64,000 nucleotides of DNA from Bacteroidota bacterium (GTDB lineage Bacteria; Bacteroidota; Ignavibacteria; UBA10030). The translations under genes were made by a program, and so were the position numbers. Where the stretch lies: positions 1,251 to 65,250 of the forward strand of contig JBEKOB010000008.1 in assembly GCA_049522195.1 (NCBI GenBank), in the 5' to 3' direction. Below the pieces are notes generated by a model that worked only from the letters and a program-made list of their open reading frames with translations, had not been told where the DNA came from and did not search any database. This document shows, piece by piece, positions 1 to 64,000 of the stretch (within the stretch, counting starts at the first letter, position 1; each line of letters starts with the position of its first letter).

Positions 1-2
1 TC

Positions 3-206
3 TATGGTATGCCTATTCTCAACGCCGATCAGGCACGAACGGTCGTCATCTGCAAGCGGAGTTTGGGAGCGGGGTTTGCGGGAGAGGACAACGAATTGTT
101 TTACGACAAGAAGACGATGATGGTCTTTGGCGACGCGAAGTCGACCCTCACTTCGCTGGTGCAGCTGATGAAGAAGCAGGAATTAGATGTGAAAAGCGCT
201 GCCTAG
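3..206 (+). CDS. pntB: NAD(P) transhydrogenase beta subunit, C-terminal end (gene starts left of the window)
   Basis: The frame is open from the window edge. The tail MPILNADQARTVVICKRSLGAGFAGEDNELFYDKKTMMVFGDAK matches, from memory, the conserved PntB C-terminus (MPVLEVWKA..VIV.KRS...GYAG..NPLF....T.MLFGDAK). Confidence 0.6.
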   Translation, partial: YGMPILNADQARTVVICKRSLGAGFAGEDNELFYDKKTMMVFGDAKSTLTSLVQLMKKQELDVKSAA

Positions 207-210
207 CAAA

Positions 211-270
211 ACTTCGAAAAACAAACCGCCCCCGAAGAGAGAACTTCGGAGGCGGTTATTCGTTCGTTTT
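211..270. terminator. Bidirectional rho-independent terminator between the convergent pntB and PAP2 genes
   Basis: 14-nt arms AACCGCCCCCGAAG (224-237) and CTTCGGAGGCGGTT (244-257) pair with one mismatch. A T-rich tail lies on the + side (cgttcgtttt) and an A-rich tract on the left gives a U-run for the - strand. Confidence 0.7.
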
Positions 271-292
271 GAATTGAGTTTTGGACTATCTG

Positions 293-1273
293 CTAGAACG
301 CCATTGCAAAGTGAACACCTCCACCCCCCTGCCCGTCGAAATGAGGAGACACCGAAATCTCGACTCCCTTTTCGTCCGGACCCTTTGCGAAGTCGGGGAT
401 TGAAGGATGTGCGGCGAGCTTACCGAAAACATACCCAAGAGCAATACCGACCGGAAGATCACTGTACCAATGCATTCCCTTCGCTACCAGACCTACTCCG
501 AGTGCGCCCGTCAATGTATATCCAAGAGGCTTGATCCATCGTTCCTGGGGATAGTTCTCTGCGAGGACGGTCAGAGTCGCCATCGCTGTTGAGATGTGTC
601 CTGAAGGAAACGCATAATAGCTTGGTGGGTGCTTGTCGTATTGTTGAGTGCGCGGGAAAAACTTCCATCGCCCTGCGCTGTGTGTTGTCGCTGCAGCAGG
701 GCTTTCCCTGCCGGTAACACGTTTCAGAAGCTGCACCGTAATGCCTGTGGCAAGAAACGCTTCAACCGTCTGGCTTGCGACACGAAGCGCCTTTGGATCG
801 TCCGAAAGCCAGCCATACCCTGCAAACACAGTTGCGATCCCAAGATGTACCCTTCCGTCCCCCAGCGCAACCGCATAATCGCTTGCGTCCTTGAATGTCG
901 TCGACGTTCTATACAGCCTCCGGGTTCCTCTCCAGGTCGAGTTGTCTGTACGCATCAGTGAAAACGTCAACACGCCGATGCTGGCAATAGTCGGAACGCT
1001 TTCGGTTCTCAGCGAGAGGCTCGCGCTGCGCGACCAGTCATTCGGCAGCTGCGTGAACATGCTATACCACCGCCCTGTTCCCTGCTGGTTAAGAATACCA
1101 AGATTGAGTGATGGCTGCACTGGGGAGCTCAGGTTCATATGCTGTAGCTCATCATCGAACAACACAGGCTCTTGCTCAACTTGCTGACTGACGCAGGTAT
1201 GCGTCAGCGCAACGACAACGAGCGCGATAAAGAAGACCCGGACGAGCGTTTGAGAAAAGGCTGCAAGTATCAT
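293..1273 (-). CDS. PAP2-superfamily phosphatase, secreted or membrane-anchored
   Basis: PAP2 signature motifs are present in order: KRVTGRESP, PSGHISTAM, HWYSDLPVG. The N-terminus is hydrophobic. Confidence 0.8.
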   Translation of the reverse strand: MILAAFSQTLVRVFFIALVVVALTHTCVSQQVEQEPVLFDDELQHMNLSSPVQPSLNLGILNQQGTGRWYSMFTQLPNDWSRSASLSLRTESVPTIASIGVLTFSLMRTDNSTWRGTRRLYRTSTTFKDASDYAVALGDGRVHLGIATVFAGYGWLSDDPKALRVASQTVEAFLATGITVQLLKRVTGRESPAAATTHSAGRWKFFPRTQQYDKHPPSYYAFPSGHISTAMATLTVLAENYPQERWIKPLGYTLTGALGVGLVAKGMHWYSDLPVGIALGYVFGKLAAHPSIPDFAKGPDEKGVEISVSPHFDGQGGGGVHFAMAF

Positions 1274-1330
1274 AGTGTTCGTGGGGATTGAGTTGATGAG
1301 AAATCCTCTCTTCGTTCCCAGCCCCGATCC

Positions 1331-2311
1331 TTAGAATACAATCGCCATTGACATTCCTACACCATTTCCATTGACCGCGGGAGCAACGCTCACATGGGGA
1401 GCATTCTCGTTCACAGAGCCGGACGCGAGAAGGCCCTCCGGATGAGCGGCAATCATGCCGAACGCATATCCAATCGCCAATCCGAGCGGATAATCGCTGT
1501 ACCAGTGTATTCCGCGGTTCACCATCCCGACACCGACAAGTCCGCTCACAACATATCCGACAGGCCGGATCCAGGTCGTCTCAGGGTAATTCTCCGCAAC
1601 GACAATCACGGTCGCCATTGCTGTGCAGATATGTCCCGAAGGAAACGCATCGTACGCCGGAACGTGCTTGAGGTAATCAATTTGATTCGGAAAAAACCGC
1701 CACGTGCCTGCAGGAGATGTCCGCGTGAACGGGCTCTCACGCCCCGTGATATGCTTCAGAAGCTGGACAACTGCGCCCGAAGAAAGGACGGCCTGCACAA
1801 TCTGACTGCCTGTCCTGAGGGCACGATCATCATCCTTCAGCAATCCGTACGCAGCAAATACACCTCCCAACGCGAATTGCGATTTTCCATCCCCGAGGCT
1901 GACAAAAAAATCGCTGACACCAGAAACCGTCTGGGAATTCTTGTACCAGCGATCGGAAACTTCGTACGTCGCTTTGTCCGTGACGAGTAGCCCCGCGGTC
2001 AGAACACTGAGACCGACAAACTCCGGGATTCTGTTTATCTGAAACTTGATCGTATAGTACTGTTTTAAATCACCAGGTATGTTGGTGATCATGCTATACC
2101 ACTTTATCTCCGGTTGCTGCAACGGACGGGCGATTGAATCTGCCTGGGAAATGCCGCTGCCGGAGCGCACGACTGCCAACAGCGTATCGGCTGACATCTC
2201 TTGTGGATCAACAGAGTGTTGTCTCGACCATGCCACGGTGTGCATGAATAGAACGAAACAACAGAGAACAGTACCTCCCACTACCCGGATGTTGCATTGA
2301 TGCGTCATCAA
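1331..2311 (-). CDS. PAP2-superfamily phosphatase, tandem paralogue of 293..1273
   Basis: It has the same motifs (KHITGRESP, PSGHICTAM, HWYSDYPLG) and the same 326-aa ORF length, and it aligns along its length with the neighbour. Confidence 0.8.
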   Translation of the reverse strand: MMTHQCNIRVVGGTVLCCFVLFMHTVAWSRQHSVDPQEMSADTLLAVVRSGSGISQADSIARPLQQPEIKWYSMITNIPGDLKQYYTIKFQINRIPEFVGLSVLTAGLLVTDKATYEVSDRWYKNSQTVSGVSDFFVSLGDGKSQFALGGVFAAYGLLKDDDRALRTGSQIVQAVLSSGAVVQLLKHITGRESPFTRTSPAGTWRFFPNQIDYLKHVPAYDAFPSGHICTAMATVIVVAENYPETTWIRPVGYVVSGLVGVGMVNRGIHWYSDYPLGLAIGYAFGMIAAHPEGLLASGSVNENAPHVSVAPAVNGNGVGMSMAIVF

Positions 2312-2674
2312 TCACTCTCGCTCGGCACATACTGAGGTACGTATGTGCCGAAGCCTCCGCACATCGCCACCTGATAAAAACAATCTGTTAAAATTACGAC
2401 AAAAAAGCCTGAAATGGAAGTTTTTTGTTGATGTCCTCCCTGGGAATTCATAGTGCTGCCCGGGAAACCGAATCATTGTGAGACATCCCCAAGCCTTGCG
2501 TGAAAGTGTCTCCGGGTTTCCCGATCAATCAGCGCTGTCAGCCAAGCCGCCGGATACCAGCGCATCTCTTAGCGAAATCCATTCTCAATGTAATTGGCGG
2601 GAGCAGGGAGGCTCCTGAGGTTAGGCCCTCGATTGATGCATTTCTGAGTAATCTGGCAATGCTCCCTCGGACCG

Positions 2675-3601
2675 TCAGATCTTCTCTTGCTTCGGCCACT
2701 TCAGGGACGCGAGCACAGACAGAAGGATGACCCCTCCCACGATGACCAGCGTCAGAACAATAGAGATTGGATACACCCCGGCAAGGAGCATCTTCAATCC
2801 TACGAACGTCAAGACGATGGCAAGTCCTATTCTAAGGTAATGGAAAAGGTTCATGAGTCCCGCGAGAGCAAAATAGAGGGACCGCAAGCCAAGGATGGCA
2901 AAAATATTCGATGTGTAGACGATGAAGGGATCTGTGGTGACCGCAAAGATTGCTGGTATTGAATCGAGCGCGAACAGAAGGTCGCTGCTCTCAACAACAA
3001 GAACAACGATGAAGAGCAGTGTCGCGAAGCGCCGGCCATCGTGCTTCAGGAAAAACCGTGACCCGTGGTAGCCGGAAGTAACGGGAACGAATCTCTTGAA
3101 CATGCGGACAAGGACATTCCGTTCCGGACGCACTTCCGCGGCCTCATCCTGAAATGCCATCTTGACGCCAGTGAACACAAGGAAAATCCCAAAGACATAC
3201 AGAATCCAGTGGAATTTCACGATCAGCGTCACGCCGAGACCGATGAGCAATCCTCTCATCACCTGCGCACCAATGATCCCCCAAAACAGGACCTTGTGTT
3301 GGTACTGCGTGGGCACCTTGAAGTACATGAAGATCAGGAGGAAGACAAAGAGGTTGTCAACGCTCAGCGAGAGCTCGATCAGGTACCCGGTGAGAAACTG
3401 AAGTGACGTTTCCCTGCCATGCCAGAAATACAGACCGACGTTGAAGAAAAGGGCCAGCGAAATCCAGACAGCGCTCCAGCCGAGCGCTTCTTTAATTTTG
3501 ATCTCACGTTCTTTCCGCTGGAACAGTCCGAGGTCGACCAGCAAGAGGGCGATGATGAAGACGGTGAAGAGGACGTAGAGAAGAGGTGTGGCCGGAACCA
3601 T
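2675..3601 (-). CDS. TerC-family integral membrane protein
   Basis: Multi-pass membrane protein carrying the TerC hallmarks LSVDNLFVFLLIF and SSDLLFALDSIPAIFAVTTDPFIVYTSNIFAILGLRSLYF. Confidence 0.8.
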   Translation of the reverse strand: MVPATPLLYVLFTVFIIALLLVDLGLFQRKEREIKIKEALGWSAVWISLALFFNVGLYFWHGRETSLQFLTGYLIELSLSVDNLFVFLLIFMYFKVPTQYQHKVLFWGIIGAQVMRGLLIGLGVTLIVKFHWILYVFGIFLVFTGVKMAFQDEAAEVRPERNVLVRMFKRFVPVTSGYHGSRFFLKHDGRRFATLLFIVVLVVESSDLLFALDSIPAIFAVTTDPFIVYTSNIFAILGLRSLYFALAGLMNLFHYLRIGLAIVLTFVGLKMLLAGVYPISIVLTLVIVGGVILLSVLASLKWPKQEKI

Positions 3602-3703
3602 GGCTTCAATTCACTCCAGTCCGATGTCGGTACAAGTCTGAAGCTTGAAACGACGAGGATTGACGTATGAACACACCACCAAGACTCAAAAGGTACCCCA
3701 CGG

Positions 3704-4258
3704 TTAATGCCCCTGCTCACTGTCGCGATATTTCAACTGGACCGTTTTCGCGAAAGCTTTCGAAGCCCTCGCAACGGCGCGGCGCGCCTCGACCACTCCG
3801 TGCCAGCCGAAGCTCTTCACGTGCTTCCCCTCGAGTTCCTTGTAACTCATAAAAAAGTGTTCGATCTCAATCAACGTATGCCGGGGGAGTTCTTTCACCG
3901 ACTTAATGGTGGCGTATGTAGGATCTCCCTTGGCAACAGATATCACTTTGTCGTCCGTCCCTTTTTCATCCTGCATCTTCAGGATCCCGATCGGACGCAC
4001 TTCGATCATGATCCCGGTCTGTAACGGCTGATCGATAACGATCAGCACATCCATCGGATCCCCGTCATCATACAACGTGCTGGGAATGAACCCGTACGCT
4101 TCGGGATAGTGCATGGAAGAATACAACACGCGGTCGAGCTGGAAGACGCCGAGTTCCATGTTGTATTCATATTTGTTTCGACTCCCCTTTGGAAGCTCAA
4201 CGACAGCGTTGACGACACGGGGAGAATCGTCACCAATCGGGAGGTACTTCAGATTCAC
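3704..4258 (-). CDS. ppa: Soluble family I inorganic pyrophosphatase
   Basis: NAVVELPKGSRNKYEY and YDDGDPMDVLV motifs. The GTG start overlaps the stop of the upstream permease (GTGA at 4255-4258). Confidence 0.9.
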   Translation of the reverse strand: MNLKYLPIGDDSPRVVNAVVELPKGSRNKYEYNMELGVFQLDRVLYSSMHYPEAYGFIPSTLYDDGDPMDVLIVIDQPLQTGIMIEVRPIGILKMQDEKGTDDKVISVAKGDPTYATIKSVKELPRHTLIEIEHFFMSYKELEGKHVKSFGWHGVVEARRAVARASKAFAKTVQLKYRDSEQGH

Positions 4259-5751
4259 TGTGTTAACCCCTGCTTTGAGCCGGAAAACATCTTCCAGATG
4301 TAATACACCGGAATTCCCAGTAGGACAATGACCAGGCCGGAGCCTGAGTATTTGTATTTGTAGATCAGGAGATCCACGGCGATTGCCGAGGCGCAGAGAA
4401 TATAGAGCCCGGGCAGAATCGGATATCCAAATGCTTTGTACGGTCTCTCCGCATCCGGCTTCTTCTTCCTCAGGATGAAGATGCCGATTACGGTCAGGAC
4501 GTAAAAAATGAGGACAGAGAATATTACGTAATCGAGAAGATCATTGTACGTACCTGACAGGCAGAGGAGGCTTGCCCAGACTCCCTGAACAACCAACGCC
4601 GTGCCGGGAACCGAACGCTCGCTCAGTGTCCCAACTTTCTTGAAGAACACTCCATCTTTCGCCATTGCGTAGTACACGCGCGCACCAGCCAGAATCAAAC
4701 CATTGCTGCATCCGAACGTTGAAACCATAATGAGAATAGCCATGATGACCGCTGCTGGCTCTCCGAAAATCACCGTCACAGCCGCCGTCCCTACCCTGTC
4801 CGAACTTGCAAATTGGATTCCCCTTCCCACAAGGTCTGTCGCATCCGGTGATCCGAGCACTGGCAGGACAAGGATATACGCGACGTTTGCAAGCAGATAG
4901 AGAACTGTCACCACTCCGGTCCCAAGCACGAGGCTCAGCGGTATGTTCCGCTTCGGATTGATCACTTCACCTGCCGTAAACGTAATGTTGTTCCAGGCAT
5001 CGCTCGAGAAGAGAGATCCCACCATCGACGTTCCGATGGCGGCGAGCAACATCAATCCCGAGAGAGATTCCACCGAGACAATCTTGCCGCTCGAGACATG
5101 TGTCCACGTTGCTGCCCAGAAGTTTGCCAGATTCGTGTCAATTGCATGGGCGTTGCGTCCCACGAGAATACCGAGAAGAATCAACCCAATGAGCGCAGCT
5201 GTCTTTGCAATCGTAAAAATATTCTGGACAATCTTCCCTTCGCGCAGACCCCGTGAATTAACGAACGTCAGGAACGCGATACAGACAATGGCGACCACCT
5301 GCGCTGCTGAAATGCGCAGGCCAAGGATCTCGAGGAGAATCCGGTTTTCGCCGAGGCCAGGGATCAAGACTGACGTGAATCGTGCGAAGGCAACGGCTAC
5401 CGCGGCAATGGTGCCGGTTTGAATAACGAGAAACGAGGTCCACCCGTACAGAAAGCCAACGAGTGGATTATATGCCTCACGCAGATAGACGTACTGCCCG
5501 CCTGCGTGAGGCATCATGCCGGCGAGCTCACCATAGCTGAGCGCGCCGGTAATGGTAATGAGACCTGTGATAAGCCAAACAAGCAGGAGAAGCCCGGGAG
5601 AGCCCACGGTCCGCGCGATATCGGCACTAACAATGAAGATTCCCGATCCGATCATCGACCCGATAACGATCATCGTCGAATCGAGCAGTCCGAGTCCGTG
5701 CTTGAATTCGCGCGACGTTGCCGTCGTGGTCTTATCATCTGCCCGAATCAT
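4255..5751 (-). CDS. APC-superfamily amino acid permease (LAT/SteT-like)
   Basis: 12-TM-type protein with N-terminal IGSMIGSGIFIV and PHAGGQYVYL motifs typical of APC permeases. An ATGA overlap links it to the upstream gene. Confidence 0.85.
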   Translation of the reverse strand: MIRADDKTTTATSREFKHGLGLLDSTMIVIGSMIGSGIFIVSADIARTVGSPGLLLLVWLITGLITITGALSYGELAGMMPHAGGQYVYLREAYNPLVGFLYGWTSFLVIQTGTIAAVAVAFARFTSVLIPGLGENRILLEILGLRISAAQVVAIVCIAFLTFVNSRGLREGKIVQNIFTIAKTAALIGLILLGILVGRNAHAIDTNLANFWAATWTHVSSGKIVSVESLSGLMLLAAIGTSMVGSLFSSDAWNNITFTAGEVINPKRNIPLSLVLGTGVVTVLYLLANVAYILVLPVLGSPDATDLVGRGIQFASSDRVGTAAVTVIFGEPAAVIMAILIMVSTFGCSNGLILAGARVYYAMAKDGVFFKKVGTLSERSVPGTALVVQGVWASLLCLSGTYNDLLDYVIFSVLIFYVLTVIGIFILRKKKPDAERPYKAFGYPILPGLYILCASAIAVDLLIYKYKYSGSGLVIVLLGIPVYYIWKMFSGSKQGLTQ

Positions 5752-7520
5752 TTCTTGCGAACCGATCCAACGATCATCAATACGACGCCAATTGCAAGGA
5801 CACCAGCAGTAACATAGAGCGTCGACTTGGCAAAGTCGAGTGTCGCAGTTTGTTCTGCAACGAGCTTGTGAGTCTCAATGTAGGAATACGCCCAGATAGC
5901 CGTGAGAGAAGAGACAATGTTCAGCGCTGCACCAAAGACAATGAGTCTGCTCCGGCTCTCAAGCCCCTTCGCAAGTTTACTATGGTATCTGCCGTACGAG
6001 AAGTAGGTCGTCAATCCGATGACAAGCCATATGATAAGTCGAAGCCATGTATCCAGTGGCAGAAACAACATGAGCGCCGATGAAACCACTATGCCCATGA
6101 TTGGGACGAACGGGACCCAAGGGGTCTTGAACGGCCGAGCGAGATCCGGTCTTCGTCTTCGAAGAAGCCACACACCCGCACAGACTATGACGAATGCCAG
6201 GAGCGTGCCGATGCTCACCAGTTCTCCGAGAACATTGATCGGCAGAAGGGCTCCGAAGAACGCCACAAATCCTCCCACGATCATCGTTGAGATCCACGGT
6301 GTCCGGAAGCGCGGATGCACTTCGCCGGCCCATTTTGGCAGCAGGCCGTCATGAGCCATTGAATAAAACACGCGGGACTGGCCAAGCATCATCACCAACA
6401 TGACGGTTCCAAGGCCAAAGATCGCTCCAAGTTTTACCAGGAATCCACCCCACTTGATTCCAGTCGCATCGATACCAACAGCCACTGGATCGGATACGTT
6501 GAGGCTGGTGTATGGAACAACAGCAGTCAGAAGACCCGCAACAACAATATAGAGAATGGTGCATATGAACAGCGATCCCATAATACCAATCGGCATGTCC
6601 TTCTGCGGATTTTTTGCTTCCTGTGCCGCCGTCGAAACAGCATCGAATCCGATATAAGCGAAGAAAATAACGCTTGCAGCCCGAGCGATGCCAGACCAAC
6701 CGAATTTTCCGAACTCGCCAAGGTTGGGGGGAATGAAGTGCTTCCAGTTCTTCGTAATCGTTTCATCAGGATGAGTGAACACAAAGTAACCAACGATGCC
6801 GATGAAGATCATCACAATGGCGAGCTTGACGATGACAATTGCGGAATTGAAGTTTGCTGATTCTTTGATGCCGATCACCAATATGGTCGTGATGCCCAGG
6901 ATCGCAAGGAATGCCACGAGGTTGAATGATGCCACCATGTGTGGAAGCTGGGCAATTTGGTCGGCGGTCAGTGACGTTTCCAGTGTAGCTTTGATGCGGT
7001 CAAAGTGCTGCCAGTTATCCTGGTACCAAACCAAGGCGGTACCCGGCGCACCCGTAAGCTGCGGCGGTATGTGAATACCGAAGTCATTCAAGAAACTGAG
7101 GAGGTAGCCACTCCAACCCGACGCAACGGTAGCAGCACCAAACGCGTACTCCAGTATGAGGTCCCAGCCGATAATCCAGGCAAAAAGCTCCCCCAGAGTT
7201 GCGTACCCATAGGTGTATGCCGATCCTGCAATCGGTATCAGCGAAGCGAATTCTGCGTAGCAGAGACCCGCGAAAACGCAGGCAATGCCTGCCAACACAA
7301 ATGAAAGAACGATTGCGGGTCCTGCGTAATTCGCGGCCGCGGAGCCTGTAAGCACAAAAATGCCAGCGCCGATGATGGCTCCGATGCCGAGCGTGATGAG
7401 GTTGACAGGGCCAAGAACTCGCTTCAGTGAGTGCTCACCACTCTCCTGTGACTCACGAAGCAGGGCGTCGAGCGGCTTCGTGACCAAGAGTCGAGACAAC
7501 GCAGAATCCTGATTACTCAT
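5748..7520 (-). CDS. APC-superfamily amino acid permease (cationic amino acid transporter-like)
   Basis: ITLGIGAIIGAGIFVLTG, LCYAEFASLIPIAGSAYTYGYATLGE and GWDLILEYA motifs; long C-terminal TM extension. Confidence 0.85.
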   Translation of the reverse strand: MSNQDSALSRLLVTKPLDALLRESQESGEHSLKRVLGPVNLITLGIGAIIGAGIFVLTGSAAANYAGPAIVLSFVLAGIACVFAGLCYAEFASLIPIAGSAYTYGYATLGELFAWIIGWDLILEYAFGAATVASGWSGYLLSFLNDFGIHIPPQLTGAPGTALVWYQDNWQHFDRIKATLETSLTADQIAQLPHMVASFNLVAFLAILGITTILVIGIKESANFNSAIVIVKLAIVMIFIGIVGYFVFTHPDETITKNWKHFIPPNLGEFGKFGWSGIARAASVIFFAYIGFDAVSTAAQEAKNPQKDMPIGIMGSLFICTILYIVVAGLLTAVVPYTSLNVSDPVAVGIDATGIKWGGFLVKLGAIFGLGTVMLVMMLGQSRVFYSMAHDGLLPKWAGEVHPRFRTPWISTMIVGGFVAFFGALLPINVLGELVSIGTLLAFVIVCAGVWLLRRRRPDLARPFKTPWVPFVPIMGIVVSSALMLFLPLDTWLRLIIWLVIGLTTYFSYGRYHSKLAKGLESRSRLIVFGAALNIVSSLTAIWAYSYIETHKLVAEQTATLDFAKSTLYVTAGVLAIGVVLMIVGSVRKK

Positions 7521-7627
7521 GCGACAAACCTCCTTTTGTTGGTGAAAAAGCGGATTCCAAGAGGGAGAACTACGACGTTTTCAATTCTAATTGTTTTTGC
7601 ACTCGGAAACAAGCGAATAGTGCCTCT

Positions 7628-7668
7628 GCAAACAGCAAAGCCGCCCCGAGTGACTCCCGGGACGGCTT
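7628..7668 (-). terminator. Rho-independent terminator after the H+-PPase gene
   Basis: On the - strand, AAGCCGTCCCG - loop - CGGGGCGGCTT (11 bp, one G.U) is followed by TTGCTGTTTG. Confidence 0.6.
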
Positions 7669-7699
7669 TCGCAATTCATATCGTCGAAAAGTTGCTGGC

Positions 7700-9865
7700 T
7701 TAGATGAACAGGGGTGCGAGAACCAGCGTGAGCGTGCTTAACAGTTTGATCAGCACGTGGAGTGATGGACCTGCTGTATCTTTGAATGGATCACCCACCG
7801 TATCGCCGACCACCGCAGCTTTGTGAGCTTCCGACCGCTTGCCACCGAACATTCCGGTTTCAATGAGCTTCTTTGCGTTGTCCCATGCACCACCACCGTT
7901 GTTCATGAACAAGGCCATCAGAATCCCCGTGATCGTGGCCACCATCAGATAGCCTCCAATCACTTCTGCGCCCGTCGCTCCGTCAACCGGGCTGCCTGTG
8001 AGCACGTAGAGCCAGCGGAATCCAATTCCAACTGCAAGTGTCATGAAGACAACCAGGAGACCGGGAAGAACCATCTCCTTCAACGCCGATTTCGTCACAA
8101 TATCAACGCACTGCCCGTAGTCAGGCTTCGACGTTCCCTGCATAATGCCAGGATTGTTCCTGAACTGCTCGCGGACATTATTGATAACTGCATATGCCGC
8201 CCGCCCTACTGCGCGGATGGCCAGCGAAGAAAAGAGCATCACGAGCATCGCTCCGAACATCGCACCGACGAACACTGCTGGTTTCGACAAGTCGATGGCG
8301 CGCAGATCAAATCCGTAATTACGTACTTCATCGAAGAATGCGCTGAACAGAAGAAAGGCTGCCAGTCCGGCTGAGCCTACGGCATATCCTTTTGTCAACG
8401 CTTTGGTCGTGTTGCCAACCGCATCAAGACGGTCTGTTTTCTTACGGACTTCCTCGGACTGCTGGCTCATTTCAACAATGCCGCCAGCGTTGTCCGTGAT
8501 CGGTCCGAACGTATCCATCGCAAGGATGTATGCGGCTGTTCCCAACATGCCCATGGTGCCAACAGCTGTCCCAAACAATCCTGCGTGCGCCAAACCCGAA
8601 AACTGCCCAAGAAAATAGGTCGAAACAATCGCAGTGCCAATAACGAGCACCGGTAATCCCGTCGATTCCATGCCAACCGCCAGTCCTGCGATGATCGTTG
8701 TTGCTGGTCCGGTCTGAGAAGCTTCCGCTATAAAGATAGCGGGACGGTGTGTATAGTCGGTGTAGTACTGGGTGATATACACGAACGCTATCGACGTCAG
8801 CACGCCGATGACGCCGCACAGGAAGAAGTTGAAGTAATATTCGCTTCCAAGCAGCCAGCGCGAGGCAAAGAAGAACCCGATCATCGCAAGTCCCGCCGCA
8901 ACGTAGTATCCGCGGTTCAGAGCTTGCATTGGATCTTCCTGTTCGTTCGTCTTAACGACGAGTATTCCGACAGCTGATGCGATAATTCCAAACGCACGAG
9001 CGACAAGCGGAAACAGGAGAACACTGATCATCGACATGCCGTGGCTCACAAAATAGCTTGTATTTGACATGTAGAGCCCGGCAGCCAGAATCATTGCGCC
9101 GATGTTTTCGGCGGCAGTCGATTCAAAAAGGTCTGCACCACGACCTGCGCAATCCCCGACATTGTCACCGACGAGGTCGGCAATGACGGCCGGGTTGCGT
9201 GGATCGTCTTCCGGAATTCCCGCCTCCACTTTGCCCACAAGGTCGGCGCCGACATCGGCTGCTTTCGTGTAGATTCCGCCACCAAGCTGGGCGAACAGAG
9301 CAACGAAGCTCGCTCCAAATCCATATCCGACAATGAGAAGCGGGATCTTCGAAAGGTCTTTCGTCACGTCATAGTAATTGACAATGGCGAAAAGCCCGGC
9401 AACACCGAGCAAACTCATCGCGACCACAAAGAACCCCGACACTGCACCGCCGCGAAGGGCTGTCTGGAGAGCACCGTTGATTCCTTTCAGAGCTTCGGAT
9501 GCAGTCCGAATATTGCTCCGAATCGATATCCACATTCCCATGTATCCGGCAGCGACAGAGCAGGTCGCCCCGAGAGCAAATGAGAGCGTCGTCCAGAATG
9601 CTAGCGCGGCAGGAGCAGCAGGATCGTGAATCGTAGGAGTTCGGACAAACGCATACAGAACGTAGATAAGAGCCGCTAGCGCGATGGCAAGAACGGCGAT
9701 TGTGCGGTTCTGTCGCCGTAGGAATGCTTCAGCGCCGGCCTTGATAGCGTCGGAGATCTCTCTCATCCGCTCGGTTCCAACATCGCGTCGCATCACATCG
9801 CGTAGCAGGTACAACGCAAAAAGAAGCCCGAGGACACTAATGCCAAGAACGAGATACAATTCCAT
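7700..9865 (-). CDS. hppA: Membrane-bound proton-translocating pyrophosphatase, K+-independent type
   Basis: GGIYTKAADVGADLVGKVEAGIPEDDPRNPAVIADLVGDNVGDCAGRGADLFES and GDTVGDPFKDTAGPSL motifs. The start is taken at MELYLVLG (ATG 9863-9865, preceded by GAGGG); the 34 codons upstream in the ORF track look like read-through. Confidence 0.9.
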   Translation of the reverse strand: MELYLVLGISVLGLLFALYLLRDVMRRDVGTERMREISDAIKAGAEAFLRRQNRTIAVLAIALAALIYVLYAFVRTPTIHDPAAPAALAFWTTLSFALGATCSVAAGYMGMWISIRSNIRTASEALKGINGALQTALRGGAVSGFFVVAMSLLGVAGLFAIVNYYDVTKDLSKIPLLIVGYGFGASFVALFAQLGGGIYTKAADVGADLVGKVEAGIPEDDPRNPAVIADLVGDNVGDCAGRGADLFESTAAENIGAMILAAGLYMSNTSYFVSHGMSMISVLLFPLVARAFGIIASAVGILVVKTNEQEDPMQALNRGYYVAAGLAMIGFFFASRWLLGSEYYFNFFLCGVIGVLTSIAFVYITQYYTDYTHRPAIFIAEASQTGPATTIIAGLAVGMESTGLPVLVIGTAIVSTYFLGQFSGLAHAGLFGTAVGTMGMLGTAAYILAMDTFGPITDNAGGIVEMSQQSEEVRKKTDRLDAVGNTTKALTKGYAVGSAGLAAFLLFSAFFDEVRNYGFDLRAIDLSKPAVFVGAMFGAMLVMLFSSLAIRAVGRAAYAVINNVREQFRNNPGIMQGTSKPDYGQCVDIVTKSALKEMVLPGLLVVFMTLAVGIGFRWLYVLTGSPVDGATGAEVIGGYLMVATITGILMALFMNNGGGAWDNAKKLIETGMFGGKRSEAHKAAVVGDTVGDPFKDTAGPSLHVLIKLLSTLTLVLAPLFI

Positions 9866-9999
9866 AAATCCCTCTGTATCCTTTCTTACTACTGGTGTTC
9901 TTAGGGAGGTTAATCGTAAAGTAGGTAGGAATAATTTACAAAATACTTTGGCAAGTCGAAATCCCAAAATTAGGAATGTTTACGTCGGATCCGCTTCCT

Positions 10000-11208
10000 C
10001 TAAGCGGCCGGTTTGAATTCCCCTTCCCATCGGGCAACAACCACAGTTGCGAGACAGTTTCCGATGACGTTGACCATCGTCCTTCCCATGTCCATCAGTT
10101 GATCCACACCGAGGAGCACCGCGACTCCCTCCAGGGGCAAGCCAAAGCTGGCCAGTGTGCCGGCAAGAACAACAAGCGCGGCCCGCGAAACACCTGCGAC
10201 ACCTTTGCTCGTCAGCATCAGCGTCAACACGATGACACATTGTTGGCCGATGGAAAGATCCATCCCGGCTGCCTGAGCAATGAACATCGCCGCGAGCGAG
10301 AGATAGAGCGACGATCCGTCAAGGTTGAAACTGTACCCGGTAGGGATGACGAACGAGACAATGCGCCGCGGAACACCAAGCGCTTCCATCGCCAGCATTG
10401 CTTTCGGAAGAGCTGCTTCGGAACTCGTTGTTGAGAAGGCGATGAGGGCCGGTTCTTTCACGGCGTTGAAGAACTTGCGTATCGGAATTCTGAACATCAG
10501 CGCAACACCGCCGAACACAAAGACAACGAAGATGATCAGCGCGATATAGAGTGACATCACCAGGAGGCCAAGGTTGATGAGAACTGAAAGTCCTTTGTTC
10601 CCGACTGTCACAGCAATCGCAGCGGCGACTCCGACCGGCGCATACTTCATGACGATGTTGGTGAACTTGAACATCGTTTCAGCCAGTGAATCACAGAACT
10701 GCAGGATGATTTCCCGTTTTTCCTTCGGAACCATGGCGAGAGCGATGCTGAATATCAGCGTGAACACCACCACCTGCAATATCTCCCCATTCGCCGCGGC
10801 CTCAAAAAAACTCTGCGGAAAGACATGAGTGAGAACATCTCCAAACGTCTGTTTCTTCGCAACGAGATCACCCAAACCTTCCGCCGCATGGAGTGTTGCT
10901 CCGACCCCCGGCTTGATAACGTTGACAACGACAAGGCCGATGATGAGAGCAAGTGTTGTCACAACTTCAAAATACACAATCGCCTTCACTCCCATCCTTC
11001 CCACCTGTTTCAGGTCACCGTGTCCTGCAATTCCAACTACCAGAGTAGAGAAAATGAGGGGAGCGACAATCGATTTGATGAGGCGGAGAAAGATGGTGCT
11101 GAACGGGCGCAGATTGACGGCAAACTCGGGAGCGAGCCAGCCGATGAGCAGGCCGGATGCCATTCCGACAAAAATCCATTGCGTCAATGATAGTTTTGGA
11201 AGCTTCAT
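10000..11208 (-). CDS. Dicarboxylate/amino acid:cation symporter (DAACS, GltP-like)
   Basis: The size (402 aa), the STTSSEAALPKAM motif and the SFNLDGSSLY region are typical of the sodium:dicarboxylate symporter family. Confidence 0.85.
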   Translation of the reverse strand: MKLPKLSLTQWIFVGMASGLLIGWLAPEFAVNLRPFSTIFLRLIKSIVAPLIFSTLVVGIAGHGDLKQVGRMGVKAIVYFEVVTTLALIIGLVVVNVIKPGVGATLHAAEGLGDLVAKKQTFGDVLTHVFPQSFFEAAANGEILQVVVFTLIFSIALAMVPKEKREIILQFCDSLAETMFKFTNIVMKYAPVGVAAAIAVTVGNKGLSVLINLGLLVMSLYIALIIFVVFVFGGVALMFRIPIRKFFNAVKEPALIAFSTTSSEAALPKAMLAMEALGVPRRIVSFVIPTGYSFNLDGSSLYLSLAAMFIAQAAGMDLSIGQQCVIVLTLMLTSKGVAGVSRAALVVLAGTLASFGLPLEGVAVLLGVDQLMDMGRTMVNVIGNCLATVVVARWEGEFKPAA

Positions 11209-11246
11209 CGTGACTCACTCATCTGAGGTGATGCACACTGCAGCAT

Positions 11247-12695
11247 TTATTGGGACGATGTTGTTTCTTCCGCGCTGTCGACTGGCTTTGAGTTGCGTGT
11301 CCAATAGTAATAGAATGGAAGAGACACGAGAAGAAGGACAATGCCGATCACGGCGTTCCTCGTATCCTCCACCAGGGTGTTGTAGATGAACCAGGTGGCA
11401 ATCGCCACAAACAGGAGCGTTGCGTACGGATAACCCCATGCTTTGTAAGGCCTGTTCGCGTTTGGCATCTTGCGCCGCAGGATGATCACGCTCACGGCCG
11501 TCAATGCATAGAAGGCCCACGATCCAAAGACAACGTAGGAAGTGATCTGGTCATAGGTTCCGCTGAAGGTGAGGAGGGATCCCCAAACGCCGAGCGAGAT
11601 GATTGCAATGTACGGGCTGTGGTATTGGGGATGGACTTTTCCAAACGATTTGGAAAACGCGCCGTCTGCTCCGGCCGCGTAGACGGAGCGCGGCCCCCCC
11701 AGCAACATTCCGTTTGTAGTGCCGAACGTTGAGCACAAAATTCCGACGACGACCAGCGAAGCACCGATTGGGCCGAGAACTGTTTGTGCGACATCCGCAG
11801 CAATGCGCGGGGATCCGGACATGGATTGAATCGGGATGACATACGCGAAGGCAAGATTCGCAGAAAGGTAGAGCACAATAACGGCCAGCGTCCCGAACAA
11901 GAGCGACATCGGCACATTGCGCTGCGGATTCTTGAACTCGCCGGCTGTAAGCGTGACGTCAATCCAGCCATCGTACGCCCAGAGGGCCGAAATCATTGCC
12001 AATCCGAATGCCGCCGTCATGTGGCTGTTCCATTGTTCGGGCCACCATGGAAGGTAGTTTGAACCGCTCCCCTTCCCCGAAAATACGACTGCCAGGATAA
12101 GTCCCACCAGGGCAACCACCTTCGCTGTTGTGAAAATATCCATCACCCAGCCGCCAAACTTCACTCCGCGCACATTTATGTAGGTCACAAGTGCTATAGT
12201 CGCAATCGCGACGATCTGGATCCATCCAAACGAGAACTCCATCGAATGGCCGAAGAGAGACCATTCCCCTTTCAGCATGGTGTTTGCAGGATTGAGGGCG
12301 GGAATGAAATAGCCAAGATACGTTGAGAAGGCGACCGCGATCGCTGCAGCCGAGCCAGCCTTGTTGATGAAATAGTCGTTCCAGCTGAAGAGGAATCCCC
12401 ACACACGCCCAAAGCTGTGCTTAAGATAGATGTACGGTCCCCCTGCTTGCGGCAGGACAGAACTCAGCTCCGCCAGCGTCAAAGCACCAAAGAGCGTCAG
12501 CATGCCTGCCACAACCCAGACGAGGATGATCGGACCCATCGCCTGAAGATGACCAGCGATTGTGGCGGGAACGATAAAGATACCCGACCCAATGATCACC
12601 CCCATATGGATTGCGATACCTTCGCGCAAGCCAAGGACTCTCAACAGCTGAGGATGACCCGATTCCCGGACTTCAGGCGTGGGGGACGCGCTCAT
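11247..12695 (-). CDS. APC-superfamily amino acid permease (LAT-like), paralogue of 4255..5751
   Basis: MGVIIGSGIFIVPATIAG and LPQAGGPYIYL align with the 4255..5751 product. An ATGA overlap links it to the upstream gene. Confidence 0.85.
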   Translation of the reverse strand: MSASPTPEVRESGHPQLLRVLGLREGIAIHMGVIIGSGIFIVPATIAGHLQAMGPIILVWVVAGMLTLFGALTLAELSSVLPQAGGPYIYLKHSFGRVWGFLFSWNDYFINKAGSAAAIAVAFSTYLGYFIPALNPANTMLKGEWSLFGHSMEFSFGWIQIVAIATIALVTYINVRGVKFGGWVMDIFTTAKVVALVGLILAVVFSGKGSGSNYLPWWPEQWNSHMTAAFGLAMISALWAYDGWIDVTLTAGEFKNPQRNVPMSLLFGTLAVIVLYLSANLAFAYVIPIQSMSGSPRIAADVAQTVLGPIGASLVVVGILCSTFGTTNGMLLGGPRSVYAAGADGAFSKSFGKVHPQYHSPYIAIISLGVWGSLLTFSGTYDQITSYVVFGSWAFYALTAVSVIILRRKMPNANRPYKAWGYPYATLLFVAIATWFIYNTLVEDTRNAVIGIVLLLVSLPFYYYWTRNSKPVDSAEETTSSQ

Positions 12696-14224
12696 TTCGA
12701 TGCCCCCTCCTTATATAACCTCATCCTGCTTTTCCAGAACCCGTAGGAGAAGTAGAGCACCATACCCACGACAAGCCAAACGCCGAAACGGATCCAGGTG
12801 ATGAGCGGGAGCCCCATCATCAGGTAGAAACACATTGCGATGCCGAGTAGCGGCACCCATGGGACCAGGGGCGTTTTGAAAACCCGCGGGCGATCCGGAT
12901 CGGTGTAGCGCAAGATGATGATCCCGGCACAGACAAGCACAAAGGCGAACAGCGTCCCAATGTTCGTGAGTTCAACAATTTCATTGATATTGGCGATGGA
13001 TGCGACGGCAGCGACAACGACGCCAGTCCAAATGGTTGTCACGTGCGGTGTCTGGTACTTCGGATGCACCTTGGCGAAATATTTCGGCAACAACCCATCA
13101 CGCGACATCGAGAAGAAGATCCGCGGCTGACCAAGCTGGAAGACGAGCAAGACAGCAGTCATCGAAATCACGGCGCCAAGCGAAACGATACCCGCCGCCC
13201 AGTCAAGACCAAGGCGAGCAAAAACTGCCGCAAGCGGATCAGCAACGCCGAGCTGATTCCACGGCTCAATGCCGGTGAGAACAGCTGCTGTCGCAATGTA
13301 GAGGACAGTACACACCACCAGCGAGCCGATGATGCCGATCGGCATGTCCCTTCCCGGATTTTTGCATTCTTCAGCGGCAGTGGAGATAGCATCGAACCCG
13401 ATGAACGCGAAGAAGATGAGGCTCGCCCCAGTCCACACACCTGCAAAACCGTTGGGCATGAAGGGGGTCCAGTTCGCCGGCTTGACGTAGAACGCTCCGA
13501 CTCCGATGAAAAACAGCAGGATGACAAGTTTCAGCGCAACCATGATGTTGTTTGCGCGGGAGGATTCCTTGATGCCGATGACAAGAATCCACGTCACGGC
13601 GGCGACGATTCCGATGGCAAGGAAATTGAAAATCACTGGAATACCTAGAATCGTGGGATGAGTCTGCCACGCTTCAAATGGGAGCGCAAGGTCGAGGGAA
13701 ATGGATCCTCCAGCCGCCACAACTGCCTCCGCCGCCTGGTGGGCCGAACGATAATCCACAGCAAGCCAGGCGGGGATATGCACGCCCAGTCCAACAAAGA
13801 GTTGATGAAAATATGCTGCCCAGGCAATCGCCACCGCCACGTTGCCAACCGCGTATTCGATAATCAGGTCCCACCCAATGATCCAGGCAATAATCTCACC
13901 GAGCGTTGCATACGAATACGTGTATGCGCTCCCGGCTATCGGAACAAGGGCAGCGAACTCCGCATAGCAGAGTGCACAAAACGCGCACGCAATGGCAGTG
14001 ATGATGAAGGAGAGCATGACACCGGGGCCGGCACCGAGGTGGCTCGGACCTCCCGCGGAAGCAGTGCCGATAATAGCAAAGATGCCGGTGCCGATGATCG
14101 CACCGATGCCAAGCGAGATGAGATCGACAGCTCCCAGAGTACGTTTGAGATGGGTTTCTGTTGAACGCTCCGCGTCTTCAGCAATGCGGTCGAGCGTTTT
14201 TCTGCGAAAGATTTGAATCGCCAT
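12692..14224 (-). CDS. APC-superfamily amino acid permease (CAT-like), paralogue of 5748..7520
   Basis: ISLGIGAIIGTGIFAIIG, LCYAEFAALVPIAGSAYTYSYATLGE and GWDLIIEYA align with the 5748..7520 product. Confidence 0.85.
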   Translation of the reverse strand: MAIQIFRRKTLDRIAEDAERSTETHLKRTLGAVDLISLGIGAIIGTGIFAIIGTASAGGPSHLGAGPGVMLSFIITAIACAFCALCYAEFAALVPIAGSAYTYSYATLGEIIAWIIGWDLIIEYAVGNVAVAIAWAAYFHQLFVGLGVHIPAWLAVDYRSAHQAAEAVVAAGGSISLDLALPFEAWQTHPTILGIPVIFNFLAIGIVAAVTWILVIGIKESSRANNIMVALKLVILLFFIGVGAFYVKPANWTPFMPNGFAGVWTGASLIFFAFIGFDAISTAAEECKNPGRDMPIGIIGSLVVCTVLYIATAAVLTGIEPWNQLGVADPLAAVFARLGLDWAAGIVSLGAVISMTAVLLVFQLGQPRIFFSMSRDGLLPKYFAKVHPKYQTPHVTTIWTGVVVAAVASIANINEIVELTNIGTLFAFVLVCAGIIILRYTDPDRPRVFKTPLVPWVPLLGIAMCFYLMMGLPLITWIRFGVWLVVGMVLYFSYGFWKSRMRLYKEGASK

Positions 14225-14439
14225 TCCGTGTCCCGCTTTGATGGTGGGGATATGACAATTTAGACAGCGATGGAACGAACGCGAATCTTTCAGCCCAAGG
14301 ACTGGGCAGCACCAGGGTCAGTTCAAGAAGTATTGTGTTGAAAGCAGAATCAAAACTTTGCAAACAATAACAATTATTGTGCGAATGTCCAAGAGGAAAT
14401 TGGTGGGCGGAGTGCGGATGGTGAGCGAACGTGCAGGAA

Positions 14440-16197
14440 TCAACCGCCGAAGATGACGAGCTGAACGTCTTCCGGCAGAAGATTGCTGAGGGCTCGCATG
14501 ACGCTTCCCTTGAGTGCGTATTCGAGCCTGCTGCGTTGTTGTGCTCCAATGATGACGCGCTCGACGCCGAACGTCGCAGCCTGCTCGGCAATTGTATAAC
14601 CGACATCGTAGCTCGGAATCTGGATCGACCGGTAGTCCACGCCGCTTTCGGTGCATATTCGCTCGATCGCCTGCTCCTGCCCGTTGGTGGGCATCTCGAG
14701 TTGGGCAGGCAGGGCGCCGACCGCAATTTCCTTGACGCGGAGGACAAAGAGGAACGCATTGCGCGCCTTCGCCTCCTCGAGTGCAAACTTGAGGAGCTTT
14801 TCGTTCAGATCCTTGACAGCGAGAAGATACCGCATGCTCGGAATGGGCCTCGTCCGTCGAGCCGGCTGGATAGCGGGCACCGGCACAACCTCGGGCAGCG
14901 GCGGCAGGACTCTGACTCGTTGTTTCGCAATTGCACGTGCTCCGAGCCCAACGACCAGGATGGTGGATGCAAAGATCGCCGCCTGATTCTTGTTGACTGC
15001 AATTGAGACTTCGATAAGGAGAAGAACCGTTGCCGAAACCATCATGAATCCGCGAACCATCGATTTCAGTTTGATACTTCTGTCAGTGGCTGTCGAACCG
15101 AGATTAATCGTCATCGCCCCAACCAGGCCGATGGCATACAGGTGGGCGAGCATTTCGACATTTCCAATCAGAAGCAAAACAACGACAGGTACCAATGTTG
15201 CGACAGCCAGCGGGACGATCGGGACACCGTGGCGGTTGAGGATTCTCAAGGAAGAAGGAAGCTCGCGGTCTACCGACATCAGGAACTGGATGGAGATCAG
15301 ATCGTTGAGCGCAGTATTGCCCGCCGAAATCAGCAGCACACCAAGCGATGCAGCAATGACCAGACCGAACCATTGGCTTACATAGTGCTCTGCCAGGAAC
15401 CGAATCATGTCTTCCAGGTGGTCACCAGGATTCAGCCCTTTGATGGCGAGCATCGCCAAGCCCAGGAACGCGTTGACAATCAGAACCTTTGCGAGAATGG
15501 CGAGGATCGCCTTCCGTGAATCACGTGTCGGGTCCTTCATCAGGCCCGTCATGTTTGAGATCGCCTCGATACCGGAGAGACTCAGGATGAAGCCGGTGAA
15601 AATCCCCCAGTTGTGGAACAGGCTGCCTTGTGGGGGATCGATCCTGGCGGATGTGACTGCAGTAGGTGCAGATGCGACGATGACGACAAAAAGTGTAACA
15701 AGTGTGAACGCTGTGATGAGAAGCGCCAACCCGCCTGAGTGCTTCGGTCCAAACCAGTTGAGCACCCCGATGGCGAGGATGACAACGATCGCCCAGAATA
15801 CAGGGTTCTCGAGCCCAAAGTAGTGGCACGCATCGAGCACCGAAAGCGCCATTGTTACGATGTAGTCCGCGCCAAGAAGAAGGGCTCCGACAACAGCCAG
15901 AAGTTTCGATCTGTGGTAGACGGAGCTATACACACCTCCGCCGTTGGGATAGAGATGGCAGATCGTGATGTAATTGATGGCCACGAGGGACGTCAGCGCC
16001 ATCATTGCGGAGAGATGCCAGAAACTGCCGTAGCCGGCCAGGGCAAATCCGATGCCCATGACGTACGCAACGCTTGTTCCCCAGTCACCATCAAGGATGG
16101 CGGCGCTGCGCATCCAGCCTAAGACACGAGGTCGGCTGGTTGCTAGTCGGGTAACACCCGAATGAGAGTGTGAGATATCAGAGGAGTCTTGAGACAA
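14440..16197 (-). CDS. APC-type permease fused to a C-terminal universal stress protein (USP) domain
   Basis: About 430 aa of TM helices are followed by a soluble tail, RYLLAVKDLNEKLLKFALEEAKARNAFLFVLRV...VIIGAQQRSRLEYALKGSVMRALSNLLPEDVQLVIFGG, which follows the USP pattern. Confidence 0.7.
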   Translation of the reverse strand: MSQDSSDISHSHSGVTRLATSRPRVLGWMRSAAILDGDWGTSVAYVMGIGFALAGYGSFWHLSAMMALTSLVAINYITICHLYPNGGGVYSSVYHRSKLLAVVGALLLGADYIVTMALSVLDACHYFGLENPVFWAIVVILAIGVLNWFGPKHSGGLALLITAFTLVTLFVVIVASAPTAVTSARIDPPQGSLFHNWGIFTGFILSLSGIEAISNMTGLMKDPTRDSRKAILAILAKVLIVNAFLGLAMLAIKGLNPGDHLEDMIRFLAEHYVSQWFGLVIAASLGVLLISAGNTALNDLISIQFLMSVDRELPSSLRILNRHGVPIVPLAVATLVPVVVLLLIGNVEMLAHLYAIGLVGAMTINLGSTATDRSIKLKSMVRGFMMVSATVLLLIEVSIAVNKNQAAIFASTILVVGLGARAIAKQRVRVLPPLPEVVPVPAIQPARRTRPIPSMRYLLAVKDLNEKLLKFALEEAKARNAFLFVLRVKEIAVGALPAQLEMPTNGQEQAIERICTESGVDYRSIQIPSYDVGYTIAEQAATFGVERVIIGAQQRSRLEYALKGSVMRALSNLLPEDVQLVIFGG

Positions 16198-16210
16198 CGT
16201 ATGTATCCGG

Positions 16211-16251
16211 ATTTAAAATAAGGAAGCCGAGGCACTTTCGGGCCCCGGCTT
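16211..16251 (-). terminator. Rho-independent terminator after the lipoprotein gene
   Basis: On the - strand, AAGCCGGGGC - loop - GCCTCGGCTT is followed by CCTTATTTTAAAT. Confidence 0.6.
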
Positions 16252-16275
16252 TCCCGATGAATCCGGCATATGGTA

Positions 16276-17280
16276 CTACTTTATGCGAAGTGACGCAACA
16301 GATTTTTCGAAGGCAGGAAGGAAATCCTTCTCCGAGGGCTTATAATAGTTGATGATGATGCGATAAATCTTATCATTTTTGACCACGAAATAAGCCCTGC
16401 TTGCAACGTCTTTCGTCGTCGAGTAGCTCAGGTAGGTAGACTTGTTGCCGTCGAGAGTCGCCTGGCCAGTCGATGTCGGTTTGTAGAACTTCGTGTTCTG
16501 CTCGATAACTTTCTCAAGCGTGAGCTTCTTTGCCGGACGCACATCGATAAGGATGTTCGAGTCATTCCGGTATCCCTGAAGCATCAGCGTGAAGGTTACT
16601 TCTCCCTTTGGCGCTGGCTGCACAGGGTTGAAATTGCTTGGGTATGCGATTTCCAGGATATCGTTCTTCAGATTCTCATAGGTTGACGAAGGAATGGATT
16701 CGTCGACCTTAACACCCTTGGCCCTCGGCAGCCGGGCGGTTGAAATGAACGTATCGATGGCAGCCTTGTACGGCTCGAAGTAATCGTTGAAGCCCCAGAA
16801 TGTCGCCTTGTAAAGAACCGAATCCTTCAGAAGGAAGACACGCGTCGCAGCGATGACTGTCTTGTCATTGTATCGCCCGCTGTAGCTGAACTTCAATGCA
16901 GGCGTGCCATCGACAGTGGCGGGCTCGCTAGGCTTCAGGTCGAAACCAGAAGCGCCCAAATCAGTTCGCTCATCCTGAACAAAGCCTTCCAGCGTCTTCA
17001 GCGTGTCTTCTTTTTCATAGCTCACAAGGATCTGAGCACCATCCGGTGCTTCCTTGGAGGTAGGATCGAAGAACTTGCCTACGGCTGCTTCGGTGGATGT
17101 GAAGGTCATCTTTCCAGATTCCCCTCCTTTGAACCATCCTTTCGGATAGTCGAACTGGACCTTGAAATACGGATCCTGATTCCTGTCCCAGTTTGTGATT
17201 GGGGGTAGAGGCTCCTTCTTATTGCAGCCCATCAGCCCCAGCACCACGATCGCGACAATGCCGAGCAATCTGTGCTTCAT
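16276..17280 (-). CDS. Lipoprotein of unknown function with two tandem similar domains
   Basis: The start is taken at MKHRLLGIVAIVVLGLMGC (lipobox LMGC; ATG 17278-17280). The two halves share a pattern (..YP..W/F.....G.vTF....ATvDG....fSYS......a.r.f..kd...Y......). The upstream 59 codons in the ORF track look non-coding. Confidence 0.6.
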   Translation of the reverse strand: MKHRLLGIVAIVVLGLMGCNKKEPLPPITNWDRNQDPYFKVQFDYPKGWFKGGESGKMTFTSTEAAVGKFFDPTSKEAPDGAQILVSYEKEDTLKTLEGFVQDERTDLGASGFDLKPSEPATVDGTPALKFSYSGRYNDKTVIAATRVFLLKDSVLYKATFWGFNDYFEPYKAAIDTFISTARLPRAKGVKVDESIPSSTYENLKNDILEIAYPSNFNPVQPAPKGEVTFTLMLQGYRNDSNILIDVRPAKKLTLEKVIEQNTKFYKPTSTGQATLDGNKSTYLSYSTTKDVASRAYFVVKNDKIYRIIINYYKPSEKDFLPAFEKSVASLRIK

Positions 17281-17486
17281 CGTATGCGTCCTTTCTTTGT
17301 GAGATGCGGTGTTAGTTTGTTCTCTCAACCGACAAGATATGAATGAACTACGTATCCTACGATGATCACCAATATTACAAGAACCAGACCCATGAAAACA
17401 TAATATCCGGTCACAGGTCCTTCTTTTTTCTGTCCAGCTTCTTGTTCTGCCATACACAAATTCCCTTCTATGAAAGTCCTTATGGA

Positions 17487-19169
17487 TTAATCTACAGGAA
17501 TACCGAGCAGCTCGAGACCTTTCTTGGCGTCTTTGTTCTTCGGGTCGAGTTTAAACGCCTTCTGGTATTCCTTGATTGCCTCCTCCTTGTTGCCCAGCAT
17601 TGCGTTAGCCTGGCCCAGCCGGAGGTGCGTATCAGCATCTGTGTCATTATATTGCAACGATTTCTTCAACGGAGCAATAGCTTGTTCATATTTCTTATCC
17701 ACAAGGAACGCGACACCGATATTCTTATGCGCTTCTGCGAGATCTTTCTTGTACTTCGCCTCTTCCGCGGGAGGAATCAGCTTCAGCCATTCTTCGTATG
17801 CGACCTTGGCCCGTTGCAGCGAATCGGGTGACTGCAGCAGCAATGCATGCGCAAGGCCTAACCAGGCCGGTGGATAGTCAGGGCGCTTACTGATAAAAGT
17901 GCGGTAAGCAATGCGCGCTGAGTCGTATTCTTTCAATGCGATCTTGCAGCCGGCATAATTCAGATATGAGCTAAGCGCAGCCGATGAGGAATCGATGCTG
18001 AACCTTCTTTGGAACAAGGCAGCCGCCTGAGCATATTTGCCGTCTGACATGAAAGCCGCTGCGGCCTTGTTGAACACGTCCTTCTTATTCGGATCAAGCT
18101 TCAGCACTTCTTCATATGCGATGACCGCGGCTTGAGTTTGCTTGAGCTCCATGTTGGCATCGCCCAATCTCATGTAATCGTCCACCTTCATCGTATCGAC
18201 TGCCTGCAGTTTCTTAAACGAGTCGACGCTTTCCTTGTACTTTTTGAGAACAAACAATGAGGTGGCCTGGTAACGGAGCGCCTTTCCGTTTTTCGGATCG
18301 GCCTTCAGGACCTGACCCGCTGCATCGAGTGCCTCGGGGAACTGGCGCAGGTTGAACAATGCCTCGGTGTACATTCCCCACGGTTCGATTTCCTTCGGGA
18401 AACGCTGTGTATACAATTTCAAGTATTTCGCAGCGTTGTCATATTGCTTCGGCCTGGATGCCATGTACATCTTGCAAAGCTCCAGCAAGATCTCTTTGTT
18501 GCTTGGATCCAGGGTCACAACACGGGCATATGCCTTCGCTGCATCGTTGTACCTGCGCTCTTTATAGTAGAGCTTGCCCAGTTTGATATAGATCTCTGCC
18601 TTCATGGAATCCAACTCGATAGATTTCTCGTACTGGGTAATAGCAAATGCGGGAACCCCCTGCTTGTTGTAAGCATCTCCGAGGTTGTCATAGATGACGG
18701 CAGAATTGGGAGAGGCTTCCTTTGCCTGCGTCAGGACAACGATAGCCCGGTCGACGGAATCTGCACGCAGCAGCAACCCTCCAAGAGCGATCAGGAGTTG
18801 TGCTTCTCCCTTCTTTTCCTGGAGACCAGTCGTCAGTGTCGTATATGCACCCTTGACGTCTTTCTGCGATTCTTCAATCTTTGAGACGATCAGATATCCA
18901 TTGTAGTTCTTCTCATCAATCGAGATCATCCGTTGACCTGCGATCTTCGCCGAATCGTTGTTCGAGACTTTCAGGTATGCCTGCGCGAGCGTTTGCCACG
19001 CGTCCATATTCCTTGGCGCGGTCTCAAGCGCCTGACGGAGAAGACCAATGGCTTCCTTCGCCTTGCCCTGTTTGAGCAGCTCTTTTGCATTGTCGATCTG
19101 CGCCTGTGCGGAGAGCCCCGACACAAACACGATACATAAGACGATGACACTAGCTACGAGCTTTTTCAT
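17487..19169 (-). CDS. Secreted tetratricopeptide (TPR) repeat protein
   Basis: The start is taken at MKKLVASVIVLCIVFVSGLSAQAQ (signal peptide; ATG 17167-19169 region, cat at 19167-19169). The whole length is made of A..Y..AL..dP-type 34-aa repeats. Confidence 0.8.
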   Translation of the reverse strand: MKKLVASVIVLCIVFVSGLSAQAQIDNAKELLKQGKAKEAIGLLRQALETAPRNMDAWQTLAQAYLKVSNNDSAKIAGQRMISIDEKNYNGYLIVSKIEESQKDVKGAYTTLTTGLQEKKGEAQLLIALGGLLLRADSVDRAIVVLTQAKEASPNSAVIYDNLGDAYNKQGVPAFAITQYEKSIELDSMKAEIYIKLGKLYYKERRYNDAAKAYARVVTLDPSNKEILLELCKMYMASRPKQYDNAAKYLKLYTQRFPKEIEPWGMYTEALFNLRQFPEALDAAGQVLKADPKNGKALRYQATSLFVLKKYKESVDSFKKLQAVDTMKVDDYMRLGDANMELKQTQAAVIAYEEVLKLDPNKKDVFNKAAAAFMSDGKYAQAAALFQRRFSIDSSSAALSSYLNYAGCKIALKEYDSARIAYRTFISKRPDYPPAWLGLAHALLLQSPDSLQRAKVAYEEWLKLIPPAEEAKYKKDLAEAHKNIGVAFLVDKKYEQAIAPLKKSLQYNDTDADTHLRLGQANAMLGNKEEAIKEYQKAFKLDPKNKDAKKGLELLGIPVD

Positions 19170-19176
19170 CCTACAC

Positions 19177-20103
19177 CTACTCCTGTGTGAGTTGAATAGT
19201 CCGATAAGGAATGGTTTTGGGAACGAGTCCAGCGTACAAAAAATCTCTTTGTCCAATATCTCCGGCAACAAATGTGCTGAACCCGTACGCCGCTCCCGGC
19301 GTCTTCTCAGATGTGTAGATATAGAGAGAATACGTCAACGGATAGACCCGATCGAAAATGCTTCTCTGCGTTGCTTTCACCGCGGTTATCACCCCGTCCA
19401 CGTCCGGCGCCAGAAGGTCGACGGTTCGGACATTCTTTTTCCAGCGTTGAGAGGCGGATTGTGTCGTGTCCTTCCAGACAGCGAATGAGACGATCCCCAG
19501 CGCTTCCGGGTTTGCGGCGACATATTGTAGAACACTATCTTGTGACGCGGCGACGGCCGCAAGCGGCACGTCTTTCTGGATCGTGAAGAAGTTGCGCGTC
19601 ACCATTTCATACAGGCCTGAATTTCTGCCTGTCAGGCACAGTTCGATAGCACCATTCAGCTTCGAACCGGGAAACTTACTCCACAAAGTGGTCTGCCCCG
19701 ACAGAATCGAGCCCAACTCTGCTGTCGAAAGCGACGTCACTTTGTTCTGAGTATGAACGAGAACAATCAGTGCATCGCGCGCAACCTCTGTTTCACCAAT
19801 GTTAATCTCGGCTTTTTGTGCAGCCTGCCGCTCTTCATCGTTCAACCGGCGATCAACCATGATGCAATGCGCATTGCCATTAACCATCTCGACGATCGCG
19901 CCCCTCGTCGACGTTCCAGAGGCTGTCACTGATACCCCAGGATAGACGCTGCGGTAATCAAACACCAATTGCTGTACGAGCGGCAGGTGTGATTCCGTCG
20001 CCAAGACATGCACTGTCCCGCTTCGAATATCTGACCCCTGCCGCTTCGTACATCCAGCAAAACTGAGAACAGCAATGACTGAGAACAGGATCGCGGATTT
20101 CAT
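19177..20103 (-). CDS. PstS-like periplasmic substrate-binding lipoprotein (PBP_like_2 type)
   Basis: Lipobox SFAGC. ARDALIVLVHTQNKVTSLSTAELGSILSGQTTLWSKF resembles the phosphate-binding-protein fold motif. Its position after tonB matches the known Bacteroidota cluster. Confidence 0.65.
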   Translation of the reverse strand: MKSAILFSVIAVLSFAGCTKRQGSDIRSGTVHVLATESHLPLVQQLVFDYRSVYPGVSVTASGTSTRGAIVEMVNGNAHCIMVDRRLNDEERQAAQKAEINIGETEVARDALIVLVHTQNKVTSLSTAELGSILSGQTTLWSKFPGSKLNGAIELCLTGRNSGLYEMVTRNFFTIQKDVPLAAVAASQDSVLQYVAANPEALGIVSFAVWKDTTQSASQRWKKNVRTVDLLAPDVDGVITAVKATQRSIFDRVYPLTYSLYIYTSEKTPGAAYGFSTFVAGDIGQRDFLYAGLVPKTIPYRTIQLTQE

Positions 20104-20312
20104 TCTTCAGGGCTTTCAGCTTGTTTTGAGCGCGTCCGTGTCATCATAAAACGATATACACTATAAAGAACGAGCACAAGCCCAAAAATAATCCGAATCT
20201 GCGTTGACACACCCTGGCTCATCAGAACGCCACTGAGGACGAAAACCCCTGCGACGCCCATGATCCCCGACATGCCATAGCCCACGATCGTTGAGACATC
20301 AGCCAATTTCAA
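20100..20312 (-). CDS. Small two-TM membrane protein
   Basis: 70 aa with two hydrophobic helices. An ATGA overlap links it to the PstS-like gene, and it sits 3 nt after the tonB stop. Confidence 0.5.
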   Translation of the reverse strand: MKLADVSTIVGYGMSGIMGVAGVFVLSGVLMSQGVSTQIRIIFGLVLVLYSVYRFMMTRTRSKQAESPEE

Positions 20313-20315
20313 CGC

Positions 20316-21029
20316 TTACTTCCCCTGCAGCTTGAACCGGAATGGAATCGAGACCCATACTGATACCGGGCCGTTCTTCATCATTGCCGGCGTGAATATC
20401 CATTGCATTGCTGCGTCTGTCGCTGGCTGGTCGAAGATCTCGGCATCGCTCTTTTGAACAATCGCCTTCCTCGGTCTTCCGCCCCGATCGACCCAGATTT
20501 TCACCCACACAGTGCCTTCCAAACCGGCTCGCATCGCAAGATCAGGATACTTCGGCTGAACCTGCTTTACGGGCTCGGGCGCTATCTCGAACGGGACAAA
20601 CGGGGGCGGAGGTTCGTTCGGATCAATTTCGATCAACCTTCCACCGCCTGACACAGGACCCTGGTCGCCTGAAACCGGCGCCGGGACTGGATCCGTCTGC
20701 CTTGGAATCGTCACTTCCGGATCCGCCTTCAAGTCAGGAACAGGAACCGGAATTCCCACGCGTGTTTTCGATTCGCCCGGACTCGCATCCGGTGTCGTTA
20801 TCAGCCCCAGAGGAGAAGGCAACTGAATCATACTGTACGAGATCTCGTGGGCCCTGATCGTAACATACTTCTCATTGCCCATCAAAGCGACCGATCCCCA
20901 GTACGCTCCGGCACCAAGGAAGTGAAGCGTCAATGCAAGAACCAGCCCGAATGTTGAGTACTTCATCTGGAGTTTTTTCAGCTCGGGCGCACCATACTCC
21001 AGTTTGCGTCGTTCATCGAGTTGTTCCAT
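20316..21029 (-). CDS. tonB: TonB family energy transducer
   Basis: N-terminal TM anchor, Pro-rich linker, and a C-terminal TonB domain (KPKYPDLAMRAGLEGTVWVKIWVDRGG...IFTPAMMKNGPVSVWVSIPFRFKL). Confidence 0.85.
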   Translation of the reverse strand: MEQLDERRKLEYGAPELKKLQMKYSTFGLVLALTLHFLGAGAYWGSVALMGNEKYVTIRAHEISYSMIQLPSPLGLITTPDASPGESKTRVGIPVPVPDLKADPEVTIPRQTDPVPAPVSGDQGPVSGGGRLIEIDPNEPPPPFVPFEIAPEPVKQVQPKYPDLAMRAGLEGTVWVKIWVDRGGRPRKAIVQKSDAEIFDQPATDAAMQWIFTPAMMKNGPVSVWVSIPFRFKLQGK

Positions 21030-21157
21030 GAGTGTGCTCCTTCCCTTTTTGTGTCGTTGATTCCTGACACATCGTCAACCAGTACATTGTCAACTCGGGA
21101 AACGCGATCTCACCAACGGCCAAATCGATGCAAGCGCCATCCAGCGCTCTTCTTCTG

Positions 21158-21883
21158 TTACTTCCCCTGCAGCTTGAACCGGAATGGAATCGAGACCCAT
21201 ACCGAAACCGGGCCGTTCTTCATCATTGCCGGCGTAAAGATCCACTGCATGGCTGCTGACGTTGCAGGCTCGTTGAAGATTTCAGCATCACTCTTCTGTA
21301 CAACCGCCTTCTTCGGCTTTCCTTCCTTATCGACCCAAATCTTCACCCACACGGTGCCTTCCAGACCGGCACGCGTGGCAAGATCAGGATACTTCGGCTG
21401 AATCTGCTTCACGGCTTCCGGGGCTTTCTCGTATGGGACGTAGTCTGCCGGAGGAGCTTCATCTTCTTCAATCTTGATTTCCTTCTCTCCTGCTCCACCG
21501 CCGGGACCCTGATCAAGCGGGGCCGTCTGAGTAGCCATTTCCTGCTGTGTCGCGATCGTCTGCTCTGGGCTCACTTCTGCATCAGGAACAGGAACCGGGA
21601 TACCAACACTCGGCTTCACTCCGGCGGTCGCCGCAGTAACAGATGCGGCCATAGCGTCCGTCATGGACGGTGGTGGACCCAGATCGCTGTACTTGACAAT
21701 CAGCTTTACAGTGCCTTTCGGCTCGTTCTCCTGCGAAAGATACATCGCTCCCCAGTATGCACTGACTCCCAGGAAATGGAAAGCCAGTCCGATGACGAGC
21801 GCGATCGTCAGGTACTTCTGGTAGATCTTCTTGAGCTCAACGGCACCGTAGTCGGTTTTGTATTTTATGTCGAATTGTTCCAT
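21158..21883 (-). CDS. tonB: TonB family energy transducer, tandem paralogue
   Basis: Same architecture as its neighbour. The start is taken at MEQFDIKYK by analogy with the neighbour's MEQLDERRK. The last 27 residues are identical to 20316..21029. Confidence 0.85.
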   Translation of the reverse strand: MEQFDIKYKTDYGAVELKKIYQKYLTIALVIGLAFHFLGVSAYWGAMYLSQENEPKGTVKLIVKYSDLGPPPSMTDAMAASVTAATAGVKPSVGIPVPVPDAEVSPEQTIATQQEMATQTAPLDQGPGGGAGEKEIKIEEDEAPPADYVPYEKAPEAVKQIQPKYPDLATRAGLEGTVWVKIWVDKEGKPKKAVVQKSDAEIFNEPATSAAMQWIFTPAMMKNGPVSVWVSIPFRFKLQGK

Positions 21884-21899
21884 AGGCATGCTCCTTCCC

Positions 21900-22403
21900 T
21901 TACGATGCCCTTGCTTTTTGGATCTGGCGCTTGTCATACTCATTCATCGGCGCCAGACTAAATCGTGTTACTTTTGCGATGGCAATTTCGTCCATCAGCT
22001 TAATCATCATGCTATATTTGCCGTCACGATCGACCTTCAGAAGCGTGATCAGTTTCGGATTTTCCTTGTTCTTGTCCTCCAGAAACTTTCTCAGTTCTTT
22101 CATTTCGACGCGATGGGCAGGCTCCGTTCCGATGTTCCAGAAAATGGCACCATCAGAGGCGACTCGCAGCGTCATGAGGTTCGATTCGGCAACCTCGATC
22201 GGCGACTGGTCCTTCGGGAGGTTCAGCTCCATCGTCTGGGGTTTGCTGAAGTATGTCGTGAGCATGAAGAACGTCAGCAACAGAAAAGCCACGTCCACCA
22301 TCGGCGTCATATCGATTCGAATGCTCAGGCGGCGTTTTTTCTTGTGCTTCTTTCCTCCGCGAGCATGACTTTTCGATTCACCACCACTGTCTAGTGCTGC
22401 CAT
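21900..22403 (-). CDS. exbD: ExbD/TolR biopolymer transport protein
   Basis: IDMTPMVDVAFLLLTFFMLTT motif, a single TM helix and a periplasmic domain. Confidence 0.85.
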   Translation of the reverse strand: MAALDSGGESKSHARGGKKHKKKRRLSIRIDMTPMVDVAFLLLTFFMLTTYFSKPQTMELNLPKDQSPIEVAESNLMTLRVASDGAIFWNIGTEPAHRVEMKELRKFLEDKNKENPKLITLLKVDRDGKYSMMIKLMDEIAIAKVTRFSLAPMNEYDKRQIQKARAS

Positions 22404-22419
22404 AAACAGACTCCATTAA

Positions 22420-22884
22420 TTAGGATTTATCCATTTCAGTGACAAGGTTAAACCTCGTTATGTTTACTTGACGCAGGATATCGAGGATATCCTCAACTGG
22501 ACCAAATGGCGCATCTTTGTCCCCCTTGACAAGCGTTCGCAGCTTCGGATTCGAAATTCGGGCTTGAATCAGAAGGTCGTGCAGCTGTTTTCGATCTACC
22601 TCAACAGCAGGCTTCAGCTTGTTGCCTTCGCCAAACAGCTGGGCGCGGAGGCGCTGGGAATCTACTCCAAGGAACGTGCGCCCTTCCCTGTTCACCGTCA
22701 CGATCATGACATCCGTTTCCGGCATCTTGAACGGAGCGTGGGAAGCCGGGAGCTCGATCGCTGTTGCCTCATCCGGGCGAAACTGCGTTGTCATCATGAA
22801 GAACGTGAGCAGCAGCATGGCCACGTCCACCATCGGCGTCATATCAATCTTAAACCCGAGGCGTTTTTTCTTGATTTTTGGCAT
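22420..22884 (-). CDS. exbD: ExbD/TolR biopolymer transport protein
   Basis: IDMTPMVDVAMLLLTFFMMTT motif; second copy in tandem. Confidence 0.85.
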   Translation of the reverse strand: MPKIKKKRLGFKIDMTPMVDVAMLLLTFFMMTTQFRPDEATAIELPASHAPFKMPETDVMIVTVNREGRTFLGVDSQRLRAQLFGEGNKLKPAVEVDRKQLHDLLIQARISNPKLRTLVKGDKDAPFGPVEDILDILRQVNITRFNLVTEMDKS

Positions 22885-22898
22885 GGCGTGCCCTCACA

Positions 22899-23636
22899 TT
22901 ACTTGGATTTACCAGCAGGGACTTTCTCTGCCAGTGACTGAACGATCGAATAGCTGGCTTCATCAATCATATAGGTGAAGTTATCGACCTTTGTCGTGAA
23001 GAAGTTGTATGCGAGAATACCACAAATGGCTGCGATCAAACCACCGGCGGTATTGATCAGCGCCTCAGAAATACCTAAAGCAAGCTGAATGGGGTCCGGT
23101 GTGCCTTTGGCCATAGCACGGAATGCGCGAATCATACCGATCACCGTACCGAGAAGGCCCCACATCGTGGCAATGGAAGCAATCGTCGACAGTGCTACAA
23201 GATTCTTCTCAAGCAGAGGTACTTCAAGCAGCATGGCTTCTTCGATAGCACGTTGAACTTCTGTCATCATTTCCTTCTGACCCTTGACATCTCCATCATG
23301 AACGAGCTGTTTGTACTTGTCCAGGCCCGTTCGAATGATGTTGGCGCAGGATCCCCGCTGCCTGTCGCATGCAGCAATGGCGCCTTCGATGTTACCCTTG
23401 TTGATTTCCTGTGTTACGTTCTTCAAGAACACTGCGAGCGAACCGCGTCCCTGTGCTTTGCGGAGAGAAAAAATACGCTCGAAGATGAATGTGACGACCA
23501 TGATCGTCATCGCGATCAAACCAATGACGAGTGGGCCACCCGCTTGGATGTAGTCCGGCATTCCGTATGCAAAGATGAAATACGACGCTACCAGCGCGAG
23601 CACCAAAACGACCGTGATGAATACACCTTGTTTCAT
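22899..23636 (-). CDS. exbB: MotA/TolQ/ExbB proton channel protein
   Basis: Three TM helices and the conserved tail MWGLLGTVIGMIRAF....ALGISEALINTAGGLIAAI. Confidence 0.85.
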   Translation of the reverse strand: MKQGVFITVVLVLALVASYFIFAYGMPDYIQAGGPLVIGLIAMTIMVVTFIFERIFSLRKAQGRGSLAVFLKNVTQEINKGNIEGAIAACDRQRGSCANIIRTGLDKYKQLVHDGDVKGQKEMMTEVQRAIEEAMLLEVPLLEKNLVALSTIASIATMWGLLGTVIGMIRAFRAMAKGTPDPIQLALGISEALINTAGGLIAAICGILAYNFFTTKVDNFTYMIDEASYSIVQSLAEKVPAGKSK

Positions 23637-23685
23637 ATTTACTCCTTTGATTATGTTGTGAGTGAACTACTACCAACAAATGTAG

Positions 23686-24027
23686 CTAGAACTTTTTGAC
23701 TGCCGCGTCGCGGGTCTCCTCGAGATCGAAGACGCTCGCCAGACGCGTGATGACAAAAACATTCTGAACACCTTTACCCATTTCACACAGCTTGATCTTG
23801 CCGCCTGCCTTCGTATACATCGTGTGAATCCCAACCAAGGCGCCGATTCCCGAGCTGTTGATATACGATACACCACCCAAATCCAACACCAACTTTCGAT
23901 TCCCCTGCTCAAGCAGATCGCGGGCTTTGGCTTTGAGTTCGTCCGTCTCCTCACCGCCTATGAGCGATCCACGCGGTTCAATGACGGCAATTTCCAGATT
24001 ATTCATTGTGGTAACTTTGACTGCCAT
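23686..24027 (-). CDS. STAS-domain protein (anti-sigma-factor antagonist, SpoIIAA-like)
   Basis: LVLDLGGVSYINSSGIGALVG (the conserved Ser is in the DLGGVSYINSSG context). The start is taken at the ATG at 24025-24027, which is preceded by GGGAGG at 4-nt spacing. Confidence 0.75.
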   Translation of the reverse strand: MAVKVTTMNNLEIAVIEPRGSLIGGEETDELKAKARDLLEQGNRKLVLDLGGVSYINSSGIGALVGIHTMYTKAGGKIKLCEMGKGVQNVFVITRLASVFDLEETRDAAVKKF

Positions 24028-24105
24028 ACCGCCTCCCACATTATGCGTTAGGGGTGAACGCCCAGTTCTTTGCCGGGCTCTGGTTGATTATTCATCAGAG
24101 GCATG

Positions 24106-24121
24106 GGCAATCATTATGCCA
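24106..24121 (-). promoter_or_regulatory. Sigma-54 (-24/-12) promoter upstream of the STAS-exbB operon
   Basis: The - strand reads TGGCAT-AATGA-TTGCC, matching the TGGCAC-N5-TTGCW consensus with correct spacing. It lies about 80 nt upstream of the STAS start codon and directly downstream of an NtrC-type activator gene. Confidence 0.6.
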
Positions 24122-24296
24122 CACAAATGGGTAAAAACAGGCTGGAATAGGGACTTCCTGACACCCTACGGCTCGCTGAGAGGCCTTGAAACTGAATTTT
24201 GCACTATCATTCCTAAAAAACGGTGTCTTTTCTCTGCAAGCCGTTACCACTAAAAGGCTTGCGGCGTATTGCAAAACGCACGATTGTGCTCTGAAG

Positions 24297-25625
24297 TTAA
24301 AGCCCGAATTTCTTCCTCTTTCGCCAAAGGGTTGCTGGATCTATGCCGAGAATTCTCGCAGCATCATCGTAATCCTTTGCATGCTGCAGGACCCTCTTGA
24401 TGTGCAGTTTCTCCATCTCTTCGAGTGAACGCGTATCGCCCGGCTGCTCCGACGCCACCCGTACTTCCTCCGGCAAATGCGAGAGCTCGATCATCCCGTT
24501 TTGCGCTAGCAGAACGGATCGCTCAATGACATGTTCGAGTTCGCGGACATTGCCGCTCCAGCGATAGGCACGAAGTGCCTTCATCGCCTCCGGCGCCAGG
24601 TCGACAGACGAGCCTTTCGCATACTTCTGAAGAAAATGCTGGATGAGCATCGGAAGATCTTCAGGACGCTCACGAAGCGGTACGAGCTTCAACCGAACGG
24701 CGTTGAGGCGATAAAAGAGGTCTTCTCGGAACGCTCCTTCTTTCATCGCCTCTTCAAGATTTCTGTTTGTTGCCGCCAGAACGCGTACATCGACTTTCTG
24801 CGACACACTCTCGCCGAGACGCTCGAACTCTTTGCTCTGCAACACTCGAAGAAGTTTCCCCTGAATGCCCGGTGTAAGATCTGCGATCTCGTCGAGGAAA
24901 ATCGTTCCACCGTTCGCCAGCTCGAACCTCCCCTGCCGGTCTTTCACTGCTCCAGTGAACGCGCCACGAACGTGACCGAAAAGCTCACTTTCAAGGAGCT
25001 GCTCAGGAATTGCGGCACAGTTTACCTTCACAAACGCCATCGGCGCACGCGAGCTCTTCTCATGGATAAAGTGTGCGAACAGCTCCTTGCCCGTACCGCT
25101 CTCTCCTTCAATCAGCACCGACATTGTGCTGTCAGCGACACGAGCCGCCAGATCGATCTGTGCAAGCATCTCCCGATTGCGGGTAACCAAATCACCCGTT
25201 TCCCGCTCCAGATTGAGCTGATTGCGAAGCTCTTTCACCTCTCGCGTCAGCCTGTGATATTCCCAGGCCTTCTGTGCAAAAAGCTGGAGTTCATTGAAAT
25301 CGAACGGTTTCTGCAAATAGTGATACGCACCCCGCTTCACTGCTTCAATGGCGCTGTCGATGGAGCCGTGTGCTGTTATGATGATCACCGTTGTATCAGG
25401 CGAGAACTTCTTGATCTCCGCGAGCACCTCCATGCCGTCAATTGGCGCCATCTTGAGATCAACAAACGCAAGGTCGAAGCTTTCCTTGTGTAAGACCGCC
25501 AGTGCCTCCTGCGGCTTTGAGAACAGCTGCGTCTGGTAACCAATCGCGGTGAAACAAACCCCTATGGTTTTCAGGATGTTCGGCTCATCATCGACGACAA
25601 GGACTTTTGGAATTGGCTGCGTCAT
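24297..25625 (-). CDS. Sigma-54-dependent response regulator (NtrC/AtoC family)
   Basis: Receiver domain (VLVVDDE...DLKMAP...KP), AAA+ sigma-54 interaction domain (GESGTGKE, ESELFGHVRGAFTGA) and a C-terminal Fis-type HTH. Confidence 0.9.
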   Translation of the reverse strand: MTQPIPKVLVVDDEPNILKTIGVCFTAIGYQTQLFSKPQEALAVLHKESFDLAFVDLKMAPIDGMEVLAEIKKFSPDTTVIIITAHGSIDSAIEAVKRGAYHYLQKPFDFNELQLFAQKAWEYHRLTREVKELRNQLNLERETGDLVTRNREMLAQIDLAARVADSTMSVLIEGESGTGKELFAHFIHEKSSRAPMAFVKVNCAAIPEQLLESELFGHVRGAFTGAVKDRQGRFELANGGTIFLDEIADLTPGIQGKLLRVLQSKEFERLGESVSQKVDVRVLAATNRNLEEAMKEGAFREDLFYRLNAVRLKLVPLRERPEDLPMLIQHFLQKYAKGSSVDLAPEAMKALRAYRWSGNVRELEHVIERSVLLAQNGMIELSHLPEEVRVASEQPGDTRSLEEMEKLHIKRVLQHAKDYDDAARILGIDPATLWRKRKKFGL

Positions 25626-27529
25626 GCGGAACTTCTCTCCGATCGCGGAATTGTAAAGAAGAACGTACTCCCCTGCCCCACACTGCTCTCGACCCAGATT
25701 CTGCCTCCGTGCGCTTCCACCACTTCCTTCGCAATTGCCAACCCCAGTCCAACACTGCCCGGCATGGCATCCGTCGATTGCTTGATCTGGACAAACTTAT
25801 CGAAGATCACTTCCACCGCGTCCGCAGGGATGCCCCGGCCTGAATCCTTCACGGAGACGCGTATGGAATCATCAAGAAGATCCGAGTGAATGGTAACGGT
25901 TCCATCAGCCGGCGTATAGCGCAGTGCGTTACTAACGAGGTTCGCCACAACCCAGGAGAGTTGTTGCTGATCGCCCGGAACTTCGGGCGTGCTGGGCGGA
26001 ATCTCCGTTTCGAGATGAATGCCTTTTTCCCGGAACTGCAGGCGCAAGGGCTTCAACGCTTCTTCGACGACGGACCGAAGGTTTATTTTCTCACTCCTCA
26101 GTTCGTACTTTCCGGATTCGAGACGCGACATGTCCAGCAGCTCTTTGACAAGCTTCGTGAGCCGCTCGCAGTCGTCTTTTGCAGTCACAAGCATATCCCG
26201 TTGAGGCTCATTCACCGATCCGAGGACTTCCCGTGACAGGATATCGACTGCCATGTTGATGGAGGTCAGCGGCGTGCGAAGCTCATGCGATACCGTCGCA
26301 ATGAACTCAGACTTCATGCGATCAAGGTTCTTGAACCGCGTTACATCCTGGAGAAGAATCACCACGCCGAGGATGTTTCTTGATTCATCAACAATAGTGG
26401 TTTGGCGGGGGCGAAAATAAAGAGCCTGTTGTCCCGGCCGCTGAATGGAAAGCAGTGTGTCTTGCTGTGCCGTTTCGTCTGCGCGTGCTCCTCTACCGCT
26501 CAAGAGGGTCAGCCAGCGATCATTGTCAACGATCTCACCAAGGGGCTTCCCCTGCCAATCCGTGCCATGCACCTGCAACAATCTTCTCGCTGCCTGATTC
26601 ATCAGCAGGACTTTGTTTCCTTCATCCACCATGATGACCGGATCCGGGATGCTGGCGACGATTGCTTCGGATTTCTTTTTCTCGACGATGAGCTGAGAGA
26701 TGTTCAACTCTTCATAGGTCCTCAGCCGCTCCGTCATCTTGTTAAACTCCATGCCAAGTTCACCAATCTCGTCGTTCGTTGTAATATCAATTTTTTGATT
26801 TAGCTGCCCCTTGCCGATTCTGCGCGCAGCCTCCGTCAGCTTCTCCGCCGGCCTGATGATGGTCCGGGAAATCTGAACGCTGGCGAACAGGATCAGGACA
26901 ATCGCAAAGATCGAAGTGAAGAGCACGGCAAACGCTGCGCTGTTTGAGGCTTCTCTGGCCCTTTTGTCTGCGGAGACGATCGCCTCTTGATTGAACTGAA
27001 GGAAGCGAGAGCACTCTCCTTTCAGCGTTTGCACGACCGGCCTCAGAGTCCTTTCATGAAAGGTTCGCGCGGCCCCCCGCCTGCTCCGTGCTTCAAGTAT
27101 CTTGAAGAGTGAATCGGAGTTCCCAAGATATGTCGTGTAGGCTACGAAAATGCTATCGAGGACCGGTGGCTTCGGAGCGACCAGAACGCTTTCAGTCGCC
27201 GTGCGATAGGAAAGGATAAAATCATCGCGGTTTTTTACAAAGACACCGCGTGCCGAGGTCAACTCATCCTTCCAGCTTGTCTGCACAGGCTCCCCACCGA
27301 TCGGAAGTAGTACGCTGACATAGATTAGGGCTTCCTGAGCCTGCTGTTGCTGGTCCAGTGCTTTGGACATCTGCTGCGCAGCGAGAACACCCTGGTAGTT
27401 TTCGCGCATCATCTGGCCAACAGAGCCCTGGAACTCCAGGAAATTATAGAGGGCCACGACGCTCGAGGCGAGGGTTACGCAAACCAGAAGGAAGTAGCTA
27501 AAACCGATTTTGTAACGCAGGCTGCTCAT
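25622..27529 (-). CDS. Sensor histidine kinase (TM-HAMP-PAS-HisKA-HATPase)
   Basis: HAMP region (IIRPAEKLTEAARRIGKGQLN...), H-box SHELRTPLTSI and G-box GSVGLGLAIAKEVVEAHGGRIWVES. A 4-nt overlap links it to the regulator gene. Confidence 0.9.
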   Translation of the reverse strand: MSSLRYKIGFSYFLLVCVTLASSVVALYNFLEFQGSVGQMMRENYQGVLAAQQMSKALDQQQQAQEALIYVSVLLPIGGEPVQTSWKDELTSARGVFVKNRDDFILSYRTATESVLVAPKPPVLDSIFVAYTTYLGNSDSLFKILEARSRRGAARTFHERTLRPVVQTLKGECSRFLQFNQEAIVSADKRAREASNSAAFAVLFTSIFAIVLILFASVQISRTIIRPAEKLTEAARRIGKGQLNQKIDITTNDEIGELGMEFNKMTERLRTYEELNISQLIVEKKKSEAIVASIPDPVIMVDEGNKVLLMNQAARRLLQVHGTDWQGKPLGEIVDNDRWLTLLSGRGARADETAQQDTLLSIQRPGQQALYFRPRQTTIVDESRNILGVVILLQDVTRFKNLDRMKSEFIATVSHELRTPLTSINMAVDILSREVLGSVNEPQRDMLVTAKDDCERLTKLVKELLDMSRLESGKYELRSEKINLRSVVEEALKPLRLQFREKGIHLETEIPPSTPEVPGDQQQLSWVVANLVSNALRYTPADGTVTIHSDLLDDSIRVSVKDSGRGIPADAVEVIFDKFVQIKQSTDAMPGSVGLGLAIAKEVVEAHGGRIWVESSVGQGSTFFFTIPRSERSSA

Positions 27530-27671
27530 TTGAGCAAATAGTATTCATTTTTCGCCCGAAAGGCAAAAGCTCAGAAAACCTTAATTTCCAATGACTTCCG
27601 GCGTGCGAACGGGGAGCAGCCGGAGTCCCAACCCTGTTAATGATTGCTCGAAGATCGGTTGAGAAAAAAAG

Positions 27672-27700
27672 TTGAAGGGGATAGAACTTTTTTCTAAACT
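27672..27700 (+). promoter_or_regulatory. Possible sigma-70-like promoter of the TetR/efflux operon
   Basis: TTGAAG (27672-27677), a 17-nt spacer, then TAAACT (27695-27700), just upstream of the palindrome. This is motif-level evidence only. Confidence 0.35.
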
Positions 27701-27711
27701 CATACGTATAA

Positions 27712-27728
27712 AATGACCATTAGTCATT
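27712..27728. promoter_or_regulatory. Palindromic candidate TetR operator
   Basis: AATGAC-cattA-GTCATT has perfect 6-bp inverted arms. It lies 11 nt upstream of the TetR ORF, in the divergent region shared with the kinase gene. Confidence 0.5.
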
Positions 27729-27738
27729 AACTACACGA

Positions 27739-28422
27739 GTGTCAAAAATGGGAATTCTAGAGCGCAAAGAAAGGGAGAGGGGGCACCGCAGGGAAGAGAT
27801 CATTGACGCAGCCCAGCACGTGTTCTTTGAGAAGGGATTGTATGTTGCGACAATGGACGAGATCGCCGAGAAAGCCGAGCTGAGCAAAGGGACCCTCTAC
27901 CTCTACTATAAGAGCAAGGAAGACTTGTATCTGGCGGTTATGATGCGGGGTATGGAAATCCTGAGCGACATGTTCACCAAGGTGACGAAGAGCGGAGAAT
28001 CTGCGGCAAAGATGTTGGTCGGCCTCAGTGATGCGTATGTTTCCTACTTCACCAATCACAGAGAGTATTTCCGGATGATCCATTTCCTGCAGACGCCCCA
28101 ATTTCACAAACAGGCCTCCGACGAAATGAAACAGAGCTGCGGCACACTCAACCGGCATGTGTGGGGCCTAGCCAACGAAATACTTCAGCGTTGCATCGAT
28201 GAAGGCATCCTCCGCAAAGATCTCAATCCGGTCGAAGTGGGAATAATTCTTTGGTCGAGTACCACCGCCCTCTTGCTTCGCATCGACAGCGAGTACCCAA
28301 TGTGGAAACAGAGTTTTCACATTGATCTTACTCAGACGCTGAAGCTCTCCAACAGATTGTTGTTTGATGCAATGTGTACGGAGAATGGAAGGAAAACGAT
28401 CACAGCCCTTGCGAACAACTGA
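27739..28422 (+). CDS. TetR/AcrR family transcriptional regulator
   Basis: N-terminal HTH EEIIDAAQHVFFEKGLYVATMDEIAEKAELSKGTLYLYYKSKEDLY. The start is either GTG 27739 or ATG 27748. Confidence 0.85.
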   Translation: MSKMGILERKERERGHRREEIIDAAQHVFFEKGLYVATMDEIAEKAELSKGTLYLYYKSKEDLYLAVMMRGMEILSDMFTKVTKSGESAAKMLVGLSDAYVSYFTNHREYFRMIHFLQTPQFHKQASDEMKQSCGTLNRHVWGLANEILQRCIDEGILRKDLNPVEVGIILWSSTTALLLRIDSEYPMWKQSFHIDLTQTLKLSNRLLFDAMCTENGRKTITALANN

Positions 28423-28441
28423 ACATCCTATCGAGGAATAC

Positions 28442-29860
28442 ATGAATCTGCACCGTCGATTACCATTGATTGCATATTGCCTCACCCTCGCAGTGGTTTT
28501 CCTCGCGGCGACGGCAGAATCACAACAAAGCCTCCCACAACGCCTCTCGCTCCAGGATGCGGTGCGTCTGGCCATGAAACGAAACCCGGACCTTACCTCT
28601 GCCCGGCTTGAAGTAAAGCGCTCCGATGCGCGTGTTCTCGAAGCCTGGGGAAACGCCCTGCCGGCTGTCGATCTCTCCGGACAGTACGTCCATATGATCG
28701 ATAAACCGGTCACGTTTTTTCCAGACATCTTTCTGTACAGCTTCATGAAGGCGATTGACTCCACAACGCCCAAACCGACCGGACAGTTCGTGCCCGTTTC
28801 CTTCTCCCCAGGCTTCATGGCAAGTGCAACGCTGAATGTGAGACAGATTCTCTTTAACGGGGCTGTCTTTATTGGTGTCGGCGCAGCAAACATCTATTCG
28901 CATCTCGCACGCGACTTGTACCAGGCGAAACAGGTTGAGACCGTGACCAAGGTGCAAAAGGCATACTATGGAGCCCTTCTTGCCCATGAGGCATTCGACC
29001 TGATGCACTCCAGTCTCCAGAACGCCGAAGACAATCTTAAGAATGTCCGCGTGATGCTCAAACAAGGAATCGTTTCGGACTACGACGAACTGCGTGCCTC
29101 GGTGGGAGTTGAAAACGTCCGCCCGATGGTCATCCAGAGCGAGACGAATTTCAATCTCGCCCTCGATAATCTTCGCAACACGATTGGTGTAACGAACAAA
29201 GAGGAGTTTATTTTGACCGACAGCCTGTCATTCCAAGCGATCGATGAGGAGATCCTCAAACGCGCGGAAACGCTTGTCCTTGAGCTGAACCCCGGCCTCA
29301 GCGCTGTCAAACGGCAGATTGAGCTTAACGGTGCGGTGGTCAATGCCGAGCGATCGAACTATCTCCCTACGATCGCTGCCTTTGGACAGTACCAGTACCA
29401 AGCTGCAAAAGACGAATTCAATTTCTCGACGAACGACTTCTATAAAGGTTCAAATATCGGCTTGTCACTCTCACTGAGCCTCTTCCAGGGATTCCAGACC
29501 TATGCACGCGTCGAACAAGCGCAACTCGAGCAGCGCAAGAGCGAAGAACAGCAGGTCAATCTCGAGAGAACGCTACAGACTGGACTCCACTCCATTCTGG
29601 GGAACCTGCAACAGGCCCGCAAGAGAATCGAAGCACAGGGCAAGACTGTTGAGATGGCCGAGCGGGGGTATAAGATTGTCACGACACGCTTCCTGAGCAA
29701 CGCTGCGACACAGCTCGAAGTGAACGACGCCCAGCTTGCGCTGACACAGGCCAAAGTCAACCGCGTGCAGGCCATCTATGATTATCTGATAGCTTCCGCT
29801 GATCTGGACCAGCTGATCGGACGTCTACCAGGCTATCTCCTCGAAACTGAAGAAAAGTAA
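28442..29860 (+). CDS. TolC-family outer membrane efflux protein
   Basis: The start is taken at MNLHRRLPLIAYCLTLAVVFLAA (signal peptide). Two repeated coiled-coil/beta halves with OEP-type motifs (LSLQDAVRLAMKRNPDL, YLPTIAAFGQYQY). Confidence 0.85.
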   Translation: MNLHRRLPLIAYCLTLAVVFLAATAESQQSLPQRLSLQDAVRLAMKRNPDLTSARLEVKRSDARVLEAWGNALPAVDLSGQYVHMIDKPVTFFPDIFLYSFMKAIDSTTPKPTGQFVPVSFSPGFMASATLNVRQILFNGAVFIGVGAANIYSHLARDLYQAKQVETVTKVQKAYYGALLAHEAFDLMHSSLQNAEDNLKNVRVMLKQGIVSDYDELRASVGVENVRPMVIQSETNFNLALDNLRNTIGVTNKEEFILTDSLSFQAIDEEILKRAETLVLELNPGLSAVKRQIELNGAVVNAERSNYLPTIAAFGQYQYQAAKDEFNFSTNDFYKGSNIGLSLSLSLFQGFQTYARVEQAQLEQRKSEEQQVNLERTLQTGLHSILGNLQQARKRIEAQGKTVEMAERGYKIVTTRFLSNAATQLEVNDAQLALTQAKVNRVQAIYDYLIASADLDQLIGRLPGYLLETEEK

Positions 29861-29880
29861 ACTACTGAAGGAATATTTCC

Positions 29881-30924
29881 ATGAATAGCATAACGCGAGT
29901 TCTTCTAGCATTGCTGATGTTGAGCGCTCTGCTTCTCTCCTCTTGCGGCAAGCAGGGGACAACCAGCAACGGCGACAAAGTCCAGCCGGTCAACGTGCGG
30001 GTTGAAATCTTAAAGCCATCACGATTGGTCGACGGCATACAGGTCGCCGGCACGGTCAAAGCCTCAGAAGATGCGAGTCTGAGCCCTGAAGAAGGGGGCG
30101 TCGTCAAGGAATGGAAGGCCAGGAAAGGCCAGAGCGTGAAGAAAGGCGATCTGGTGATTGTCCTCAGGGATGAGGTACTGAAAGCCGGTTTGGACGCAGC
30201 AGAGGCACAGTACAAGATGGCTGAGCTCAACCTCGAGAAACAACGAAAAGTATTCGACGAGCAGGGTATCAGCGAACTTCAGCTGAAGAATATGGAATAC
30301 ACGCGGGACGCTGCAAAGGCAAATGCAGACCTCATGAAGGCGCGCTGGGAGCGGACGCAGATCCGGGCTCCCTTTGACGGCATCGTGGACAATATCATCC
30401 CCAACGAAGGCGATTTCGCACCTCCGGGTGTGCCGGTTGCCCGCATCGTCAACACCGCCACGATCAAGATACAGGCGGACATCCCTGAGATGTATTCCGG
30501 CTCTATTACTCTCGGCTCCGCGGCCATCATCACGATTGATGCGCTGCCTGGCGATACGCTCCGGGGCAAGGTAAATTTCGTCGGATCTACTGTGTCGTCT
30601 GCCAATCGCGCGTTGCAGGTGGAAATTGTGGTTTCCAATCCGTACCGAAAAATAAAATCGGAGATGGTGGCAAAAGTAAAGATATTGCGCGGAATAAAGC
30701 CGAACGCGTTGCTGGTCAGCGAGAACCTCATCCAGCTTGTCGACCGGGATCGCACGATCGTATACGTCGAGAATGGTGGCAAAGCCGAGGAGCGACGTCT
30801 GAAACTTGGCGGACACCAGGGAATCATGGTCGAAGTGCTCGAGGGATTGAAACCGGGAGATCGTGTCATTGTGTCCGGGTATCAGAAAGTCGTCAACGGT
30901 TCACCAGTTATCGTTTCGCAATAG
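29881..30924 (+). CDS. RND efflux periplasmic adaptor (membrane fusion protein, HlyD family)
   Basis: Lipobox LSSCG; a coiled-coil hairpin flanked by barrel-sandwich segments (IRAPFDGIVD), typical of MFPs. Confidence 0.85.
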   Translation: MNSITRVLLALLMLSALLLSSCGKQGTTSNGDKVQPVNVRVEILKPSRLVDGIQVAGTVKASEDASLSPEEGGVVKEWKARKGQSVKKGDLVIVLRDEVLKAGLDAAEAQYKMAELNLEKQRKVFDEQGISELQLKNMEYTRDAAKANADLMKARWERTQIRAPFDGIVDNIIPNEGDFAPPGVPVARIVNTATIKIQADIPEMYSGSITLGSAAIITIDALPGDTLRGKVNFVGSTVSSANRALQVEIVVSNPYRKIKSEMVAKVKILRGIKPNALLVSENLIQLVDRDRTIVYVENGGKAEERRLKLGGHQGIMVEVLEGLKPGDRVIVSGYQKVVNGSPVIVSQ

Positions 30925-30937
30925 CGGAGACCTGACC

Positions 30938-33900
30938 ATGAAAATCTGGAGTATTGCAGTTGACAACAAGACCGCAGTATATATCCTGATGGTCTTGATC
31001 GTGATGTTCGGCTGGAGTTCGTACACCGATCTTCCGCGCGAAGCCGCTCCCGACGTGAAGATTCCGTTGATCATCGTGGCGACACCGTACATTGGTGTGT
31101 CTCCTGTCGATATCGAGGGATTGATCACACAACCGCTTGAGAAGGAACTCAAGGGGCTCAAGGATATCAAACACATTACCTCCGTTTCCAAAGAGGGACT
31201 TTCTACTATTCAGGTGGAGTTCAATACCGGCATCGATATTGACGAAGGACTACGGCGTGTTCGGGACAAGGTCAATTCGGCACGATCGCAGCTTCCCAGC
31301 GACATTCTTGATCCCGTGATCAACGAGATCAATATCAGCGAGTTCCCCATCATGTATGTCAACGTGAGCGGGCAGGTCGGACTGGCACGACTGAAGAAAA
31401 TTGCAGATGATTTGCGCGACGATATCGAGGCGATTCCCGGCGTTATCGCATCAGACATTACGGGCGGACTCGAGCCAGAAGTACAGGTTAACGTCGACGT
31501 CTACCGGATGAACGCTTACCAGATCAGCTTTGACGATATCGCGAACGCCATACGGGCGGAAAACCTCTCGATCCCTGGCGGGTCCATCGATACCAAAGAC
31601 AAGAACCTGACGATTCGCATTCCGGGGGAGTTCAAAGAAGTGCGTCCCCTGGAAGATATCGTGCTGAAGATGCAGAACGGCAAACCCATCTATCTTCGTG
31701 ACGTGGCAAAGGTCGATTACTCCTTTGAAGACCGTCAAACCTATGCACGCTTAAATTCGAAAGAGGTGGTATCGGTTCACGTGCGGAAACGCGCTGGCGA
31801 GAACCTCCTGCGTATAACAGATGAAGTGAAACAAATAGTCGCCGAGAAGCGAACCTCACTCCCGCAGGGCATTTCTATCGATATCTCGAATGACCAGTCA
31901 AAGTTTGTGACGAGAATGGTCAAAGAGCTTGAAAACAGCGTCTTGACCGGCATGTTCCTGGTTGTCATGTCTCTGTTCATGTTCTTCGGGTTCAAGAACT
32001 CACTCTTGATCTCGACGGCGATCCCGCTCTCAATGTTTGTGGGATTCGTTGTCCTTTCTGCTCTTGGGATCACGTTAAACATGGTCGTGTTATTCTCCAT
32101 GGTGTTGGTACTCGGCATTCTGGTTGATGATGCCATTGTCGTCATTGAAAACACGTACCGGCATCAGCAGGAATATGGGGAAAGCCCGGAAGTAGCTGCG
32201 AAGAAGGCAGCCGGTGAGGTCTTCGTGCCCGTCCTGACGTCGACCGTAACGACCCTATCGGCATTCCTCCCGCTGGCGTTCTGGCCGGGGATTGTCGGTG
32301 ACTTCATGAAGTACTTCCCTTACACGCTGATCATTACGCTGACAGCATCTCTATTCGTGGCGTATGTCATCAGCCCCGTGCAGGCCGCGCGGTGGATCAA
32401 CTACAAGCGCGATATACGGAAGGCAAAGGAAAATCTTGAACACCCACATTGGTACAAGAAATACAACCCATTTACGATCCTATATCACGAGGTCGACAGC
32501 ATTGTCTTTCCGCGGCTTCAATCAGAATACGTGAAAACCCTGAAATGGACGCTCGATCACAAGGGACTAACGATGGGGGGAGCCTTTGGCTTGCTCGTCC
32601 TGATCATGGTGTTGTTTGGACTGTTCAACAAGGGGGTCGATTTCTTCCCGAATACTCAGCCATCGCAGGTCACAATGAATATCGAGATGCCGGCAGGGAC
32701 TTCACTCGATGTGACCAATAACCTCGCCCAGCTCATGGAGGAACGTCTCGATCAGATCCCTGGACGAAAAGATGCCGAGTTCGTCGCGACGAGCGTCGGG
32801 ACGTCCGACAATGCGTTTGATTTCGGTGGCCAAGGAACGCCGAATAAGTCCCAGATCGCGATTATTTTCTATGAGAAGAAGTTGCGCGCACAGAACACGT
32901 TCCAGACGCTCGAAGAAGTTCGTAAGACGACCGCGGGGATCGCGGGTGCAGATCTCCGCGTCGCAAAGCAGCAGATGGGTCCTCCCGTTGGAGCACCTGT
33001 GAGCGTAGAGATTTCAGGTCAGGATTATGATCAGCTCGAGTCACTCAGTCTCGTCGTGCGGGAAAAGATCAAAGACATCCCGGGCCTTGTCGATCTCAAG
33101 GACGACTACAACACCGGCCGTCCCGAGGTTGAAATAAGGATCGATCGCGAGAAAGCGGGTATGTACTACACGAGCACCGGTCAGATCGCCTCGACCGTGC
33201 GAGCCGCGATTGCCGGCGTTGATGCATCGAAGTACCGCGTTGGCGAGGACCAGTACAACATCCGCGTCCGATTACAGGAAGACCAGCGGATGTCACCGAG
33301 TGATCTCGAGAACCTGCGGATCACCTTCATGAACCGCCGCGGACAATTGCTTTCCATCCCTCTGACATCGGTCGCGGATCTTAAGCGAACGACGGCGGTG
33401 TCAGATATCAAGCGAAAAGATCAAAAGCGTGTCATCACAGTTTCCGCTGACGTTGAGGGACGCGTTCAATCCGACGTCATCAGTGACGTCAAGGCGCGTA
33501 TCTCGGGCTTGTCGCTTCCGGTCGAGTACGGTATCAAGCTGACGGGATCACAGGAAGAGCAACAGAAAGCCACGGATTTTCTTGGCAAGGCATTCATCAT
33601 CACGTTGCTCCTTGTCTTCCTGATTATGGTGGCGGAGTTCAATTCACTGAAAGTCCCTTTCGTGATCCTCATTTCCGTCCTTCTCTCGCTGATCGGGGTC
33701 ATGCTTGGGCTGGTGGTCACGCGAACACCCGCGAGCGTCGTGATGACGGGTGTCGGCGTTGTTGCTCTTGCCGGAATCGTCGTGCGCAACGGCATCGTCC
33801 TTCTGGACTTCGTGAAGCACAAACACGATGAAGGGGGACTCTCACTGGAAGATGCACTTCTCGAAGCGGGAAGGATTCGTCTACGCCCGGTGGTCCTGAC

Positions 33901-34156
33901 GGCAGCTGCAACTGTACTCGGTGTGTTGCCTATGGCGACGGGGATCGACTTTGACTGGCGTGAATTCCACTTCATTTTCGGCGCAGAGAGCGCAGAGTTC
34001 TGGCGACCGCTGGCAGTAACCATCATTTTCGGTCTGACGATTTCCACCTTCTTGACGCTTGTAATCGTCCCCACCGTGTATTCGCTGCTTGAAGAGTGGA
34101 CGAACAGAGTCTCAAGTTTCTTCAGGCGATTCAGAGGAAGAGAACAGGAAAACTAA
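30938..34156 (+). CDS. RND-family efflux transporter permease (AcrB/AcrD/AcrF type)
   Basis: About 1070 aa with 12 TM helices and two large periplasmic loops; VLGILVDDAIVVIEN motif. The start is taken at MKIWSIAVDN (ATG 30938). Confidence 0.9.
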   Translation: MKIWSIAVDNKTAVYILMVLIVMFGWSSYTDLPREAAPDVKIPLIIVATPYIGVSPVDIEGLITQPLEKELKGLKDIKHITSVSKEGLSTIQVEFNTGIDIDEGLRRVRDKVNSARSQLPSDILDPVINEINISEFPIMYVNVSGQVGLARLKKIADDLRDDIEAIPGVIASDITGGLEPEVQVNVDVYRMNAYQISFDDIANAIRAENLSIPGGSIDTKDKNLTIRIPGEFKEVRPLEDIVLKMQNGKPIYLRDVAKVDYSFEDRQTYARLNSKEVVSVHVRKRAGENLLRITDEVKQIVAEKRTSLPQGISIDISNDQSKFVTRMVKELENSVLTGMFLVVMSLFMFFGFKNSLLISTAIPLSMFVGFVVLSALGITLNMVVLFSMVLVLGILVDDAIVVIENTYRHQQEYGESPEVAAKKAAGEVFVPVLTSTVTTLSAFLPLAFWPGIVGDFMKYFPYTLIITLTASLFVAYVISPVQAARWINYKRDIRKAKENLEHPHWYKKYNPFTILYHEVDSIVFPRLQSEYVKTLKWTLDHKGLTMGGAFGLLVLIMVLFGLFNKGVDFFPNTQPSQVTMNIEMPAGTSLDVTNNLAQLMEERLDQIPGRKDAEFVATSVGTSDNAFDFGGQGTPNKSQIAIIFYEKKLRAQNTFQTLEEVRKTTAGIAGADLRVAKQQMGPPVGAPVSVEISGQDYDQLESLSLVVREKIKDIPGLVDLKDDYNTGRPEVEIRIDREKAGMYYTSTGQIASTVRAAIAGVDASKYRVGEDQYNIRVRLQEDQRMSPSDLENLRITFMNRRGQLLSIPLTSVADLKRTTAVSDIKRKDQKRVITVSADVEGRVQSDVISDVKARISGLSLPVEYGIKLTGSQEEQQKATDFLGKAFIITLLLVFLIMVAEFNSLKVPFVILISVLLSLIGVMLGLVVTRTPASVVMTGVGVVALAGIVVRNGIVLLDFVKHKHDEGGLSLEDALLEAGRIRLRPVVLTAAATVLGVLPMATGIDFDWREFHFIFGAESAEFWRPLAVTIIFGLTISTFLTLVIVPTVYSLLEEWTNRVSSFFRRFRGREQEN

Positions 34157-34417
34157 ACCGGATTCGCGAAAGCGCTGTTGGCATGTGAATCTCAGAACAT
34201 TTCTCACTCTCAGGAATGGGAGCCCGAAGCTCGCATAGCTGGTTTTGGTGCTCCCTTTCCTGTTTTTCCCCTTTCCGCCAGCCAAATTCCCTTTCAATAC
34301 CGCCACGTGCGAGACAAATCCCGGTTTCATTCGTTCTATACTATCATAGAAGAACTTGGTATCTTGATCATCAACCAGTATGCGCTACTGTTGTTGCATC
34401 GTATAAGGAAACCGTTC

Positions 34418-35269
34418 ATGACCATGCCCATTTTGACCGCATCTCATCGTCTCAGGAACAATTACGGAATGAACTTCGCTCTCTCAAGTCTCGTCGTGTC
34501 ATTTGTTGTTACTTCTGCACTCATTACATTCACGGGTTGCAGCAGTACACTCGAGCTCACCAGCCGTTGGACAAATCATGAATTGAGGATTGACGGCACA
34601 GGGAAAGAATGGAAAGATGGCACAACGCTGCTTCCCGGACCCCAGGTCCTCGTTGGAATCAAGAACGACAAGGACAATCTTTACGTTTGCCTGATCACGG
34701 CAAATCGAATGACGCAGGCACAGATGCTTGCTCTGGGAACAACCGTTTGGTTTGATACGGAGGGACAGAAGAACAAGAGGTTCGGCATACAGTTCCCGGT
34801 AGCCGGCCTTCTTCAGGGGCGCCGATTCCCGACACAGCAAAATCCTGAGGATTTGAAACGTCTCATCGAAGCAGCACAGCGACAGTTTGAGGTTGTCGGT
34901 CCGGGTCAAGATGAACGTCACCGTATAGCAGACAGGCAGGACAAGGGTATTGATGTGCACCTCGGCTATGCCGATGGCACGCTTACGTACGAACTGAAGA
35001 TTCCGCTTCACAAATCTTCCGATCGCCCCTACGCGATCGGTGCCGACCCTCTCAAGCGTTTGACGATCGGCCTGGAAACAGGAGAGTACTCCGACGCGAT
35101 GCGGGCTCAGATGAGCGGGCCCAGCCGATCAGCCGGCAGTTCAGGAGGGGGCGGAGGAGGCAGGGGTGGGAGGGGCGGTGGTGGCGCACAGAGCTCAAGC
35201 GCTCTTGGTGGAGACGCTCCGGAACCTCTCAAACACTGGCTCGTTGTACATCTTGTGGCGCCGAATTGA
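34418..35269 (+). CDS. Lipoprotein of unknown function with a Gly/Arg-rich tail
   Basis: Lipobox ITFTGC. The C-terminal stretch is SAGSSGGGGGGRGGRGGGGAQSS. The start is ATG 34418 (AAGGAA 9 nt upstream) or ATG 34469; the 80 codons upstream in the ORF track are unlikely to be coding. Confidence 0.55.
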   Translation: MTMPILTASHRLRNNYGMNFALSSLVVSFVVTSALITFTGCSSTLELTSRWTNHELRIDGTGKEWKDGTTLLPGPQVLVGIKNDKDNLYVCLITANRMTQAQMLALGTTVWFDTEGQKNKRFGIQFPVAGLLQGRRFPTQQNPEDLKRLIEAAQRQFEVVGPGQDERHRIADRQDKGIDVHLGYADGTLTYELKIPLHKSSDRPYAIGADPLKRLTIGLETGEYSDAMRAQMSGPSRSAGSSGGGGGGRGGRGGGGAQSSSALGGDAPEPLKHWLVVHLVAPN

Positions 35270-35370
35270 GGATGAGCGCCCTCGACAATGAACACTGATA
35301 TGCAGGATTTTCTCTAGAGTTCACACATTTAATTCACTCATTCCACAAACAACCAACACGGAGCACATTT

Positions 35371-35757
35371 ATGAAATCATTCGCACACCGCCTCCTCGTC
35401 CTCACGGCGATGGTATTTGTTGCCGGCTTGCTGCAGGTCGCTTTCGCCCAACCACAAGGACAAGGTATGAGGATTTCTCCAAAACAGCGCGCCGATACAC
35501 TTGGTAAACAACTCGGACTTGATACCGCCACTGTCGCCAAAGTCGCCGCCATCATGGAAAAGTATCAGAAACAGATGATGGATAAGAGAAATGAACTTCA
35601 GGGAGATATGGACAGCATGCGCGCCGCGATGATGGAAATTCGCGAGAATCAGACCAAGGATATCAAGGCACTGCTGACAAAAGCGCAAGCAGCGAAGTAC
35701 GACGAGATACTGAAACAACAACAGCAACGGATGCAAAACCGTCCGCCGCGCAACTGA
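35371..35757 (+). CDS. Spy/CpxP-like periplasmic protein (LTXXQ motif)
   Basis: Signal peptide ending VAFAQ; an all-helical K/Q/M-rich sequence with LTKAQ (LTXXQ); 128 aa. Confidence 0.55.
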   Translation: MKSFAHRLLVLTAMVFVAGLLQVAFAQPQGQGMRISPKQRADTLGKQLGLDTATVAKVAAIMEKYQKQMMDKRNELQGDMDSMRAAMMEIRENQTKDIKALLTKAQAAKYDEILKQQQQRMQNRPPRN

Positions 35758-35779
35758 CGTCGCAGGAACATGTTCAAAG

Positions 35780-35840
35780 AGGGGCGATTCACAGTCCTGG
35801 CAAAACTCAGGATCGAATCGCCCCTTGCTGTTTCTGTCTT
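35780..35840 (+). terminator. Rho-independent terminator after the Spy-like gene
   Basis: Perfect 11-bp stem AGGGGCGATTC (35780-35790) / GAATCGCCCCT (35815-35825), followed by TGCTGTTTCTGTCTT. Confidence 0.55.
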
Positions 35841-35968
35841 CCTCCAGTATATTCACACCAGCAGCACCAAAGAGGTGGAACACATTCCACCTTCCCTCAC
35901 ACCGTGTTCCCTTCATCAGAACCAATCATTGATGGATTTCTTCCATCGTCGAGGAAAGCATATCGTTC

Positions 35969-36775
35969 ATGAAGGACAAAGTCATTCTCATTACCGGCTC
36001 GACAGATGGCATCGGCAGGCAGGCGGCGCTCGAGCTCGCCGCCATGGGCGCCACCGTACTGGTTCACGGGCGTAATGAAAGCCGTGGCAAGAATGTCGTG
36101 GAAGAGATTCGCAAATCGACTGGAAATCAGAAAGTCGATTTGCTCATAGCGGACTTTTCTTCGATGGAGCAGGTTCGCCGGCTGGCCGCCGACGTGAAGC
36201 AACGCTGCGCCGCTCTTCATGTACTTATCAACAATGCGGGCGTTTTTATGAACGAGAGACGACTCACTGTTGACGGGTTCGAAACGACTTTCGCCGTCAA
36301 CCACCTTGCGCCGTTCCTCCTGACCAACCTTCTTCTGGATCTTCTGAAGGAGAGTGCTCCCGCGCGTGTCATCACTGTCAGCTCAGTGGCTCACACAAGG
36401 GGAAAACTGGACTTTGAGAACCTTCAGGCAGAAAGACGCTTTGGCGGCTACAGCGCGTATGCACTTTCAAAACTCGCAAACATGCTGTTTACGTACGAGC
36501 TTGGCGATATGCTTGCGGGAACAGGTATCACATCAAACTGTCTGCACCCGGGCCTCATCGGAACGAAGCTCCTTCGCACGGGCTTCAACATCACCGGATC
36601 GAGTACGGCGGACGGAGCAGAGACACTTATCTATCTTGCCACATCACCTGAGGTCGACGCTGTGACCGGAAAATACTTTCAGGAGAAGCAGGAAACCCCT
36701 TCATCACCAATCACCCATGACGCCGCCCTCCGCAAAAGAATGTGGGAGGTCAGTGCGCAACTCACCGGTCTCTAA
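35969..36775 (+). CDS. Short-chain dehydrogenase/reductase (SDR) family oxidoreductase
   Basis: ITGSTDGIGRQAA (TGxxxGIG), NNAG and the YSAYALSKLAN (YxxxK) catalytic motif. Confidence 0.85.
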   Translation: MKDKVILITGSTDGIGRQAALELAAMGATVLVHGRNESRGKNVVEEIRKSTGNQKVDLLIADFSSMEQVRRLAADVKQRCAALHVLINNAGVFMNERRLTVDGFETTFAVNHLAPFLLTNLLLDLLKESAPARVITVSSVAHTRGKLDFENLQAERRFGGYSAYALSKLANMLFTYELGDMLAGTGITSNCLHPGLIGTKLLRTGFNITGSSTADGAETLIYLATSPEVDAVTGKYFQEKQETPSSPITHDAALRKRMWEVSAQLTGL

Positions 36776-36929
36776 GAAGGTGCCACGCACCACACGCCAT
36801 TTCATTATTCTAGATTCGACGTTCGTTATTGGATACTCAGGTAAATCTCGAATATCGAACAATCGAACTCCCAACGCAGAAGTGAGGGTAGGTGGACTGC
36901 AATTCGGTCGACGCAAGAATCCGCGTCGT

Positions 36930-39164
36930 TTAGTTGGGTAGGATGCCTTCTGCAGAAACTCGCTTCGTTGAACTCCATACCTGCTTTCCGCGAACCCGCA
37001 GGTACGTCCCATCGACAAGACTATAGCGGACAGTCTGATTCCCTTCGTGATGCATCACTAACACCAATGCATCTGTCTCAATCTCACCTTCCCTGGTCGA
37101 CTCGGATGGGACATACAGATCATCCGATCCCTCCGGCGATTGTAGTCGGAAGTGTGTCCCCGAGATTGCGGAGTATTTGACGGAAGTGATTTCGTGGCGG
37201 TAGGGAAAGAGAAGAACATTGTACTTCATCGTGCTGGCGGCTTTTGAAATCTGGTCGAAAGCGATCCAGTTGATCTGCTCTGTCTTCCCCGGCGTAAGGT
37301 CACTTGTGCTGGAGGCCATCGAGGTGCCGGTCCGCGGGCTCCCGCCGCCGGCGAGTGGATAGATAAGCATGCCCGGCTGACCTGTGCTGTAATACTCGTG
37401 CCCATCACGCACAAGCGAAGTCGGAGTGTGGAAATACCATGAAAGTGTATCTCCCCCCTTCTCACACTTCAGATCGTCGAGGATGACCCAATAGCGGTGG
37501 TTGACAAAGAGAATCTGACGGCGATGTCGCACTCCTGATCGTTGATAGCCGCGGTGTTCTCCCGAGAAATACTCGAGCAGAGAATTTGAACTCCACTTGA
37601 TATTCTCCCCTTCTACGGACTCGCGCTCCATGTTCCGGCCATTGACCGTCACCATATTATGCGCCTGGGAAGACTTATACCATGGAATGTAAAGGGGGTC
37701 GTCATAGGTCAGACCGATCCCGGCGTCAACAGCGAAGGCCTTGCCGTATGCATACACCTCGAAGTCGAGCATATCACTGTGCGTATGCGGCCCATTCCAT
37801 TTTCCGTAGTTGACATTCAGATAGAGCGCGCTGGGAGTCCAGTCGCTTCTCATCACTGTGAAGCCTGAAGCGGGCATATGGCGGGAAACAAATGGGGGGA
37901 GCGTCAGGCTTGCGGCATTCGTGGAAATACCGAACAGGTTATTCAGGACGCCGTAGACGTATGGCTTCTTGTAGAACTCCGCTCCATCCTGAAGGATGAA
38001 TGCAGGAAACAGTCCGCGGTGGCTATCATTGATGGACGGAATCTCCCCCGTCGGCGCAAGCATGGCGATCCACCAATCGATCGTGTTGCCCATTCGCTGA
38101 CGGATCTCCTGCTCAAGGTCCTCCCGAACGTGGTACACCGAGAGCAAGTAGTAGAGGTTCCGATAGGAAAGATATGTTGCCTGCGTGTAATTTCTTGGGG
38201 CCCGTTCGGAGTGCCCCCCGTCCTCAAAGAAGTCCTGCTGCAAATGCTCTTCGAGGCGTTGCAGCGCCAGCTTCAACCATTCTTTTGAATCCTTGAACTC
38301 GGGGAACACCATGGCAAGCTGCGCCAGCATGTAGCTGCCATGGATCTGCCAGTTTCCGGACCGATACCCCTCCCACTGCTCAAGCTGGTATAACCATCGG
38401 CCAGCGGCAAGGATGGTTTTCAGCATTCGCTCATGGGTCAGCAGCGATCGCTGCGCATATGGCAGAAAATAGTACTCGATGAACATTCTGTTCCTGACAC
38501 CCAATCCAAGTTCATAGTAAACCACATCCAGCTCGGGGAATCCACGAGTGATGGAGTTTCGTTGCTCATACCATTGATGAAAGAGCTCATCGAATTTCGC
38601 AAGGTATCGTTGATCACCGCTGTTCACATACGCGAGGATGAGCGCCTTCGACCACCCCCAGTAGTGAAATCCGTACTTGCCCGATTGGCCGACTTCACGA
38701 TTGAAGTCCACCTTCTGTCCAAAATCGACAACAACATCCCCCCAGGGACGGAAAATATTCTTCAGGATGAGCGACGCCCTGGCCATAACAGTGTCGTTTT
38801 CCTCCTTGGAGTGGGATGCATATGCCCGGACATCCTCGTACCCCATCAGCATTTCTGTATCGGTCAGAAGGTGGTAGGTCTGCGTTGCATATTTCGGTTG
38901 CTGTTTGGAATCCCAGTACGACCCCCATGCGCGATAGGCCTGAGCGTAGTCCTCTCGCCGAGCGGCGGCTTCCGTACTTCCCAACGCTGGTTGATCCAGT
39001 TGCAGGGCGCCGAAGAGATCGGCATCACTGATGGCTTTGATCTGGTGTTCTACGTAGTCAGCGTTGCTGAGCAGCGAATGATCAGAGAACTTGAGCTGAC
39101 CAATGAGAGCGTTTGACGCGAGAAAGAGGATAGAAAGAAACAGAACTGAGCGATGGTTTCTCAT
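36930..39164 (-). CDS. Heparinase II/III-family polysaccharide lyase, secreted
   Basis: Signal peptide. An N-terminal alpha/alpha-toroid-like region (DGGHSERAPRNYTQ) is followed by GPHTHSDMLDFEVYAYG, which resembles the H.H.D.LSF motif of the heparinase II/III-like C-terminal domain. Confidence 0.65.
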   Translation of the reverse strand: MRNHRSVLFLSILFLASNALIGQLKFSDHSLLSNADYVEHQIKAISDADLFGALQLDQPALGSTEAAARREDYAQAYRAWGSYWDSKQQPKYATQTYHLLTDTEMLMGYEDVRAYASHSKEENDTVMARASLILKNIFRPWGDVVVDFGQKVDFNREVGQSGKYGFHYWGWSKALILAYVNSGDQRYLAKFDELFHQWYEQRNSITRGFPELDVVYYELGLGVRNRMFIEYYFLPYAQRSLLTHERMLKTILAAGRWLYQLEQWEGYRSGNWQIHGSYMLAQLAMVFPEFKDSKEWLKLALQRLEEHLQQDFFEDGGHSERAPRNYTQATYLSYRNLYYLLSVYHVREDLEQEIRQRMGNTIDWWIAMLAPTGEIPSINDSHRGLFPAFILQDGAEFYKKPYVYGVLNNLFGISTNAASLTLPPFVSRHMPASGFTVMRSDWTPSALYLNVNYGKWNGPHTHSDMLDFEVYAYGKAFAVDAGIGLTYDDPLYIPWYKSSQAHNMVTVNGRNMERESVEGENIKWSSNSLLEYFSGEHRGYQRSGVRHRRQILFVNHRYWVILDDLKCEKGGDTLSWYFHTPTSLVRDGHEYYSTGQPGMLIYPLAGGGSPRTGTSMASSTSDLTPGKTEQINWIAFDQISKAASTMKYNVLLFPYRHEITSVKYSAISGTHFRLQSPEGSDDLYVPSESTREGEIETDALVLVMHHEGNQTVRYSLVDGTYLRVRGKQVWSSTKRVSAEGILPN

Positions 39165-39239
39165 GAGGATGGGATATCCAGACTATGAAGGAGGAACTTC
39201 TGAGGTTTGATGATGCCGGAAGGAGGGGACCAGAGGGTT

Positions 39240-40130
39240 TTACGGGAGTGTGAGCTCCATACCTTCCCGCGCGCCGATGCATTCGGTCTTGCCGTCAATG
39301 AGCTTTGTAAGATGATTCGCTTCCTTCACCATCCCGTCCACAAAACTATCATCGTGATGCGGGTCGTGATGAAAGAGGGCCCATTTTTTCACATTGGCTT
39401 GAACCGCGAAACGCACAACAGACTCCACCGGGGAATGTCCCCACCCTCGCTTGTCTTTGTTGTACTCCTCTGTTGTGTATTGCGCCTCACCGATCAGAAG
39501 ATCCGCCTGCGAGAGAAACTCTACAAACTTCTCGTCGAGGTAAGTCGGAAAATCCAGGGCAGTCGCGGGATTCTGGGAGTGCTTGAACAGCGTTCCTTGA
39601 TACGGCTCGTTGTCGGTTGCGTACACAACGCTTGATTTTCCATCCGATACACGGTACGCGAGGCAAAGCGCAGGATGATTCAGGTAGAAGTGCCGCACGG
39701 AGAGTTCATTGATCGTAATATCTTCCCGCATTTCGTGGACGTGAAGATCAGCACTCATCGCCCCCAGCTCAACGGGGAAGTAATCCGAGTCCATCTGGAT
39801 CGTGAGGATCTTATCGAGCGATTTGTCGCGCCCCGGGGGACCGTAGAGGTGGATGGTGTTTTTCTTTTCGTATGCTGGAAGGAAAAAAGGAAAACCCTGG
39901 ATGTGATCCCAGTGGGTGTGACTGATGAAGACGTGGATCGTCAGAGGCTGGGTAGGAAATTCTTTGAGCAGTTGATCGCCGAGCTCACGGATGCCGGTGC
40001 CGGCGTCGAATATGACAATGTGGGAGCCTGTGCGTAACTCGACGCACGAAGTATTCCCCCCATAGCGCGTCGTCGAAGAACCCGGTGTGGCAATGGAACC
40101 GCGTGTGCCCCAGAAGCGGACCTTCATCAT
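39240..40130 (-). CDS. MBL-fold metallo-hydrolase
   Basis: ISHTHWDHIQG (HxHxDH) motif and the typical N-terminus MKVRFWGTRGSIATPG....YGGNTSCVEL. A 1-nt overlap (TAATG) links it to the receiver gene. Confidence 0.8.
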   Translation of the reverse strand: MMKVRFWGTRGSIATPGSSTTRYGGNTSCVELRTGSHIVIFDAGTGIRELGDQLLKEFPTQPLTIHVFISHTHWDHIQGFPFFLPAYEKKNTIHLYGPPGRDKSLDKILTIQMDSDYFPVELGAMSADLHVHEMREDITINELSVRHFYLNHPALCLAYRVSDGKSSVVYATDNEPYQGTLFKHSQNPATALDFPTYLDEKFVEFLSQADLLIGEAQYTTEEYNKDKRGWGHSPVESVVRFAVQANVKKWALFHHDPHHDDSFVDGMVKEANHLTKLIDGKTECIGAREGMELTLP

Positions 40131-40609
40131 TACGAGTTCTTGCGTTTGTGCATGTGGTCGCTGGCAGTCTTCATCAGGTCACCGAACTCGAATGGCTTCA
40201 CGACGTACGCATCCGCTCCCAATTCCGCAGCCTTGTCCATGTCGGGCTTGTAGGATTTTGCAGACATGATGATGATCGCCGTTTTCGAGAACCGGCTATC
40301 TTTGCGGAGCAGCTGGCACACCTCGAATCCAAGGAGCTTTGGCATGACGAGATCGAGGAGGATAAGATCGGGCAATTCAGTTTGAGCGATCCTCACCGCA
40401 TCCTCACCGTTGTCGGCCTGGAATACGGTGAATCCATTTCGCTCAAAGCCCAACACGATCATCTTCCGGAAAAAATCCTCATCGTCGACGATGAGCACTT
40501 TCGGTTTCACTGGGTGATCCGCTCCCGAAACTGGAAAATACCTGATTGAGTTCTCGTGGAAGGTACAGGACTGGCAAGACATCTGCCTTGCTGACCGGAA
40601 ACTTATCAA
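40130..40609 (-). CDS. Single-domain response regulator (CheY-like receiver)
   Basis: KVLIVDDEDF...DLILLDLVMP...IIIMSAK...VVKP. The true start may be GTG 40510 or ATG 40582 rather than 40609. Confidence 0.75.
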   Translation of the reverse strand: MISFRSARQMSCQSCTFHENSIRYFPVSGADHPVKPKVLIVDDEDFFRKMIVLGFERNGFTVFQADNGEDAVRIAQTELPDLILLDLVMPKLLGFEVCQLLRKDSRFSKTAIIIMSAKSYKPDMDKAAELGADAYVVKPFEFGDLMKTASDHMHKRKNS

Positions 40610-41677
40610 TTACTTTGGCGAAAGGCAATACGCCATAGTGATTTATGTCATTGCCAACAGTGGGAACAAGGGGATTGAACCAATAGGAACGGGACGGGAA
40701 GTCCCCGGCTTTCGCCCAATACGGACTAGCTACGGAGGGCAGTGCTCTCTTTCTGCATCCTTCTGAGGGAGGTGGAATAGTCACGAAATCCGACTCACTT
40801 CAAGTTCGTGACAACTTCTCCAGACGACGGACAAAGGTGTCGATAGGCCACTTGCTTCACACCCATTTTCCCTTTGGGTAATGAACGACGAGCTGGATGA
40901 TAACCACTCGAAGAACCCGGTCTTCGAAACAGCCTGCAGTCGGTTTGAACATGATCGAGCTGTCACAAAGGGATGCCTTGAAGAAACCGTTATTCTCTTG
41001 TTGATGAATGATGGGGTGGCACATCAACGCGAAATCTCCGACCGACAAATGCACTGGGTGAAGGAGCAACGCTGCTGTGAGCGTGGAGTACTCCTGATAT
41101 CCTCTATATAAAGAGCGCGGTGGTTTCTTATGACCTCTGATCTTCAACGCGACCATGTCAAGTAATTCAACAGTCGCGGACTTCCCGTATACAAAGGAGA
41201 GTGAACCGCTGTAATAAGGTAAAGCAGTCGCCCTGCGAGACGTTTGTTATTAGCAAAGACCCAATTTGTTGATCGCGTAGGCTTGCGAGGGCTCTTTGCC
41301 CCGCATCACGAAAATGCGAACTCGCAGCTTTCGGTACACATTTGTTTTGTTTCTCTACAGGGAACTGTGTATCATTGATTTGTTGTTACATTTGCAATGC
41401 AACGTTATCCTTCCAAACACTTGCGGATCTCAGGGGGAGCATTTTGTAGAGCCAGCATGAGATGCGCAATTGACCCAGCGAATCGATTTAACTCTATATA
41501 GTAGATGTTGATGTGCAGCATTGTGGAATCGTATTATCCGGACGAATTGTTGCGATATGGCAACGATAGTACGATGAGCACTTCCTCGGCTTAGCCCATC
41601 GGGCGAGTACGGCGGAGGAAGCGCGCCCTCCTAGATTGAAATTTCGATTGACAAACTCTTCAGAAAGGCGTTTACCT

Positions 41678-44600
41678 ATGCGTACAACGTTGGTACGTGT
41701 TACTATTTTTTGTGCACTCTGCGCCACTCTTCTTCCGCCGGAAATTTCTCTCGGTCAAATCACAGGCGCAATCACATCGGACACGACTTGGGCAACGGGG
41801 ACGGTGATCGCAGATTCCGTCTATGTGATCGCCGGAAAAACGTTGACCATCCAGCCAGGGACGATCGTCAAGTTCAACAAGGCTCTGGTCATCGCCGGCA
41901 TCCTTAATGCGAACGGGACTTTGGCCAACCCAATCACGTTCACGGCAAACTCTGGTTCGCCCGCGCCTGGAGCATGGTACGGCATCGAATTCCAGAATAC
42001 TGCCAACGTCGGTTCTGTGTTCAACTATTGCGTCGTGAGCTACGCCGGCGGCGGGCCAAATGCAGCCGCTATCTTTTACAAGACTGGCGCCTACGCTATC
42101 AGCATATCCAACTGCGTAGTTAACTTCAGCTCCACGAACGGCATCAACGTCCGCGCATCCTCTCCCCATATCTGGCGATCGACATTCGACCAGAACGCCG
42201 GCTACGGAGTCTTCAGCGACTTTCTTACGACGTTCGTGGTCGACACCTCGTGCGTCATCACGCACAATACCGCGGGGGGCATTCGAATTGCCGTAAACGC
42301 GACTCCTGTGATCATGAACAGTCGGATCGATTCCAATGGGGTTGGAATCTTCATGGACAATGGCGCTCGCCCGACTATCACGAACAACTACATCCGCGGG
42401 AATTCCATCGGTCTGCAATTCACGGCGATCGGATCCGGCCAGCCCGTTATCACAGCGGATACAATTGTGGGAAACATTCAATGGGGATTCTACAACTCCA
42501 GCACAACGCAAACGGTTCTGGCAGAACGGAACTACTGGGGAAGCGATACCGGACCGTATAGTCCGACAAATAATCCGACAGGGCAGGGGGATCGCGTCAG
42601 CCCCCTTGTCGACTTCCAGCCCTGGAGCATCCAGGCATCAGCGCTGACCGTAACAAATGAGACTGCCACCATCGGCGGTAACACAACCTGGGCAAGTGGT
42701 GTGCACTGGGTGAAGAATAGCATCACCGTGAATGGTGGTATAACTCTGACGATCAATCCCGGTGTCATCGTGAAATTCGCTCCGGGGGCGCGTCTTCTGA
42801 TCAATGGCGCATTGATCGCGAACGGGCAAGCGAACAACATGATCATCTTCACTTCTGAAAAGGATGATAGTTACGGTGGCGATTCAAACGGAGATGGAAC
42901 AGCGACCGGGCCAAATCCAGGTGACTGGGATTGTGTGTACATGAATGGCGGCGGTGCCAGCTCGTTCTCGTATTGTATTTTCAAATTTGGTGGCTCCGGA
43001 GGTACGGCAAACTTGTACTTCGTGAATATCAGCCCCAACCCTGTTACGAACATCTTCTCAACGAATTCATCCAACTACGGTCTCTACCTGAATAGTTCTA
43101 ATCCAACAATCAGCAATTCCATCTTCGGTGGCAACGGATCGCATGGCATCCTGGCACAGGGGAATTCACGTTTGCAGATACACAAGTGCGTTTTCACAGG
43201 AAACGGCAGTTGGGGGATTGATGCCGACGGTGGCACCGCCAATGCCACGGTGGTTTCCATGGACAGCTCCAATGTCTCCCGCAATGGTGGTGGTGGTGTT
43301 TATAGTTGGTATTCCACGGGAGTTCAAACATTTTCCTACAATCGAGTCGATTCCAACGCAGCGACGGGTATCTGGACGTTCAATGTCGGAGGCCCGGATA
43401 CTGTCAAATATCTGAACAACGTCATCATAGGAAATGGGCAAGAAGGAATCGTTACGTCCCGGTCGTCCATTGTCAGCAATACAATTCAAAACAACCGCTA
43501 TCCGATCGCATTGTTGGGCAGAGTGAATTCAACGTACAGCGGGAATACGATCACCGGCAATGCCTACAATAATACTATCGCCCTCCGGCTAAACAGGTAC
43601 GAAGAGAGCTACTCCGACACATTGAAGGCAGTCTTCCCATCAAGCATGAGTTCTCCTGTCTACACGTTCATTGAAAACGCACCCGGATGGGGAGTGGTCG
43701 GGGGCAACACGCTGGTCATTCAACCCGGCGTCATTATCAAGATGGCTGCCGGCCTGTATTGGCGAGTGGAAGGCTCGCTGAAGGCAGACGCAAGTGCCGG
43801 GAGCCCGATTGTTTTTACCTCCTACCGAGACTCAACCTACGGGGGGAAGACAAATCTCCCGACCGATTACTCTTTGCCGGCGAGGGGGGACTGGGACTAC
43901 TTCCGCATCCGCACGTCTTCATCCGTCGGCACCGTCCTCAAAAATGTAATATTCAAATTCGGCGGCTACTCCTCCGGTGAGGGAACCCTTTGGATCGAAG
44001 CTCAGGCATCGCTCACGACACCGGTTACAAACGTCATCGTCCGAAAATCCTATTCGATGGGAATACGTACCGGCGACTCGCAGATTTCCTTCACGGGTAT
44101 TACCCTTGACAGCTGCGGTGCTGAAGGTATGTACATCGAAGGAAGCAGTACAAACGGCAGCGGCGTTTCGACGGGATCGGATATCACGATACAGAATTCA
44201 ACGATTACTGATAATGGTGCCACCGGCCTGCGTGCGACGAGCGGCTCCGCGTACAGGCAAATTTCCAACTGTATCATCCGACGCAATGGCAGTTGGGGGA
44301 TAGGCGTCGACAATGGTGCCATCCAGCAGTCCATCTCGGGGAATACGGTGACGAACAACGGCGGGGGCGGCATCTATGATTACAGTCCCTCGATGTCTAC
44401 TGCGAATATACAGTTTGTCGGCAATCTCGTTACGGATCACGGGGATGAAGGAATTCTCTCCACCGAAGCAAGATTTGTCGATAACACGATTCAACGCAAC
44501 AGGTACCCGATCGGTGTGTGGGGGCGGACGGGCAACAGCTACGTCGACAACAACGGAGTTGATGGCAATATCATTAGCGGGAACACGTACAACAATGCAA

Positions 44601-47299
44601 TTTCGCTGCGCGGCAACAGCGCTGAACCGCTCTACGACACGCTGAAGAATACATTCCCATCCGCAATCACTTCGAAGACCTACGTCGCAATCGAAGATTT
44701 CCAGGTCAACAACGGCACGATGCTGGTGATACAACCAGGTGTCAATCTCAAGTTCCAGAGATTTGGAGGGAGGGGCCCCATCTTTAACGCTTATGGAACG
44801 GTGCTTGCACAAGGGACTCAGGCAAATCCGATTGTCTTCACATCCTGGCACGACAGCATCGCAGGCGGAAAAACAACGACACCTACCGACTGGGGAATTC
44901 CCTTGCCCGGGGATATTTATTATGTCGGGTTCCGGAACGGGAGCGGTAGTTCAATTATCCGATACTGCCAGTTCAAGTTTGGCGGAGGCGATGGCCAACA
45001 AACCGTCTATTTCGACGCGAACCTTGGTGCAATGGTTTTCAGCAACAACCTCATCAGAAAATCGTCCACCTCTGGAATATATGTCAACAATACTCCCATA
45101 ACGATCGACAGCACAACAGTTGACAGTTGCTCGACCTACGGTATTTACCTCAGTGGCAACAATGCGTCCTCTGTGACATTGAGAAATAGCCGGGTTGCGT
45201 ACAATGGAAGCTATGGCATATGGGCGCGGACTTCATCATCATTTACCGAGATGACAAACTGCACCATTATCGGCAACGGGGCCACGGGTGCATATATCGA
45301 AAACAATGGTAACCCCGGCGTTGCGCTGCGCGTCACAAACTCCAATGCGAGCAACAACAACGGTCATGGTTTCTACATCTCGGCACTCAACAATACCATC
45401 GACACACTGTTACTCTTTAAGAATTGCACCGTGTCCAACAATGTTCTCGCGGGTATCTTTTCGTCTCGTGCTTATTTGATGAGCGACTCGATCTTCGGAA
45501 ATCGCTACGCAGTCGGCGTCCTTGGTCAGCTCACAAAGGATAGCACAGGAAACGTCTTCGGCAACGTGTATCGGACGAACACGGTTTTCAACAACACGTT
45601 TAAGAAGACGCTCGTGACGGAGGGAACAATCTATGGAACGCTTGGCGGTTCATATCTTGAGGGAGATTCAGCAAAGGTCGTAGCCGTGCGCGGCGACGCG
45701 TTCGTCGCGGGCGGATCGACTCTCACGATAACTCCTGGCACCATCATCAAATTCCCGCGTGAGTATGGTAACGGGCGGCTCGAAGTGCAGGGTGTGCTGA
45801 AGTCTGAAGGTACATCCACAAACAAGATCGTGTTCACTTCCTGGAAGGACGATACGTACGGAGGTGATTCCAATGCGGACAGTATTGCGACTGTTCCGGC
45901 ACCCGGCAATTGGGACATGATCTGGCTGAACGGAGCTAGCAACAACACATCCCACATTTTCAACACTATTGTGCGTTACGGGAGCTCTTCAAACAACGGA
46001 AACATTCGCATCGACAATAGCAGTGCACCCGTCGACTCGAGCTATGTCTCGTTCAGCAGCTGGGCTGGCATCTATCTCTACAATTCCTCTCCTGCCATCA
46101 CAGCGACCGAGATTCATCACAACGTGAACTATGCAGTCTACGGTGATGGCTCTTCGAGCCCGGTACTTCACTTGAACAACATTCACGACAATACTGGGGG
46201 AGGTGTGTTCAACAATACGACCAATACTTGGAATGCCACCAGCAATTTCTGGGGAGCTGTAAGCGGACCGTACAAGAACCAGGGCAGTCCACAGAACCTG
46301 ACCGGCACAGGAAACCGGATTTACCTCAACAACTCGGGTGACGTGAACTATACGCCATTCCTGACGACGCGCACCGGCGTTCTTATGGGTGATGTCAGCC
46401 TGAACGGCACGATCACATCCTATGACGCTGCCCTCATTCTGAAGCACCTTGTGGCTCCATTTCTTACGGGGTCACAGCTCTCGGCGGCAGATGTTTCAGG
46501 TGACGGCTCGGTGAGTGCACTCGACGCATCTTATATATTGCGATATGTTGTCGGTTTGATCACAGGATTCCCCGGTTTGGGCAAGACAAGCTCGAGCCCA
46601 TCCCTTGCTTCAGCTTACGATCTCCGGACTGTTCGCGGATCGACAGCGGATGAGATTCAGATCGTTCTGCACCTGAATGGAACCATCCCGCTCTACGCGA
46701 CAGAACTTCAACTTGCGTACGATTCGACGCTGGTCACTCCGGTGGACGTGAGGAAAACGCAGGTCACCGATGCGATGATGATCGACTTCCGGATGAATCC
46801 CGACACTACCAAGATCGCCATGGCCGGCACGATGCCCATTACGCAGGATGGGGATGTCGTTGTGGTCGTCTTCCACCTGAAGGACAAGGCAAAAGGACTT
46901 TCGACGGTAGACTTCAAGGTCGTCCGTCTCATCCTGAACGAAACCAACGTGACTCCCGACGTCAAGCAGGTCGTGGTCAGTGCCGGCTTGGAGCCTGCGC
47001 TTCCTACGACGTTTGAAGTGGGTCAGAACTACCCCAATCCATTTAATCCCACAACAACGATTCAGTATCAGCTTCCTGCAACCAGTGTCGTGACAATTAC
47101 AGTGTACGACCTGCTGGGACATGAGATACGATCGTTGGTCAGTGGTGAGCAAGCTCCGGGGTACTACAGGGTAGTCTGGGATGGAAGAGACAGCCACGGC
47201 CTCCAGGTCGCAAGCAGTGTCTACTTCTACAGGATCCATGCTGTCTCGAACGACAGTCGGACGTTTACCACCGTTCGAAAAATGATGCTTCTGAAATAG
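41678..47299 (+). CDS. Giant secreted parallel beta-helix repeat protein with dockerin-like, cohesin-like and T9SS sorting domains
   Basis: The start is taken at MRTTLVRVTIFCALCATLL (signal peptide). It contains long runs of about 22-aa beta-helix turns (N.I..N...GI....). Five roughly 1-kb modules each end in an IVFTS..DD.YGGD.N.......P.PGDW junction. Confidence 0.85.
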   Translation: MRTTLVRVTIFCALCATLLPPEISLGQITGAITSDTTWATGTVIADSVYVIAGKTLTIQPGTIVKFNKALVIAGILNANGTLANPITFTANSGSPAPGAWYGIEFQNTANVGSVFNYCVVSYAGGGPNAAAIFYKTGAYAISISNCVVNFSSTNGINVRASSPHIWRSTFDQNAGYGVFSDFLTTFVVDTSCVITHNTAGGIRIAVNATPVIMNSRIDSNGVGIFMDNGARPTITNNYIRGNSIGLQFTAIGSGQPVITADTIVGNIQWGFYNSSTTQTVLAERNYWGSDTGPYSPTNNPTGQGDRVSPLVDFQPWSIQASALTVTNETATIGGNTTWASGVHWVKNSITVNGGITLTINPGVIVKFAPGARLLINGALIANGQANNMIIFTSEKDDSYGGDSNGDGTATGPNPGDWDCVYMNGGGASSFSYCIFKFGGSGGTANLYFVNISPNPVTNIFSTNSSNYGLYLNSSNPTISNSIFGGNGSHGILAQGNSRLQIHKCVFTGNGSWGIDADGGTANATVVSMDSSNVSRNGGGGVYSWYSTGVQTFSYNRVDSNAATGIWTFNVGGPDTVKYLNNVIIGNGQEGIVTSRSSIVSNTIQNNRYPIALLGRVNSTYSGNTITGNAYNNTIALRLNRYEESYSDTLKAVFPSSMSSPVYTFIENAPGWGVVGGNTLVIQPGVIIKMAAGLYWRVEGSLKADASAGSPIVFTSYRDSTYGGKTNLPTDYSLPARGDWDYFRIRTSSSVGTVLKNVIFKFGGYSSGEGTLWIEAQASLTTPVTNVIVRKSYSMGIRTGDSQISFTGITLDSCGAEGMYIEGSSTNGSGVSTGSDITIQNSTITDNGATGLRATSGSAYRQISNCIIRRNGSWGIGVDNGAIQQSISGNTVTNNGGGGIYDYSPSMSTANIQFVGNLVTDHGDEGILSTEARFVDNTIQRNRYPIGVWGRTGNSYVDNNGVDGNIISGNTYNNAISLRGNSAEPLYDTLKNTFPSAITSKTYVAIEDFQVNNGTMLVIQPGVNLKFQRFGGRGPIFNAYGTVLAQGTQANPIVFTSWHDSIAGGKTTTPTDWGIPLPGDIYYVGFRNGSGSSIIRYCQFKFGGGDGQQTVYFDANLGAMVFSNNLIRKSSTSGIYVNNTPITIDSTTVDSCSTYGIYLSGNNASSVTLRNSRVAYNGSYGIWARTSSSFTEMTNCTIIGNGATGAYIENNGNPGVALRVTNSNASNNNGHGFYISALNNTIDTLLLFKNCTVSNNVLAGIFSSRAYLMSDSIFGNRYAVGVLGQLTKDSTGNVFGNVYRTNTVFNNTFKKTLVTEGTIYGTLGGSYLEGDSAKVVAVRGDAFVAGGSTLTITPGTIIKFPREYGNGRLEVQGVLKSEGTSTNKIVFTSWKDDTYGGDSNADSIATVPAPGNWDMIWLNGASNNTSHIFNTIVRYGSSSNNGNIRIDNSSAPVDSSYVSFSSWAGIYLYNSSPAITATEIHHNVNYAVYGDGSSSPVLHLNNIHDNTGGGVFNNTTNTWNATSNFWGAVSGPYKNQGSPQNLTGTGNRIYLNNSGDVNYTPFLTTRTGVLMGDVSLNGTITSYDAALILKHLVAPFLTGSQLSAADVSGDGSVSALDASYILRYVVGLITGFPGLGKTSSSPSLASAYDLRTVRGSTADEIQIVLHLNGTIPLYATELQLAYDSTLVTPVDVRKTQVTDAMMIDFRMNPDTTKIAMAGTMPITQDGDVVVVVFHLKDKAKGLSTVDFKVVRLILNETNVTPDVKQVVVSAGLEPALPTTFEVGQNYPNPFNPTTTIQYQLPATSVVTITVYDLLGHEIRSLVSGEQAPGYYRVVWDGRDSHGLQVASSVYFYRIHAVSNDSRTFTTVRKMMLLK
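46388..46555 (+). other. Dockerin-like module (two Ca-loop/helix segments)
   Basis: GDVSLNGTITSYDAALILKHLV ... ADVSGDGSVSALDASYILRYVVG. The second segment fits the D.S.DG.V...D + helix dockerin pattern; the first is slightly degenerate. Confidence 0.6.
46655..46982 (+). other. Cohesin-like module
   Basis: IQIVLHLNGTIPLYATELQLAYDSTLVTPVDV....GDVVVVVFHLKDKAKGLSTVDFKVVRLILNE follows the cohesin pattern (v.V.l......a..f.l.YD...l........G.l..i.Fk......G...i........n). Confidence 0.5.
47012..47296 (+). other. T9SS (Por) C-terminal sorting domain
   Basis: FEVGQNYPNPFNPTTTIQYQLP.....ITVYDLLGHEIRSLV...QAPGYYRVVWDGRD..G..VASSVYFYRI. Confidence 0.8.
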
Positions 47300-47357
47300 A
47301 CGTGAATGTCAGAGGGGAAATGATCAATCACCGTCATTCACGAACTCTTGAAGGGCA

Positions 47358-50300
47358 TTGATGTCTCACACACTTAGGTCGACACTACTCAGCATCGCGT
47401 TGGTGGTTTGTCTGGTCGCGGCAGCAGAACCCGCTGCCGCCCAGGCCAAACTCCTCACGGTGCCCGATACGACGGCGAAGAAAGGTGATACGCTGCTGGT
47501 CCCGCTGCGCATTTCGAGCCTCGCGACGCTCGACAGCGTGTACTCCGGGCAGTTCACCCTCTCCTACAATTCCGGGGTGATGTATATCTACGACATCTCC
47601 ACTGCCGGCACACTCCTCGCGGGAACGGGAAATGTTTCCTTTAATCCCACCACGCGTCAGCTTGCGTTCGCTTCCGGAACGATCATCACCGGCTCAGGGC
47701 CCCTTATCTACCTGAAAGTCGCCACTTCTGCCAGTCCGTCGTCTTTGACGGATGTCATAAGCGTTACCTCTGCGGCTTTCAATGAGGGAACTCCTGCCAT
47801 TACGATCCACAATGGGAACTTCCGGTTCCGGACGATCACCATTTCGCCGAAGACTCCTCCGGGAAATCTTGTCGTTGGTGATTCTCTTCAGTTCTCGGTC
47901 TCCGGCGACCAGATCCCACCACTCACGTGGACGTCGTCGAATCCCTCCTTTGCGACTATCGACGCAAACGGGAAACTGCATGGCGTGGGAGTCGGGCAGC
48001 TGACTGTGTACGTCCAGGATTCGCAGGGCCTAAGGGACTCAACGAACCTGTTCCCAATCAACTCGCCTCTGCTCAACAGTCTCACGCTGTCGCTGCATGA
48101 TACAAGTTACACGCAGACGCTGACTTTCAATCTGCCAGTCTATATATCAGACGTGACGAGTCTTGGCATCATTTCTTCGCAATTCACGCTGACGTTCAAC
48201 TCATCGATTCTTCAGGCATTGGACGTGATCAAGGCGGGATCAATGAGTTCAACCTGGACGGCCCCTGCTTACAATATTTCGGGGGGACGCATCGACGTTG
48301 CTCTTGCTGGAAGTCAGCCACTGTCCGGCTCAGGGGTTTTGGTGTACGTGCGTTTCAAAGTACTCCCTGCTGCATCAGGCTCCACCACGATTGCGTTGTC
48401 AAATGTCCTGTTTAATGAGACGATCCATGCTTCGCTCGTCAACGGCAACTTCGGGACGATTGCAGCCCCCATTCTGATTATAGCGCCGGCGACGGGGATC
48501 TTGACCAAAGGAGACACGACAACCTTCCGTGTTACAAGCGGTGGACATCCCCCCTACTCCTGGACGAGCACCAGTCCTTCTGTCGCGACGATCAACAACA
48601 CGACCGGGCTTCTGACTGCTATTGCCCGTGGAACAACCACTGTCGCCGTCGTTGATTCTCTCAGCTTTACCGCGACGTCCGGCTCAATTGCCGTCAACGA
48701 CCTGCGGGTTTCGTTGCCGGACACGTCCGTGAACATTGCCGACTCCGTTGATGTCCCGATTACCACAGATCTCCTCACAGGACTCGGCATCTACTCGTAC
48801 GATTTCAGGCTTGTGTACGACTCGACTGTCGTGAAAATTGCCCAAGTATTGACCGCGGGAACACTGAGCAGCGGCATGACGATCGCAGTGCGCGATACGG
48901 TTGACACACTCCGTGTCGGCGCAGCTGGACCGGCCCCTCTGAGCGGTTCCGGTACACTGCTGAAAATTCGTTTCAAGGCCGCCCCGGGAGTTAGCCTCAG
49001 TCAATTGAGCAGCACACGCTTCGCGTTCTTCAATTTCAACGAGCCTGGTTCAGGGACTGCGACTGCTACGCCTCGCAACGGATCGATAACAATTGGCAAC
49101 GTGCTCCCTTCGGCTCCTGCTGCACCAACGCTCCTTTCCCCAACGACAGGGGCTACAGGTGTGGCCGTGGCGCCTGCACTGAGCTGGAATGCATCGACAG
49201 GAGCCACAAGTTACACGTTGCAGGTCTCCACAGTGGCCAATTTTGCGTCAACGGTTGTCAACCAAAGTGGAATTGCGGCTACGTCATTCAGCGCTTCTGG
49301 ACTGGCTAATAATACCCTTTATTACTGGCGCGTCAGCGCGACCAATGCAGGAGGGACGAGCGCGTACTCCACCGGGTTCTCGTTCACAACGATCATTGCT
49401 GCTCCGCCTCCTCCGTCTCTTGTCTCACCGGCCAGTGCGTCGACCGGTGTTTCCCTTACACCAACACTCAGCTGGAATGCCGCCTCCACGGCGACGAGTT
49501 ACACCGTGCAGGTGTCGACAGATCCGGCGTTCGGCTCGTTTGTGATCAATCAGGCCGGAGTAGCTTCGACATCGTATGTTGCGGGAGGGCTTTCGGGTAA
49601 CACGACGTACTATTGGAGGGTGAGTGGAACAAATGTGGGCGGCGCAGGTAACTACTCAAGTGTTTTCAACTTTGCAACGGGGTCGGGGGCTCCTGCTGCG
49701 CCGGTGCTCTCTTCGCCGCACGATACAGCAACAGCCATCGCTCTGAGCCCGACACTGAGTTGGAACGCCGTGACCGGAGCAACAAGCTACACGTTGCAGG
49801 TTTCGACAGCTGCTGATTTTTCAGCACTTGTCGTAAATCAAAGTGGCATCGCGGGGGTCTCGTCTTCGGTAGGTCCTTTGACCGCGACTACTCTTTATTA
49901 CTGGCGCGCCAGTGCGACAAACGCTGGAGGCACGAGCGCTTTTTCCTCCGCATTCAGATTTACAACGGCCATAGCTCCACCTGCAGCTCCAACGCTCGTC
50001 TCGCCGCACGACACAGCGACGGGCATCGCGGTGAATCCGACATTGACATGGAACTCTTCCGCCACGGCGACATCGTACACCGTACAAATCTCAACGAGTC
50101 CAACCTTTTCCTCGTTTGTTGTCAATCAAAACGGCATTGCGACGAACTCGTACAACGCGACTGGATTGGGGGGAGTCACCCTTTACTTCTGGCGTGTGAG
50201 CGCGACGAATGCAGGAGGATCGAGCGCTTTTTCCAGCACATTATCTTTTACCACAACCTTGAGCCCTCCAGCAGCTCCCACTCTCTCGACACCGCAGAAT

Positions 50301-52616
50301 GGAGCAGTCTTAGTTTCTGTGAGTCCGACGCTAAGCTGGAATGCGTCTGTGGGGGCCACAAGTTACACTCTCCAGGTATCAACGGCCGCAGATTTCTCGG
50401 CACTGATCGTCAACCAGAGCGGCATTACAGGAACCTCGGCGCCCGTCTCCGGATTGTCTAACAGCACGGTGTATTATTGGAGGGTGAGTGCGAGCAATGT
50501 AGGCGGATCGAGTTCATATTCGTCCGCATTTACTTTCACGACTATAATAGCTCCGCCGGCCGCGCCCTCACTCCTTTCGCCCCACGATACGGCAACAGGT
50601 GTCGCGATAAGTCCATCGTTCACATGGAATACTTCTCCGACAGCGACGTCGTACACAATTCAAGTCTCAACGAGCCCGAGTTTCGCGTCCTTTGTCGTCA
50701 ACGTAAGCGGTATCACACCGACTTCGTACAACGCGTTTGGACTGGGCGGCAACGGCACGTTCTATTGGCGCGTGAGTGCAACAAATGCCGGCGGGACGAG
50801 TTCCTTCTCCGCTCCATTTTCGTTTTCAACACTATTGACGGCGCCGTCGGCGCCGACGCTGGTTTCGCCGGCGAACATCGCTACAGGTATTTCGACTAAT
50901 CCGACTCTCAGCTGGAATGCCTCGCCAGCGGCGACGAGCTACTTTTTAGAGGTATCGACCGCTGCCGATTTCTCGGTCCTGATCGTATTCCAACCTAGCA
51001 TTGCGGCCACGTCCTACAATGCGAGCGGGTTGCTCCCGAATACACAATATTATTGGCGCGTAAGCGCCGCGAATACGGCAGGGGGAGGGTCATTCTCGAG
51101 TGCATTTTCATTTACAACAGGAATTGCGCTCGCGGCTCCGACGCTCATCTCGCCTGCGAATGGTGCGACAGGTGTTTTACGGTTTAGTGCGATCTTGATC
51201 TGGCATCCCTCTGCTGGCGCGACGTCGTATAAAGTGCAAGTTTCCCTAACTTCGGACATGTCACTCTTGGTAGTAGATCAGTCAAACATTACCGACACTT
51301 CGTTTACTCTTGGACAATTGGCTCCTGGTACACAATACTACTGGGCAGTGAAGCCAGTAAATGCCGGTGGAGAGGGTGTATCCTCGGCAGTTTATTCGTT
51401 TACAACGATCGTGTCCCTTCCACAGGCTCCAGCGCTCATCTCGCCTTCGAATGGTGCGACTAGCGTTTCGCCGACCAATCCAACGTTAATCTGGCATTCT
51501 TCTGCTGGTGCCACGTCGTATACACTTCTAGTTTCCACAACGGCAAATATGTCAGCCTTGATCGTAAACCAATCCAACATCACTGACACTTCATTCACTC
51601 TGGGAGTATTGAGCCTCGGTGCACAGTTCTACTGGGCCGTAAGGCCAGCGAATGCAAGCGGACAGGGTCCAATCTCCGCTGTCTATTCGTTTACAGTAAT
51701 CACGCCTCCCCAGGCCCCGACGCTGATCTCGCCCGCGAATGGTGCGACCAGTGTTTCGCCGAATAATCCAACGTGGGTCTGGCATTCTGCCGCTGGTGCG
51801 ACGTCGTATACGCTTGCGGTATCCACAAACGCAAACATGACAGACTTGATATTGATCCATCCAAATATCTCCGACACTTCGTTTACTCTCGCAGGATCAT
51901 TGAATTATGGTACACAATACTATTGGGGCGTAAGGCCGGCGAATGCAAGCGGAGAGGGCGTATTCTCTGCTGTCTTTTCGTTTACAACGATCGTTATCCG
52001 TCCACAGGCCCCTCCGACCCTCATCTCGCCTGCGAATGGTGCGATTAGTGTCTCACCTAATAATCCAACATTGGTCTGGCATTCTGTAGCAGGTGCGACG
52101 TCATATACACTTTTGGTTTCCACAACTGCAGACATGTCGGCGTTGATACTAAACCGCCCAAATATCACAGACACTTCGTCTACTCTTGGAGTCTTGAACT
52201 CAGGCACACATTACTACTGGGCTGTGAGGCCGGCGAATGCTGGCGGAGAGGGTGTATTCTCTACGGTGTTTTCCTTCACGACGGCGGGCGCGGCGACACT
52301 GGTCGAGTACATGAAAAGCTCAATTGCCGACAAATACCTGCTGGATCAGAACTATCCGAACCCGTTCAACCCATCCACGATGATACCCTATTCATTACCG
52401 CACAGGAGCGTAGTTCGCGTGTCAGTCTACTCTCTCCTTGGAACCGAGGTTGCGGTGCTTGTCAACGGTGAGCGGTCGGCGGGATCGTACGAAGTGCGGC
52501 TCGATGCAGCCGCATTTCCTTCAGGAGTCTATCTTATAAAAATGCAGGCTTCGCCGCTCGAAGGAGGTACCGGGCAACCGTTTGTTGCCACCAGAAAGGT
52601 TGTCCTGCTCAAGTAG
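47358..52616 (+). CDS. Giant secreted protein: 3 cohesin-like and 2 Big_2-like modules, 11 FN3-like repeats, T9SS sorting domain
   Basis: Signal peptide ending AAAQA, and one uninterrupted 1752-codon ORF. The start lies 58 nt after the previous gene. Confidence 0.85.
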   Translation: MMSHTLRSTLLSIALVVCLVAAAEPAAAQAKLLTVPDTTAKKGDTLLVPLRISSLATLDSVYSGQFTLSYNSGVMYIYDISTAGTLLAGTGNVSFNPTTRQLAFASGTIITGSGPLIYLKVATSASPSSLTDVISVTSAAFNEGTPAITIHNGNFRFRTITISPKTPPGNLVVGDSLQFSVSGDQIPPLTWTSSNPSFATIDANGKLHGVGVGQLTVYVQDSQGLRDSTNLFPINSPLLNSLTLSLHDTSYTQTLTFNLPVYISDVTSLGIISSQFTLTFNSSILQALDVIKAGSMSSTWTAPAYNISGGRIDVALAGSQPLSGSGVLVYVRFKVLPAASGSTTIALSNVLFNETIHASLVNGNFGTIAAPILIIAPATGILTKGDTTTFRVTSGGHPPYSWTSTSPSVATINNTTGLLTAIARGTTTVAVVDSLSFTATSGSIAVNDLRVSLPDTSVNIADSVDVPITTDLLTGLGIYSYDFRLVYDSTVVKIAQVLTAGTLSSGMTIAVRDTVDTLRVGAAGPAPLSGSGTLLKIRFKAAPGVSLSQLSSTRFAFFNFNEPGSGTATATPRNGSITIGNVLPSAPAAPTLLSPTTGATGVAVAPALSWNASTGATSYTLQVSTVANFASTVVNQSGIAATSFSASGLANNTLYYWRVSATNAGGTSAYSTGFSFTTIIAAPPPPSLVSPASASTGVSLTPTLSWNAASTATSYTVQVSTDPAFGSFVINQAGVASTSYVAGGLSGNTTYYWRVSGTNVGGAGNYSSVFNFATGSGAPAAPVLSSPHDTATAIALSPTLSWNAVTGATSYTLQVSTAADFSALVVNQSGIAGVSSSVGPLTATTLYYWRASATNAGGTSAFSSAFRFTTAIAPPAAPTLVSPHDTATGIAVNPTLTWNSSATATSYTVQISTSPTFSSFVVNQNGIATNSYNATGLGGVTLYFWRVSATNAGGSSAFSSTLSFTTTLSPPAAPTLSTPQNGAVLVSVSPTLSWNASVGATSYTLQVSTAADFSALIVNQSGITGTSAPVSGLSNSTVYYWRVSASNVGGSSSYSSAFTFTTIIAPPAAPSLLSPHDTATGVAISPSFTWNTSPTATSYTIQVSTSPSFASFVVNVSGITPTSYNAFGLGGNGTFYWRVSATNAGGTSSFSAPFSFSTLLTAPSAPTLVSPANIATGISTNPTLSWNASPAATSYFLEVSTAADFSVLIVFQPSIAATSYNASGLLPNTQYYWRVSAANTAGGGSFSSAFSFTTGIALAAPTLISPANGATGVLRFSAILIWHPSAGATSYKVQVSLTSDMSLLVVDQSNITDTSFTLGQLAPGTQYYWAVKPVNAGGEGVSSAVYSFTTIVSLPQAPALISPSNGATSVSPTNPTLIWHSSAGATSYTLLVSTTANMSALIVNQSNITDTSFTLGVLSLGAQFYWAVRPANASGQGPISAVYSFTVITPPQAPTLISPANGATSVSPNNPTWVWHSAAGATSYTLAVSTNANMTDLILIHPNISDTSFTLAGSLNYGTQYYWGVRPANASGEGVFSAVFSFTTIVIRPQAPPTLISPANGAISVSPNNPTLVWHSVAGATSYTLLVSTTADMSALILNRPNITDTSSTLGVLNSGTHYYWAVRPANAGGEGVFSTVFSFTTAGAATLVEYMKSSIADKYLLDQNYPNPFNPSTMIPYSLPHRSVVRVSVYSLLGTEVAVLVNGERSAGSYEVRLDAAAFPSGVYLIKMQASPLEGGTGQPFVATRKVVLLK
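47445..49096 (+). other. Three cohesin-like modules (about 47445-47830, 48078-48458, 48701-49096) interleaved with two Big_2-like modules
   Basis: Each cohesin-like unit has G(D)tl.VP(l/i)......l..(i/v)yS.qFtL.Y(n/d)S.v.........G.......... G.l.y(l/v).Fk...... and ends in NGNF/NGSI. The Big_2-like units show G.(s/t)..F.V......(Y/L).WTS(S/T).PSvATI...G.l.a...G...V.V.D. Confidence 0.5.
49107..52284 (+). repeat. Eleven in-frame tandem repeats of about 288 nt (about 96 aa, FN3-like)
   Basis: The repeat unit is P.AP.L.SP..(G/T)AT(G/S)V...P.L.W....GATSYTLQVST...(F/M)S.L(V/I)(V/I)NQS.I..TS....L...T.YYW(R/A)V...NA.G.......F.FTT. Units 1-7 form an SWN/WRVSATNAGG type and units 8-11 an IWHS/WAVRPANA.GEG type. 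Confidence 0.85.
52335..52613 (+). other. T9SS (Por) C-terminal sorting domain
   Basis: YLLDQNYPNPFNPSTMIPYSLP.....VSVYSLLGTEVAVLVNGERSAGSYEVRLDA..FPSGVYLIKM. Confidence 0.8.
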
Positions 52617-52643
52617 ACAAAAGAGGTGATTCACAAAACGCAG

Positions 52644-52679
52644 AAGGCCAGTCCGATTCGGGCTGGCCTTTTGTTGTTT
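52644..52679 (+). terminator. Rho-independent terminator after the giant-protein operon
   Basis: AAGGCCAGTCC-gattc-GGGCTGGCCTT (one G.U) followed by TTGTTGTTT. Confidence 0.7.
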
Positions 52680-52746
52680 GGGGGAAATTTAGAAAGATGT
52701 GCGGTGTCCCTTATTCACGTGTGCCAGTCCTAAAACGGAGAGGCAA

Positions 52747-52812
52747 GGTGAATATCCAATGTCGAATTTCGAATAATGAATGATGAAGTTGATTGTTGAT
52801 TCGTCGGGATGA
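52747..52812. repeat. Direct repeat copy A, ending in a decayed tRNA-Pro 3' fragment
   Basis: This 66-nt segment is about 85% identical by eye to 52987-53052, exactly 240 nt away. It ends in tcgtcgggatga, and further on it carries cgaccccctg, as the real tRNA does. Confidence 0.7.
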
Positions 52813-52986
52813 TCCCGCCTTTGGCGGGACGACCCCCTGTTCGAAATTGTCCGGCGAGCGCTTCTTGCGAGCCGATGACAATTTCAGAATCCCGTTCGCT
52901 TTCTGAACGGGACGCCTACCCTTGCAGCCAAGACCAAGGAAATATCACGACTTGGATTTTCGCCTAGCTTCAAGAACGGAATCACC

Positions 52987-53052
52987 GGTGAATATCCAAT
53001 GTCGAACGCCCAATAACGAATGATGAAGTGAGTTGTTTGTTCGTCGGGATGA
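52987..53052. repeat. Direct repeat copy B (3' flank plus the last 9 nt of tRNA-Pro)
   Basis: See copy A. It starts ggtgaatatccaatgtcgaa and ends tcgtcgggatga, which overlaps the tRNA acceptor 3' strand. Confidence 0.7.
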
Positions 53053-53118
53053 CAGGATTCGAACCTGCGACCCCCTGCGCCCAAGGCAGGTGCTCTAACC
53101 GGGCTGAGCTACATCCCG
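53044..53118 (-). tRNA. tRNA-Pro: tRNA-Pro (anticodon TGG)
   Basis: The - strand reads CGGGATG TA GCTC AGCCCGGTTA GAGC A CCTGC CTTGGGC GCAGG GGGTC GCAGG TTCGAAT CCTGT CATCCCG A. This is a full cloverleaf with a TTCGAAT T-loop and anticodon loop C-T-TGG-G-C. No CCA is encoded. Confidence 0.9.
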
Positions 53119-54036
53119 AAGAAAATCAAAGGTTTTTCCATCTCGCCGCTCGCAAAAAGCATCAAACTAGGGTAGTCTGTTAGCAGTTTGTTAGCAGCTC
53201 TTCCCTCTTGAACCCACTGCATTCGCTCCCCAAATGGTCATTCTTTACCACCGCTCGTTAGCAACACGTTGGGGAATAGCCTTTGGATCCGTCAGTCGAG
53301 CGTATTGAATGATTTCAGTTGCGCACACAATGTACGGAAGGTTGATCACGGACGCAAGGCGTTCGTAGCGGCCCAAACATTCTGCAGACACGTCGTTCTG
53401 TAGAGGCGGTTCTTCCCGTGTCTCCTCCACCGGCACGTTTCTCTGGACTCAGACTGCAAAATGAATTTCTGCAAGAATCGATTTCCGAGCCCGAAAAGTC
53501 CGAGGGTAGAAAAGGACCGCTTAGAATCAGCTTTTTTCCATCGTTGGTCTGGAACAGCTGTTAGCGAATTGCCCCACTACTAATGGGCGAATTTAGAATC
53601 AACGTACTGATGTCTGTGTTTTCCCCAAGAATTGAACAAACTGAAGACCGAAGTCATTTAGCAAGAATACTAGATCCATGATCTAGTACACAAAAACAAA
53701 AGACCCCTGTAGACAGAGAGGTTTTGAGTTACCAGCGATCCAGATGTCACCAAAAAGTTACAATTCCGCGAAAGCCTCTCTCTCGTTGAAGGTGTGGTCT
53801 TGACAAGCGAGAAAATCTCCTCCTCAATGGCTCGATTACGAGTGTTGTTCCGGGGGTCTCCTGCCTACGTATCCATTAGCCTAGCGCAAATACCCAACGA
53901 GCGGCTCGCAGTAAGTCGGTTCTGATTCGATGCTAAAATCGGTGCTAACTCAAGGAACCGGTGTCCGATACAACGAGAGGTAAGCATCCTTCTGGCGCAA
54001 CCACTCACTCAAGACCGATCAAAGAGTCACCTCACA

Positions 54037-54070
54037 ATCCCCGCACCTGCACCTGCAACCGTGTGGGGAT
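54037..54070 (+). repeat. GC hairpin repeat, copy 1 (upstream of the LuxR-type gene)
   Basis: ATCCCCGCAC-ctgcacctgcaacc-GTGTGGGGAT followed by ttctgtttca. It uses the same stem as copy 2, and its loop carries an extra CCTGCA hexamer. Confidence 0.6.
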
Positions 54071-54110
54071 TTCTGTTTCATGCGGAAGTAACAAATGAGG
54101 AACGAACAAC

Positions 54111-54335
54111 TTGAGACTCAAGACCAAGAAACGATTCTTAGGGAGACCCCCTGCACCGAAAGAGCTTGAGACATGGAGGTTGTTGGCTCAAGGACTCACG
54201 AGTAAGGAAATCGCGAGAAAGCGACGGGTGTCGGTCGGAACTATAGAGACAGTTCGATCAATACTCTTGAGCAAGCTCGGTGCGCGCAACACTCCGACAC
54301 TGATCGCTATGTGGTACAGGCAGGAGAAGAAATGA
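54111..54335 (+). CDS. Stand-alone LuxR/GerE-type HTH protein (74 aa)
   Basis: LETWRLLAQGLTSKEIARKRRVSVGTIETVRSILLSKLGARNTPTLI fits the LuxR C-terminal HTH pattern. TTG start with AGGAA 8 nt upstream; there is an in-frame stop 12 nt upstream of the start. Confidence 0.65.
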   Translation: MRLKTKKRFLGRPPAPKELETWRLLAQGLTSKEIARKRRVSVGTIETVRSILLSKLGARNTPTLIAMWYRQEKK

Positions 54336-54363
54336 GATGCACAAAACCTGATCAGAAATCAAA

Positions 54364-54391
54364 ATCCCCGCACCTGCAACTGTGTGGGGAT
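54364..54391 (+). repeat. GC hairpin repeat, copy 2 (probable terminator of the LuxR-type gene)
   Basis: ATCCCCGCAC-ctgcaact-GTGTGGGGAT followed by tgccgtttca, 29 nt after the stop codon. Confidence 0.6.
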
Positions 54392-54527
54392 TGCCGTTTC
54401 AGGGGGAATGTGAGGCGGGGACGGTGGTGGTGAAGACGGTGGTGAGGAGGGATATCATATCATTCGAGCTTCAGCGGAGGCAGTTTGTACCACTCGAATG
54501 CGATCATAGCGATCCGGGTCGCTCAAA

Positions 54528-55010
54528 TCATTTCCGCTTTGACTTACCACTGCTCGTTTGCCCCCGCTCCCATCTGTCCTTCGCCTTCGCATCCACCTTG
54601 GTCTGCCACTGCATGTTGGAGGGGTTATCCCTACCACCGTTGGCCAATGGAATGATATGATCGATAACATATCCAGGCCGTCCGTGCGGATAGCCAGTCT
54701 GCTTCATGAATTGACGTTTCGCCGCCTCACTCCGTTTGATCTTGCCATGTGAATCTCGCTGGACTCCCGTTACGTAGGATTTGCGGTGGGTAGTTGATGA
54801 ACGTATGCTTGGGGCTGACTTCTTCTGGCGTGACGGAGATGACCGGTAGTGACTTGATGAGGATCGTGAATGAGATTGGTAGGTTCGGCTATGAGTTACA
54901 AATGACCGTTTGCCCCCTTTGGATCTTTGTGCGTCGATTGTGGCTGGGGCGAGCAGTAGGCATGCCAGCGCTACGACAAAGGCAGATACTAATCTACGGT
55001 TCATTGCCAT
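54528..55010 (-). CDS. Signal-peptide HNH (His-Me finger) nuclease domain protein
   Basis: MAMNRRLVSAFVVALACLLLAPATIDAQ signal peptide, a Ser/Arg/His-rich linker, then GYVIDHIIPLANGGRDNPSNMQWQTKVDAKAKD (HNH pattern DH.iPl..GG.d...N.Q). The ORF track start at 55040 would overlap the receiver gene. Confidence 0.65.
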   Translation of the reverse strand: MAMNRRLVSAFVVALACLLLAPATIDAQRSKGGKRSFVTHSRTYQSHSRSSSSHYRSSPSRQKKSAPSIRSSTTHRKSYVTGVQRDSHGKIKRSEAAKRQFMKQTGYPHGRPGYVIDHIIPLANGGRDNPSNMQWQTKVDAKAKDRWERGQTSSGKSKRK

Positions 55011-55026
55011 GCCACCCTGGTCACAT

Positions 55027-55407
55027 TCACGGGATACCACCTATTGCGTTTCGCACCGAAGCCAGAATCTCACTTAAACCAGAAGGTTTGAGAATGAAGT
55101 AGAAGGCACCCAAGCGCTTTGCCTCAAGAACCGTTTCCCTGTTCGCATTGCCGGACCAAAAAATAACAGGAGTATCCGCTATGTCTGGATCCGCTTTAAG
55201 TGCCTTAAGGAACTGGAGTCCATCCATGAAGGGTGAGTTGATGTCAGTGATATTCACATCCGCATGGTGTTCTCTGAGCCATGATATTCCAATACTCTTG
55301 GACTCCAATCCGTAGACCTTAAAGCCCGCCTTTTCCAGCTCTTTAATCAGAAGAAGCACAAGATTTTTCTCGTCATCCAGAACCAAAATTACCTTGGGGT
55401 TCATCAC
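55027..55407 (-). CDS. Orphan single-domain response regulator (receiver only)
   Basis: KVILVLDDEKN...DVNITDINSPFMDG...VIFWSG...FILKP: the receiver landmarks DD, D, S/T and K are all present. Confidence 0.75.
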   Translation of the reverse strand: MMNPKVILVLDDEKNLVLLLIKELEKAGFKVYGLESKSIGISWLREHHADVNITDINSPFMDGLQFLKALKADPDIADTPVIFWSGNANRETVLEAKRLGAFYFILKPSGLSEILASVRNAIGGIP

Positions 55408-55458
55408 AGAACGTACTCTCTAATTGCTTGTTTGATGTCTTTTTCAATACCAATTGAT

Positions 55459-55749
55459 CTACGCCGCCCTGGTAATGTTGATCGAACACCACTGCCCCAC
55501 GGTCATCTCACTTCCGGTGATCTTTGTACCAGCCTGCCTCAAGCATACATGTCGATTCAACGGATCACCCAGCCATTCAAGAACCATCCTGCCATTGATC
55601 TCCGCGTCCGAATGCGTCTTGAATAGGAACGCTTCATCGACATTCGCTGACCAGTTGATGGAGTTGAGATCCCAGAACTCAAAATGGCTCAGGTATTCCT
55701 TGCTGTCGGTGCGGCGCAGGATGGTGTATGTGGTTGGGAGGTGATTCAT
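55459..55749 (-). CDS. Small protein of unknown function (96 aa), paralogue of the 55-codon ORF at 57269..57436
   Basis: AAGGAAGGA lies directly upstream of the ATG. The first about 50 residues align with the other small ORF, and many of the differences are synonymous third-position changes (see findings). Confidence 0.65.
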   Translation of the reverse strand: MNHLPTTYTILRRTDSKEYLSHFEFWDLNSINWSANVDEAFLFKTHSDAEINGRMVLEWLGDPLNRHVCLRQAGTKITGSEMTVGQWCSINITRAA

Positions 55750-55835
55750 TCCTTCCTTGACTCATTTAATACGTTGGAGCATTCCAGAACGCTGATTCTG
55801 CGAGCGCCGGTTTGCCATTTGTCAGCCGGCGTGCC

Positions 55836-57272
55836 TCACTTGACAACGACCACACCATCACCATTCCTTATTACTGCGACCGGAGTCCCGCGCACGACAG
55901 CTAGCGTGCACGTGTTGAAATCAATAGATGACTTGTCCGCAGCGTTCGGAATATGGTAGCGATGACTATCTAAGCTGCCCCACACGCTCCATCCGTTTTT
56001 ACGGAGATCGTCGATTTGTTGATTGAAACCAAGCTGAGCTTCAGCCTGAGCTTTCACACCGATATCATCCCAAATGTCGATCCAATCGCGAACACTATCC
56101 AAAAACGAAGCTACTAGCTCAATTTCCGTTTCATTTTTCAACTCTTCATTGAAGATGAGACTAGCTTCGGCGCCGCCAATGATTTTCGCCAGTTGTGATC
56201 CAGAGCCAATGAGCGACAGCCGAGCTGCTTTTAGTGAATGAGATACAGTCTCTAGGATATCAGGTCGGATAACTTTGATTAGCTTCCTGGCGACGACATG
56301 AATTCCATCTTGCCACTTGGCAGCAATTCGATCTGCCAACGGAGGTGAGAAGGCTCTAACCTGTTCGACGTCTACGTTGTGCCAAACTGGAAGTATTAGT
56401 TTCTGACCGTTCGCCTCGCGTTGGGCCAGCCCATCAAGTTCCCGAGTTGGATAGTGCTTACCGAAAAAATGTGGTGAGAGTAATACAATACCAAATTTGC
56501 TGTTGGCAAGTCCTTCGTCGATTTTCTGTCGCAAACTGTCACCTACATTCAGCTCTGTCTGGTCAAACCAAACAGAGATACCCATTCCGCGGAGAAGAAT
56601 AGCCAGTGGAGCGGCTATTACCTCCCGGTCCTCAGATGCATACGAGATGAACGCATCCCACCGAGAGGGTCTGAAAGTTGAATCGAGGACATTGCGAGAT
56701 TCGACCTGCTGAGACTGAGGCTGTTCAAATACCGGTTCGGACCGTGGCTCTAGTTTCTTCTTGATGAAATTCTCCAAGCCATCGTATTGATAGAAGAAAT
56801 CAAATCCAGGCTCTCCTCCAAGGTTGATTTCATATACAAGGTTCTGTTCTTGATCCTTTCCCACCAACACGTGCCAGGTTGGACTCACAAAATCGCGGAC
56901 CAGCTCAAGGATCCGATATTTTTCCTGATCTCCCATGACGTTTTGCGTAGGGAAAGCCGACAATGAGATCTTGTCAACATTGGGGTGCTTCCGCACATAG
57001 TTCTGAATTGCCCTCAAGAGATCGTCCAGAAACTGAATATTGTCATCATCGGGATTGACGTGTGCTAATCCGAGAATAGTGAGGTTTCTTCCCCCTGGAG
57101 CTAGCCTCCAGTCGATTTTGCCCGGATCGAAATCAACAGGGATTTTACCTAACAATTCGGCTTTCAATTCACGCACGGTTCTGGTCTCTTGCTTCCTGAA
57201 TATCTCGTAAAGGGCTTGAAGCCATATTCTCTGTGCGGCATCAATTTTCAGTTGGGGGAGCCTGTACTTCAT
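55836..57272 (-). CDS. TIR-domain protein (478 aa) with unassigned N- and C-terminal domains
   Basis: The central region WDAFISYASEDREVIAAPLAILLRGMGISVWFDQTELNVGDSLRQKIDEGLANSKFGIVLLSPHFFGKHYPTRELDGL (about nt 56283-56657) fits the bacterial TIR_2 pattern, including the conserved Glu. Confidence 0.8.
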   Translation of the reverse strand: MKYRLPQLKIDAAQRIWLQALYEIFRKQETRTVRELKAELLGKIPVDFDPGKIDWRLAPGGRNLTILGLAHVNPDDDNIQFLDDLLRAIQNYVRKHPNVDKISLSAFPTQNVMGDQEKYRILELVRDFVSPTWHVLVGKDQEQNLVYEINLGGEPGFDFFYQYDGLENFIKKKLEPRSEPVFEQPQSQQVESRNVLDSTFRPSRWDAFISYASEDREVIAAPLAILLRGMGISVWFDQTELNVGDSLRQKIDEGLANSKFGIVLLSPHFFGKHYPTRELDGLAQREANGQKLILPVWHNVDVEQVRAFSPPLADRIAAKWQDGIHVVARKLIKVIRPDILETVSHSLKAARLSLIGSGSQLAKIIGGAEASLIFNEELKNETEIELVASFLDSVRDWIDIWDDIGVKAQAEAQLGFNQQIDDLRKNGWSVWGSLDSHRYHIPNAADKSSIDFNTCTLAVVRGTPVAVIRNGDGVVVVK

Positions 57273-57436
57273 TGCAGACCTTTCTTCGTTTTGGACCCAG
57301 CATCAAAGACAATTGCCATGTGATTCACGTGCGCAGACCATTGCAGTGAATTCCGATTCCAGAATTCGAAATGAGTCAGATATTCGTTGGTGTCGGTGCG
57401 GTGGAGGATGATGAATGTCAACTGGAACTCATTCAT
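57269..57436 (-). CDS. Small ORF (55 codons, not in the ORF track), translationally coupled to the TIR gene
   Basis: My translation is MNEFQLTFIILHRTDTNEYLTHFEFWNRNSLQWSAHVNHMAIVFDAGSKTKKGLQ*. Its TGA overlaps the TIR ATG (ATGA at 57269-57272). It is a paralogue of 55459..55749. Confidence 0.6.
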   Translation of the reverse strand: MNEFQLTFIILHRTDTNEYLTHFEFWNRNSLQWSAHVNHMAIVFDAGSKTKKGLQ

Positions 57437-57486
57437 GCTTATTCCGGTGTTTCGCTGGATTCTGCTGGCTCGACCTTTTTGGACGC

Positions 57487-57774
57487 TTATAGCAATTTCG
57501 CACGAACAAGACGAGCGACAATTCTGGCAAACTCATCCGCCACTTGTTCCTTCGGAGCGGGATCGTCGGCGACCTTCATCACGATTTCCCACTCAAGGGC
57601 ACGCTTGCCCTTTCCCCAAACTGTTTTGAATCGACCGAGTTCTTTGCCAGCGTTTGGTGATTGGGTTCGCATTGAAGAATTGTCGTCCGCAGCAGATGGG
57701 GCCGCATACTCGGCAACGAGATCTAGCTCATTTCTACCATCGACAAAGGGAAAATCCGCGTTGAGCACGCGCAC
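57487..57774 (-). CDS. Hypothetical protein (95 aa)
   Basis: It is co-directional, lying 43 nt after the HEPN gene and 50 nt before the small ORF. I recognise no motif in it. The antisense + strand ORF 57371..57778 is judged spurious. Confidence 0.4.
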   Translation of the reverse strand: MRVLNADFPFVDGRNELDLVAEYAAPSAADDNSSMRTQSPNAGKELGRFKTVWGKGKRALEWEIVMKVADDPAPKEQVADEFARIVARLVRAKLL

Positions 57775-57817
57775 ATAACAATCCTCTCTTCAATACGCAT
57801 CGTTTGCGTAACGTGAG

Positions 57818-59470
57818 TTAGTAGTATTTCAATTCATCTGGAATATTTCGAGCGAAAAGAGGAATTACTTTCTCCTCACCCAAGATTCTTTCCTTCTTAG
57901 TTTCCTCAATCCAAACGAGATTGACCAAGTAAATTATAGCAGAACGCACGGCTTGAAAGAGATTCAAAGTTACTTCTAACAGTTTATCTTCTGTTATGGC
58001 AAGCTCATGGATATTCGTTTCCTCGTCCTCATCTGAAAACGGAGATGAGATCGGACCCAAGGGAACCACCTGAAGGTATTTGTGTTCCAAATGATTTCGT
58101 ATAATTGAAAGATGGCTGAGATTGCCTTGTTTAGAGTAATCTTGAGCTATATCATACAGGGCTACTAAACCAACATTGGCTTGAATTTCATTCAGTTTGT
58201 TGTTTATGCCTTTTTTGAACTCCAGATCGGCATACCAAATATTTGCGAAATAGATTTTCCCCTTTTGATTCAATTCAAGATATTCATTCAAGAATACCGC
58301 GATCTTATCAAGCGAACTAAACGCCAAACGGTACGAAAATTTCAGCAATTCCTGATAAACATTCATCGAAGCATAATCAAGCGTGTTGATAATCGCAACC
58401 TTGCCGTCTACAAATCTGAGCTTAGGATCTTTGAACTGAGATTGAGTCAACAAGAATCTCGCAGTAGCAAACTCCTGTTTGACTTGGTTAAGATATCGAC
58501 AAAGGCTCAGATATTTGTCTTTCCCCTTTGAGGGCACTAACATCTTTTGAATGACAATCGGATCGCCAACGGAGGCATAGCAGTTGCAATAAAAGCTGTG
58601 GGGATTTAAGTAAAGCCTGTGGTTAAGGCAGAAGTTCACATAGAATGTTTTGAACCGAGACCGATATCTCCTGTGCCATACTCTGACGTGCTCAGTTTTC
58701 TTCCTCAGATTCATCTTGCCCGTCAATGATTTCTTAATCGGCTTCAAATAACTATCCTCAAAGAATCTCCTTGGTGCTTCTTCGATCATTTTAGATTTAC
58801 ACGCGCTCTTTAGCATCCAGTAGGCTTCATAATACAGCTTGGAATAGTACTCTTTTTCTGGTGTGACGTGAGTCAGAAAGCAAAAGACCCTTGCCTTATT
58901 TGCTAAAGCCATCGGATGTTTTGGAGAATGGTAAAGAGCTTTATCATAAAATTCGATTGATTCGAGATTTCTTCCTAGATCGTTGAAACAGTTTCCAAGA
59001 TTTACGTATAGGCGGGCCATCCGCTCGTTGTCAATTTGTGGTCCTTTCTCAGTTAGCAAAGTAGTCGCATGATAGAAACAGTTCTTGGCTTGTTGGATCT
59101 GATTGATTGATACAATTGAGTATTTAAAATCAGGTTCCTGTTTTTCGATTTTGTGCAGGGCAGCAAAACCATTCCCGAGGTCGTACCAATAGGTGAACTC
59201 AAGTTCTTTGCCCTGCGTGAAGATTCTTTCCTTGTTGCTTTCGAGAAACCCGATTCCTTTCCTAACGATAGCCGGATCATTCAATCCGTCGCCAATATCA
59301 ATCAAAAAACCTGCTACGTTTATGAGCACACCTATCTGATGAAGGTCGTACTTTTGATTTATTACCGACAATCCTTCGAACGCTTCTCGATACTTGCCTT
59401 CGCCAATCAGCCGGCTCACTGACCTAAATTCATCAGGATAAAGGAATTGACTCATTTCTTCGGTTACCAT
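57818..59470 (-). CDS. TPR-like N-terminal region fused to a C-terminal HEPN-like domain (Rx4H)
   Basis: TPR-like segments (ARLYVNLGNCFNDLGRNLESIEFYDKALYHSPKHPMALANKA). An RNHLEH motif lies at nt 58082-58099, 87 residues from the C-terminus, in a helical context (LSHLSIIRNHLEHKY). Confidence 0.6.
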   Translation of the reverse strand: MVTEEMSQFLYPDEFRSVSRLIGEGKYREAFEGLSVINQKYDLHQIGVLINVAGFLIDIGDGLNDPAIVRKGIGFLESNKERIFTQGKELEFTYWYDLGNGFAALHKIEKQEPDFKYSIVSINQIQQAKNCFYHATTLLTEKGPQIDNERMARLYVNLGNCFNDLGRNLESIEFYDKALYHSPKHPMALANKARVFCFLTHVTPEKEYYSKLYYEAYWMLKSACKSKMIEEAPRRFFEDSYLKPIKKSLTGKMNLRKKTEHVRVWHRRYRSRFKTFYVNFCLNHRLYLNPHSFYCNCYASVGDPIVIQKMLVPSKGKDKYLSLCRYLNQVKQEFATARFLLTQSQFKDPKLRFVDGKVAIINTLDYASMNVYQELLKFSYRLAFSSLDKIAVFLNEYLELNQKGKIYFANIWYADLEFKKGINNKLNEIQANVGLVALYDIAQDYSKQGNLSHLSIIRNHLEHKYLQVVPLGPISSPFSDEDEETNIHELAITEDKLLEVTLNLFQAVRSAIIYLVNLVWIEETKKERILGEEKVIPLFARNIPDELKYY

Positions 59471-59751
59471 TTCAGCATTTTGGGGCTTTTGCTTTTGACA
59501 ATTCGAACCTCATCCTCAGCAAGTCCGTATAGTTTGTAAACAAGTCTATCAATCTCCCCTATCCATTGCCTTGATCTGGTGCTCCAACAGTTCTTTCTTG
59601 CCATCTGTGGTTGATTCTGTTTACGGTGAGGGTCCGACATTCTCTCGACAAGCTGCGCCATCCGTGGTGCATTGCTTTGTCGTCTGGTGGATTGCAAAAG
59701 GCGATAGTAATTTAGATTTCTGTCTGGTCTTTGTAAGCAGTTTGCATTTGA
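59464..59751 (-). pseudogene. Remnant of the C-terminal tail of an Eco57I/type IIG-like methyltransferase
   Basis: The stop-to-stop frame ends ...MAQLVERM....IGEIDRLVYKLYGLAEDEVRIVKSK, parallel to the tail of the 1015-aa enzyme (HLVGLVEQIM....LDRQIDEAVYELYGLTEEEIKIVEG). No upstream methyltransferase body is present. Confidence 0.55.
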
Positions 59752-59758
59752 TCATACT

Positions 59759-60601
59759 TCACTCTTTCCAAATCATTTCCCCTCTAGCATTCCAGAAAAT
59801 CTCGCCAGGACCCATCCAAGGGAAAAGACCACACTCTTCTAGCTTCAGTAGCACAAATTTGATTGCATCCCCTGGACTTTGCGATAAGGTGCATAAGAAC
59901 CTAGCTCCAGGAAAGTTAGTTGCACAGGCAAAGAACTCAGGCCCGACAATATTCTCATCACCTTTTTTGAAATACAGGGGTGTCAATGCTATGCCAGCAT
60001 CCCCCGTCCGCATCATACCATAAGGGCGGTAATCATTCTTTTGGGGAGCTCTGACATATCTTCTAATCTCAGAATACAAATTAGAGCTGTGATGAGACTT
60101 GGTCTTCTCGATATCATTATTTGTGTCTTTCAACATCTGCCATATTGAGCATTCAAAAGCGATTTTGTGCAAAGCTCGACTTACCTGTGTATGGTTCACA
60201 TTCTTTAGACTTGCGTGCTGTATAGATAGTGTACCATCATTTTTCAATACTACTCGCCCTTCACCTTTGTCGATGCTTAGTAATTTATTCCTCCGAGAAG
60301 TCAACCTTACTGTTTCGTTTTCATAGACAGAAATTGACGAATTATAACTGGGAATGCTTTTCAATGTTTTCCACATCCGTAAAACCGGATGATTAACAAG
60401 ATGAGTATCCAAATGTGAGCCGAAATAGCGGTTGCAACTCCTGCAAATAATTCCTTTGGGGAGGGTATAGGGTGATATAATACGCAGCCTTGGGTCATCG
60501 CTCGTATTCCCAAGCGAAAAAGGGATGATATTATATTCATCGTCAGACTTGCGATCGACCTTCCCTGAACAATACAGGCAGGTGTCTGTTATTAAGTTCA
60601 T
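59759..60601 (-). CDS. HNH_5-like zinc-ribbon endonuclease-fold protein (catalytic His replaced by Tyr)
   Basis: CLYCSGKVDRKSDDEYNIIPFSLGN....ICRSCNRYFGSHLDTHL follows C..C....EH.iP..LGG....vC..CN..f....D, but with EY for EH and GN for GG. About 200 further residues are unassigned. Confidence 0.5.
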   Translation of the reverse strand: MNLITDTCLYCSGKVDRKSDDEYNIIPFSLGNTSDDPRLRIISPYTLPKGIICRSCNRYFGSHLDTHLVNHPVLRMWKTLKSIPSYNSSISVYENETVRLTSRRNKLLSIDKGEGRVVLKNDGTLSIQHASLKNVNHTQVSRALHKIAFECSIWQMLKDTNNDIEKTKSHHSSNLYSEIRRYVRAPQKNDYRPYGMMRTGDAGIALTPLYFKKGDENIVGPEFFACATNFPGARFLCTLSQSPGDAIKFVLLKLEECGLFPWMGPGEIFWNARGEMIWKE

Positions 60602-60723
60602 TCACTTTTCTTTCTCGCTGTCGGCCTTTGTTTGTATGAACTTCAACCGTTGAGCCCGATTGCGCCACATCAGAGATTCTTGACCTTTTGTTTTGTACGA
60701 TCTCCAAGCGTCGTTTTTCGATT

Positions 60724-63700
60724 TCACGTCCTTGAGTCGCCCTCCACAATCTTTATCTCTTCTTCTGTCAACCCATATAACTCATATACAGCTTCATCGA
60801 TCTGACGGTCCAGGCTTTCACACTGCAGTTCGAGCCGATTCTTTTCGGCATCGGTCTTCGCGGTTGAGAGTGTTTCTTCGGAATACATTATCTGCTCGAC
60901 AAGGCCCACTAAGTGATCGTGTTTCGATCTTTGTGATGAATCATCAAAATCAATCATATGTATGGGCAGTTGCTCTGTGTACTTCGTCCAGAAACGAACA
61001 TATCCTCCCCTCAACGCCGTACTGACACGCTTGAGGCACCAGAATAACAACTTGCTGTTTAGCAGGGCAAGAAGGTATTTCGGACTATGCCTGTCATCCT
61101 TTGGAAGTAAGCCATAACCTGTCTTGAAGAAATGTCCATTTGCATCGATCGTGAACGACGCTGTATTGTTATAGTCGGGGACCACGATCTTGGGCCTGGA
61201 AAAGAGAGTCATACTCTTCGGGTAACCAAAGGCATACCAGTTTGGCCCTTTGAATCGCCCACCTTCTCGTTTCATTAGCTTTGTCTTGTTCAACTCCAAA
61301 TACGAATGTGCTTTTGGAAAATCCCTCTTCAGATCAGTTTCTTGAATAAGATTGAACTCAGTATCGCCGATTTGGTAAGGGCAGATCATGACGGAAGAGG
61401 AGTGCAGGGGTCGATATCGACGGATATCCTTTCCCTTCAGGAATCTCTTTACGATCTCTGATTCTACATTCATACGCTGGGTGAGTGATGCCGAATCCCC
61501 TTTCACTATCGATTTACCAAACTCGCAGTTTTCCAAAACGAAGACGTCATCTGCACTCGTTTGGGTTCCTACGAAAATATGGAACACTTCAGACGCGTTT
61601 CGGTTCGTTGATTCGAGTCTGCGAAACAACCTCTCGTCGCCGGCGTCTCCAAATATCCACTGTGTTCCCGAAATTGATTTTTCTTCTATGACAATCTCAT
61701 CCGCCTTCAAGTCCTTCTCCCACGTTTCAATATCCCCAACCTTAGCAAACCTGAATTCCGTATTGTTTCTCTTACTTAGGAAAAGAAGGCAAGTATACGT
61801 TGTCGCACCAACAAACACTTGATTCTCTCCGAAATGAACCACTTTGTCCAAGAACCTCCCGTCTGCGACGATGCGACGAAGTCCTTCACCATATTGAGCA
61901 CTGAAAAATTTGTGCGGCAAAATGAATCCTAAGCTCCCCTCCCAACGCAAAAGGCTGATCCCTCGCTCGACGAAGACAACATATATGTCATAGTTCCCTG
62001 ATGCAGCAGATGCAAAGTGATCTTTGAGATATTTCACAGATTCAGGACTGGACTCATTCATCGTTTGAATTCTTATGTACGGTGGATTCCCCACAATACC
62101 ATCAAAGCCACCCCTCTTGATCACCTTCGGAAACACTTCTCCTGTGTTCATTGGTTTGAGCTTGGAATCATCTACATTCGGGAACAAAGATCCATCGAGA
62201 ATATCCCGCCCGACTAGAGAATTTCCACACACAATATTGTTTTTCAGGTCAGGCAGAATTGTTTCCTTGAACAATCCGAACTGATGGGCATCACTCATCG
62301 TTGCGTCTTCGAGGAGCTTCAGATACAGTGAGAGCTGTGTGACTTCGGTTGCTTGGAAATCGATATCCACACCGTAGATGTTATTGAGTAGGATTTCTTT
62401 CTTCTTTTTCAGCGAAAGATGTAGTTGCCCATCACGCTCAAACAGATCGTCCGTCTTCGCCTTCTCTCGGTTTGCCAGGTAATATCTGACGTGATAATCG
62501 AGCAGTTGAGCGTACACTTCGATCAGGAATGAACCCGATCCGCACGCAATATCTGCAAAAGCCAAATGTGCGATCTCGGCGGGAGTCTTGCCTTCGATCT
62601 GCCTCCCGACTGTTTCCTTTACGATGTAGCGGACGATGTATTCGGGAGTATAGTAGACACCACCTGACTTTCGAACCTCCGGTTTTTCTTCAACCTTCAC
62701 ACGCTTGTCAGTAGCGTGCACCACCTTGCCTAGGAACCTCTCGTAGATGCTGCCAAGAATCGATATCGGAATTTGGTTGAAATCGTATGGGGAACCCGGA
62801 TCGGCCAGCTCCGAACATATCTCTGCGAACATTTTGTCTTCAGTAGTAGCAAATGTGATCTCATCCAGTATGCGATGCGGCTTGAAGACCAACCCGTTGT
62901 ACTTGGGCTCACATCTTTTGCAGAGATTGACAAATCCCTTCCAAGCCGACTTCTGTCCTTTGAGATTGATGATCGCCTTCTCTTCAATACCTTTGTCTTC
63001 GAGGAACCGGATAAACACAAGTCGGTCAATTGTTCGTTGGACGGCCTCGGTGAGTTCTTCTCCTTCCAGCTTTTCATTAGCCTTCTTGAATGCTTTGGCA
63101 AGCGTGATGCGATATTCATCCAGCTCTTCCAGAAATGCTTCATCGACCGCTTGATATCCTCCTTTGAGCAATCCTTTCTGGCCACCCTTGCCACGCGGCT
63201 TTGGCAACTCAGCCGCCCGCTTCTCAATTGAACCACCCGCAACGGCCTCCCGTGAGAACAGATAGTAGACATGGGCGAATTTGTCTTCGACGGCATAGTC
63301 GGAATAATGGAATGACTCCACTTTGCGATTCATCGCTTCGTCGATATCTGGTTTGAACCGGCAGTCCAGAATATGAAATTCTTCGAAGTCTGTTAGTACC
63401 GCAAGCGGAGTTTTTGCATTCCAACCGTAACGGATCGTTTGGTAGTAATCTTCTGCATTTGCAAGGTTCTTCGACGGCTTTTTTGCCTCCACAAAGAATT
63501 TCGGATCTCGGAAATTCGGACTGAGGAAGAATGCGTAGTCAGCTCGCCGCTGGGAAGACCCTGCCATCTTTACCTTGTTCTCAATGTGGACCTCTTGCTC
63601 GTAAGGATTCCTTTGCTGCACGTGTGTGACATCCCATCCCAAAGCAGCGAAGAATTTGTCAATGAAATCCTGACGAACTTGTGACTCTTGATAGCCGGGT

Positions 63701-63771
63701 GAAAGGTAGGCTGCCTCCTGTGCCTTAAAATCAGTCACAAGTTGTTTAATAGTTTCAAAGGACTGCTTCAT
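60724..63771 (-). CDS. Type IIG restriction-modification enzyme (fused PD-(D/E)xK nuclease, gamma-class N6-adenine methyltransferase and target recognition region)
   Basis: The N-terminus has RRADYAFF...KFFVEAKKP (D...ExK). SAM motif I FADIACGSGSFL lies at nt 62527-62553 and motif IV GNPPYI at nt 62077-62088. The long C-terminal region ends in IDEAVYELYGLTEEEIKIVE. Confidence 0.8.
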   Translation of the reverse strand: MKQSFETIKQLVTDFKAQEAAYLSPGYQESQVRQDFIDKFFAALGWDVTHVQQRNPYEQEVHIENKVKMAGSSQRRADYAFFLSPNFRDPKFFVEAKKPSKNLANAEDYYQTIRYGWNAKTPLAVLTDFEEFHILDCRFKPDIDEAMNRKVESFHYSDYAVEDKFAHVYYLFSREAVAGGSIEKRAAELPKPRGKGGQKGLLKGGYQAVDEAFLEELDEYRITLAKAFKKANEKLEGEELTEAVQRTIDRLVFIRFLEDKGIEEKAIINLKGQKSAWKGFVNLCKRCEPKYNGLVFKPHRILDEITFATTEDKMFAEICSELADPGSPYDFNQIPISILGSIYERFLGKVVHATDKRVKVEEKPEVRKSGGVYYTPEYIVRYIVKETVGRQIEGKTPAEIAHLAFADIACGSGSFLIEVYAQLLDYHVRYYLANREKAKTDDLFERDGQLHLSLKKKKEILLNNIYGVDIDFQATEVTQLSLYLKLLEDATMSDAHQFGLFKETILPDLKNNIVCGNSLVGRDILDGSLFPNVDDSKLKPMNTGEVFPKVIKRGGFDGIVGNPPYIRIQTMNESSPESVKYLKDHFASAASGNYDIYVVFVERGISLLRWEGSLGFILPHKFFSAQYGEGLRRIVADGRFLDKVVHFGENQVFVGATTYTCLLFLSKRNNTEFRFAKVGDIETWEKDLKADEIVIEEKSISGTQWIFGDAGDERLFRRLESTNRNASEVFHIFVGTQTSADDVFVLENCEFGKSIVKGDSASLTQRMNVESEIVKRFLKGKDIRRYRPLHSSSVMICPYQIGDTEFNLIQETDLKRDFPKAHSYLELNKTKLMKREGGRFKGPNWYAFGYPKSMTLFSRPKIVVPDYNNTASFTIDANGHFFKTGYGLLPKDDRHSPKYLLALLNSKLLFWCLKRVSTALRGGYVRFWTKYTEQLPIHMIDFDDSSQRSKHDHLVGLVEQIMYSEETLSTAKTDAEKNRLELQCESLDRQIDEAVYELYGLTEEEIKIVEGDSRT

Positions 63772-63892
63772 CTCATCTGCCTGCGTTTAGGACTGGAGTT
63801 CGATGCATACAACAGATTTTCGATGAGGTCACTGCTAATCTACACGAATAACGAGCTGTATTCAACTCATGCGAGCACCCGTTCACCGTTTG

Positions 63893-64000
63893 TTAGTGGT
63901 CGCTTTTCTGCTCAGAGATAATTGGTTCAACTAAATCGTAGAATTCCTTGGTGATTGGTTTCATCTTGACATGTTGATCCATGCCTTCGCGTAACCAATC
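63893..64000 (-). CDS. C-terminal end of an unidentified gene that continues right of the window
   Basis: Open frame to the window edge: ...WLREGMDQHVKMKPITKEFYDLVEPIISEQKSDH*. It is too short to assign. Confidence 0.3.
   Translation of the reverse strand, partial: DWLREGMDQHVKMKPITKEFYDLVEPIISEQKSDH

Follow-up and report, generated by a model that had tools for sequence, protein, structure and literature searches.

Genes A and B, which lie next to each other on the same strand, are best explained as a conserved, probably co-transcribed cassette of Ignavibacteria-type Bacteroidota, whose products would be exported by Sec, sorted by the T9SS and assembled at the cell surface by cohesin-dockerin contacts of a non-cellulosomal kind, a reading that we hold with moderate confidence. 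In protein A a dockerin is followed directly by a cohesin and a C-terminal sorting domain (CTD), and protein B has three cohesins and a CTD of its own.

The window, the whole 64,000-nucleotide stretch of DNA that was analyzed, contains gene A at 41678..47299 (+ strand) and gene B at 47361..52616 (+). Gene A encodes 1873 residues from the ATG at 41678, in a reading frame that opens with a TTG at 41636; its limits were taken from the ORF list and translation and from a public gene call on the same contig. Translation of gene B (ORF 47358/47361..52616) gave a scaffoldin-like, tri-cohesin T9SS cargo of 1751 residues, and exactly this protein is recorded on two public contigs. The source of the gene pair was an uncultured peat-soil bacterium. 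The intergenic spacer, read from the sequence (47300..47360, +), measures 58 nt with the TTG start of gene B and 61 nt with the ATG start, which is that of the public gene calls. A terminator scan found no terminator-like hairpin in the spacer, and its shortness and the lack of such a hairpin were counted in favor of a cassette. RNA runs containing the locus were looked for and none was found.

Protein A consists of a signal peptide, five beta-helix blocks, a dockerin, a cohesin and a T9SS type-A CTD, in that order, while protein B has the arrangement Coh-Big_2-Coh-Big_2-Coh, followed by eleven fn3 repeats and a T9SS CTD. A preliminary description had placed dockerin and cohesin modules between position 46388, which is the start of the Dockerin_1 match in A, and 49096, close to where the third B cohesin ends, and had assigned a sorting domain to each protein. 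Profile searches with PF00404, PF00963, PF02368 and TIGR04183 confirmed the dockerin, the cohesins and the CTDs, and all modules of A and B scored above the curated HMM cut-offs. Of the 622 ORFs with 50 or more residues in the six frames of the window, only those of A and B matched a dockerin, cohesin or CTD profile, even at E<=1.

The dockerin of A (46388..46549, +) is type-I-like, with two Ca-loop/helix segments recognized by PF00404, by PDB dockerin matches and by AF2 helices. The Dockerin_1 match (PF00404, residues 1585-1638) scored 40.8 bits within the whole protein and 48.2 bits as an isolated module (GA 22.9). The best PDB sequence matches were dockerins (8x3a, E 2.5e-14; 4uyp_B; 3ul4_B). 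The duplicated segments, DVSLNGTITSYDAALILKHLV and DVSGDGSVSALDASYILRYVV, are about 22 residues long and have 12-residue Ca-binding loops, DVSLNGTITSYD and DVSGDGSVSALD, each followed by a helix; the AF2 model has three helices (16-27, 33-39 and 49-59). Positions 1, 3, 5, 9 and 12 are D,S,N,T,D in the first loop and D,S,D,S,D in the second. The serine at position 3 of both loops, where Asp or Asn is expected, is atypical yet conserved across the family, and was counted against the assembly of A with B. An invariant linker motif, GFPGLGK, follows directly. The dockerin is the best-conserved module of A across orthologues (54-73% identity), compared with 45-59% for the N-terminal block of the passenger among close orthologues.

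The cohesin of A (46613..46981, +) was identified by PF00963, AF2 and Foldseek. The PF00963 match (residues 1665-1768) scored 30.7 bits when scanned alone (GA 24.1). The AF2 model was a nine-stranded beta-sandwich (jelly-roll) with a pLDDT of about 95, the fold having been checked for this cohesin only, and the top 50 Foldseek matches in the PDB were all cohesins (TMt 0.67 for 5nrk_A, 0.66 for 3ul4_A and 0.67 for 2xdh). The most conserved cohesin positions, A151, N189 and E190, are located on strands 6 and 8. When conservation was compared between the 8-3-6-5 face, on which cohesins canonically bind dockerins, and the opposite face, the two means were close (0.44 vs 0.38). In nearly all aligned orthologues, all four cohesin types keep two hallmark motifs, A.AG in strand 6 and [LFV]NE where strand 8 ends. 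The A cohesin was nevertheless the least-conserved module across orthologues (19-34% identity), and the much stronger conservation of the dockerin would fit constraint from several partners. AF2 predicted that the dockerin and the cohesin of A form one compact unit (pTM 0.89, pLDDT 92.5; five-model mean pLDDT 91.5-92.5), so the first partner of the A dockerin may be A itself, and the dockerin may be permanently occupied by its own cohesin, a point counted against the assembly of A with B. The earlier suggestion that A polymerizes through its own cohesin gained indirect support from this fixed unit.

The three cohesins of B (47433..47837, 48063..48470 and 48696..49112, all +) scored 35.8, 44.8 and 39.4 bits, respectively, against PF00963 when scanned alone (GA 24.1), and the Big_2 Ig-like spacers between them (47838..48062 and 48471..48695, +) scored 34.6 and 29.0 bits alone against PF02368 (GA 22.8). 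The whole-protein Pfam scan returned Cohesin three times (91.6 bits), Big_2 twice, and fn3 with related repeats. The stalk (49122..52295, +), delimited by Pfam fn3, Ig_Rha78A_N and Pur_ac_phosph_N matches and by motif spacing, comprises eleven fn3-like repeats with a period of 96-98 residues, the last four of which form a 291-nt tandem array in the DNA (51134-52261; TRF 3.9 copies, 75% identity). The B cohesins are old, divergent paralogues; they share 31-38% identity with one another and, in the closer orthologues, a given cohesin matches its positional counterpart much better than the sister modules. Cohesin 1, for example, scored 75-127 bits against positional orthologues and at most 41 bits against paralogues, and cohesin 2 was the best conserved of the cohesins (48-65% identity across close orthologues). 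The divergence and the closeness to positional orthologues suggest distinct specificities and make the 1:3 stoichiometry that had been proposed for A and B doubtful.

Both proteins were also described as T9SS cargo, and the sequence signals bear this out. Inspection of the translations showed putative Sec signal peptides at the N-terminus of A (41678..41758, +; MRTTLVRVTIFCALCATLLPPEISLGQ) and of B (47361..47447, +; MSHTLRSTLLSIALVVCLVAAAEPAAAQA). The type-A CTDs of A (47006..47296, +; TIGR04183 and FlgD_ig) and B (52335..52613, +; TIGR04183 and PF18962) scored 30.4 and 32.1 bits against NCBIfam TIGR04183 when isolated (cut-off 23); in the whole-protein scan the CTD of A reached 21.9, just under the cut-off. 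The C-terminus of A matched FlgD_ig (40.4 bits alone) and Por_Secre_tail, and that of B Por_Secre_tail (PF18962, 27.8 bits, GA 27). M. roseus, a related Ignavibacteria-lineage organism, has Por-domain cargo (PMC3534657). Two observations were counted against the assembly of A and B. No T9SS machinery (PorK/L/M/N, Sov, PorU/V) was seen among the scanned window genes, and each protein has its own CTD, so that docking would be unnecessary for surface retention.

The passenger of A (41759..46342, +) is made up of five right-handed parallel beta-helix blocks, recognized by Pfam Beta_helix and NosD and by a motif scan. The whole-protein Pfam scores were 179.8 bits in 7 stretches for Beta_helix and 79.9 bits for NosD, and the motif FTSxxDxxxGG[DK]...PxPGDW was found in four of the five blocks (residues 391, 713, 1054 and 1386, numbered from the ATG). 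The passenger profile matched only NosD (7o0y) in the PDB, weakly (E 3.5e-5). No catalytic family was detected in the passenger, and whole-protein profile scans found no CAZyme catalytic family or CBM in A or B.

Synteny links the two genes. The compared loci were from Bacteroidota/Ignavibacteria-type MAGs and metagenome contigs. Upstream sequence was available at 21 other loci, 13 on genomes or long contigs and 8 informative ones from metagenomes, and at every one of them (13/13 and 8/8) gene A immediately preceded gene B, with order and strand conserved. Across the syntenic loci B was only 31-77% identical. Where genes had been called at other loci, the A-B spacer was 15-66 nt, the flanking genes differed and no further recurring neighbor was found beside the pair; the heparinase II/III-like gene located upstream on the opposite strand in the window was absent from the other loci whose neighboring genes were listed. 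The recurrence of the pair in every related genome examined indicates that the two proteins probably work together, and the functional link proposed in the preliminary description is supported by a conserved adjacency, order and strand while the other neighbors differ. Some lineages (L028, L029, L013) expand the cluster with a fourth B cohesin, additional small cohesin proteins and another giant that bears a dockerin.

The dockerin-cohesin tail of A is far more widespread than the pair. The di-domain matched 655 protein clusters at E<=1e-10. Among the best 150 of the 655 representatives, 88 had both modules in one stretch, and in 79 of these 88 the match stopped 80-130 residues (median 107) before the C-terminus; the proteins were 233 to 4626 residues long. 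Multi-dockerin proteins accounted for 50 of the same 150. The Doc-Coh-CTD tail was found on many unrelated cargoes, Kelch passengers included, and a B-like tri-cohesin neighbor was present beside other tail-bearing cargoes in 0 of 3 loci checked. The tail is not peculiar to the A-B pair, and its presence on these other cargoes was counted against the assembly of A with B.

In the assembly that we propose, Sec would carry A and B through the inner membrane and the T9SS would carry them through the outer one; the type-A CTDs would then be cleaved, leaving the proteins attached to the surface or released. On a pedestal formed by its dockerin and cohesin, A would display the long, non-catalytic beta-helix passenger, its Ca-binding dockerin contacting its own cohesin, either as a clasp in cis or head-to-tail between A molecules. 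B would serve as a trivalent cohesin hub on Big_2 spacers and an fn3 stalk, capturing the A dockerin and/or other dockerin-bearing cargo in a multivalent surface complex like that of R. bromii Amy4/Sca2. The contacts would be Ca-dependent, and the role would probably be adhesion or formation of a surface matrix, not enzymatic degradation. The scaffold interpretation of the preliminary description survives in part; the modules are real, the proteins are T9SS-type cargo and the genes are linked, but the 1:3 ratio is doubtful and the tail is not specific to the pair. A broader version, in which the Doc-Coh-CTD tail would serve FCB-group bacteria generally as a means of self-assembly coupled to the T9SS, forming head-to-tail dockerin/cohesin daisy chains after secretion and a surface lattice of many passengers, with tri- or tetra-cohesin hubs such as B as branch points and the A-B cassette as its core, is speculative and rather improbable.

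The alternative that survives best, possible though the less probable account, is that the Doc-Coh unit of A is a self-contained intramolecular one, a rigid spacer or clasp ahead of the CTD that never touches B, that the B cohesins bind dockerins encoded elsewhere and that the synteny reflects shared regulation or function. Several observations are consistent with this, 1) the AF2 model of the dockerin and cohesin as one unit, 2) the recurrence of both modules together 80-130 residues ahead of the C-terminus in 79 of the best representatives, 3) the tail on Kelch and other passengers, with no tri-cohesin neighbor at the three loci checked, 4) the excess of cohesins over dockerins in the examined clusters and 5) the multi-dockerin proteins, which could be the ligands. 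However, it leaves the strict A-B adjacency unexplained at the level of the modules, and the dockerin is conserved far more strongly than the A cohesin, which would be its only partner. Moreover, AF2 often renders a contact between molecules as one within a chain.

It is unlikely that the modules are lookalikes, that is, Ca-stabilized spacers or carbohydrate- or ligand-binding domains, with A and B acting as separate adhesins or surface-layer components and having no contact with one another. What speaks for this reading is the modest scores of the cohesins (30-45 bits), the fast evolution of the A cohesin and the absence of any experimentally tested FCB-group cohesin-dockerin pair from the literature searched. 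Nevertheless, both canonical duplicated dockerin segments are present, the closest solved relatives are functional dockerins, the fold of the A cohesin is canonical, and both module types recur in one tail and one operon across a deep phylogeny, as expected of a binding pair. In A. fulgidus and C. perfringens, binding between non-cellulosomal cohesins and dockerins has been reported. Tested non-cellulosomal pairs of R. bromii also bind (PMC4611034). A true cellulosome-like degradative complex, with B as scaffoldin for dockerin-bearing polysaccharide-degrading enzymes and A as one such beta-helix lyase or hydrolase, is very improbable, for although polysaccharide lyases occur among beta-helix/CASH folds, a heparinase II/III-like gene lies upstream and Ca. 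Stygibacter has been proposed to have dockerin-bearing enzymes and a scaffoldin anchored by the T9SS (PMC8542988), neither protein has a CAZyme family or CBM, the passenger matches only NosD in the PDB, and weakly, the heparinase gene is missing at the other loci with listed neighbors and the B cohesins are not near-identical repeats.

Cohesin-dockerin assembly is known almost wholly from Gram-positive cellulosomes and amylosomes, and this locus points beyond them, to a fixed pair of genes that deeply diverged Ignavibacteria/Bacteroidota lineages have kept as a cassette and to a widely shared Doc-Coh-CTD tail. If the contacts are real, environmental FCB bacteria would organize their T9SS cargo on the outer membrane by plug-and-socket modules, with a bearing on the ways in which uncultured bacteria of peat and wetlands make adhesive or protective surfaces, and new orthogonal cohesin-dockerin pairs would become available for protein engineering. 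The concept itself is not a surprise, as non-cellulosomal cohesin and dockerin modules, self-binding proteins with both, and T9SS-anchored scaffoldins were already described or proposed. Outside cellulolytic organisms, the two modules often occur on the same polypeptide. Proteins with non-cellulosomal cohesins and dockerins were reportedly surveyed by Peer et al. in 2009. The Archaeoglobus fulgidus cohesin (PDB 2xdh), like those of A and B from outside the cellulolytic organisms, was among the sequence and structure matches.

The classical cellulosome (Clostridium thermocellum CipA and enzymes with type I dockerins) shares the Dockerin_1 and Cohesin Pfam families with A and B. In structure the A cohesin comes nearest to type I cohesins (TMt 0.62-0.69 by Foldseek) and the A dockerin segments are near-symmetric, like those of type I dockerins with a dual binding mode. 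In contrast, A and B have no CAZymes or CBM, a T9SS CTD instead of SLH or sortase anchoring, and a Gram-negative host, and the cohesins of classical scaffolds are near-identical whereas those of B are 31-38% identical. A cellulosome sensu stricto was considered and rejected; there was no CAZyme-borne dockerin in the window and no CBM on B, and without an enzyme or CBM the A-B pair is not a cellulosome.

The closest precedents are Ca. Stygibacter, Cag_2037/2038 of the Chlorobiota and R. bromii Amy4/Sca2. Ca. Stygibacter (Cloacimonadota, FCB group) has a tandem-cohesin, scaffoldin-like protein with a T9SS-type CTD and dockerin-bearing secreted proteins (PMC8542988). However, its dockerins are on GH18, GH57 and peptidases and its scaffoldin has CBMs, whereas A and B have no enzyme and no CBM, the dockerin protein A also bears a cohesin and its own CTD, and the defining feature is the fixed two-gene cassette. 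In the Chlorochromatium epibiont, Cag_2037 has an N-terminal cohesin, a beta-helix epimerase/lyase and RTX, while Cag_2038 has BIg repeats and a C-terminal dockerin; their interaction was inferred by structure prediction (bioRxiv 10.64898/2026.03.19.712371). As with A and B, these are adjacent genes for giant surface proteins of the Bacteroidota-Chlorobiota lineage with complementary cohesin and dockerin modules, a beta-helix on one and Ig-like repeats on the other. They differ in export by T1SS with RTX motifs rather than T9SS, in having one cohesin, one dockerin and no Doc-Coh tandem, compared with four cohesins and one dockerin in A-B, and in being specific to a symbiosis, whereas the A-B cassette is conserved across lineages. 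In the R. bromii amylosome, the Amy4 dockerin binds both its own cohesin, causing autoaggregation, and the cohesin of the cell-anchored scaffoldin Sca2 (PMC4611034). Amy4 is a GH13 enzyme from a Firmicute and Sca2 is anchored by sortase, whereas A and B have a Gram-negative host, two T9SS CTDs and no detected enzyme; in A, moreover, the dockerin directly precedes the cohesin, right ahead of the CTD, and the A-B pair is known here from sequence and prediction. Nevertheless, Amy4, like A, has a cohesin and a dockerin on one polypeptide, and the same logic is proposed for A and B.

The region from 41.6 to 52.6 kb was occupied by two long open reading frames on the same strand. The upstream gene, A, extends from an ATG at 41678 to 47299 on the plus strand and encodes 1873 residues, while the downstream gene, B, extends from an ATG at 47361 to 52616, also on the plus strand, and encodes 1751 residues. 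The gap between them was 61 nt with the ATG of the public gene calls as the start of B and 58 nt with the earliest possible TTG. A terminator scan of the gap found no terminator-like hairpin, and a sigma-70 scan, the model of which excludes Bacteroidota promoters, returned 5 sites compared with 8.9 in shuffled sequence. The stretch lies within a 150-kb metagenome contig (ENA ERZ27250144 k141_474290), and near-identical sequence was present in DNA runs from peat, wetland and pond metagenomes; among RNA runs, none contained the A-B locus. The pair is flanked upstream by opposite-strand genes encoding a response regulator, an MBL-fold protein and a heparinase II/III-like protein and downstream by tRNA-Pro and then a lower-GC defence island, and these flanking genes are unrelated to it.

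Whole-protein Pfam analysis of A identified Beta_helix (179.8 bits in seven stretches) and NosD, followed by Dockerin_1 at ORF residues 1585-1638, Cohesin at 1665-1768, and FlgD_ig/Por_Secre_tail at the C-terminus. Residue 1585 corresponds exactly to position 46388, where the feature under study begins. B had three stretches of Cohesin (91.6 bits), two of Big_2, a long fn3-like array, and Por_Secre_tail at 27.8 bits against a gathering cut-off of 27. When the modules were scanned in isolation, the A dockerin scored 48.2 bits, the cohesins 30.7 (A) and 35.8, 44.8 and 39.4 bits (B), and the B Big_2 modules 34.6 and 29.0 bits, all above cut-off, and the C-terminal sorting domains (CTDs) exceeded the cut-off of 23 for NCBIfam TIGR04183, "T9SS type A sorting domain", with 30.4 bits in A and 32.1 in B. 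The four profiles, Dockerin_1, Cohesin, Big_2 and TIGR04183, were thus all significant on the A and B modules, confirming the architecture claimed in the preliminary description, a two-segment dockerin, a cohesin and a T9SS domain in A and, 58 nt downstream at the TTG start, three cohesins and a T9SS CTD in B. The A dockerin consists of two duplicated loop-helix segments, and its nearest solved relatives, 8x3a (E 2.5e-14), 4uyp_B, 3ul4_B and 2ccl_B, are functional dockerins. Both N-termini, judged by eye, are plausible Sec signal peptides. By sequence and fold criteria, A and B belong to the Dockerin_1, Cohesin and T9SS type-A cargo families. A six-frame search of the window with dockerin, cohesin and CTD profiles gave no matches besides A and B. 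Chance as the source of the modules was ruled out by E-values of 1e-7 to 1e-12 and by the synteny at 21 of 21 loci.

The passenger of A, approximately 1550 residues, comprises five parallel beta-helix blocks, four of which open with the motif FTSxxDxxxGG[DK]...PxPGDW. A sequence search of the PDB with the passenger gave no match, and a profile of ten orthologous passengers matched only NosD (E 3.5e-5). Pfam and profile scans of A and B detected no catalytic family and no CBM. In B, Big_2 spacers lie between the cohesins, and beyond the third cohesin come eleven fn3-like repeats, each 96-98 aa long, the last four of which (51134-52261) form a 291-nt DNA tandem array with 75% identity; repeats 1-7 are too diverged to register as one. 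The stalk is hypervariable among orthologues, and B as a whole is as short as about 780 aa in some and longer than 2300 aa in others. Given this variation and the residual tandem array, the stalk appears to grow and shrink via repeat gain and loss.

A search with the tri-cohesin N-terminus of B yielded 153 homologues at E<=1e-3, mostly 670-1030 aa long; for the genome scan a 9-sequence alignment of this region was used, a 27-sequence version being too diverse. On a 3.5-Mb contig (L003), where the A tail is 37% identical, a gene encoding dockerin, cohesin and CTD lies directly upstream of one encoding Coh-Big_2-Coh-Ig-Coh...CTD. The order A then B was found in 9/9 GTDB species-representative MAGs with Bacteroidota or Ignavibacteriaceae labels (L004-L012), in which B is 41-54% identical and A is 1861-1931 aa long with a conserved N-terminal beta-helix block. 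Three remote B homologues (L013, L014 and L015, ~32% identity) all had an A-type gene directly upstream, its dockerin being recovered by a custom HMM where the precomputed Pfam annotation had missed it. Ten more loci came from a metagenome scan, and A directly preceded B in all eight with upstream DNA, the remaining two beginning at a contig edge. The pair was therefore present in 21 of 21 informative loci. Where genes had been called, the A-B spacers were 15-66 nt and no neighbour besides A and B recurred. The preliminary description had called A and B a matched pair; as a pairing of genes this is strongly supported by synteny, and a fit between the A dockerin and the B cohesins is a candidate contact. 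Synteny and cluster expansion together are an association, of the pattern that would be expected from physically interacting proteins.

B has four cohesins at two of the loci (L028:2-18115 and L029:2-11051), the first of which also encodes an extra 437-aa Coh-CTD protein and, downstream, a second giant dockerin-bearing ORF. Downstream of B at L013:12186-12743 and L025:6758-7255 are small ORFs that encode a cohesin only, and further giant CTD proteins follow it at L005, L009 and L011. At L003:6706-11530 the A orthologue is divided among four successive beta-helix genes on one strand (344, 316, 376 and 509 aa), which looks like long-read frameshift errors or a decaying gene and not a truly short A. 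A full cassette, with B 49% identical, was also present on a 397-kb contig (L008, CALRWV020000004.1) whose title names the green sulfur bacterium Prosthecochloris vibrioformis. Every other carrier has a Bacteroidota or Ignavibacteriaceae label, and either this bin is mislabelled or the cassette extends to Chlorobiota.

The B family also includes tri-cohesin proteins without a T9SS CTD, namely P0183, P0189 (L014:10001-12475) and about a dozen others of ~795 aa. The C-terminal ~240 aa of P0183 and P0189 matched no Pfam family; in P0189 two dockerin-like Ca-loop motifs, ADGNGNGLIQNTD and GDFNLNGLVQNTD, were noted by eye in this segment. At L014 an A-type gene lies upstream of the CTD-less B, as elsewhere. 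If the Ca-loops are real dockerin segments, B in those lineages would be a plug-bearing adaptor.

The AlphaFold2 model of the whole A tail (dockerin, cohesin and CTD; 35-sequence alignment) had a pLDDT of 88.1 and a pTM of 0.69, and that of the dockerin plus cohesin (206 aa) a pLDDT of 92.5 and a pTM of 0.89, with mean pLDDT values of 91.5-92.5 over five models. The latter consists of a 65-aa helical module, a low-confidence linker of ~12 residues and a 125-aa beta-sandwich. For two modules joined by such a linker, a pTM of 0.89 makes their relative placement confident, and the prediction, as read from pTM and pLDDT values, is that the A dockerin packs against the cohesin of the same protein. 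AlphaFold2 can depict an intermolecular contact as intrachain. In a Foldseek search with the A cohesin model, the best 50 matches were all cohesins, type I first. As to which plug enters which socket, the available prediction points first to self-recognition within A.

The segment following the dockerin (46550-46585) reads GFPGLG[KR] in 10 of the 11 aligned A sequences; L008 has GFPSLGK, and L003 was not aligned. Across the tail family more widely, 80-90% of members keep its F-P pair. Judged by this unusual conservation, the linker may be part of the dockerin-cohesin interface or a processing site.

Module identities to the window were computed across ten orthologous loci and were 54-73% for the dockerin, 45-59% for the N-terminal beta-helix block (nine full-length orthologues), 48-65% for B cohesin 2 (close, complete orthologues) and 19-34% for A's cohesin. 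A near-frozen dockerin beside a fast-drifting cohesin hints that A's cohesin is not the only constraint on the dockerin, but weakly, since any small Ca-binding module is intrinsically constrained. The B cohesins are 31-38% identical to one another and 21-27% identical to A's, and at L004-L011 each scored 64-177 bits against its positional counterpart and below 50 bits against its sister cohesins. The low mutual identity and positional orthology indicate three old, separately maintained types, and this divergence suggests three specificities, in contrast to the near-identical cohesins of primary scaffoldins. The 1:3 stoichiometry initially proposed is consequently weakened. The motifs A.AG (strand 6) and [LFV]NE (end of strand 8) are kept by all four cohesin types in almost every orthologue, and throughout the tail family these cohesin positions are also the best conserved. 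Mean conservation of the cohesin face 8-3-6-5 was 0.44 compared with 0.38 for 9-1-2-7-4, values too close to pinpoint the binding face.

The A tail is also found on other cargoes. A search with it gave 1727 matches, dozens of which had PF00404, PF00963 and a CTD, with passengers that included beta-helix, Kelch, PKD, He_PIG and HYDIN/ASH, among others, and labels that included Ignavibacteriales, Bacteroidota, Rhodothermales, Marinimicrobia and Zixibacteria. An exhaustive phmmer search with the dockerin-cohesin di-domain against 1.84 billion representatives found 5183 proteins with E<=1e-3, of which 655 had E<=1e-10. Both modules were matched in a single stretch in 88 of the best 150 representatives, proteins of 233 to 4626 aa, and in 79 of the 88 the match ended 80-130 residues (median 107) from the C-terminus, the size of a CTD. 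Three tails on other passengers had no tri-cohesin neighbour at any of the three loci. This recurrence on many passengers, without a tri-cohesin neighbour at those loci, indicates that the tail is a portable, self-contained unit.

Non-cellulosomal cohesins and dockerins are known to occur widely, and the reading that we prefer, at about an even chance, is that A and B form a non-cellulosomal cohesin-dockerin assembly at the cell surface. Both proteins would be exported as Sec/T9SS cargo, the A dockerin would recognise A's own cohesin in a cis clasp or a head-to-tail chain, and B would provide three further sockets on a stalk for A's plug and/or other dockerin-bearing cargo. The original interpretation, a self-assembling surface scaffold that might polymerise through A's own cohesin, was reasonable and is partly supported, the feature described being real. 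The main rival, a closed pedestal in which the A tail is shut on A and B binds other ligands, is possible but somewhat unlikely; it would accommodate the predicted packing within A and the tails found apart from tri-cohesin genes, and would sit less easily with the hint of a wider constraint on the dockerin. That the modules serve some role other than binding each other is improbable, given functional dockerins as the nearest solved relatives of the A dockerin and the cohesin fold of the module beside it; the fast drift of A's cohesin leaves it some room. A true enzyme-organising cellulosome is highly improbable and was rejected, as no CAZyme or CBM was detected; the locus lacks the defining traits of a cellulosome.

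Elsewhere in the window, GC drops from ~0.52 to 0.42-0.47 beyond the tRNA-Pro gene (53043-53118, minus strand), and 53043-63771 is probably an island integrated at this tRNA. Its defence-island-like genes encode a TIR-domain protein (55836-57272), a TPR and HEPN_LA2681 protein (57818-59470), an HNH_5 protein (59759-60601) and an Eco57I/MmeI-like fused restriction-modification enzyme (60724-63771). The stretch separating the tRNA from the TIR gene (54111-55407) contains small ORFs: one of 74 aa with a LuxR/GerE-like HTH sequence and one of 170 aa (54528-55040, minus strand) that begins like a signal peptide and includes an HNH-like motif, DHIIPLANGG...NMQW, both seen in translation only, and one of 126 aa, a stand-alone response-regulator receiver for which the contig has a Response_reg gene call. 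A dense minus-strand cluster at 3704-14224 encodes four paralogous amino-acid permeases (APC family), a membrane H+-pyrophosphatase, a soluble pyrophosphatase and a sodium:dicarboxylate symporter, and suggests an amino-acid/peptide-uptake lifestyle. Upstream of the cassette, the MBL-fold protein at 39240-40130 has a weak precomputed match to Anti-Pycsar_Apyc1 (PF23023) beside Lactamase_B_2, probably generic MBL similarity.

A search of the open-access literature found no description of the A-B cassette or of the dockerin-cohesin-CTD tail. In M. roseus, of the Ignavibacteria lineage, there is Por-sorted cargo and the cellulases are without dockerins (PMC3534657). For Ca. Stygibacter of the Cloacimonadota, a scaffoldin with several cohesins and a T9SS CTD as its anchor has been proposed, together with dockerin-bearing enzymes (PMC8542988), and the green-sulfur epibiont of Chlorochromatium has adjacent giant cohesin and dockerin surface proteins with an AlphaFold3-inferred contact (bioRxiv 10.64898/2026.03.19.712371). 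In R. bromii, the dockerin of Amy4 was shown to bind both its own cohesin and that of the anchoring scaffoldin Sca2, a logic that the proposed A-B scheme mirrors (PMC4611034). A-B belongs to this known kind of cohesin-dockerin system and is a notably well-conserved cassette.

What the first reader, a model, noticed from the sequence alone, without database searches (positions are those of the whole stretch)
53119..64000. AT-richer accessory island packed with nuclease, NADase and RM-type genes starts at tRNA-Pro
To the right of the tRNA the sequence becomes visibly AT-richer. Spot counts illustrate this: the 60-nt line starting at 58141 has 22 G+C, against 38 G+C in the line starting at 49141. 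The gene content also switches to a LuxR mini-HTH, an HNH nuclease, an orphan receiver, a TIR protein, a TPR-HEPN protein, a methyltransferase remnant, an HNH_5-like protein and a type IIG RM enzyme. Nearly all of these are on the - strand. This has the hallmarks of a horizontally acquired defence island. No integrase or transposase is visible in the window, and the island continues past the right edge.
Basis: partly seen in the sequence, partly recalled or inferred. Interest (0 to 1): 0.7.

Follow-up and report, generated by a model that had tools for sequence, protein, structure and literature searches.

The report
Strain-variable defence island beside tRNA-Pro
The DNA to the right of a proline tRNA gene in this uncultured Ignavibacteria-like bacterium is a foreign-looking, strain-variable patchwork of predicted anti-phage genes from known families, with no visible machinery for moving itself; it is a fairly ordinary defence island with a few unusual details.

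Summary
GC falls from 0.529±0.014 (1-53 kb) to 0.40-0.48 between 55 and 65 kb (z -3 to -8).

The window is part of JGI contig Ga0427939_0000139, so I could read 13.6 kb past the right edge. The atypical, orphan-rich region runs to the contig end, at least 24.5 kb from the tRNA. It holds no integrase, transposase, phage gene or tRNA-derived repeat.

In four related contigs, similarity to the window stops 3-7 nt beyond the 5' end of tRNA-Pro, and each has different DNA there. One near-identical contig carries a PrimPol/DUF5131 element instead. The island therefore does begin at the tRNA. It lies on the tRNA's 5' side, which is the unusual side for integrase-driven insertion.

The defence core consists of independent modules:
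- an intact Eco57I-type IIG enzyme with a conserved downstream HNH_5-like partner, whose catalytic His is Asn in this haplotype;
- a stub of an older IIG-like gene;
- a solitary TPR-HEPN protein of the LA2681 family;
- an AbTir/TcpB-type TIR protein with a unique N-terminus.

LuxR, the small secreted HNH and the receiver are accessory genes, not evident defence genes.

Verdict: a new member of a known kind, of moderate to low interest.

The parts
53043..53118 (-). tRNA-Pro(TGG). Its 5' end is the left boundary of the variable region.
   Evidence: ARAGORN and Rfam, 68.8 bits. In alignment A1 the window, L098, L087 and L100 are identical through the tRNA and diverge 3-7 nt past its 5' end.
53119..54110 (.). 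About 1 kb with no convincing gene. It is the first part of the strain-specific DNA.
   Evidence: No ORF of 64 aa or more, no Pfam hit for the 63-aa ORF, and no Rfam hit. It is 99.9% conserved in L099 from another sample.
54111..54335 (+). LuxR/GerE-type mini HTH protein, 74 aa, TTG start. It is bracketed by two similar terminator-like hairpins (54037-54070 and 54363-54392).
   Evidence: PF00196, E 2.9e-9, above threshold. Hairpin repeat. The metagenome annotations did not call this gene.
54528..55010 (-). Small HNH nuclease with a signal peptide, 160 aa. It is probably secreted and is not evidently a defence gene.
   Evidence: HNH and HNH_5 hits are below the Pfam cut-offs (18.9 and 19.5 bits). 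PHROG HNH E 1.8e-5. Motif VIDHIIPLANGG...NMQWQT and N-terminal MAMNRRLVSAFVVALACLLLAPA read. GC is near native.
55027..55404 (-). Stand-alone response-regulator receiver, 125 aa.
   Evidence: PF00072, E 4.5e-21. GC 0.46, GC3 0.51.
55459..55749 (-). 96-aa protein of a very rare unannotated family (sm96).
   Evidence: No hit in Pfam, NCBIfam, PADLOC or PHROGs. Only 21 clusters among 1.84 billion representatives.
55836..57272 (-). TIR protein, 478 aa. Residues 1-200 are a unique N-terminal region. Residues 202-335 are an AbTir/TcpB-type TIR domain with catalytic Glu278. Residues 340-478 are a family-specific C-terminal domain.
   Evidence: TIR_2 E 4e-19. PDB TcpB/BtpA, AbTir and PdTIR E 1e-39 to 1e-33, about 50% identity. 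Model against 7uxu: target-normalised TM-score 0.87. E278 is invariant in 34 sequences. Homologs are solitary proteins of about 283 aa matching residues 202-478.
57269..57436 (-). 55-aa truncated paralog of the 96-aa protein (sm55). Its stop overlaps the TIR start (ATGA).
   Evidence: 58% identity over 38 aa. 110-nt direct repeat 55640-55749 / 57327-57436, 72% identical.
57487..57774 (-). 95-aa ORF of unknown function.
   Evidence: Called in all contigs. No family hit.
57818..59470 (-). TPR + LA2681-type HEPN protein, 550 aa, a predicted RNase. It has the lowest GC in the island.
   Evidence: PF18733, 160.6 bits; TPR hits. Rx4H motif RNHLEH read. Full-length matches to NCBI 'LA2681 family HEPN' proteins on 26 plasmids, solitary in three contexts. 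GC 0.402.
59464..59697 (-). Remnant of the C-terminal end of an earlier type IIG-like gene.
   Evidence: 41% identity over 39 aa to residues 975-1013 of the neighbouring IIG enzyme. PADLOC REase_MTase_IIG positions 1039-1063 of 1066, E 3.7e-5.
59759..60601 (-). HNH_5-like partner of the IIG enzyme, 280 aa. Codon 24 (60530-60532) is Asn here; it is the conserved HNH catalytic His in all homologs and in the other haplotype.
   Evidence: HNH_5 23.4 bits, below the cut-off of 27.5. Alignment A2. Polymorphism. It lies directly downstream of an N6-MTase RM-type enzyme in 4 of 4 readable contexts (and the window). The model has pLDDT 81 with no PDB fold match.
60724..63771 (-). Intact Eco57I/MmeI-like type IIG restriction-modification enzyme, 1015 aa.
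   Evidence: HSDR_N, N6_Mtase, MmeI_Mtase, Eco57I and TaqI_C domains. PADLOC PDLC03604 E 2e-246 over 6-1009. Motifs D..EAK, DIACGSGSF and NPPY read.
63893..64000 (-). 3' end of a DUF5677 gene (258 aa) that runs off the window. The island continues beyond it.
   Evidence: L001 is identical to the window over 13,277 nt and extends it. DUF5677 E 1.8e-7.

Best explanation
Window 53,119-64,000, continuing for at least 13.6 kb beyond the edge, is a horizontally assembled, strain-variable accessory region. It occupies a recombination hot spot on the 5' side of tRNA-Pro(TGG) in an uncultured Ignavibacteria-like Bacteroidota genome. It is a mosaic of separately acquired cassettes, not one mobile element.

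The defence core spans about 55.8-63.8 kb and holds three independent modules.
(a) A type IIG enzyme that should methylate host DNA and cut unmodified incoming DNA. A conserved HNH_5-like partner gene lies directly downstream; in this haplotype it carries a predicted catalytically dead His24Asn allele. A stub of an older IIG-like gene sits next to the pair, showing cassette replacement.
(b) A solitary TPR-HEPN (LA2681) protein, predicted to be an RNase of the abortive-infection or toxin type.
(c) A TIR protein with an AbTir/TcpB-type domain, predicted to cleave NAD+. Its sensing or regulatory parts are a family-specific C-terminal domain and a unique N-terminal region.

The tRNA-proximal genes (LuxR mini-HTH, secreted small HNH, orphan receiver) and the distal genes (DUF5677, redoxin, membrane proteins, Zn-ribbon and MauJ-like proteins, an orphan M1-like peptidase) are accessory cargo of unclear role.

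Shown: composition, gene families, intact catalytic motifs, strain and species variability, the exact left junction, and the lack of mobility genes. Inferred: horizontal origin, defence function, enzymatic activities, and turnover by recombination rather than by an integrase.
For: Composition. GC z-scores are -3 to -8 and tetranucleotide z reaches 7 across 55-65 kb. GC3 is 0.43-0.55 against a core of 0.618±0.036, and this continues to 73.7 kb.

Left junction. Four related contigs lose similarity 3-7 nt past the tRNA's 5' end. On that side they carry RibD_C (L087), an AcrB-like gene (L100), M23 peptidase and TPR genes (L009), or a PrimPol-PriCT-AAA_25 / HTH / 2x DUF5131 element (L098; 99% identical to the window on the 3' flank of the tRNA). 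None of those genes occurs in the window or its 9.8-kb extension.

No mobility apparatus. There is no integrase, transposase or PHROG hit, and no tRNA-derived 18-mer repeat (up to 3 mismatches) in the 20.7 kb scanned to the right of the tRNA (to ext 73,771); the last 3.8 kb to the contig end were checked for tRNA genes and integrases only.

Mosaicism. Adjacent genes differ strongly in GC: TIR 0.477, HEPN 0.402, IIG 0.466. An IIG stub survives. The TIR gene is bracketed by diverged paralog fragments.

Module independence. TIR-CTD homologs and LA2681 HEPN proteins are each solitary elsewhere, with unrelated neighbours. The IIG/HNH_5-like pair recurs in other phyla.

Motifs. TIR Glu278, HEPN Rx4H, and IIG PD-ExK and NPPY are all intact.
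Against: - The first 2 kb next to the tRNA (LuxR, small HNH) are compositionally almost native, so they could be old residents.
- The right-hand boundary was not found, because the contigs end.
- L098 could be an extra insertion between the tRNA and a window-type island, or a second tRNA-Pro locus, rather than an allelic replacement. Its contig ends before the far junction.
- The island is fixed and nearly clonal (99.9-100% identical) in all 13-20 contigs of this population. No island-free genome of the same species was seen.
- No defence function is demonstrated. The LA2681 HEPN and this TIR-CTD family have no experimental anti-phage record that I could find (one search returned only the 2013 in-silico survey).
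Confidence: 0.72

Rival explanations
1. The region is, or recently was, a classical integrase-mobilised genomic island that targets tRNA-Pro. Its integrase and second att site lie beyond the end of the available contig or have been deleted.
For: The junction with the tRNA is sharp to within 3-7 nt. A near-identical contig has a typical integrative-element replication module (PrimPol-PriCT-AAA_25, Xre HTH, DUF5131) at the same site. Three assemblies break at the same point about 24.5 kb from the tRNA, as they would at a repeat or a variable junction.
Against: The island is on the 5' side of the tRNA, whereas tRNA-targeting integrases normally leave the element on the 3' side (established knowledge; rare reversed cases exist). 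No tRNA-derived repeat occurs in the 20.7 kb scanned to the right of the tRNA or in the 10.3 kb of L098. There is no integrase, excisionase or transposase in the full 24.5 kb. GC is heterogeneous between neighbouring genes.
Confidence: 0.15
2. The TIR protein, the TPR-HEPN protein and the small ORFs between them form one signalling defence system of the Thoeris kind. In this reading the TIR makes a cyclic ADPR-type signal that switches on the HEPN RNase.
For: The genes are adjacent, co-directional and tightly spaced, and the sm55 stop overlaps the TIR start. The TIR domain is closest to AbTir, which makes 2'cADPR (bioRxiv 10.1101/2022.05.07.491051). There are weak ThsB hits in PADLOC.
Against: No ThsA-type sensor domain (SIR2, SLOG or Macro) or any other known nucleotide-sensor domain was hit in any neighbour. 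TIR-CTD homologs are solitary in three other contexts, and LA2681 HEPN proteins are solitary in three plasmid contexts; the two were never seen together. The two genes differ by 7.5 points of GC.
Confidence: 0.07
3. The region is native chromosome. Its low GC would reflect gene-specific constraints (membrane proteins, low expression), and the synteny differences would reflect ordinary rearrangement.
For: The island is fixed in every contig of this population. The tRNA-proximal genes have near-native GC. The two giant T9SS genes on the other side of the tRNA are also absent from relatives yet have native composition.
Against: GC3 is depressed in soluble enzymes as well (TIR 0.49, HEPN 0.45, HNH_5-like 0.43). 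Tetranucleotide z reaches 7. The closest homologs of the TIR and of the IIG/HNH pair lie in other phyla at 35-56% identity. The M1-like peptidase has essentially no relatives. A different element occupies the site in a 99%-identical contig.
Confidence: 0.05

Closest known systems
Defence islands and flexible genomic islands at tRNA-linked chromosomal hot spots
   Same: Atypical composition. Clustering of RM, TIR and HEPN genes. Different cargo at the same site in close relatives. A junction exactly at a tRNA gene. Remnants of replaced cassettes.
   Different: The island sits on the 5' side of the tRNA. There is no integrase, att repeat, transposase or phage gene in 24.5 kb. About half of the content has no recognisable defence family.
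Type IIG restriction-modification enzymes (Eco57I / MmeI group)
   Same: A single 1015-aa polypeptide with an N-terminal PD-ExK nuclease (HSDR_N / MmeI_N), a gamma-type N6-adenine methyltransferase (NPPY) and a TaqI_C specificity domain. It aligns over the full length of PADLOC REase_MTase_IIG.
   Different: It is followed by a conserved HNH_5-like gene, which to my knowledge is not part of the described single-protein systems. The specificity and cleavage pattern are unknown.
AbTir / TcpB (BtpA) / PdTIR bacterial TIR NAD+ hydrolases
   Same: About 50% identity across the TIR domain and a conserved catalytic Glu (RELDG). The predicted fold superposes on AbTir (7uxu, target-normalised TM-score 0.87).
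   Different: The architecture is an unknown 200-aa N-terminal region, then the TIR domain, then a 140-aa C-terminal domain. AbTir and TcpB instead have an N-terminal coiled coil followed by the TIR domain. The host is a free-living environmental bacterium, so a virulence-effector role is unlikely.
Thoeris (ThsB TIR + ThsA effector)
   Same: A TIR domain with weak to moderate ThsB profile hits.
   Different: No ThsA or other signal-sensing effector is present, and homologs of the TIR gene stand alone.
LA2681-family HEPN proteins (Anantharaman et al. 2013, PMC3710099)
   Same: TPR + HEPN_LA2681 architecture with an intact Rx4-6H motif. It is a solitary gene.
   Different: Only 22-27% identity to annotated members. 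The family has no experimentally shown function.

Membership tests
Type IIG RM enzyme | One polypeptide carrying nuclease, N6-adenine methyltransferase and target-recognition domains | tested here: met
   HSDR_N/MmeI_N (residues 23-159), N6_Mtase/Eco57I/MmeI_Mtase (338-674) and TaqI_C (777-937). PADLOC PDLC03604 E 2e-246, covering 6-1009 of 1015 residues.
Type IIG RM enzyme | Intact catalytic motifs (PD-(D/E)xK; motif I; NPPY) | tested here: met
   ADYAFF...FVEAKK, DIACGSGSF and GNPPYIR read from the translation. This is a by-eye reading.
Type IIG RM enzyme | Sequence-specific methylation and cleavage | not testable with these tools
   Needs expression and methylome or cleavage assays.
Integrase-type tRNA-inserted genomic island | Tyrosine or serine recombinase gene at one end | tested here: not met
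   No such Pfam hit in the window's island or in the 13.6 kb to the contig end (gene tables).
Integrase-type tRNA-inserted genomic island | Direct repeat of a tRNA segment at the distal end | tested here: inconclusive
   No 18-mer of the tRNA (up to 3 mismatches) occurs within the 20.7 kb scanned to the right of it. The island's distal end was not reached.
Integrase-type tRNA-inserted genomic island | Element lies 3' of the intact tRNA | tested here: not met
   The tRNA is on the minus strand at 53043-53118, and the island starts at its 5' end.
Genomic or defence island (general) | Atypical composition, and presence or absence differing between relatives | tested here: met
   (composition). 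(different content in L087, L100, L009 and L098).
Thoeris | ThsB-type TIR together with a ThsA effector (SIR2 or TM domain plus SLOG or Macro sensor) | tested here: not met
   TIR hits to ThsB profiles reach E 1e-27. No SIR2, SLOG or Macro domain occurs in any neighbouring protein.
AbTir/TcpB-type TIR NADase | TIR fold with a conserved catalytic glutamate | tested here: met
   E 1e-39 to 1e-33 against 4lzp, 4c7m, 8g83, 7uwg and 3h16. E278 aligns with the ELDGL glutamate of AbTir and is invariant in alignment A3.
AbTir/TcpB-type TIR NADase | NAD+ cleavage or cADPR production | not testable with these tools
   Biochemical assay required.
PADLOC candidate PDC-S66 | Full-length match to the 282-position model | tested here: not met
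   The hit (E 1e-50) covers only model positions 136-263, which is the TIR part, and residues 192-319 of 478. The architecture differs.
LA2681 HEPN family | HEPN_LA2681 domain above threshold with an Rx4-6H motif, typically fused to TPR | tested here: met
   160.6 bits against a cut-off of 27. TPR_8/TPR_1 at residues 152-185. RNHLEH read. The family description is in PMC3710099.
HNH endonuclease (HNH_5), 280-aa protein | Zinc-binding cysteines plus the catalytic His of the beta-beta-alpha-metal motif | tested here: not met
   The cysteines are conserved (C8, C11, C53, C56). Position 24 is Asn in the window but His in all 11 homologs aligned there (the twelfth lacks this region) and in the alternative haplotype. 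The Pfam score of 23.4 is below the cut-off of 27.5.

The most novel reading that the evidence does not exclude
The 280-aa HNH_5-like protein may be a dedicated, previously undescribed partner of single-polypeptide methyltransferase-type restriction enzymes, both the Eco57I-type IIG group and the N6_Mtase + Type_ISP_C group. It could act as the cutting subunit, a second nuclease, or a guard that fires when the RM enzyme is inhibited. In this natural population an allele with the catalytic histidine replaced (His24Asn) segregates beside the wild-type allele, which suggests that the nuclease is costly to its host.
Probability: 0.3. Interest if true: 0.55.

Novelty: new member of a known kind. 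Interest (0 to 1): 0.35.

Why it matters
The region is a clean example of a defence and accessory island in an uncultured Ignavibacteria-like lineage. Its left border can be fixed to a few nucleotides at a tRNA gene, yet it lacks any integration machinery and lies on the unusual 5' side. That supports the view that such hot spots can be refilled by recombination rather than by self-mobile elements.

The region also yields three testable leads:
- a conserved RM-enzyme/HNH gene pair with a natural active-site polymorphism;
- a widespread solitary TIR + C-terminal-domain family related to the well-studied AbTir and TcpB NADases, found here in a non-pathogen;
- an LA2681 TPR-HEPN gene in a defence context.

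None of these changes current concepts. They add candidates for experimental defence screens.

Tried and rejected
- Searched for a second att site. All 18-mers of the tRNA (up to 3 mismatches) were scanned over the 20.7 kb to the right of the tRNA and over L098. Nothing was found beyond a chance-level match inside the LuxR ORF.
- Looked for the island's right border.
  - The M1-like peptidase gave no relatives in GTDB representative genomes and only its own cluster in the protein database.
  - The remaining 3.8 kb of the contig hold only hypothetical genes.
  - The border remains unknown.
- Looked for an island-free genome of the same species. The exact tRNA sequence returned one GTDB genome (a different species) and three JGI contigs. 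All contigs carrying the exact IIG or small-HNH protein have the same gene order.
- Rfam gathering and E-value searches of the gene-free 1 kb and the whole window found only the tRNA.
- The promoter and terminator scan was no better than shuffles.
- PHROGs gave no phage family for the island proteins, so the region is not a prophage.
- PADLOC on the genes beyond the window edge gave nothing.
- The Foldseek search of the confident HNH_5-like model against the PDB gave no significant match. Its fold outside the small HNH motif stays unassigned.
- The 729-aa and 713-aa 'hits' of the 96-aa protein are probably spurious: the one retrieved and read (729 aa) is a low-complexity tandem-repeat protein, and the 713-aa one shows the same 12-stretch pattern.
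- A single Thoeris-like TIR-HEPN system was considered and rejected. See the rival explanations.

Full report
**1. Observation**

The window's only tRNA is tRNA-Pro(TGG) at 53043-53118 on the minus strand.

Composition:
- In 2-kb windows, positions 1-53 kb average GC 0.529 (sd 0.014).
- The z-scores to the right of the tRNA are -1.6 (53-55 kb), -3.3 (55-57 kb), -7 to -8 (57-61 kb) and about -4 (61-65 kb).
- Tetranucleotide distance peaks at z 5-7 in the same place.
- Per-gene GC3 is 0.618±0.036 (minimum 0.541) for 26 genes left of 41 kb. It is 0.43-0.55 for most genes to the right.

The AT enrichment is therefore real and large. It is a mosaic that deepens from about 55 kb, not a step at the tRNA.

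**2. Gene content**

| Gene | Coordinates (strand) | Evidence |
|---|---|---|
| LuxR/GerE mini-HTH | 54111-54335 (+) | PF00196 above threshold |
| Small HNH, 160 aa | 54528-55010 (-) | Below the Pfam cut-offs; textbook DHIIP...NMQWQ motif; signal peptide, so probably secreted |
| Orphan receiver | 55027-55404 (-) | PF00072 |
| TIR protein, 478 aa | 55836-57272 (-) | TIR_2 |
| TPR + HEPN_LA2681, 550 aa | 57818-59470 (-) | 160.6 bits; RNHLEH motif intact |
| IIG-like remnant, 77-aa ORF | 59464-59697 (-) | Last 39 aa match the C-terminus of type IIG enzymes |
| HNH_5-like, 280 aa | 59759-60601 (-) | 23.4 bits, below the cut-off of 27.5 |
| Type IIG enzyme, 1015 aa | 60724-63771 (-) | Nuclease, NPPY methyltransferase and TaqI_C specificity domains; PADLOC REase_MTase_IIG E 2e-246 |

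The first two are paralogs that bracket the TIR gene, with a 110-nt repeat at 72% identity.

**3. Beyond the window**

The exact IIG protein is encoded on 20 metagenome contigs. L001, from JGI 3300038425 contig Ga0427939_0000139, is identical to the window over 13,277 nt, so the window is part of that 154,753-nt contig. Together with L104, this let me read 13.6 kb past position 64000, to the contig end.

The extension encodes, all on the same strand:
- DUF5677;
- a redoxin-family protein;
- several membrane or lipoproteins;
- a Zn-ribbon protein;
- a MauJ-like protein;
- an M1-like peptidase with virtually no relatives;
- DUF7670;
- a 403-aa protein with no family hit.

GC3 stays low as far as 73.7 kb, the limit of the per-gene calculation. 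There is no integrase, transposase, tRNA or phage family. No tRNA-derived repeat was found in the 20.7 kb scanned to the right of the tRNA.

**4. Comparison with relatives**

The organism is an Ignavibacteria-like Bacteroidota MAG. The best GTDB representative shares 83% aa identity on a flanking metallo-beta-lactamase gene.

Three relatives have that gene, a receiver gene and tRNA-Pro directly adjacent:
- L087 (85% aa identity);
- L100 (86% nt identity);
- L009 (63% aa identity).

On the 5' side of the tRNA, each carries something different: RibD_C (L087), an AcrB-like gene (L100), or M23 peptidase and TPR genes (L009). None of these genes is present in the window or in its 9.8-kb extension.

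The most telling contig is L098. It is 99% identical to the window over the tRNA and 139 nt of its 3' flank. It then switches, 3 nt past the tRNA's 5' end, to an unrelated 10.3 kb that encodes PrimPol-PriCT-AAA_25, an Xre HTH, two DUF5131 proteins and a pentapeptide protein. L099, from the same sample, is window-type. The left border of the variable region is therefore fixed to a few nucleotides at the tRNA.

Two caveats apply:
- L098 ends before its far junction, so it could be an additional insertion, or a second tRNA-Pro locus, rather than a replacement.
- Within this population the island is fixed and nearly clonal, with about 5 SNPs per 22 kb.

**5. What the parts are**

*Type IIG enzyme and its partner.* The IIG enzyme looks functional. 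Its downstream 280-aa gene belongs to a small family of 19 clusters. That family sits immediately downstream of a single-polypeptide N6-methyltransferase RM-type enzyme in all four contexts where the upstream DNA is readable:
- the window itself;
- a Nitrospirae MAG whose IIG enzyme is 35% identical to the window's enzyme;
- two N6_Mtase + Type_ISP_C enzymes that have no recognised nuclease domain.

The family conserves four cysteines and a Y-H-I-I-P motif. The window allele has Asn at that His. The only amino-acid difference between the two population haplotypes in this gene is this residue. By analogy with other HNH nucleases (established knowledge, for example Cas9 H840), this should abolish catalysis. 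A confident structure model (pLDDT 81) has no PDB fold match. The adjacent IIG C-terminal stub shows that an earlier RM gene was overwritten.

*HEPN protein.* It is a full-length member of the NCBI 'LA2681 family HEPN' group (26 plasmid hits, 22-27% identity). It is solitary, with unrelated neighbours, in three plasmids. The family was defined in silico as TPR-fused with a conserved Rx4-6H motif (PMC3710099).

*TIR protein.* The TIR domain is about 50% identical to TcpB/BtpA, AbTir and PdTIR (E down to 1e-39). The model superposes on AbTir at a target-normalised TM-score of 0.87, and the catalytic Glu278 is invariant. AbTir is an NADase that makes 2'cADPR (bioRxiv 10.1101/2022.05.07.491051; PMC10641520). 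About 235 homologs were found. Among the 120 listed, most are stand-alone proteins of roughly 283 aa that match residues 202-478 (TIR plus a confidently folded C-terminal domain), and they occur in many phyla. Some carry AbiJ_NTD4 or DUF2513 N-termini. The contexts examined show no conserved partner. The window's first 200 residues have no homolog outside their own cluster.

*Small ORFs.* The 96-aa family has only 21 clusters among 1.84 billion representatives. Its function is unknown.

**6. Mechanism**

The best-supported reading is a patchwork of independent defence modules, accumulated with other accessory genes at a plastic site next to tRNA-Pro:
- methylation-dependent self/non-self restriction by the IIG enzyme, with the HNH partner's role unknown;
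- a TIR NAD+-cleaving protein;
- a HEPN RNase, both probably of the abortive-infection type.

No mobility genes or att repeat are present and the island lies on the tRNA's 5' side. For these reasons I favour turnover by homologous or illegitimate recombination between conserved flanks over integrase-mediated insertion (confidence about 0.7). The integrative-element rival stays at about 0.15, because of the L098 element and the unresolved distal end. A single Thoeris-like TIR-to-HEPN system is unlikely (about 0.07). A native origin is unlikely (about 0.05).

**7. Comparison with known systems, and novelty**

Membership was met for type IIG RM, the LA2681 HEPN family and the AbTir/TcpB-type TIR family, as far as sequence features go. 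It was not met for:
- Thoeris, because there is no ThsA;
- PADLOC PDC-S66, because only the TIR part of the model matches;
- an active HNH, because the catalytic His is missing in this allele;
- integrase-type tRNA islands.

The whole is a new member of a known kind, the defence or flexible genomic island. The most novel reading still open is that the HNH_5-like protein is a genuine, undescribed partner of single-chain RM enzymes with a naturally segregating dead allele (probability about 0.3).

**8. Verdict**

Interest is 0.35.

Noticed in passing
window 60530-60532 (codon 24 of the 280-aa gene, minus strand): A His/Asn polymorphism falls exactly at the predicted HNH catalytic histidine. Six loci drawn from four distinct contigs carry Asn, as the window does, and five loci from three distinct contigs carry His. 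It is the only amino-acid difference in the gene, among about 5 SNPs per 22 kb between the haplotypes.
   Followed up: yes
window 59759-63771; L110 2958-6987; L113 2834-6996; L117 438-4599: The HNH_5-like family lies directly downstream (14-122 nt) of a single-polypeptide N6-methyltransferase RM-type enzyme in 4 of 4 readable contexts. Two of these enzymes are Type_ISP_C-type with no recognised nuclease domain.
   Followed up: partly
window 41636-52616: Two giant T9SS-sorted surface-protein genes (1887 and 1752 aa; beta-helix, dockerin, cohesin, fn3) sit between the receiver gene and tRNA-Pro. They are absent from that position in L087, L100 and L009. Their GC and GC3 are native.
   Followed up: partly
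window 52747-52812 and 52987-53052; L087 3596-3680: A 66-nt direct repeat (85% identity) includes the 3' end of tRNA-Pro. The left copy continues as a tRNA-Pro 3'-half remnant with a replaced T-arm. A comparable remnant exists in the relative L087, so it looks like an old att-like scar on the canonical 3' side.
   Followed up: partly
L098 1-10310 (JGI Ga0187850_10004805): An alternative occupant of the same site: PrimPol-PriCT-AAA_25 replicase, Xre HTH, two DUF5131 (gp37/gp68-like) proteins, a pentapeptide-repeat membrane protein and several unknowns, at GC about 0.47. No integrase lies within the 10.3 kb available.
   Followed up: partly
window 55459-55749 and 57269-57436: Paralogous small ORFs (96 aa, and a truncated 55-aa copy) bracket the TIR gene. 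The family is extremely rare (21 clusters among 1.84 billion representatives) and unannotated.
   Followed up: partly
window 54037-54070 and 54363-54392: Two similar GC-rich, terminator-like hairpins (CCCCGCAC...GTGTGGGG) bracket the LuxR mini-ORF. The exact motif occurs nowhere else in the window.
   Followed up: partly
window 53119-54110: About 1 kb next to the tRNA has no ORF of 64 aa or more and no Rfam match, yet it is 99.9% conserved in another sample. It could be a decayed gene or regulatory DNA.
   Followed up: partly
L001 position 288 (about 9.5 kb past the window edge) and L104 position 1 (about 13.6 kb past the edge): Independent assemblies break at the same two points. Three contigs end inside the M1-like peptidase gene, and three end at the end of the JGI contig. 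This hints at strain-variable junctions or repeats there.
   Followed up: no
L104 1080-2291: A 403-aa protein with no family hit contains an RRNIHVH stretch that, by eye, resembles a HEPN Rx4H motif. It may be another RNase-type gene at the distal end of the island.
   Followed up: no

Follow-up and report, generated by a model that had tools for sequence, protein, structure and literature searches.

A truncated small gene preceding a TIR gene is probably a recombination scar in a variable defence-gene region

Two related small open reading frames bracket a TIR gene in a 64,000-nt stretch of Bacteroidota DNA (the window), and the arrangement raises the question of whether they encode partners of the TIR protein or have come to lie beside it by another route. 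The TIR gene TIR478 (55836..57272) and the two small ORFs, P96 (55459..55749) and P55 (57269..57436), are all on the minus strand; 86 nt separate TIR478 from P96, and P55, a chimeric ORF of 55 codons, ends in a TGA that overlaps the TIR478 start codon as ATGA (57269..57272), as seen in ...ctgcaATGAagtac. The initial annotation, whose coordinates, ATGA overlap, and 86-nt gap all match the recomputed ORFs, took P55 and P96 for real paralogous genes that plausibly act on the TIR protein. Neither looks like a dedicated TIR regulator when sequences and gene contexts are compared; P55 is probably a recombination scar, the front-end leftover of a conserved small gene cut during the exchange of defence genes.

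P96 is a genuine small-protein gene of an unnamed ~95-aa family, as had been proposed: it has 47 homologues at 50-80% identity and matches the family HMM over positions 1-96 (E=2e-52). The P55/P96 family has no match in Pfam, NCBIfam, PADLOC, or PHROGs, a PDB sequence profile search was empty, and scans of GTDB genomes returned very few loci. The AF2 model of P96 (pLDDT 90.9) is a single compact α+β domain consisting of β1-3, a helix (residues 46-59), and β4-5. Foldseek with this confident model found no match in the PDB (best E=0.2, TM 0.36), and viral models gave just weak matches to uncharacterised phage proteins. An earlier AF2 model from a shallow alignment was poor (pLDDT 62) and its fold search meaningless, and profile matches in the large repeat proteins P0168, P0172, P0187, and P0190 were dismissed as spurious motif hits. 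The close subfamily has 15 invariant residues (R13, E18, Y19, L20, S30, W33, F41, S47, D48, N52, G53, R54, D62, N65, and L70), and P96 carries all of them.

P55 belongs to this family over its first part only. BLASTP aligns the N-terminal residues of P55 and P96 with 22/38 identical (E=2e-16), which confirms that the two are homologous; the family HMM scores P55 at E=5e-17, and a repeat search detects the same similarity as a direct repeat of 110 nt (72% identity, spacing 1687 nt). Similarity had been thought to continue for a further 8 residues (AFLFKTHS versus AIVFDAGS), but in local DNA alignments of P55 against six family members the DNA beyond nt 114 aligns no better than shuffles, so that the family homology of P55 ends at about codon 38. 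The ORF is thus a P96-family 5' stump (codons 1-38; 57323..57436) covering β1-β3 only, joined to a tail of 17 codons plus stop (57269..57322) that has no kinship to the family and no match in any fetched locus. Residues 39-96, which P55 lacks, hold nine invariant positions out of 15 (P55 keeps R13 to W33, the first six), the only helix, and the β4-β5 hairpin; more than half of the fold is gone. The view that both ORFs are real genes is not supported for P55, which probably gives no functional P96-type protein.

Codon comparison had been offered as evidence of purifying selection on both ORFs. The synonymous examples cited are correct, but the tally of 8 among 16 differing codons is not: the 38 aligned codons comprise 14 identical, 8 synonymous-only, and 16 nonsynonymous ones, which makes 8/24. 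A formal Nei-Gojobori dN/dS is indeed low (0.18 for codons 7-38 and 0.24 for codons 1-38) and supports past purifying selection; with dS at ~1.1, however, it records the past of P55 as a full-length copy and not present function, and a pairwise dN/dS measured on old paralogues is no proof that a shortened copy still has a function. On this comparison nearly all of the P55/P96 divergence accumulated while the forerunner of P55 was still full length and resided in another lineage. Over codons 7-38, P55 is 82-85% identical in nucleotides to copies of other loci that abut the nuclease gene HNH160 (see below) and 74% identical to the P96 of the window, which, together with the dS of ~1.1, indicates that P55 is no recent local duplicate. 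Private substitutions of P55 in these codons number four (2 synonymous, 2 nonsynonymous), too few to decide on constraint. The ORF is called by gene callers on 7/10 identical metagenome contigs and on 1/2 further ones that carry two base changes in the TIR gene; all 12 contigs are identical across P55, these 2 nt being the sole strain differences. Some observations run counter to a scar: the P55 ORF is intact and its ATG is kept; its family codons are no more diverged than full-length copies (mean dN to the family of 0.14 vs 0.07-0.17), which could mean continued constraint; and selection for translational coupling would produce just such an exact ATGA overlap.

The window contains a third piece of the family. 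On one strand lie, collinearly, the P55 stump (HMM positions 1-45), the intact P96 (1-96), and a 35-nt 3' remnant (85-96; 55007..55041, minus strand), with TIR478 between the first two and RR, a single-domain response-regulator receiver gene (55027..55404, minus strand), between the last two. The peptide of the remnant (...WYPVNVTRVA) reads ...RWYPVNVTRVAWQ*, its stop TAG has become TGG, and the last 4 codons and stop of RR fall inside it. The remnant is contiguous with HNH160 (54528..55004, minus strand), which encodes an HNH nuclease with a signal peptide and is usually the gene that comes directly after a P96-family gene. It is this interleaving of TIR478 and RR with three family pieces that argues for P55 being a recombination scar.

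Other loci that carry the family, here numbered L001 onwards, support this picture; they are contigs of environmental metagenomes from a few related habitats, and the closest genomic relative is an Ignavibacteriales MAG. In ~13 independent contexts the recurrent neighbours are a type IIG restriction-modification (RM) gene upstream and HNH160 immediately downstream. P96 is followed directly by HNH160 in L002, L010, L013, L015, L016, and L030/L031, and the contiguity of the remnant with HNH160 is the same as in L002, L010, L013, L016, and L030; RR stands between P96 and HNH160 only in the window and L001/L011, where the junction is identical. DNA homology to L002 and L030 starts at window positions 55041 and 55036, respectively, begins within the last ~30-35 nt of their intact P96, and continues through HNH160 at 83-89% identity. 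L030 is also 91% identical to the window in the RM protein and 87.5% in HNH160 (amino acids), and between these genes it has one 571-aa gene and P96, nothing more. The flanks of the window are mosaic, with RM (Eco57I/MmeI-like; 60724..63771, minus strand) and HNH160 matching L030 and P96-RR matching L001. Directly upstream of P55 is the small ORF orf95 (57487..57774, minus strand), a homologue of which lies directly upstream of a full-length P96 homologue in L005. The spacer between TIR478 and P96 contains a ~30-nt motif, ACAAATGGCAAACCGGCGCTCGCA (55796..55825, minus strand), with a second copy upstream of the RM gene (63867..63896; shared stretch 24-30 nt) and further occurrences upstream of island operons in L030 and L011. 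A sigma-70 scan of 54400..58000 gave zero sites, an Rfam scan matched a tRNA only, and in the neighbouring genes Pfam and PADLOC profiles matched only HEPN_LA2681-TPR, weak sub-threshold HNH matches, the receiver domain, and RM.

The region is best explained as a variable defence-gene hot spot between the type IIG RM gene, its conserved left flank, and the conserved pair P96-HNH160 of an uncultured bacterium. Incoming DNA with its own diverged P96 copy would have recombined with the resident P96 gene, one end being anchored by P96 homology and the opposite end joined illegitimately. The 5' 38 codons of the resident gene would then have been left beside orf95 and its 3' 35 nt beside HNH160; the 38 family codons would have become fused in frame to 17 foreign codons that by chance end in the ATGA of the TIR478 start. 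At most, the start region of the stump may let ribosomes reach this start.

Copies of the family have been broken and recombined elsewhere too. L001/L011 have two full copies in one island, and those of L001 share ~97% identity over nt 16-160 against ~60% in the 3' half, a mosaic that indicates recombination inside the gene. The upstream copy of L001 is full length, and several orders of events are compatible with the data. Further 5' stumps precede a 169-aa gene in L006 (HMM positions 1-24) and a 504-aa Mrr_cat gene in L040/L041 (positions 6-50); the breakpoints of the three stumps differ (codons ~21-24, 38, and ~50), and all three sit immediately upstream of a same-strand cargo gene. Codons 5-22 of the family form a core with unusually conserved synonymous sites that is kept in every stump. 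Incoming defence genes might preferentially dock at the 5' end of the family and be expressed there, with cargo that lands just behind the core being captured and driven by the promoter and start region of P96; this is improbable, but it would make the 5' end a protein-coding analogue of the integron attI/Pc and P55-TIR478 one capture event.

The main alternative accepts that P55 arose as a scar and adds that it is now kept as a leader ORF whose translation brings ribosomes to where TIR478 begins; stopping and re-initiating at the ATGA would tie TIR478 expression to the former P96 promoter and start region. The overlap itself, the intact ORF, and the retained ATG fit this alternative, as do the TIR478 start, which is the first possible one in frame and is preceded at 7 nt by no more than a weak Shine-Dalgarno-like AAAGG, the position of 3/3 stumps directly before a same-strand cargo gene, and the overlaps in L030 (4 nt linking RM, the 571-aa gene, and P96, and 1 base between P96 and HNH160). 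Coupling is not general, however: the L006 stump does not overlap the next gene but stops 214 nt short of it, and the cargo gene of L040 has its own AGGAGG and a 13-nt gap after the stump. RNA folding at the P55/TIR478 junction reveals no structure hiding the TIR start (z=+1.56), an ORF running through foreign sequence would end at a pre-existing ATGA by chance in roughly 1 of 4 cases, and the contigs offer neither polymorphism nor an orthologue as material for a test of constraint. A maintained leader is unlikely. Decay of a tandem array in place, with P55 and the 3' remnant as old pseudogenes of local duplication and no imported DNA, has a slight chance of being correct. Two full copies do share an island in L001/L011, and copies do decay, as a stop at codon 3 (L006a) and a frameshift (L039) demonstrate, but P55 resembles copies from other genomes (85%) more than the one 1.7 kb away (74%; dS ~1.1), its 38 codons have no excess of nonsynonymous or disabling changes, and the flanks are mosaic.

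That P55 and P96 are both functional paralogues serving the TIR protein as regulator, antitoxin, or adaptor, as the initial annotation suggested, is very improbable. The bracketing of the TIR gene, the low pairwise dN/dS (0.18-0.24), and the conservation of P96 agree with such a role, and in L017 P96 is preceded, two genes away, by a different, unrelated TIR gene (ThsB_TIR, with a SLATT gene after it). A co-occurrence survey nevertheless finds a TIR478-type neighbour in 0/~13 P96 contexts, where HNH160 and type IIG RM genes are the commonest neighbours, although ~13 contexts leave room for a loose association of the family with TIR genes. The relatives of TIR478 are themselves standalone: residues 205-478 align to widespread ~283-aa proteins with a TIR and a C-terminal domain, which the alignment covers except for their first 8 residues, and a search with the N-terminal 204 aa found no homologue; TIR478 is an unusual fusion of an orphan N-terminus to a common TIR protein. 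P55 lacks more than half of the fold, the third family piece and the RR insertion show that bracketing arises from recombination scars, and P96 is preceded by a motif of its own that also occurs at the RM operon. P96 may rather act together with HNH160, perhaps by binding or inhibiting the exported nuclease from the cytoplasm, a tentative suggestion that comes from the adjacency of the two genes.

With the recombination scar as the preferred reading, a tempting false lead is removed, in that the paralogues bracketing a TIR gene are junction debris of cassette exchange and no new accessory module of the TIR protein. A recurrent defence hot spot in Ignavibacteria-like bacteria, next to RM genes of type IIG and the gene of a secreted HNH nuclease, is marked by an uncharacterised family of ~95 aa whose confidently modelled fold has no clear PDB match; copies of this family have repeatedly been broken and recombined there.

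Several known systems resemble parts of this locus. The TIR domain of TIR478 matches profiles of ThsB (E=1e-27), the TIR protein of Thoeris, and of PDC-S66 (E=1e-50), on which the literature offered nothing useful, but only the TIR segment aligns. PADLOC ThsB profiles match residues 181-334, the NCBIfam Thoeris model is far below cut-off, and the PDC-S66 match is partial (profile positions 136-263 of 282, the TIR part, against residues 192-319) and falls short of full length; Pfam and PADLOC scans of neighbouring genes found no ThsA-type effector (SIR2, Macro, or SLOG type). An integron cassette array differs in that no recombinase domain occurs among the scanned island genes, stump breakpoints vary, and the junctions of TIR478 and RR lack inverted repeats of the attC type.

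The locus recalls nuclease-inhibitor pairs (colicin E9 HNH DNase-Im9, barnase-barstar, and NucA-NuiA) in that the gene for a ~95-aa cytoplasmic protein closely precedes one for an HNH nuclease with a signal peptide (2-nt gap or 1-nt overlap); the gene order is reversed relative to colicin operons, and the sequence and fold searches found no resemblance of P96 to Im9, barstar, or NuiA. In polymorphic-toxin loci of the Rhs/CDI type, with their orphan immunity genes and displaced toxin tips, diverged copies and fragments of one small gene likewise collect in a row through recombination with incoming alleles, and a nuclease gene is tightly linked here as well, but a large toxin gene whose N-terminal body is conserved is missing, P96 precedes the nuclease instead of following it, and the intervening cargo consists of unrelated defence genes. 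Scars at island junctions, such as partial duplications of a target gene formed by integration or homology-facilitated illegitimate recombination, and variable defence hot spots framed by conserved genes differ from this locus in that the island has no integrase or recombinase, breakpoints vary with no fixed core site seen, and the repeated gene is an uncharacterised protein gene and no tRNA gene; like them, the locus has conserved flanks (RM on one side, the P96 3' end and HNH160 on the other) around cargo that varies by relative, diverged partial copies of a flank gene that bound the inserted genes, and one copy pair that is mosaic.

P55, a 55-codon ORF (57269..57436, minus strand), precedes the 478-aa TIR gene TIR478 (55836..57272, minus strand), and P96, a 96-aa ORF (55459..55749, minus strand), follows it. 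The initial annotation regarded P55 and P96 as paralogous, both real genes, and plausibly tied in function to the TIR effector. The P55 stop (TGA) does overlap the TIR start (ATG) in the sequence caATGAag, the P96 start lies 86 nt past the TIR stop, and the homology of the two small proteins is borne out (22/38 identities; BLASTP, E=2e-16); their DNA forms a 110-nt direct repeat with 72% identity. Over 38 shared codons the two ORFs agree at 14, differ only synonymously at 8, and differ nonsynonymously at 16; the eight synonymous differences reported earlier are therefore present, but among 24 differing codons, not 16. The similarity thought to continue for 8 further residues is not recovered, as local alignment to six family members past nt 114 is no better than that of shuffles. 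The formal dN/dS for the pair is 0.18-0.24, with a dS of about 1.1 (Nei-Gojobori); the frame shared by P55 and P96 has been under selection. Long plus-strand ORFs mirror P96 (55454-55744; 96 aa, in register) and P55 plus orf95, a small ORF upstream of P55 (57371-57778; 135 aa); these are shadow ORFs, since P55-P96 substitutions (8, 8, and 17 over the three minus-strand codon positions) cluster at the third.

P96 is, as had been proposed, a real gene; it belongs to a small family that has no name. Its relatives among 5.8 billion proteins number 47 at 50-80% identity, mostly near 96 aa in length (66-127 aa overall), and each carries the name "hypothetical" or "unnamed"; a profile run against 1.84 billion cluster representatives returned just 28 clusters, and P96 has no match among the Pfam, NCBIfam, PADLOC, or PHROG models. 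AlphaFold2, with a diverse alignment, predicts a confident single domain (pLDDT 90.9) composed of beta1 (6-13), beta2 (18-24), beta3 (27-34), a helix (46-59), beta4 (70-78), and beta5 (81-89). Foldseek found no significant match to this model in the PDB and, among viral models, weak matches only, to uncharacterised phage proteins. The few genome matches of the family are Ignavibacteriales and Bacteroidetes MAGs, and T9SS sorting domains are present in neighbouring window genes; the host is therefore probably an uncultured FCB-group bacterium. This uncharacterised family deserves a note. Some copies elsewhere are disabled: one is full-length apart from a stop at codon 3 (L006, 1067-1354), and another, on a long-read contig, is split by a frameshift that may be an assembly error (L039, 5001-5304).

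The usual neighbours of P96, in about 13 independent family contexts compared, are HNH160 and restriction-modification (RM) genes; a TIR478-type gene is absent from all of the relatives, which does not sustain the proposed functional tie to TIR. HNH160 (54528..55004) encodes an HNH nuclease domain and, judged from its sequence, a signal peptide; its homologues follow the family gene in L002, L010, L013, L015, L016, and L030/L031 with a 2-nt gap or a one-base overlap. The upstream gene on the same strand is usually type IIG or ISP RM (window, L001, L002, L017, L030, and L032). Judged from gene adjacency alone, the best guess, still a tentative one, is that P96 could bind or inhibit the exported HNH nuclease. 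The cargo between RM and P96 is different in each relative: HNH280, HEPN_LA2681-TPR, orf95, and TIR478 in the window; TPR genes in L001 and L006; one 571-aa gene in L030; and in L017 (2525-8033) ORFs of 680, 327, and 281 aa, a QueC-like PP-loop ORF (judged by eye from its SGGxDS motif), and, immediately before the P96 homologue, a ThsB_TIR-SLATT (DUF4231) pair.

When the family HMM is run on the six-frame translation of the window, three same-strand pieces are found: P55 (HMM positions 1-45; E=5e-17), P96 (positions 1-96), and a 3' remnant (55045..55010; positions 85-96), whose peptide ...RWYPVNVTRVAWQ* matches the family C-terminus, with the stop changed from TAG to TGG. The minus-strand order is orf95, the P55 stump, TIR478, intact P96, RR (a single-domain receiver gene, 55027..55404, between P96 and the remnant), the 3' remnant, and HNH160. 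DNA alignments show the remnant to be contiguous with HNH160 exactly like the intact gene in L002, L010, L013, L016, and L030. In L030, the most useful comparator (RM protein 91% and HNH160 87.5% identical), homology with the window resumes at window position 55036, within the last 30 nt of the L030 P96 gene. The last four codons and stop of RR (55027-55041, minus strand; …GGIP*) come from the remnant in another frame; therefore, both inserted genes have one end chimeric with P96 debris. The RR insertion is the older, because L001/L011 have the identical junction. An orf95 homologue lies directly upstream of a full-length family gene in L005, which fits P55 being the front of a copy once situated between orf95 and HNH160. 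P55 codons 7-38 are 82-85% identical to HNH160-linked copies (L010, L013, and L015) and 74% to the window P96; at a dS of about 1, P55 did not arise by recent local duplication.

Stumps of the family gene recur. In the Ignavibacteriales MAG L006, a complete copy and four cargo genes are followed by a stump of about 21-24 codons that runs into unrelated sequence, and the next gene begins 214 nt on; in L040/L041, 13 nt separate a stump of about 50 codons from an Mrr_cat nuclease gene, which has an AGGAGG of its own. In L001/L011 two full-length copies (8001-8291 and 12763-13053 in L001; 10001-10288 and 14763-15050 in L011) bracket a five-gene cassette; the pair shares about 97% identity over nt 16-160 against about 60% in the 3' half and is a clear recombination mosaic. 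Because breakpoints vary (codons ~21-24, 38, and ~50), the window island contains no integrase, and the window junctions have no inverted repeats, we infer, rather than a site-specific system, ordinary recombination anchored in the repeated family gene, in which the second join would be illegitimate. Codons 5-22 of the family gene (window 55684-55737, minus strand, and 12 other full-length copies) have a synonymous divergence of 0.22, about half the median of 0.48 in the rest of the gene (Mann-Whitney p=1e-4, kinship ignored); nonsynonymous divergence is not reduced there, and this core is kept in all three 5' stumps. Gene conversion, codon bias, or a DNA or RNA element embedded in these codons might account for this.

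P55 is probably a scar left by recombination within a defence hot spot, and its earlier listing as a real gene is not upheld. It is without the helix, the beta4-beta5 hairpin, and 9/15 invariant residues, and this structural loss speaks against its working like P96. The low dN/dS is no evidence to the contrary: P55 parted from every other copy long ago, synonymous sites are saturated, and these differences built up between full-length genes of separate lineages. Its mean dN to the family is 0.14 (range for full copies, 0.07-0.17), codons 7-38 carry four private substitutions (two synonymous, two nonsynonymous), and strain-level contigs are 12/12 identical across the region; the divergence data fit "recently truncated" and "still constrained" alike. 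The main rival, that P55 has been exapted as a leader ORF for TIR478, is unlikely; the stop-start overlap is real and just a weak AAAGG stands upstream of the TIR478 start, but a stump ORF read on into foreign DNA will fairly often stop at an ATGA already present there, the remaining two stumps (L006 and L040/L041) have no coupling to cargo, and the P55-TIR478 junction RNA is without structure (z=+1.56).

The rest of the island (57818-63771, minus strand) encodes a 550-aa HEPN_LA2681-TPR protein, a 280-aa protein whose HNH_5 match is weak and sub-threshold, and a 1015-aa Eco57I/MmeI-type RM-fusion enzyme; tRNA-Pro (53043..53118) lies on the island's other side. The motif ACAAAYGGYRAACSGGYGCTCGCA (24-30 nt) recurs 50-170 nt upstream of island genes (window 63867-63896 and 55796-55825, both minus strand; L030 882-910 and 3121-3151; L011 1625-1655) and may be a shared operator. 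The copy before the RM gene is followed by a sigma-70-like TTGAAT-N17-TAGATT, and the one in the TIR-to-P96 spacer points to a regulatory region belonging to P96 itself. A direct repeat of ~56 nt (54032-54087 and 54359-54408; 86-92% identity) holds a hairpin (AATCCCCGCAC...GTGTGGGGATT) and flanks a 74-aa LuxR/GerE-type ORF (54111..54335, plus strand). Related copies stand near 8892 and 9313 in L030, and the repeat may represent a further small cassette or be REP-like.

TIR478 itself looks like a recent fusion. Residues 205-478 are 56% identical to a standalone 283-aa protein, covering all but its first 8 residues, and this TIR plus C-terminal-domain protein belongs to a family of >200 members; the first 204 residues (56661-57272, minus strand) have zero homologues among 5.8 billion proteins and would constitute an orphan, possibly sensor, domain. 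The PADLOC profiles for ThsB and PDC-S66 align with the TIR segment alone, and Pfam and PADLOC scans of neighbouring genes found no ThsA-type gene near TIR478; TIR478 is best described as a candidate single-gene TIR defence with an orphan N-terminal extension.
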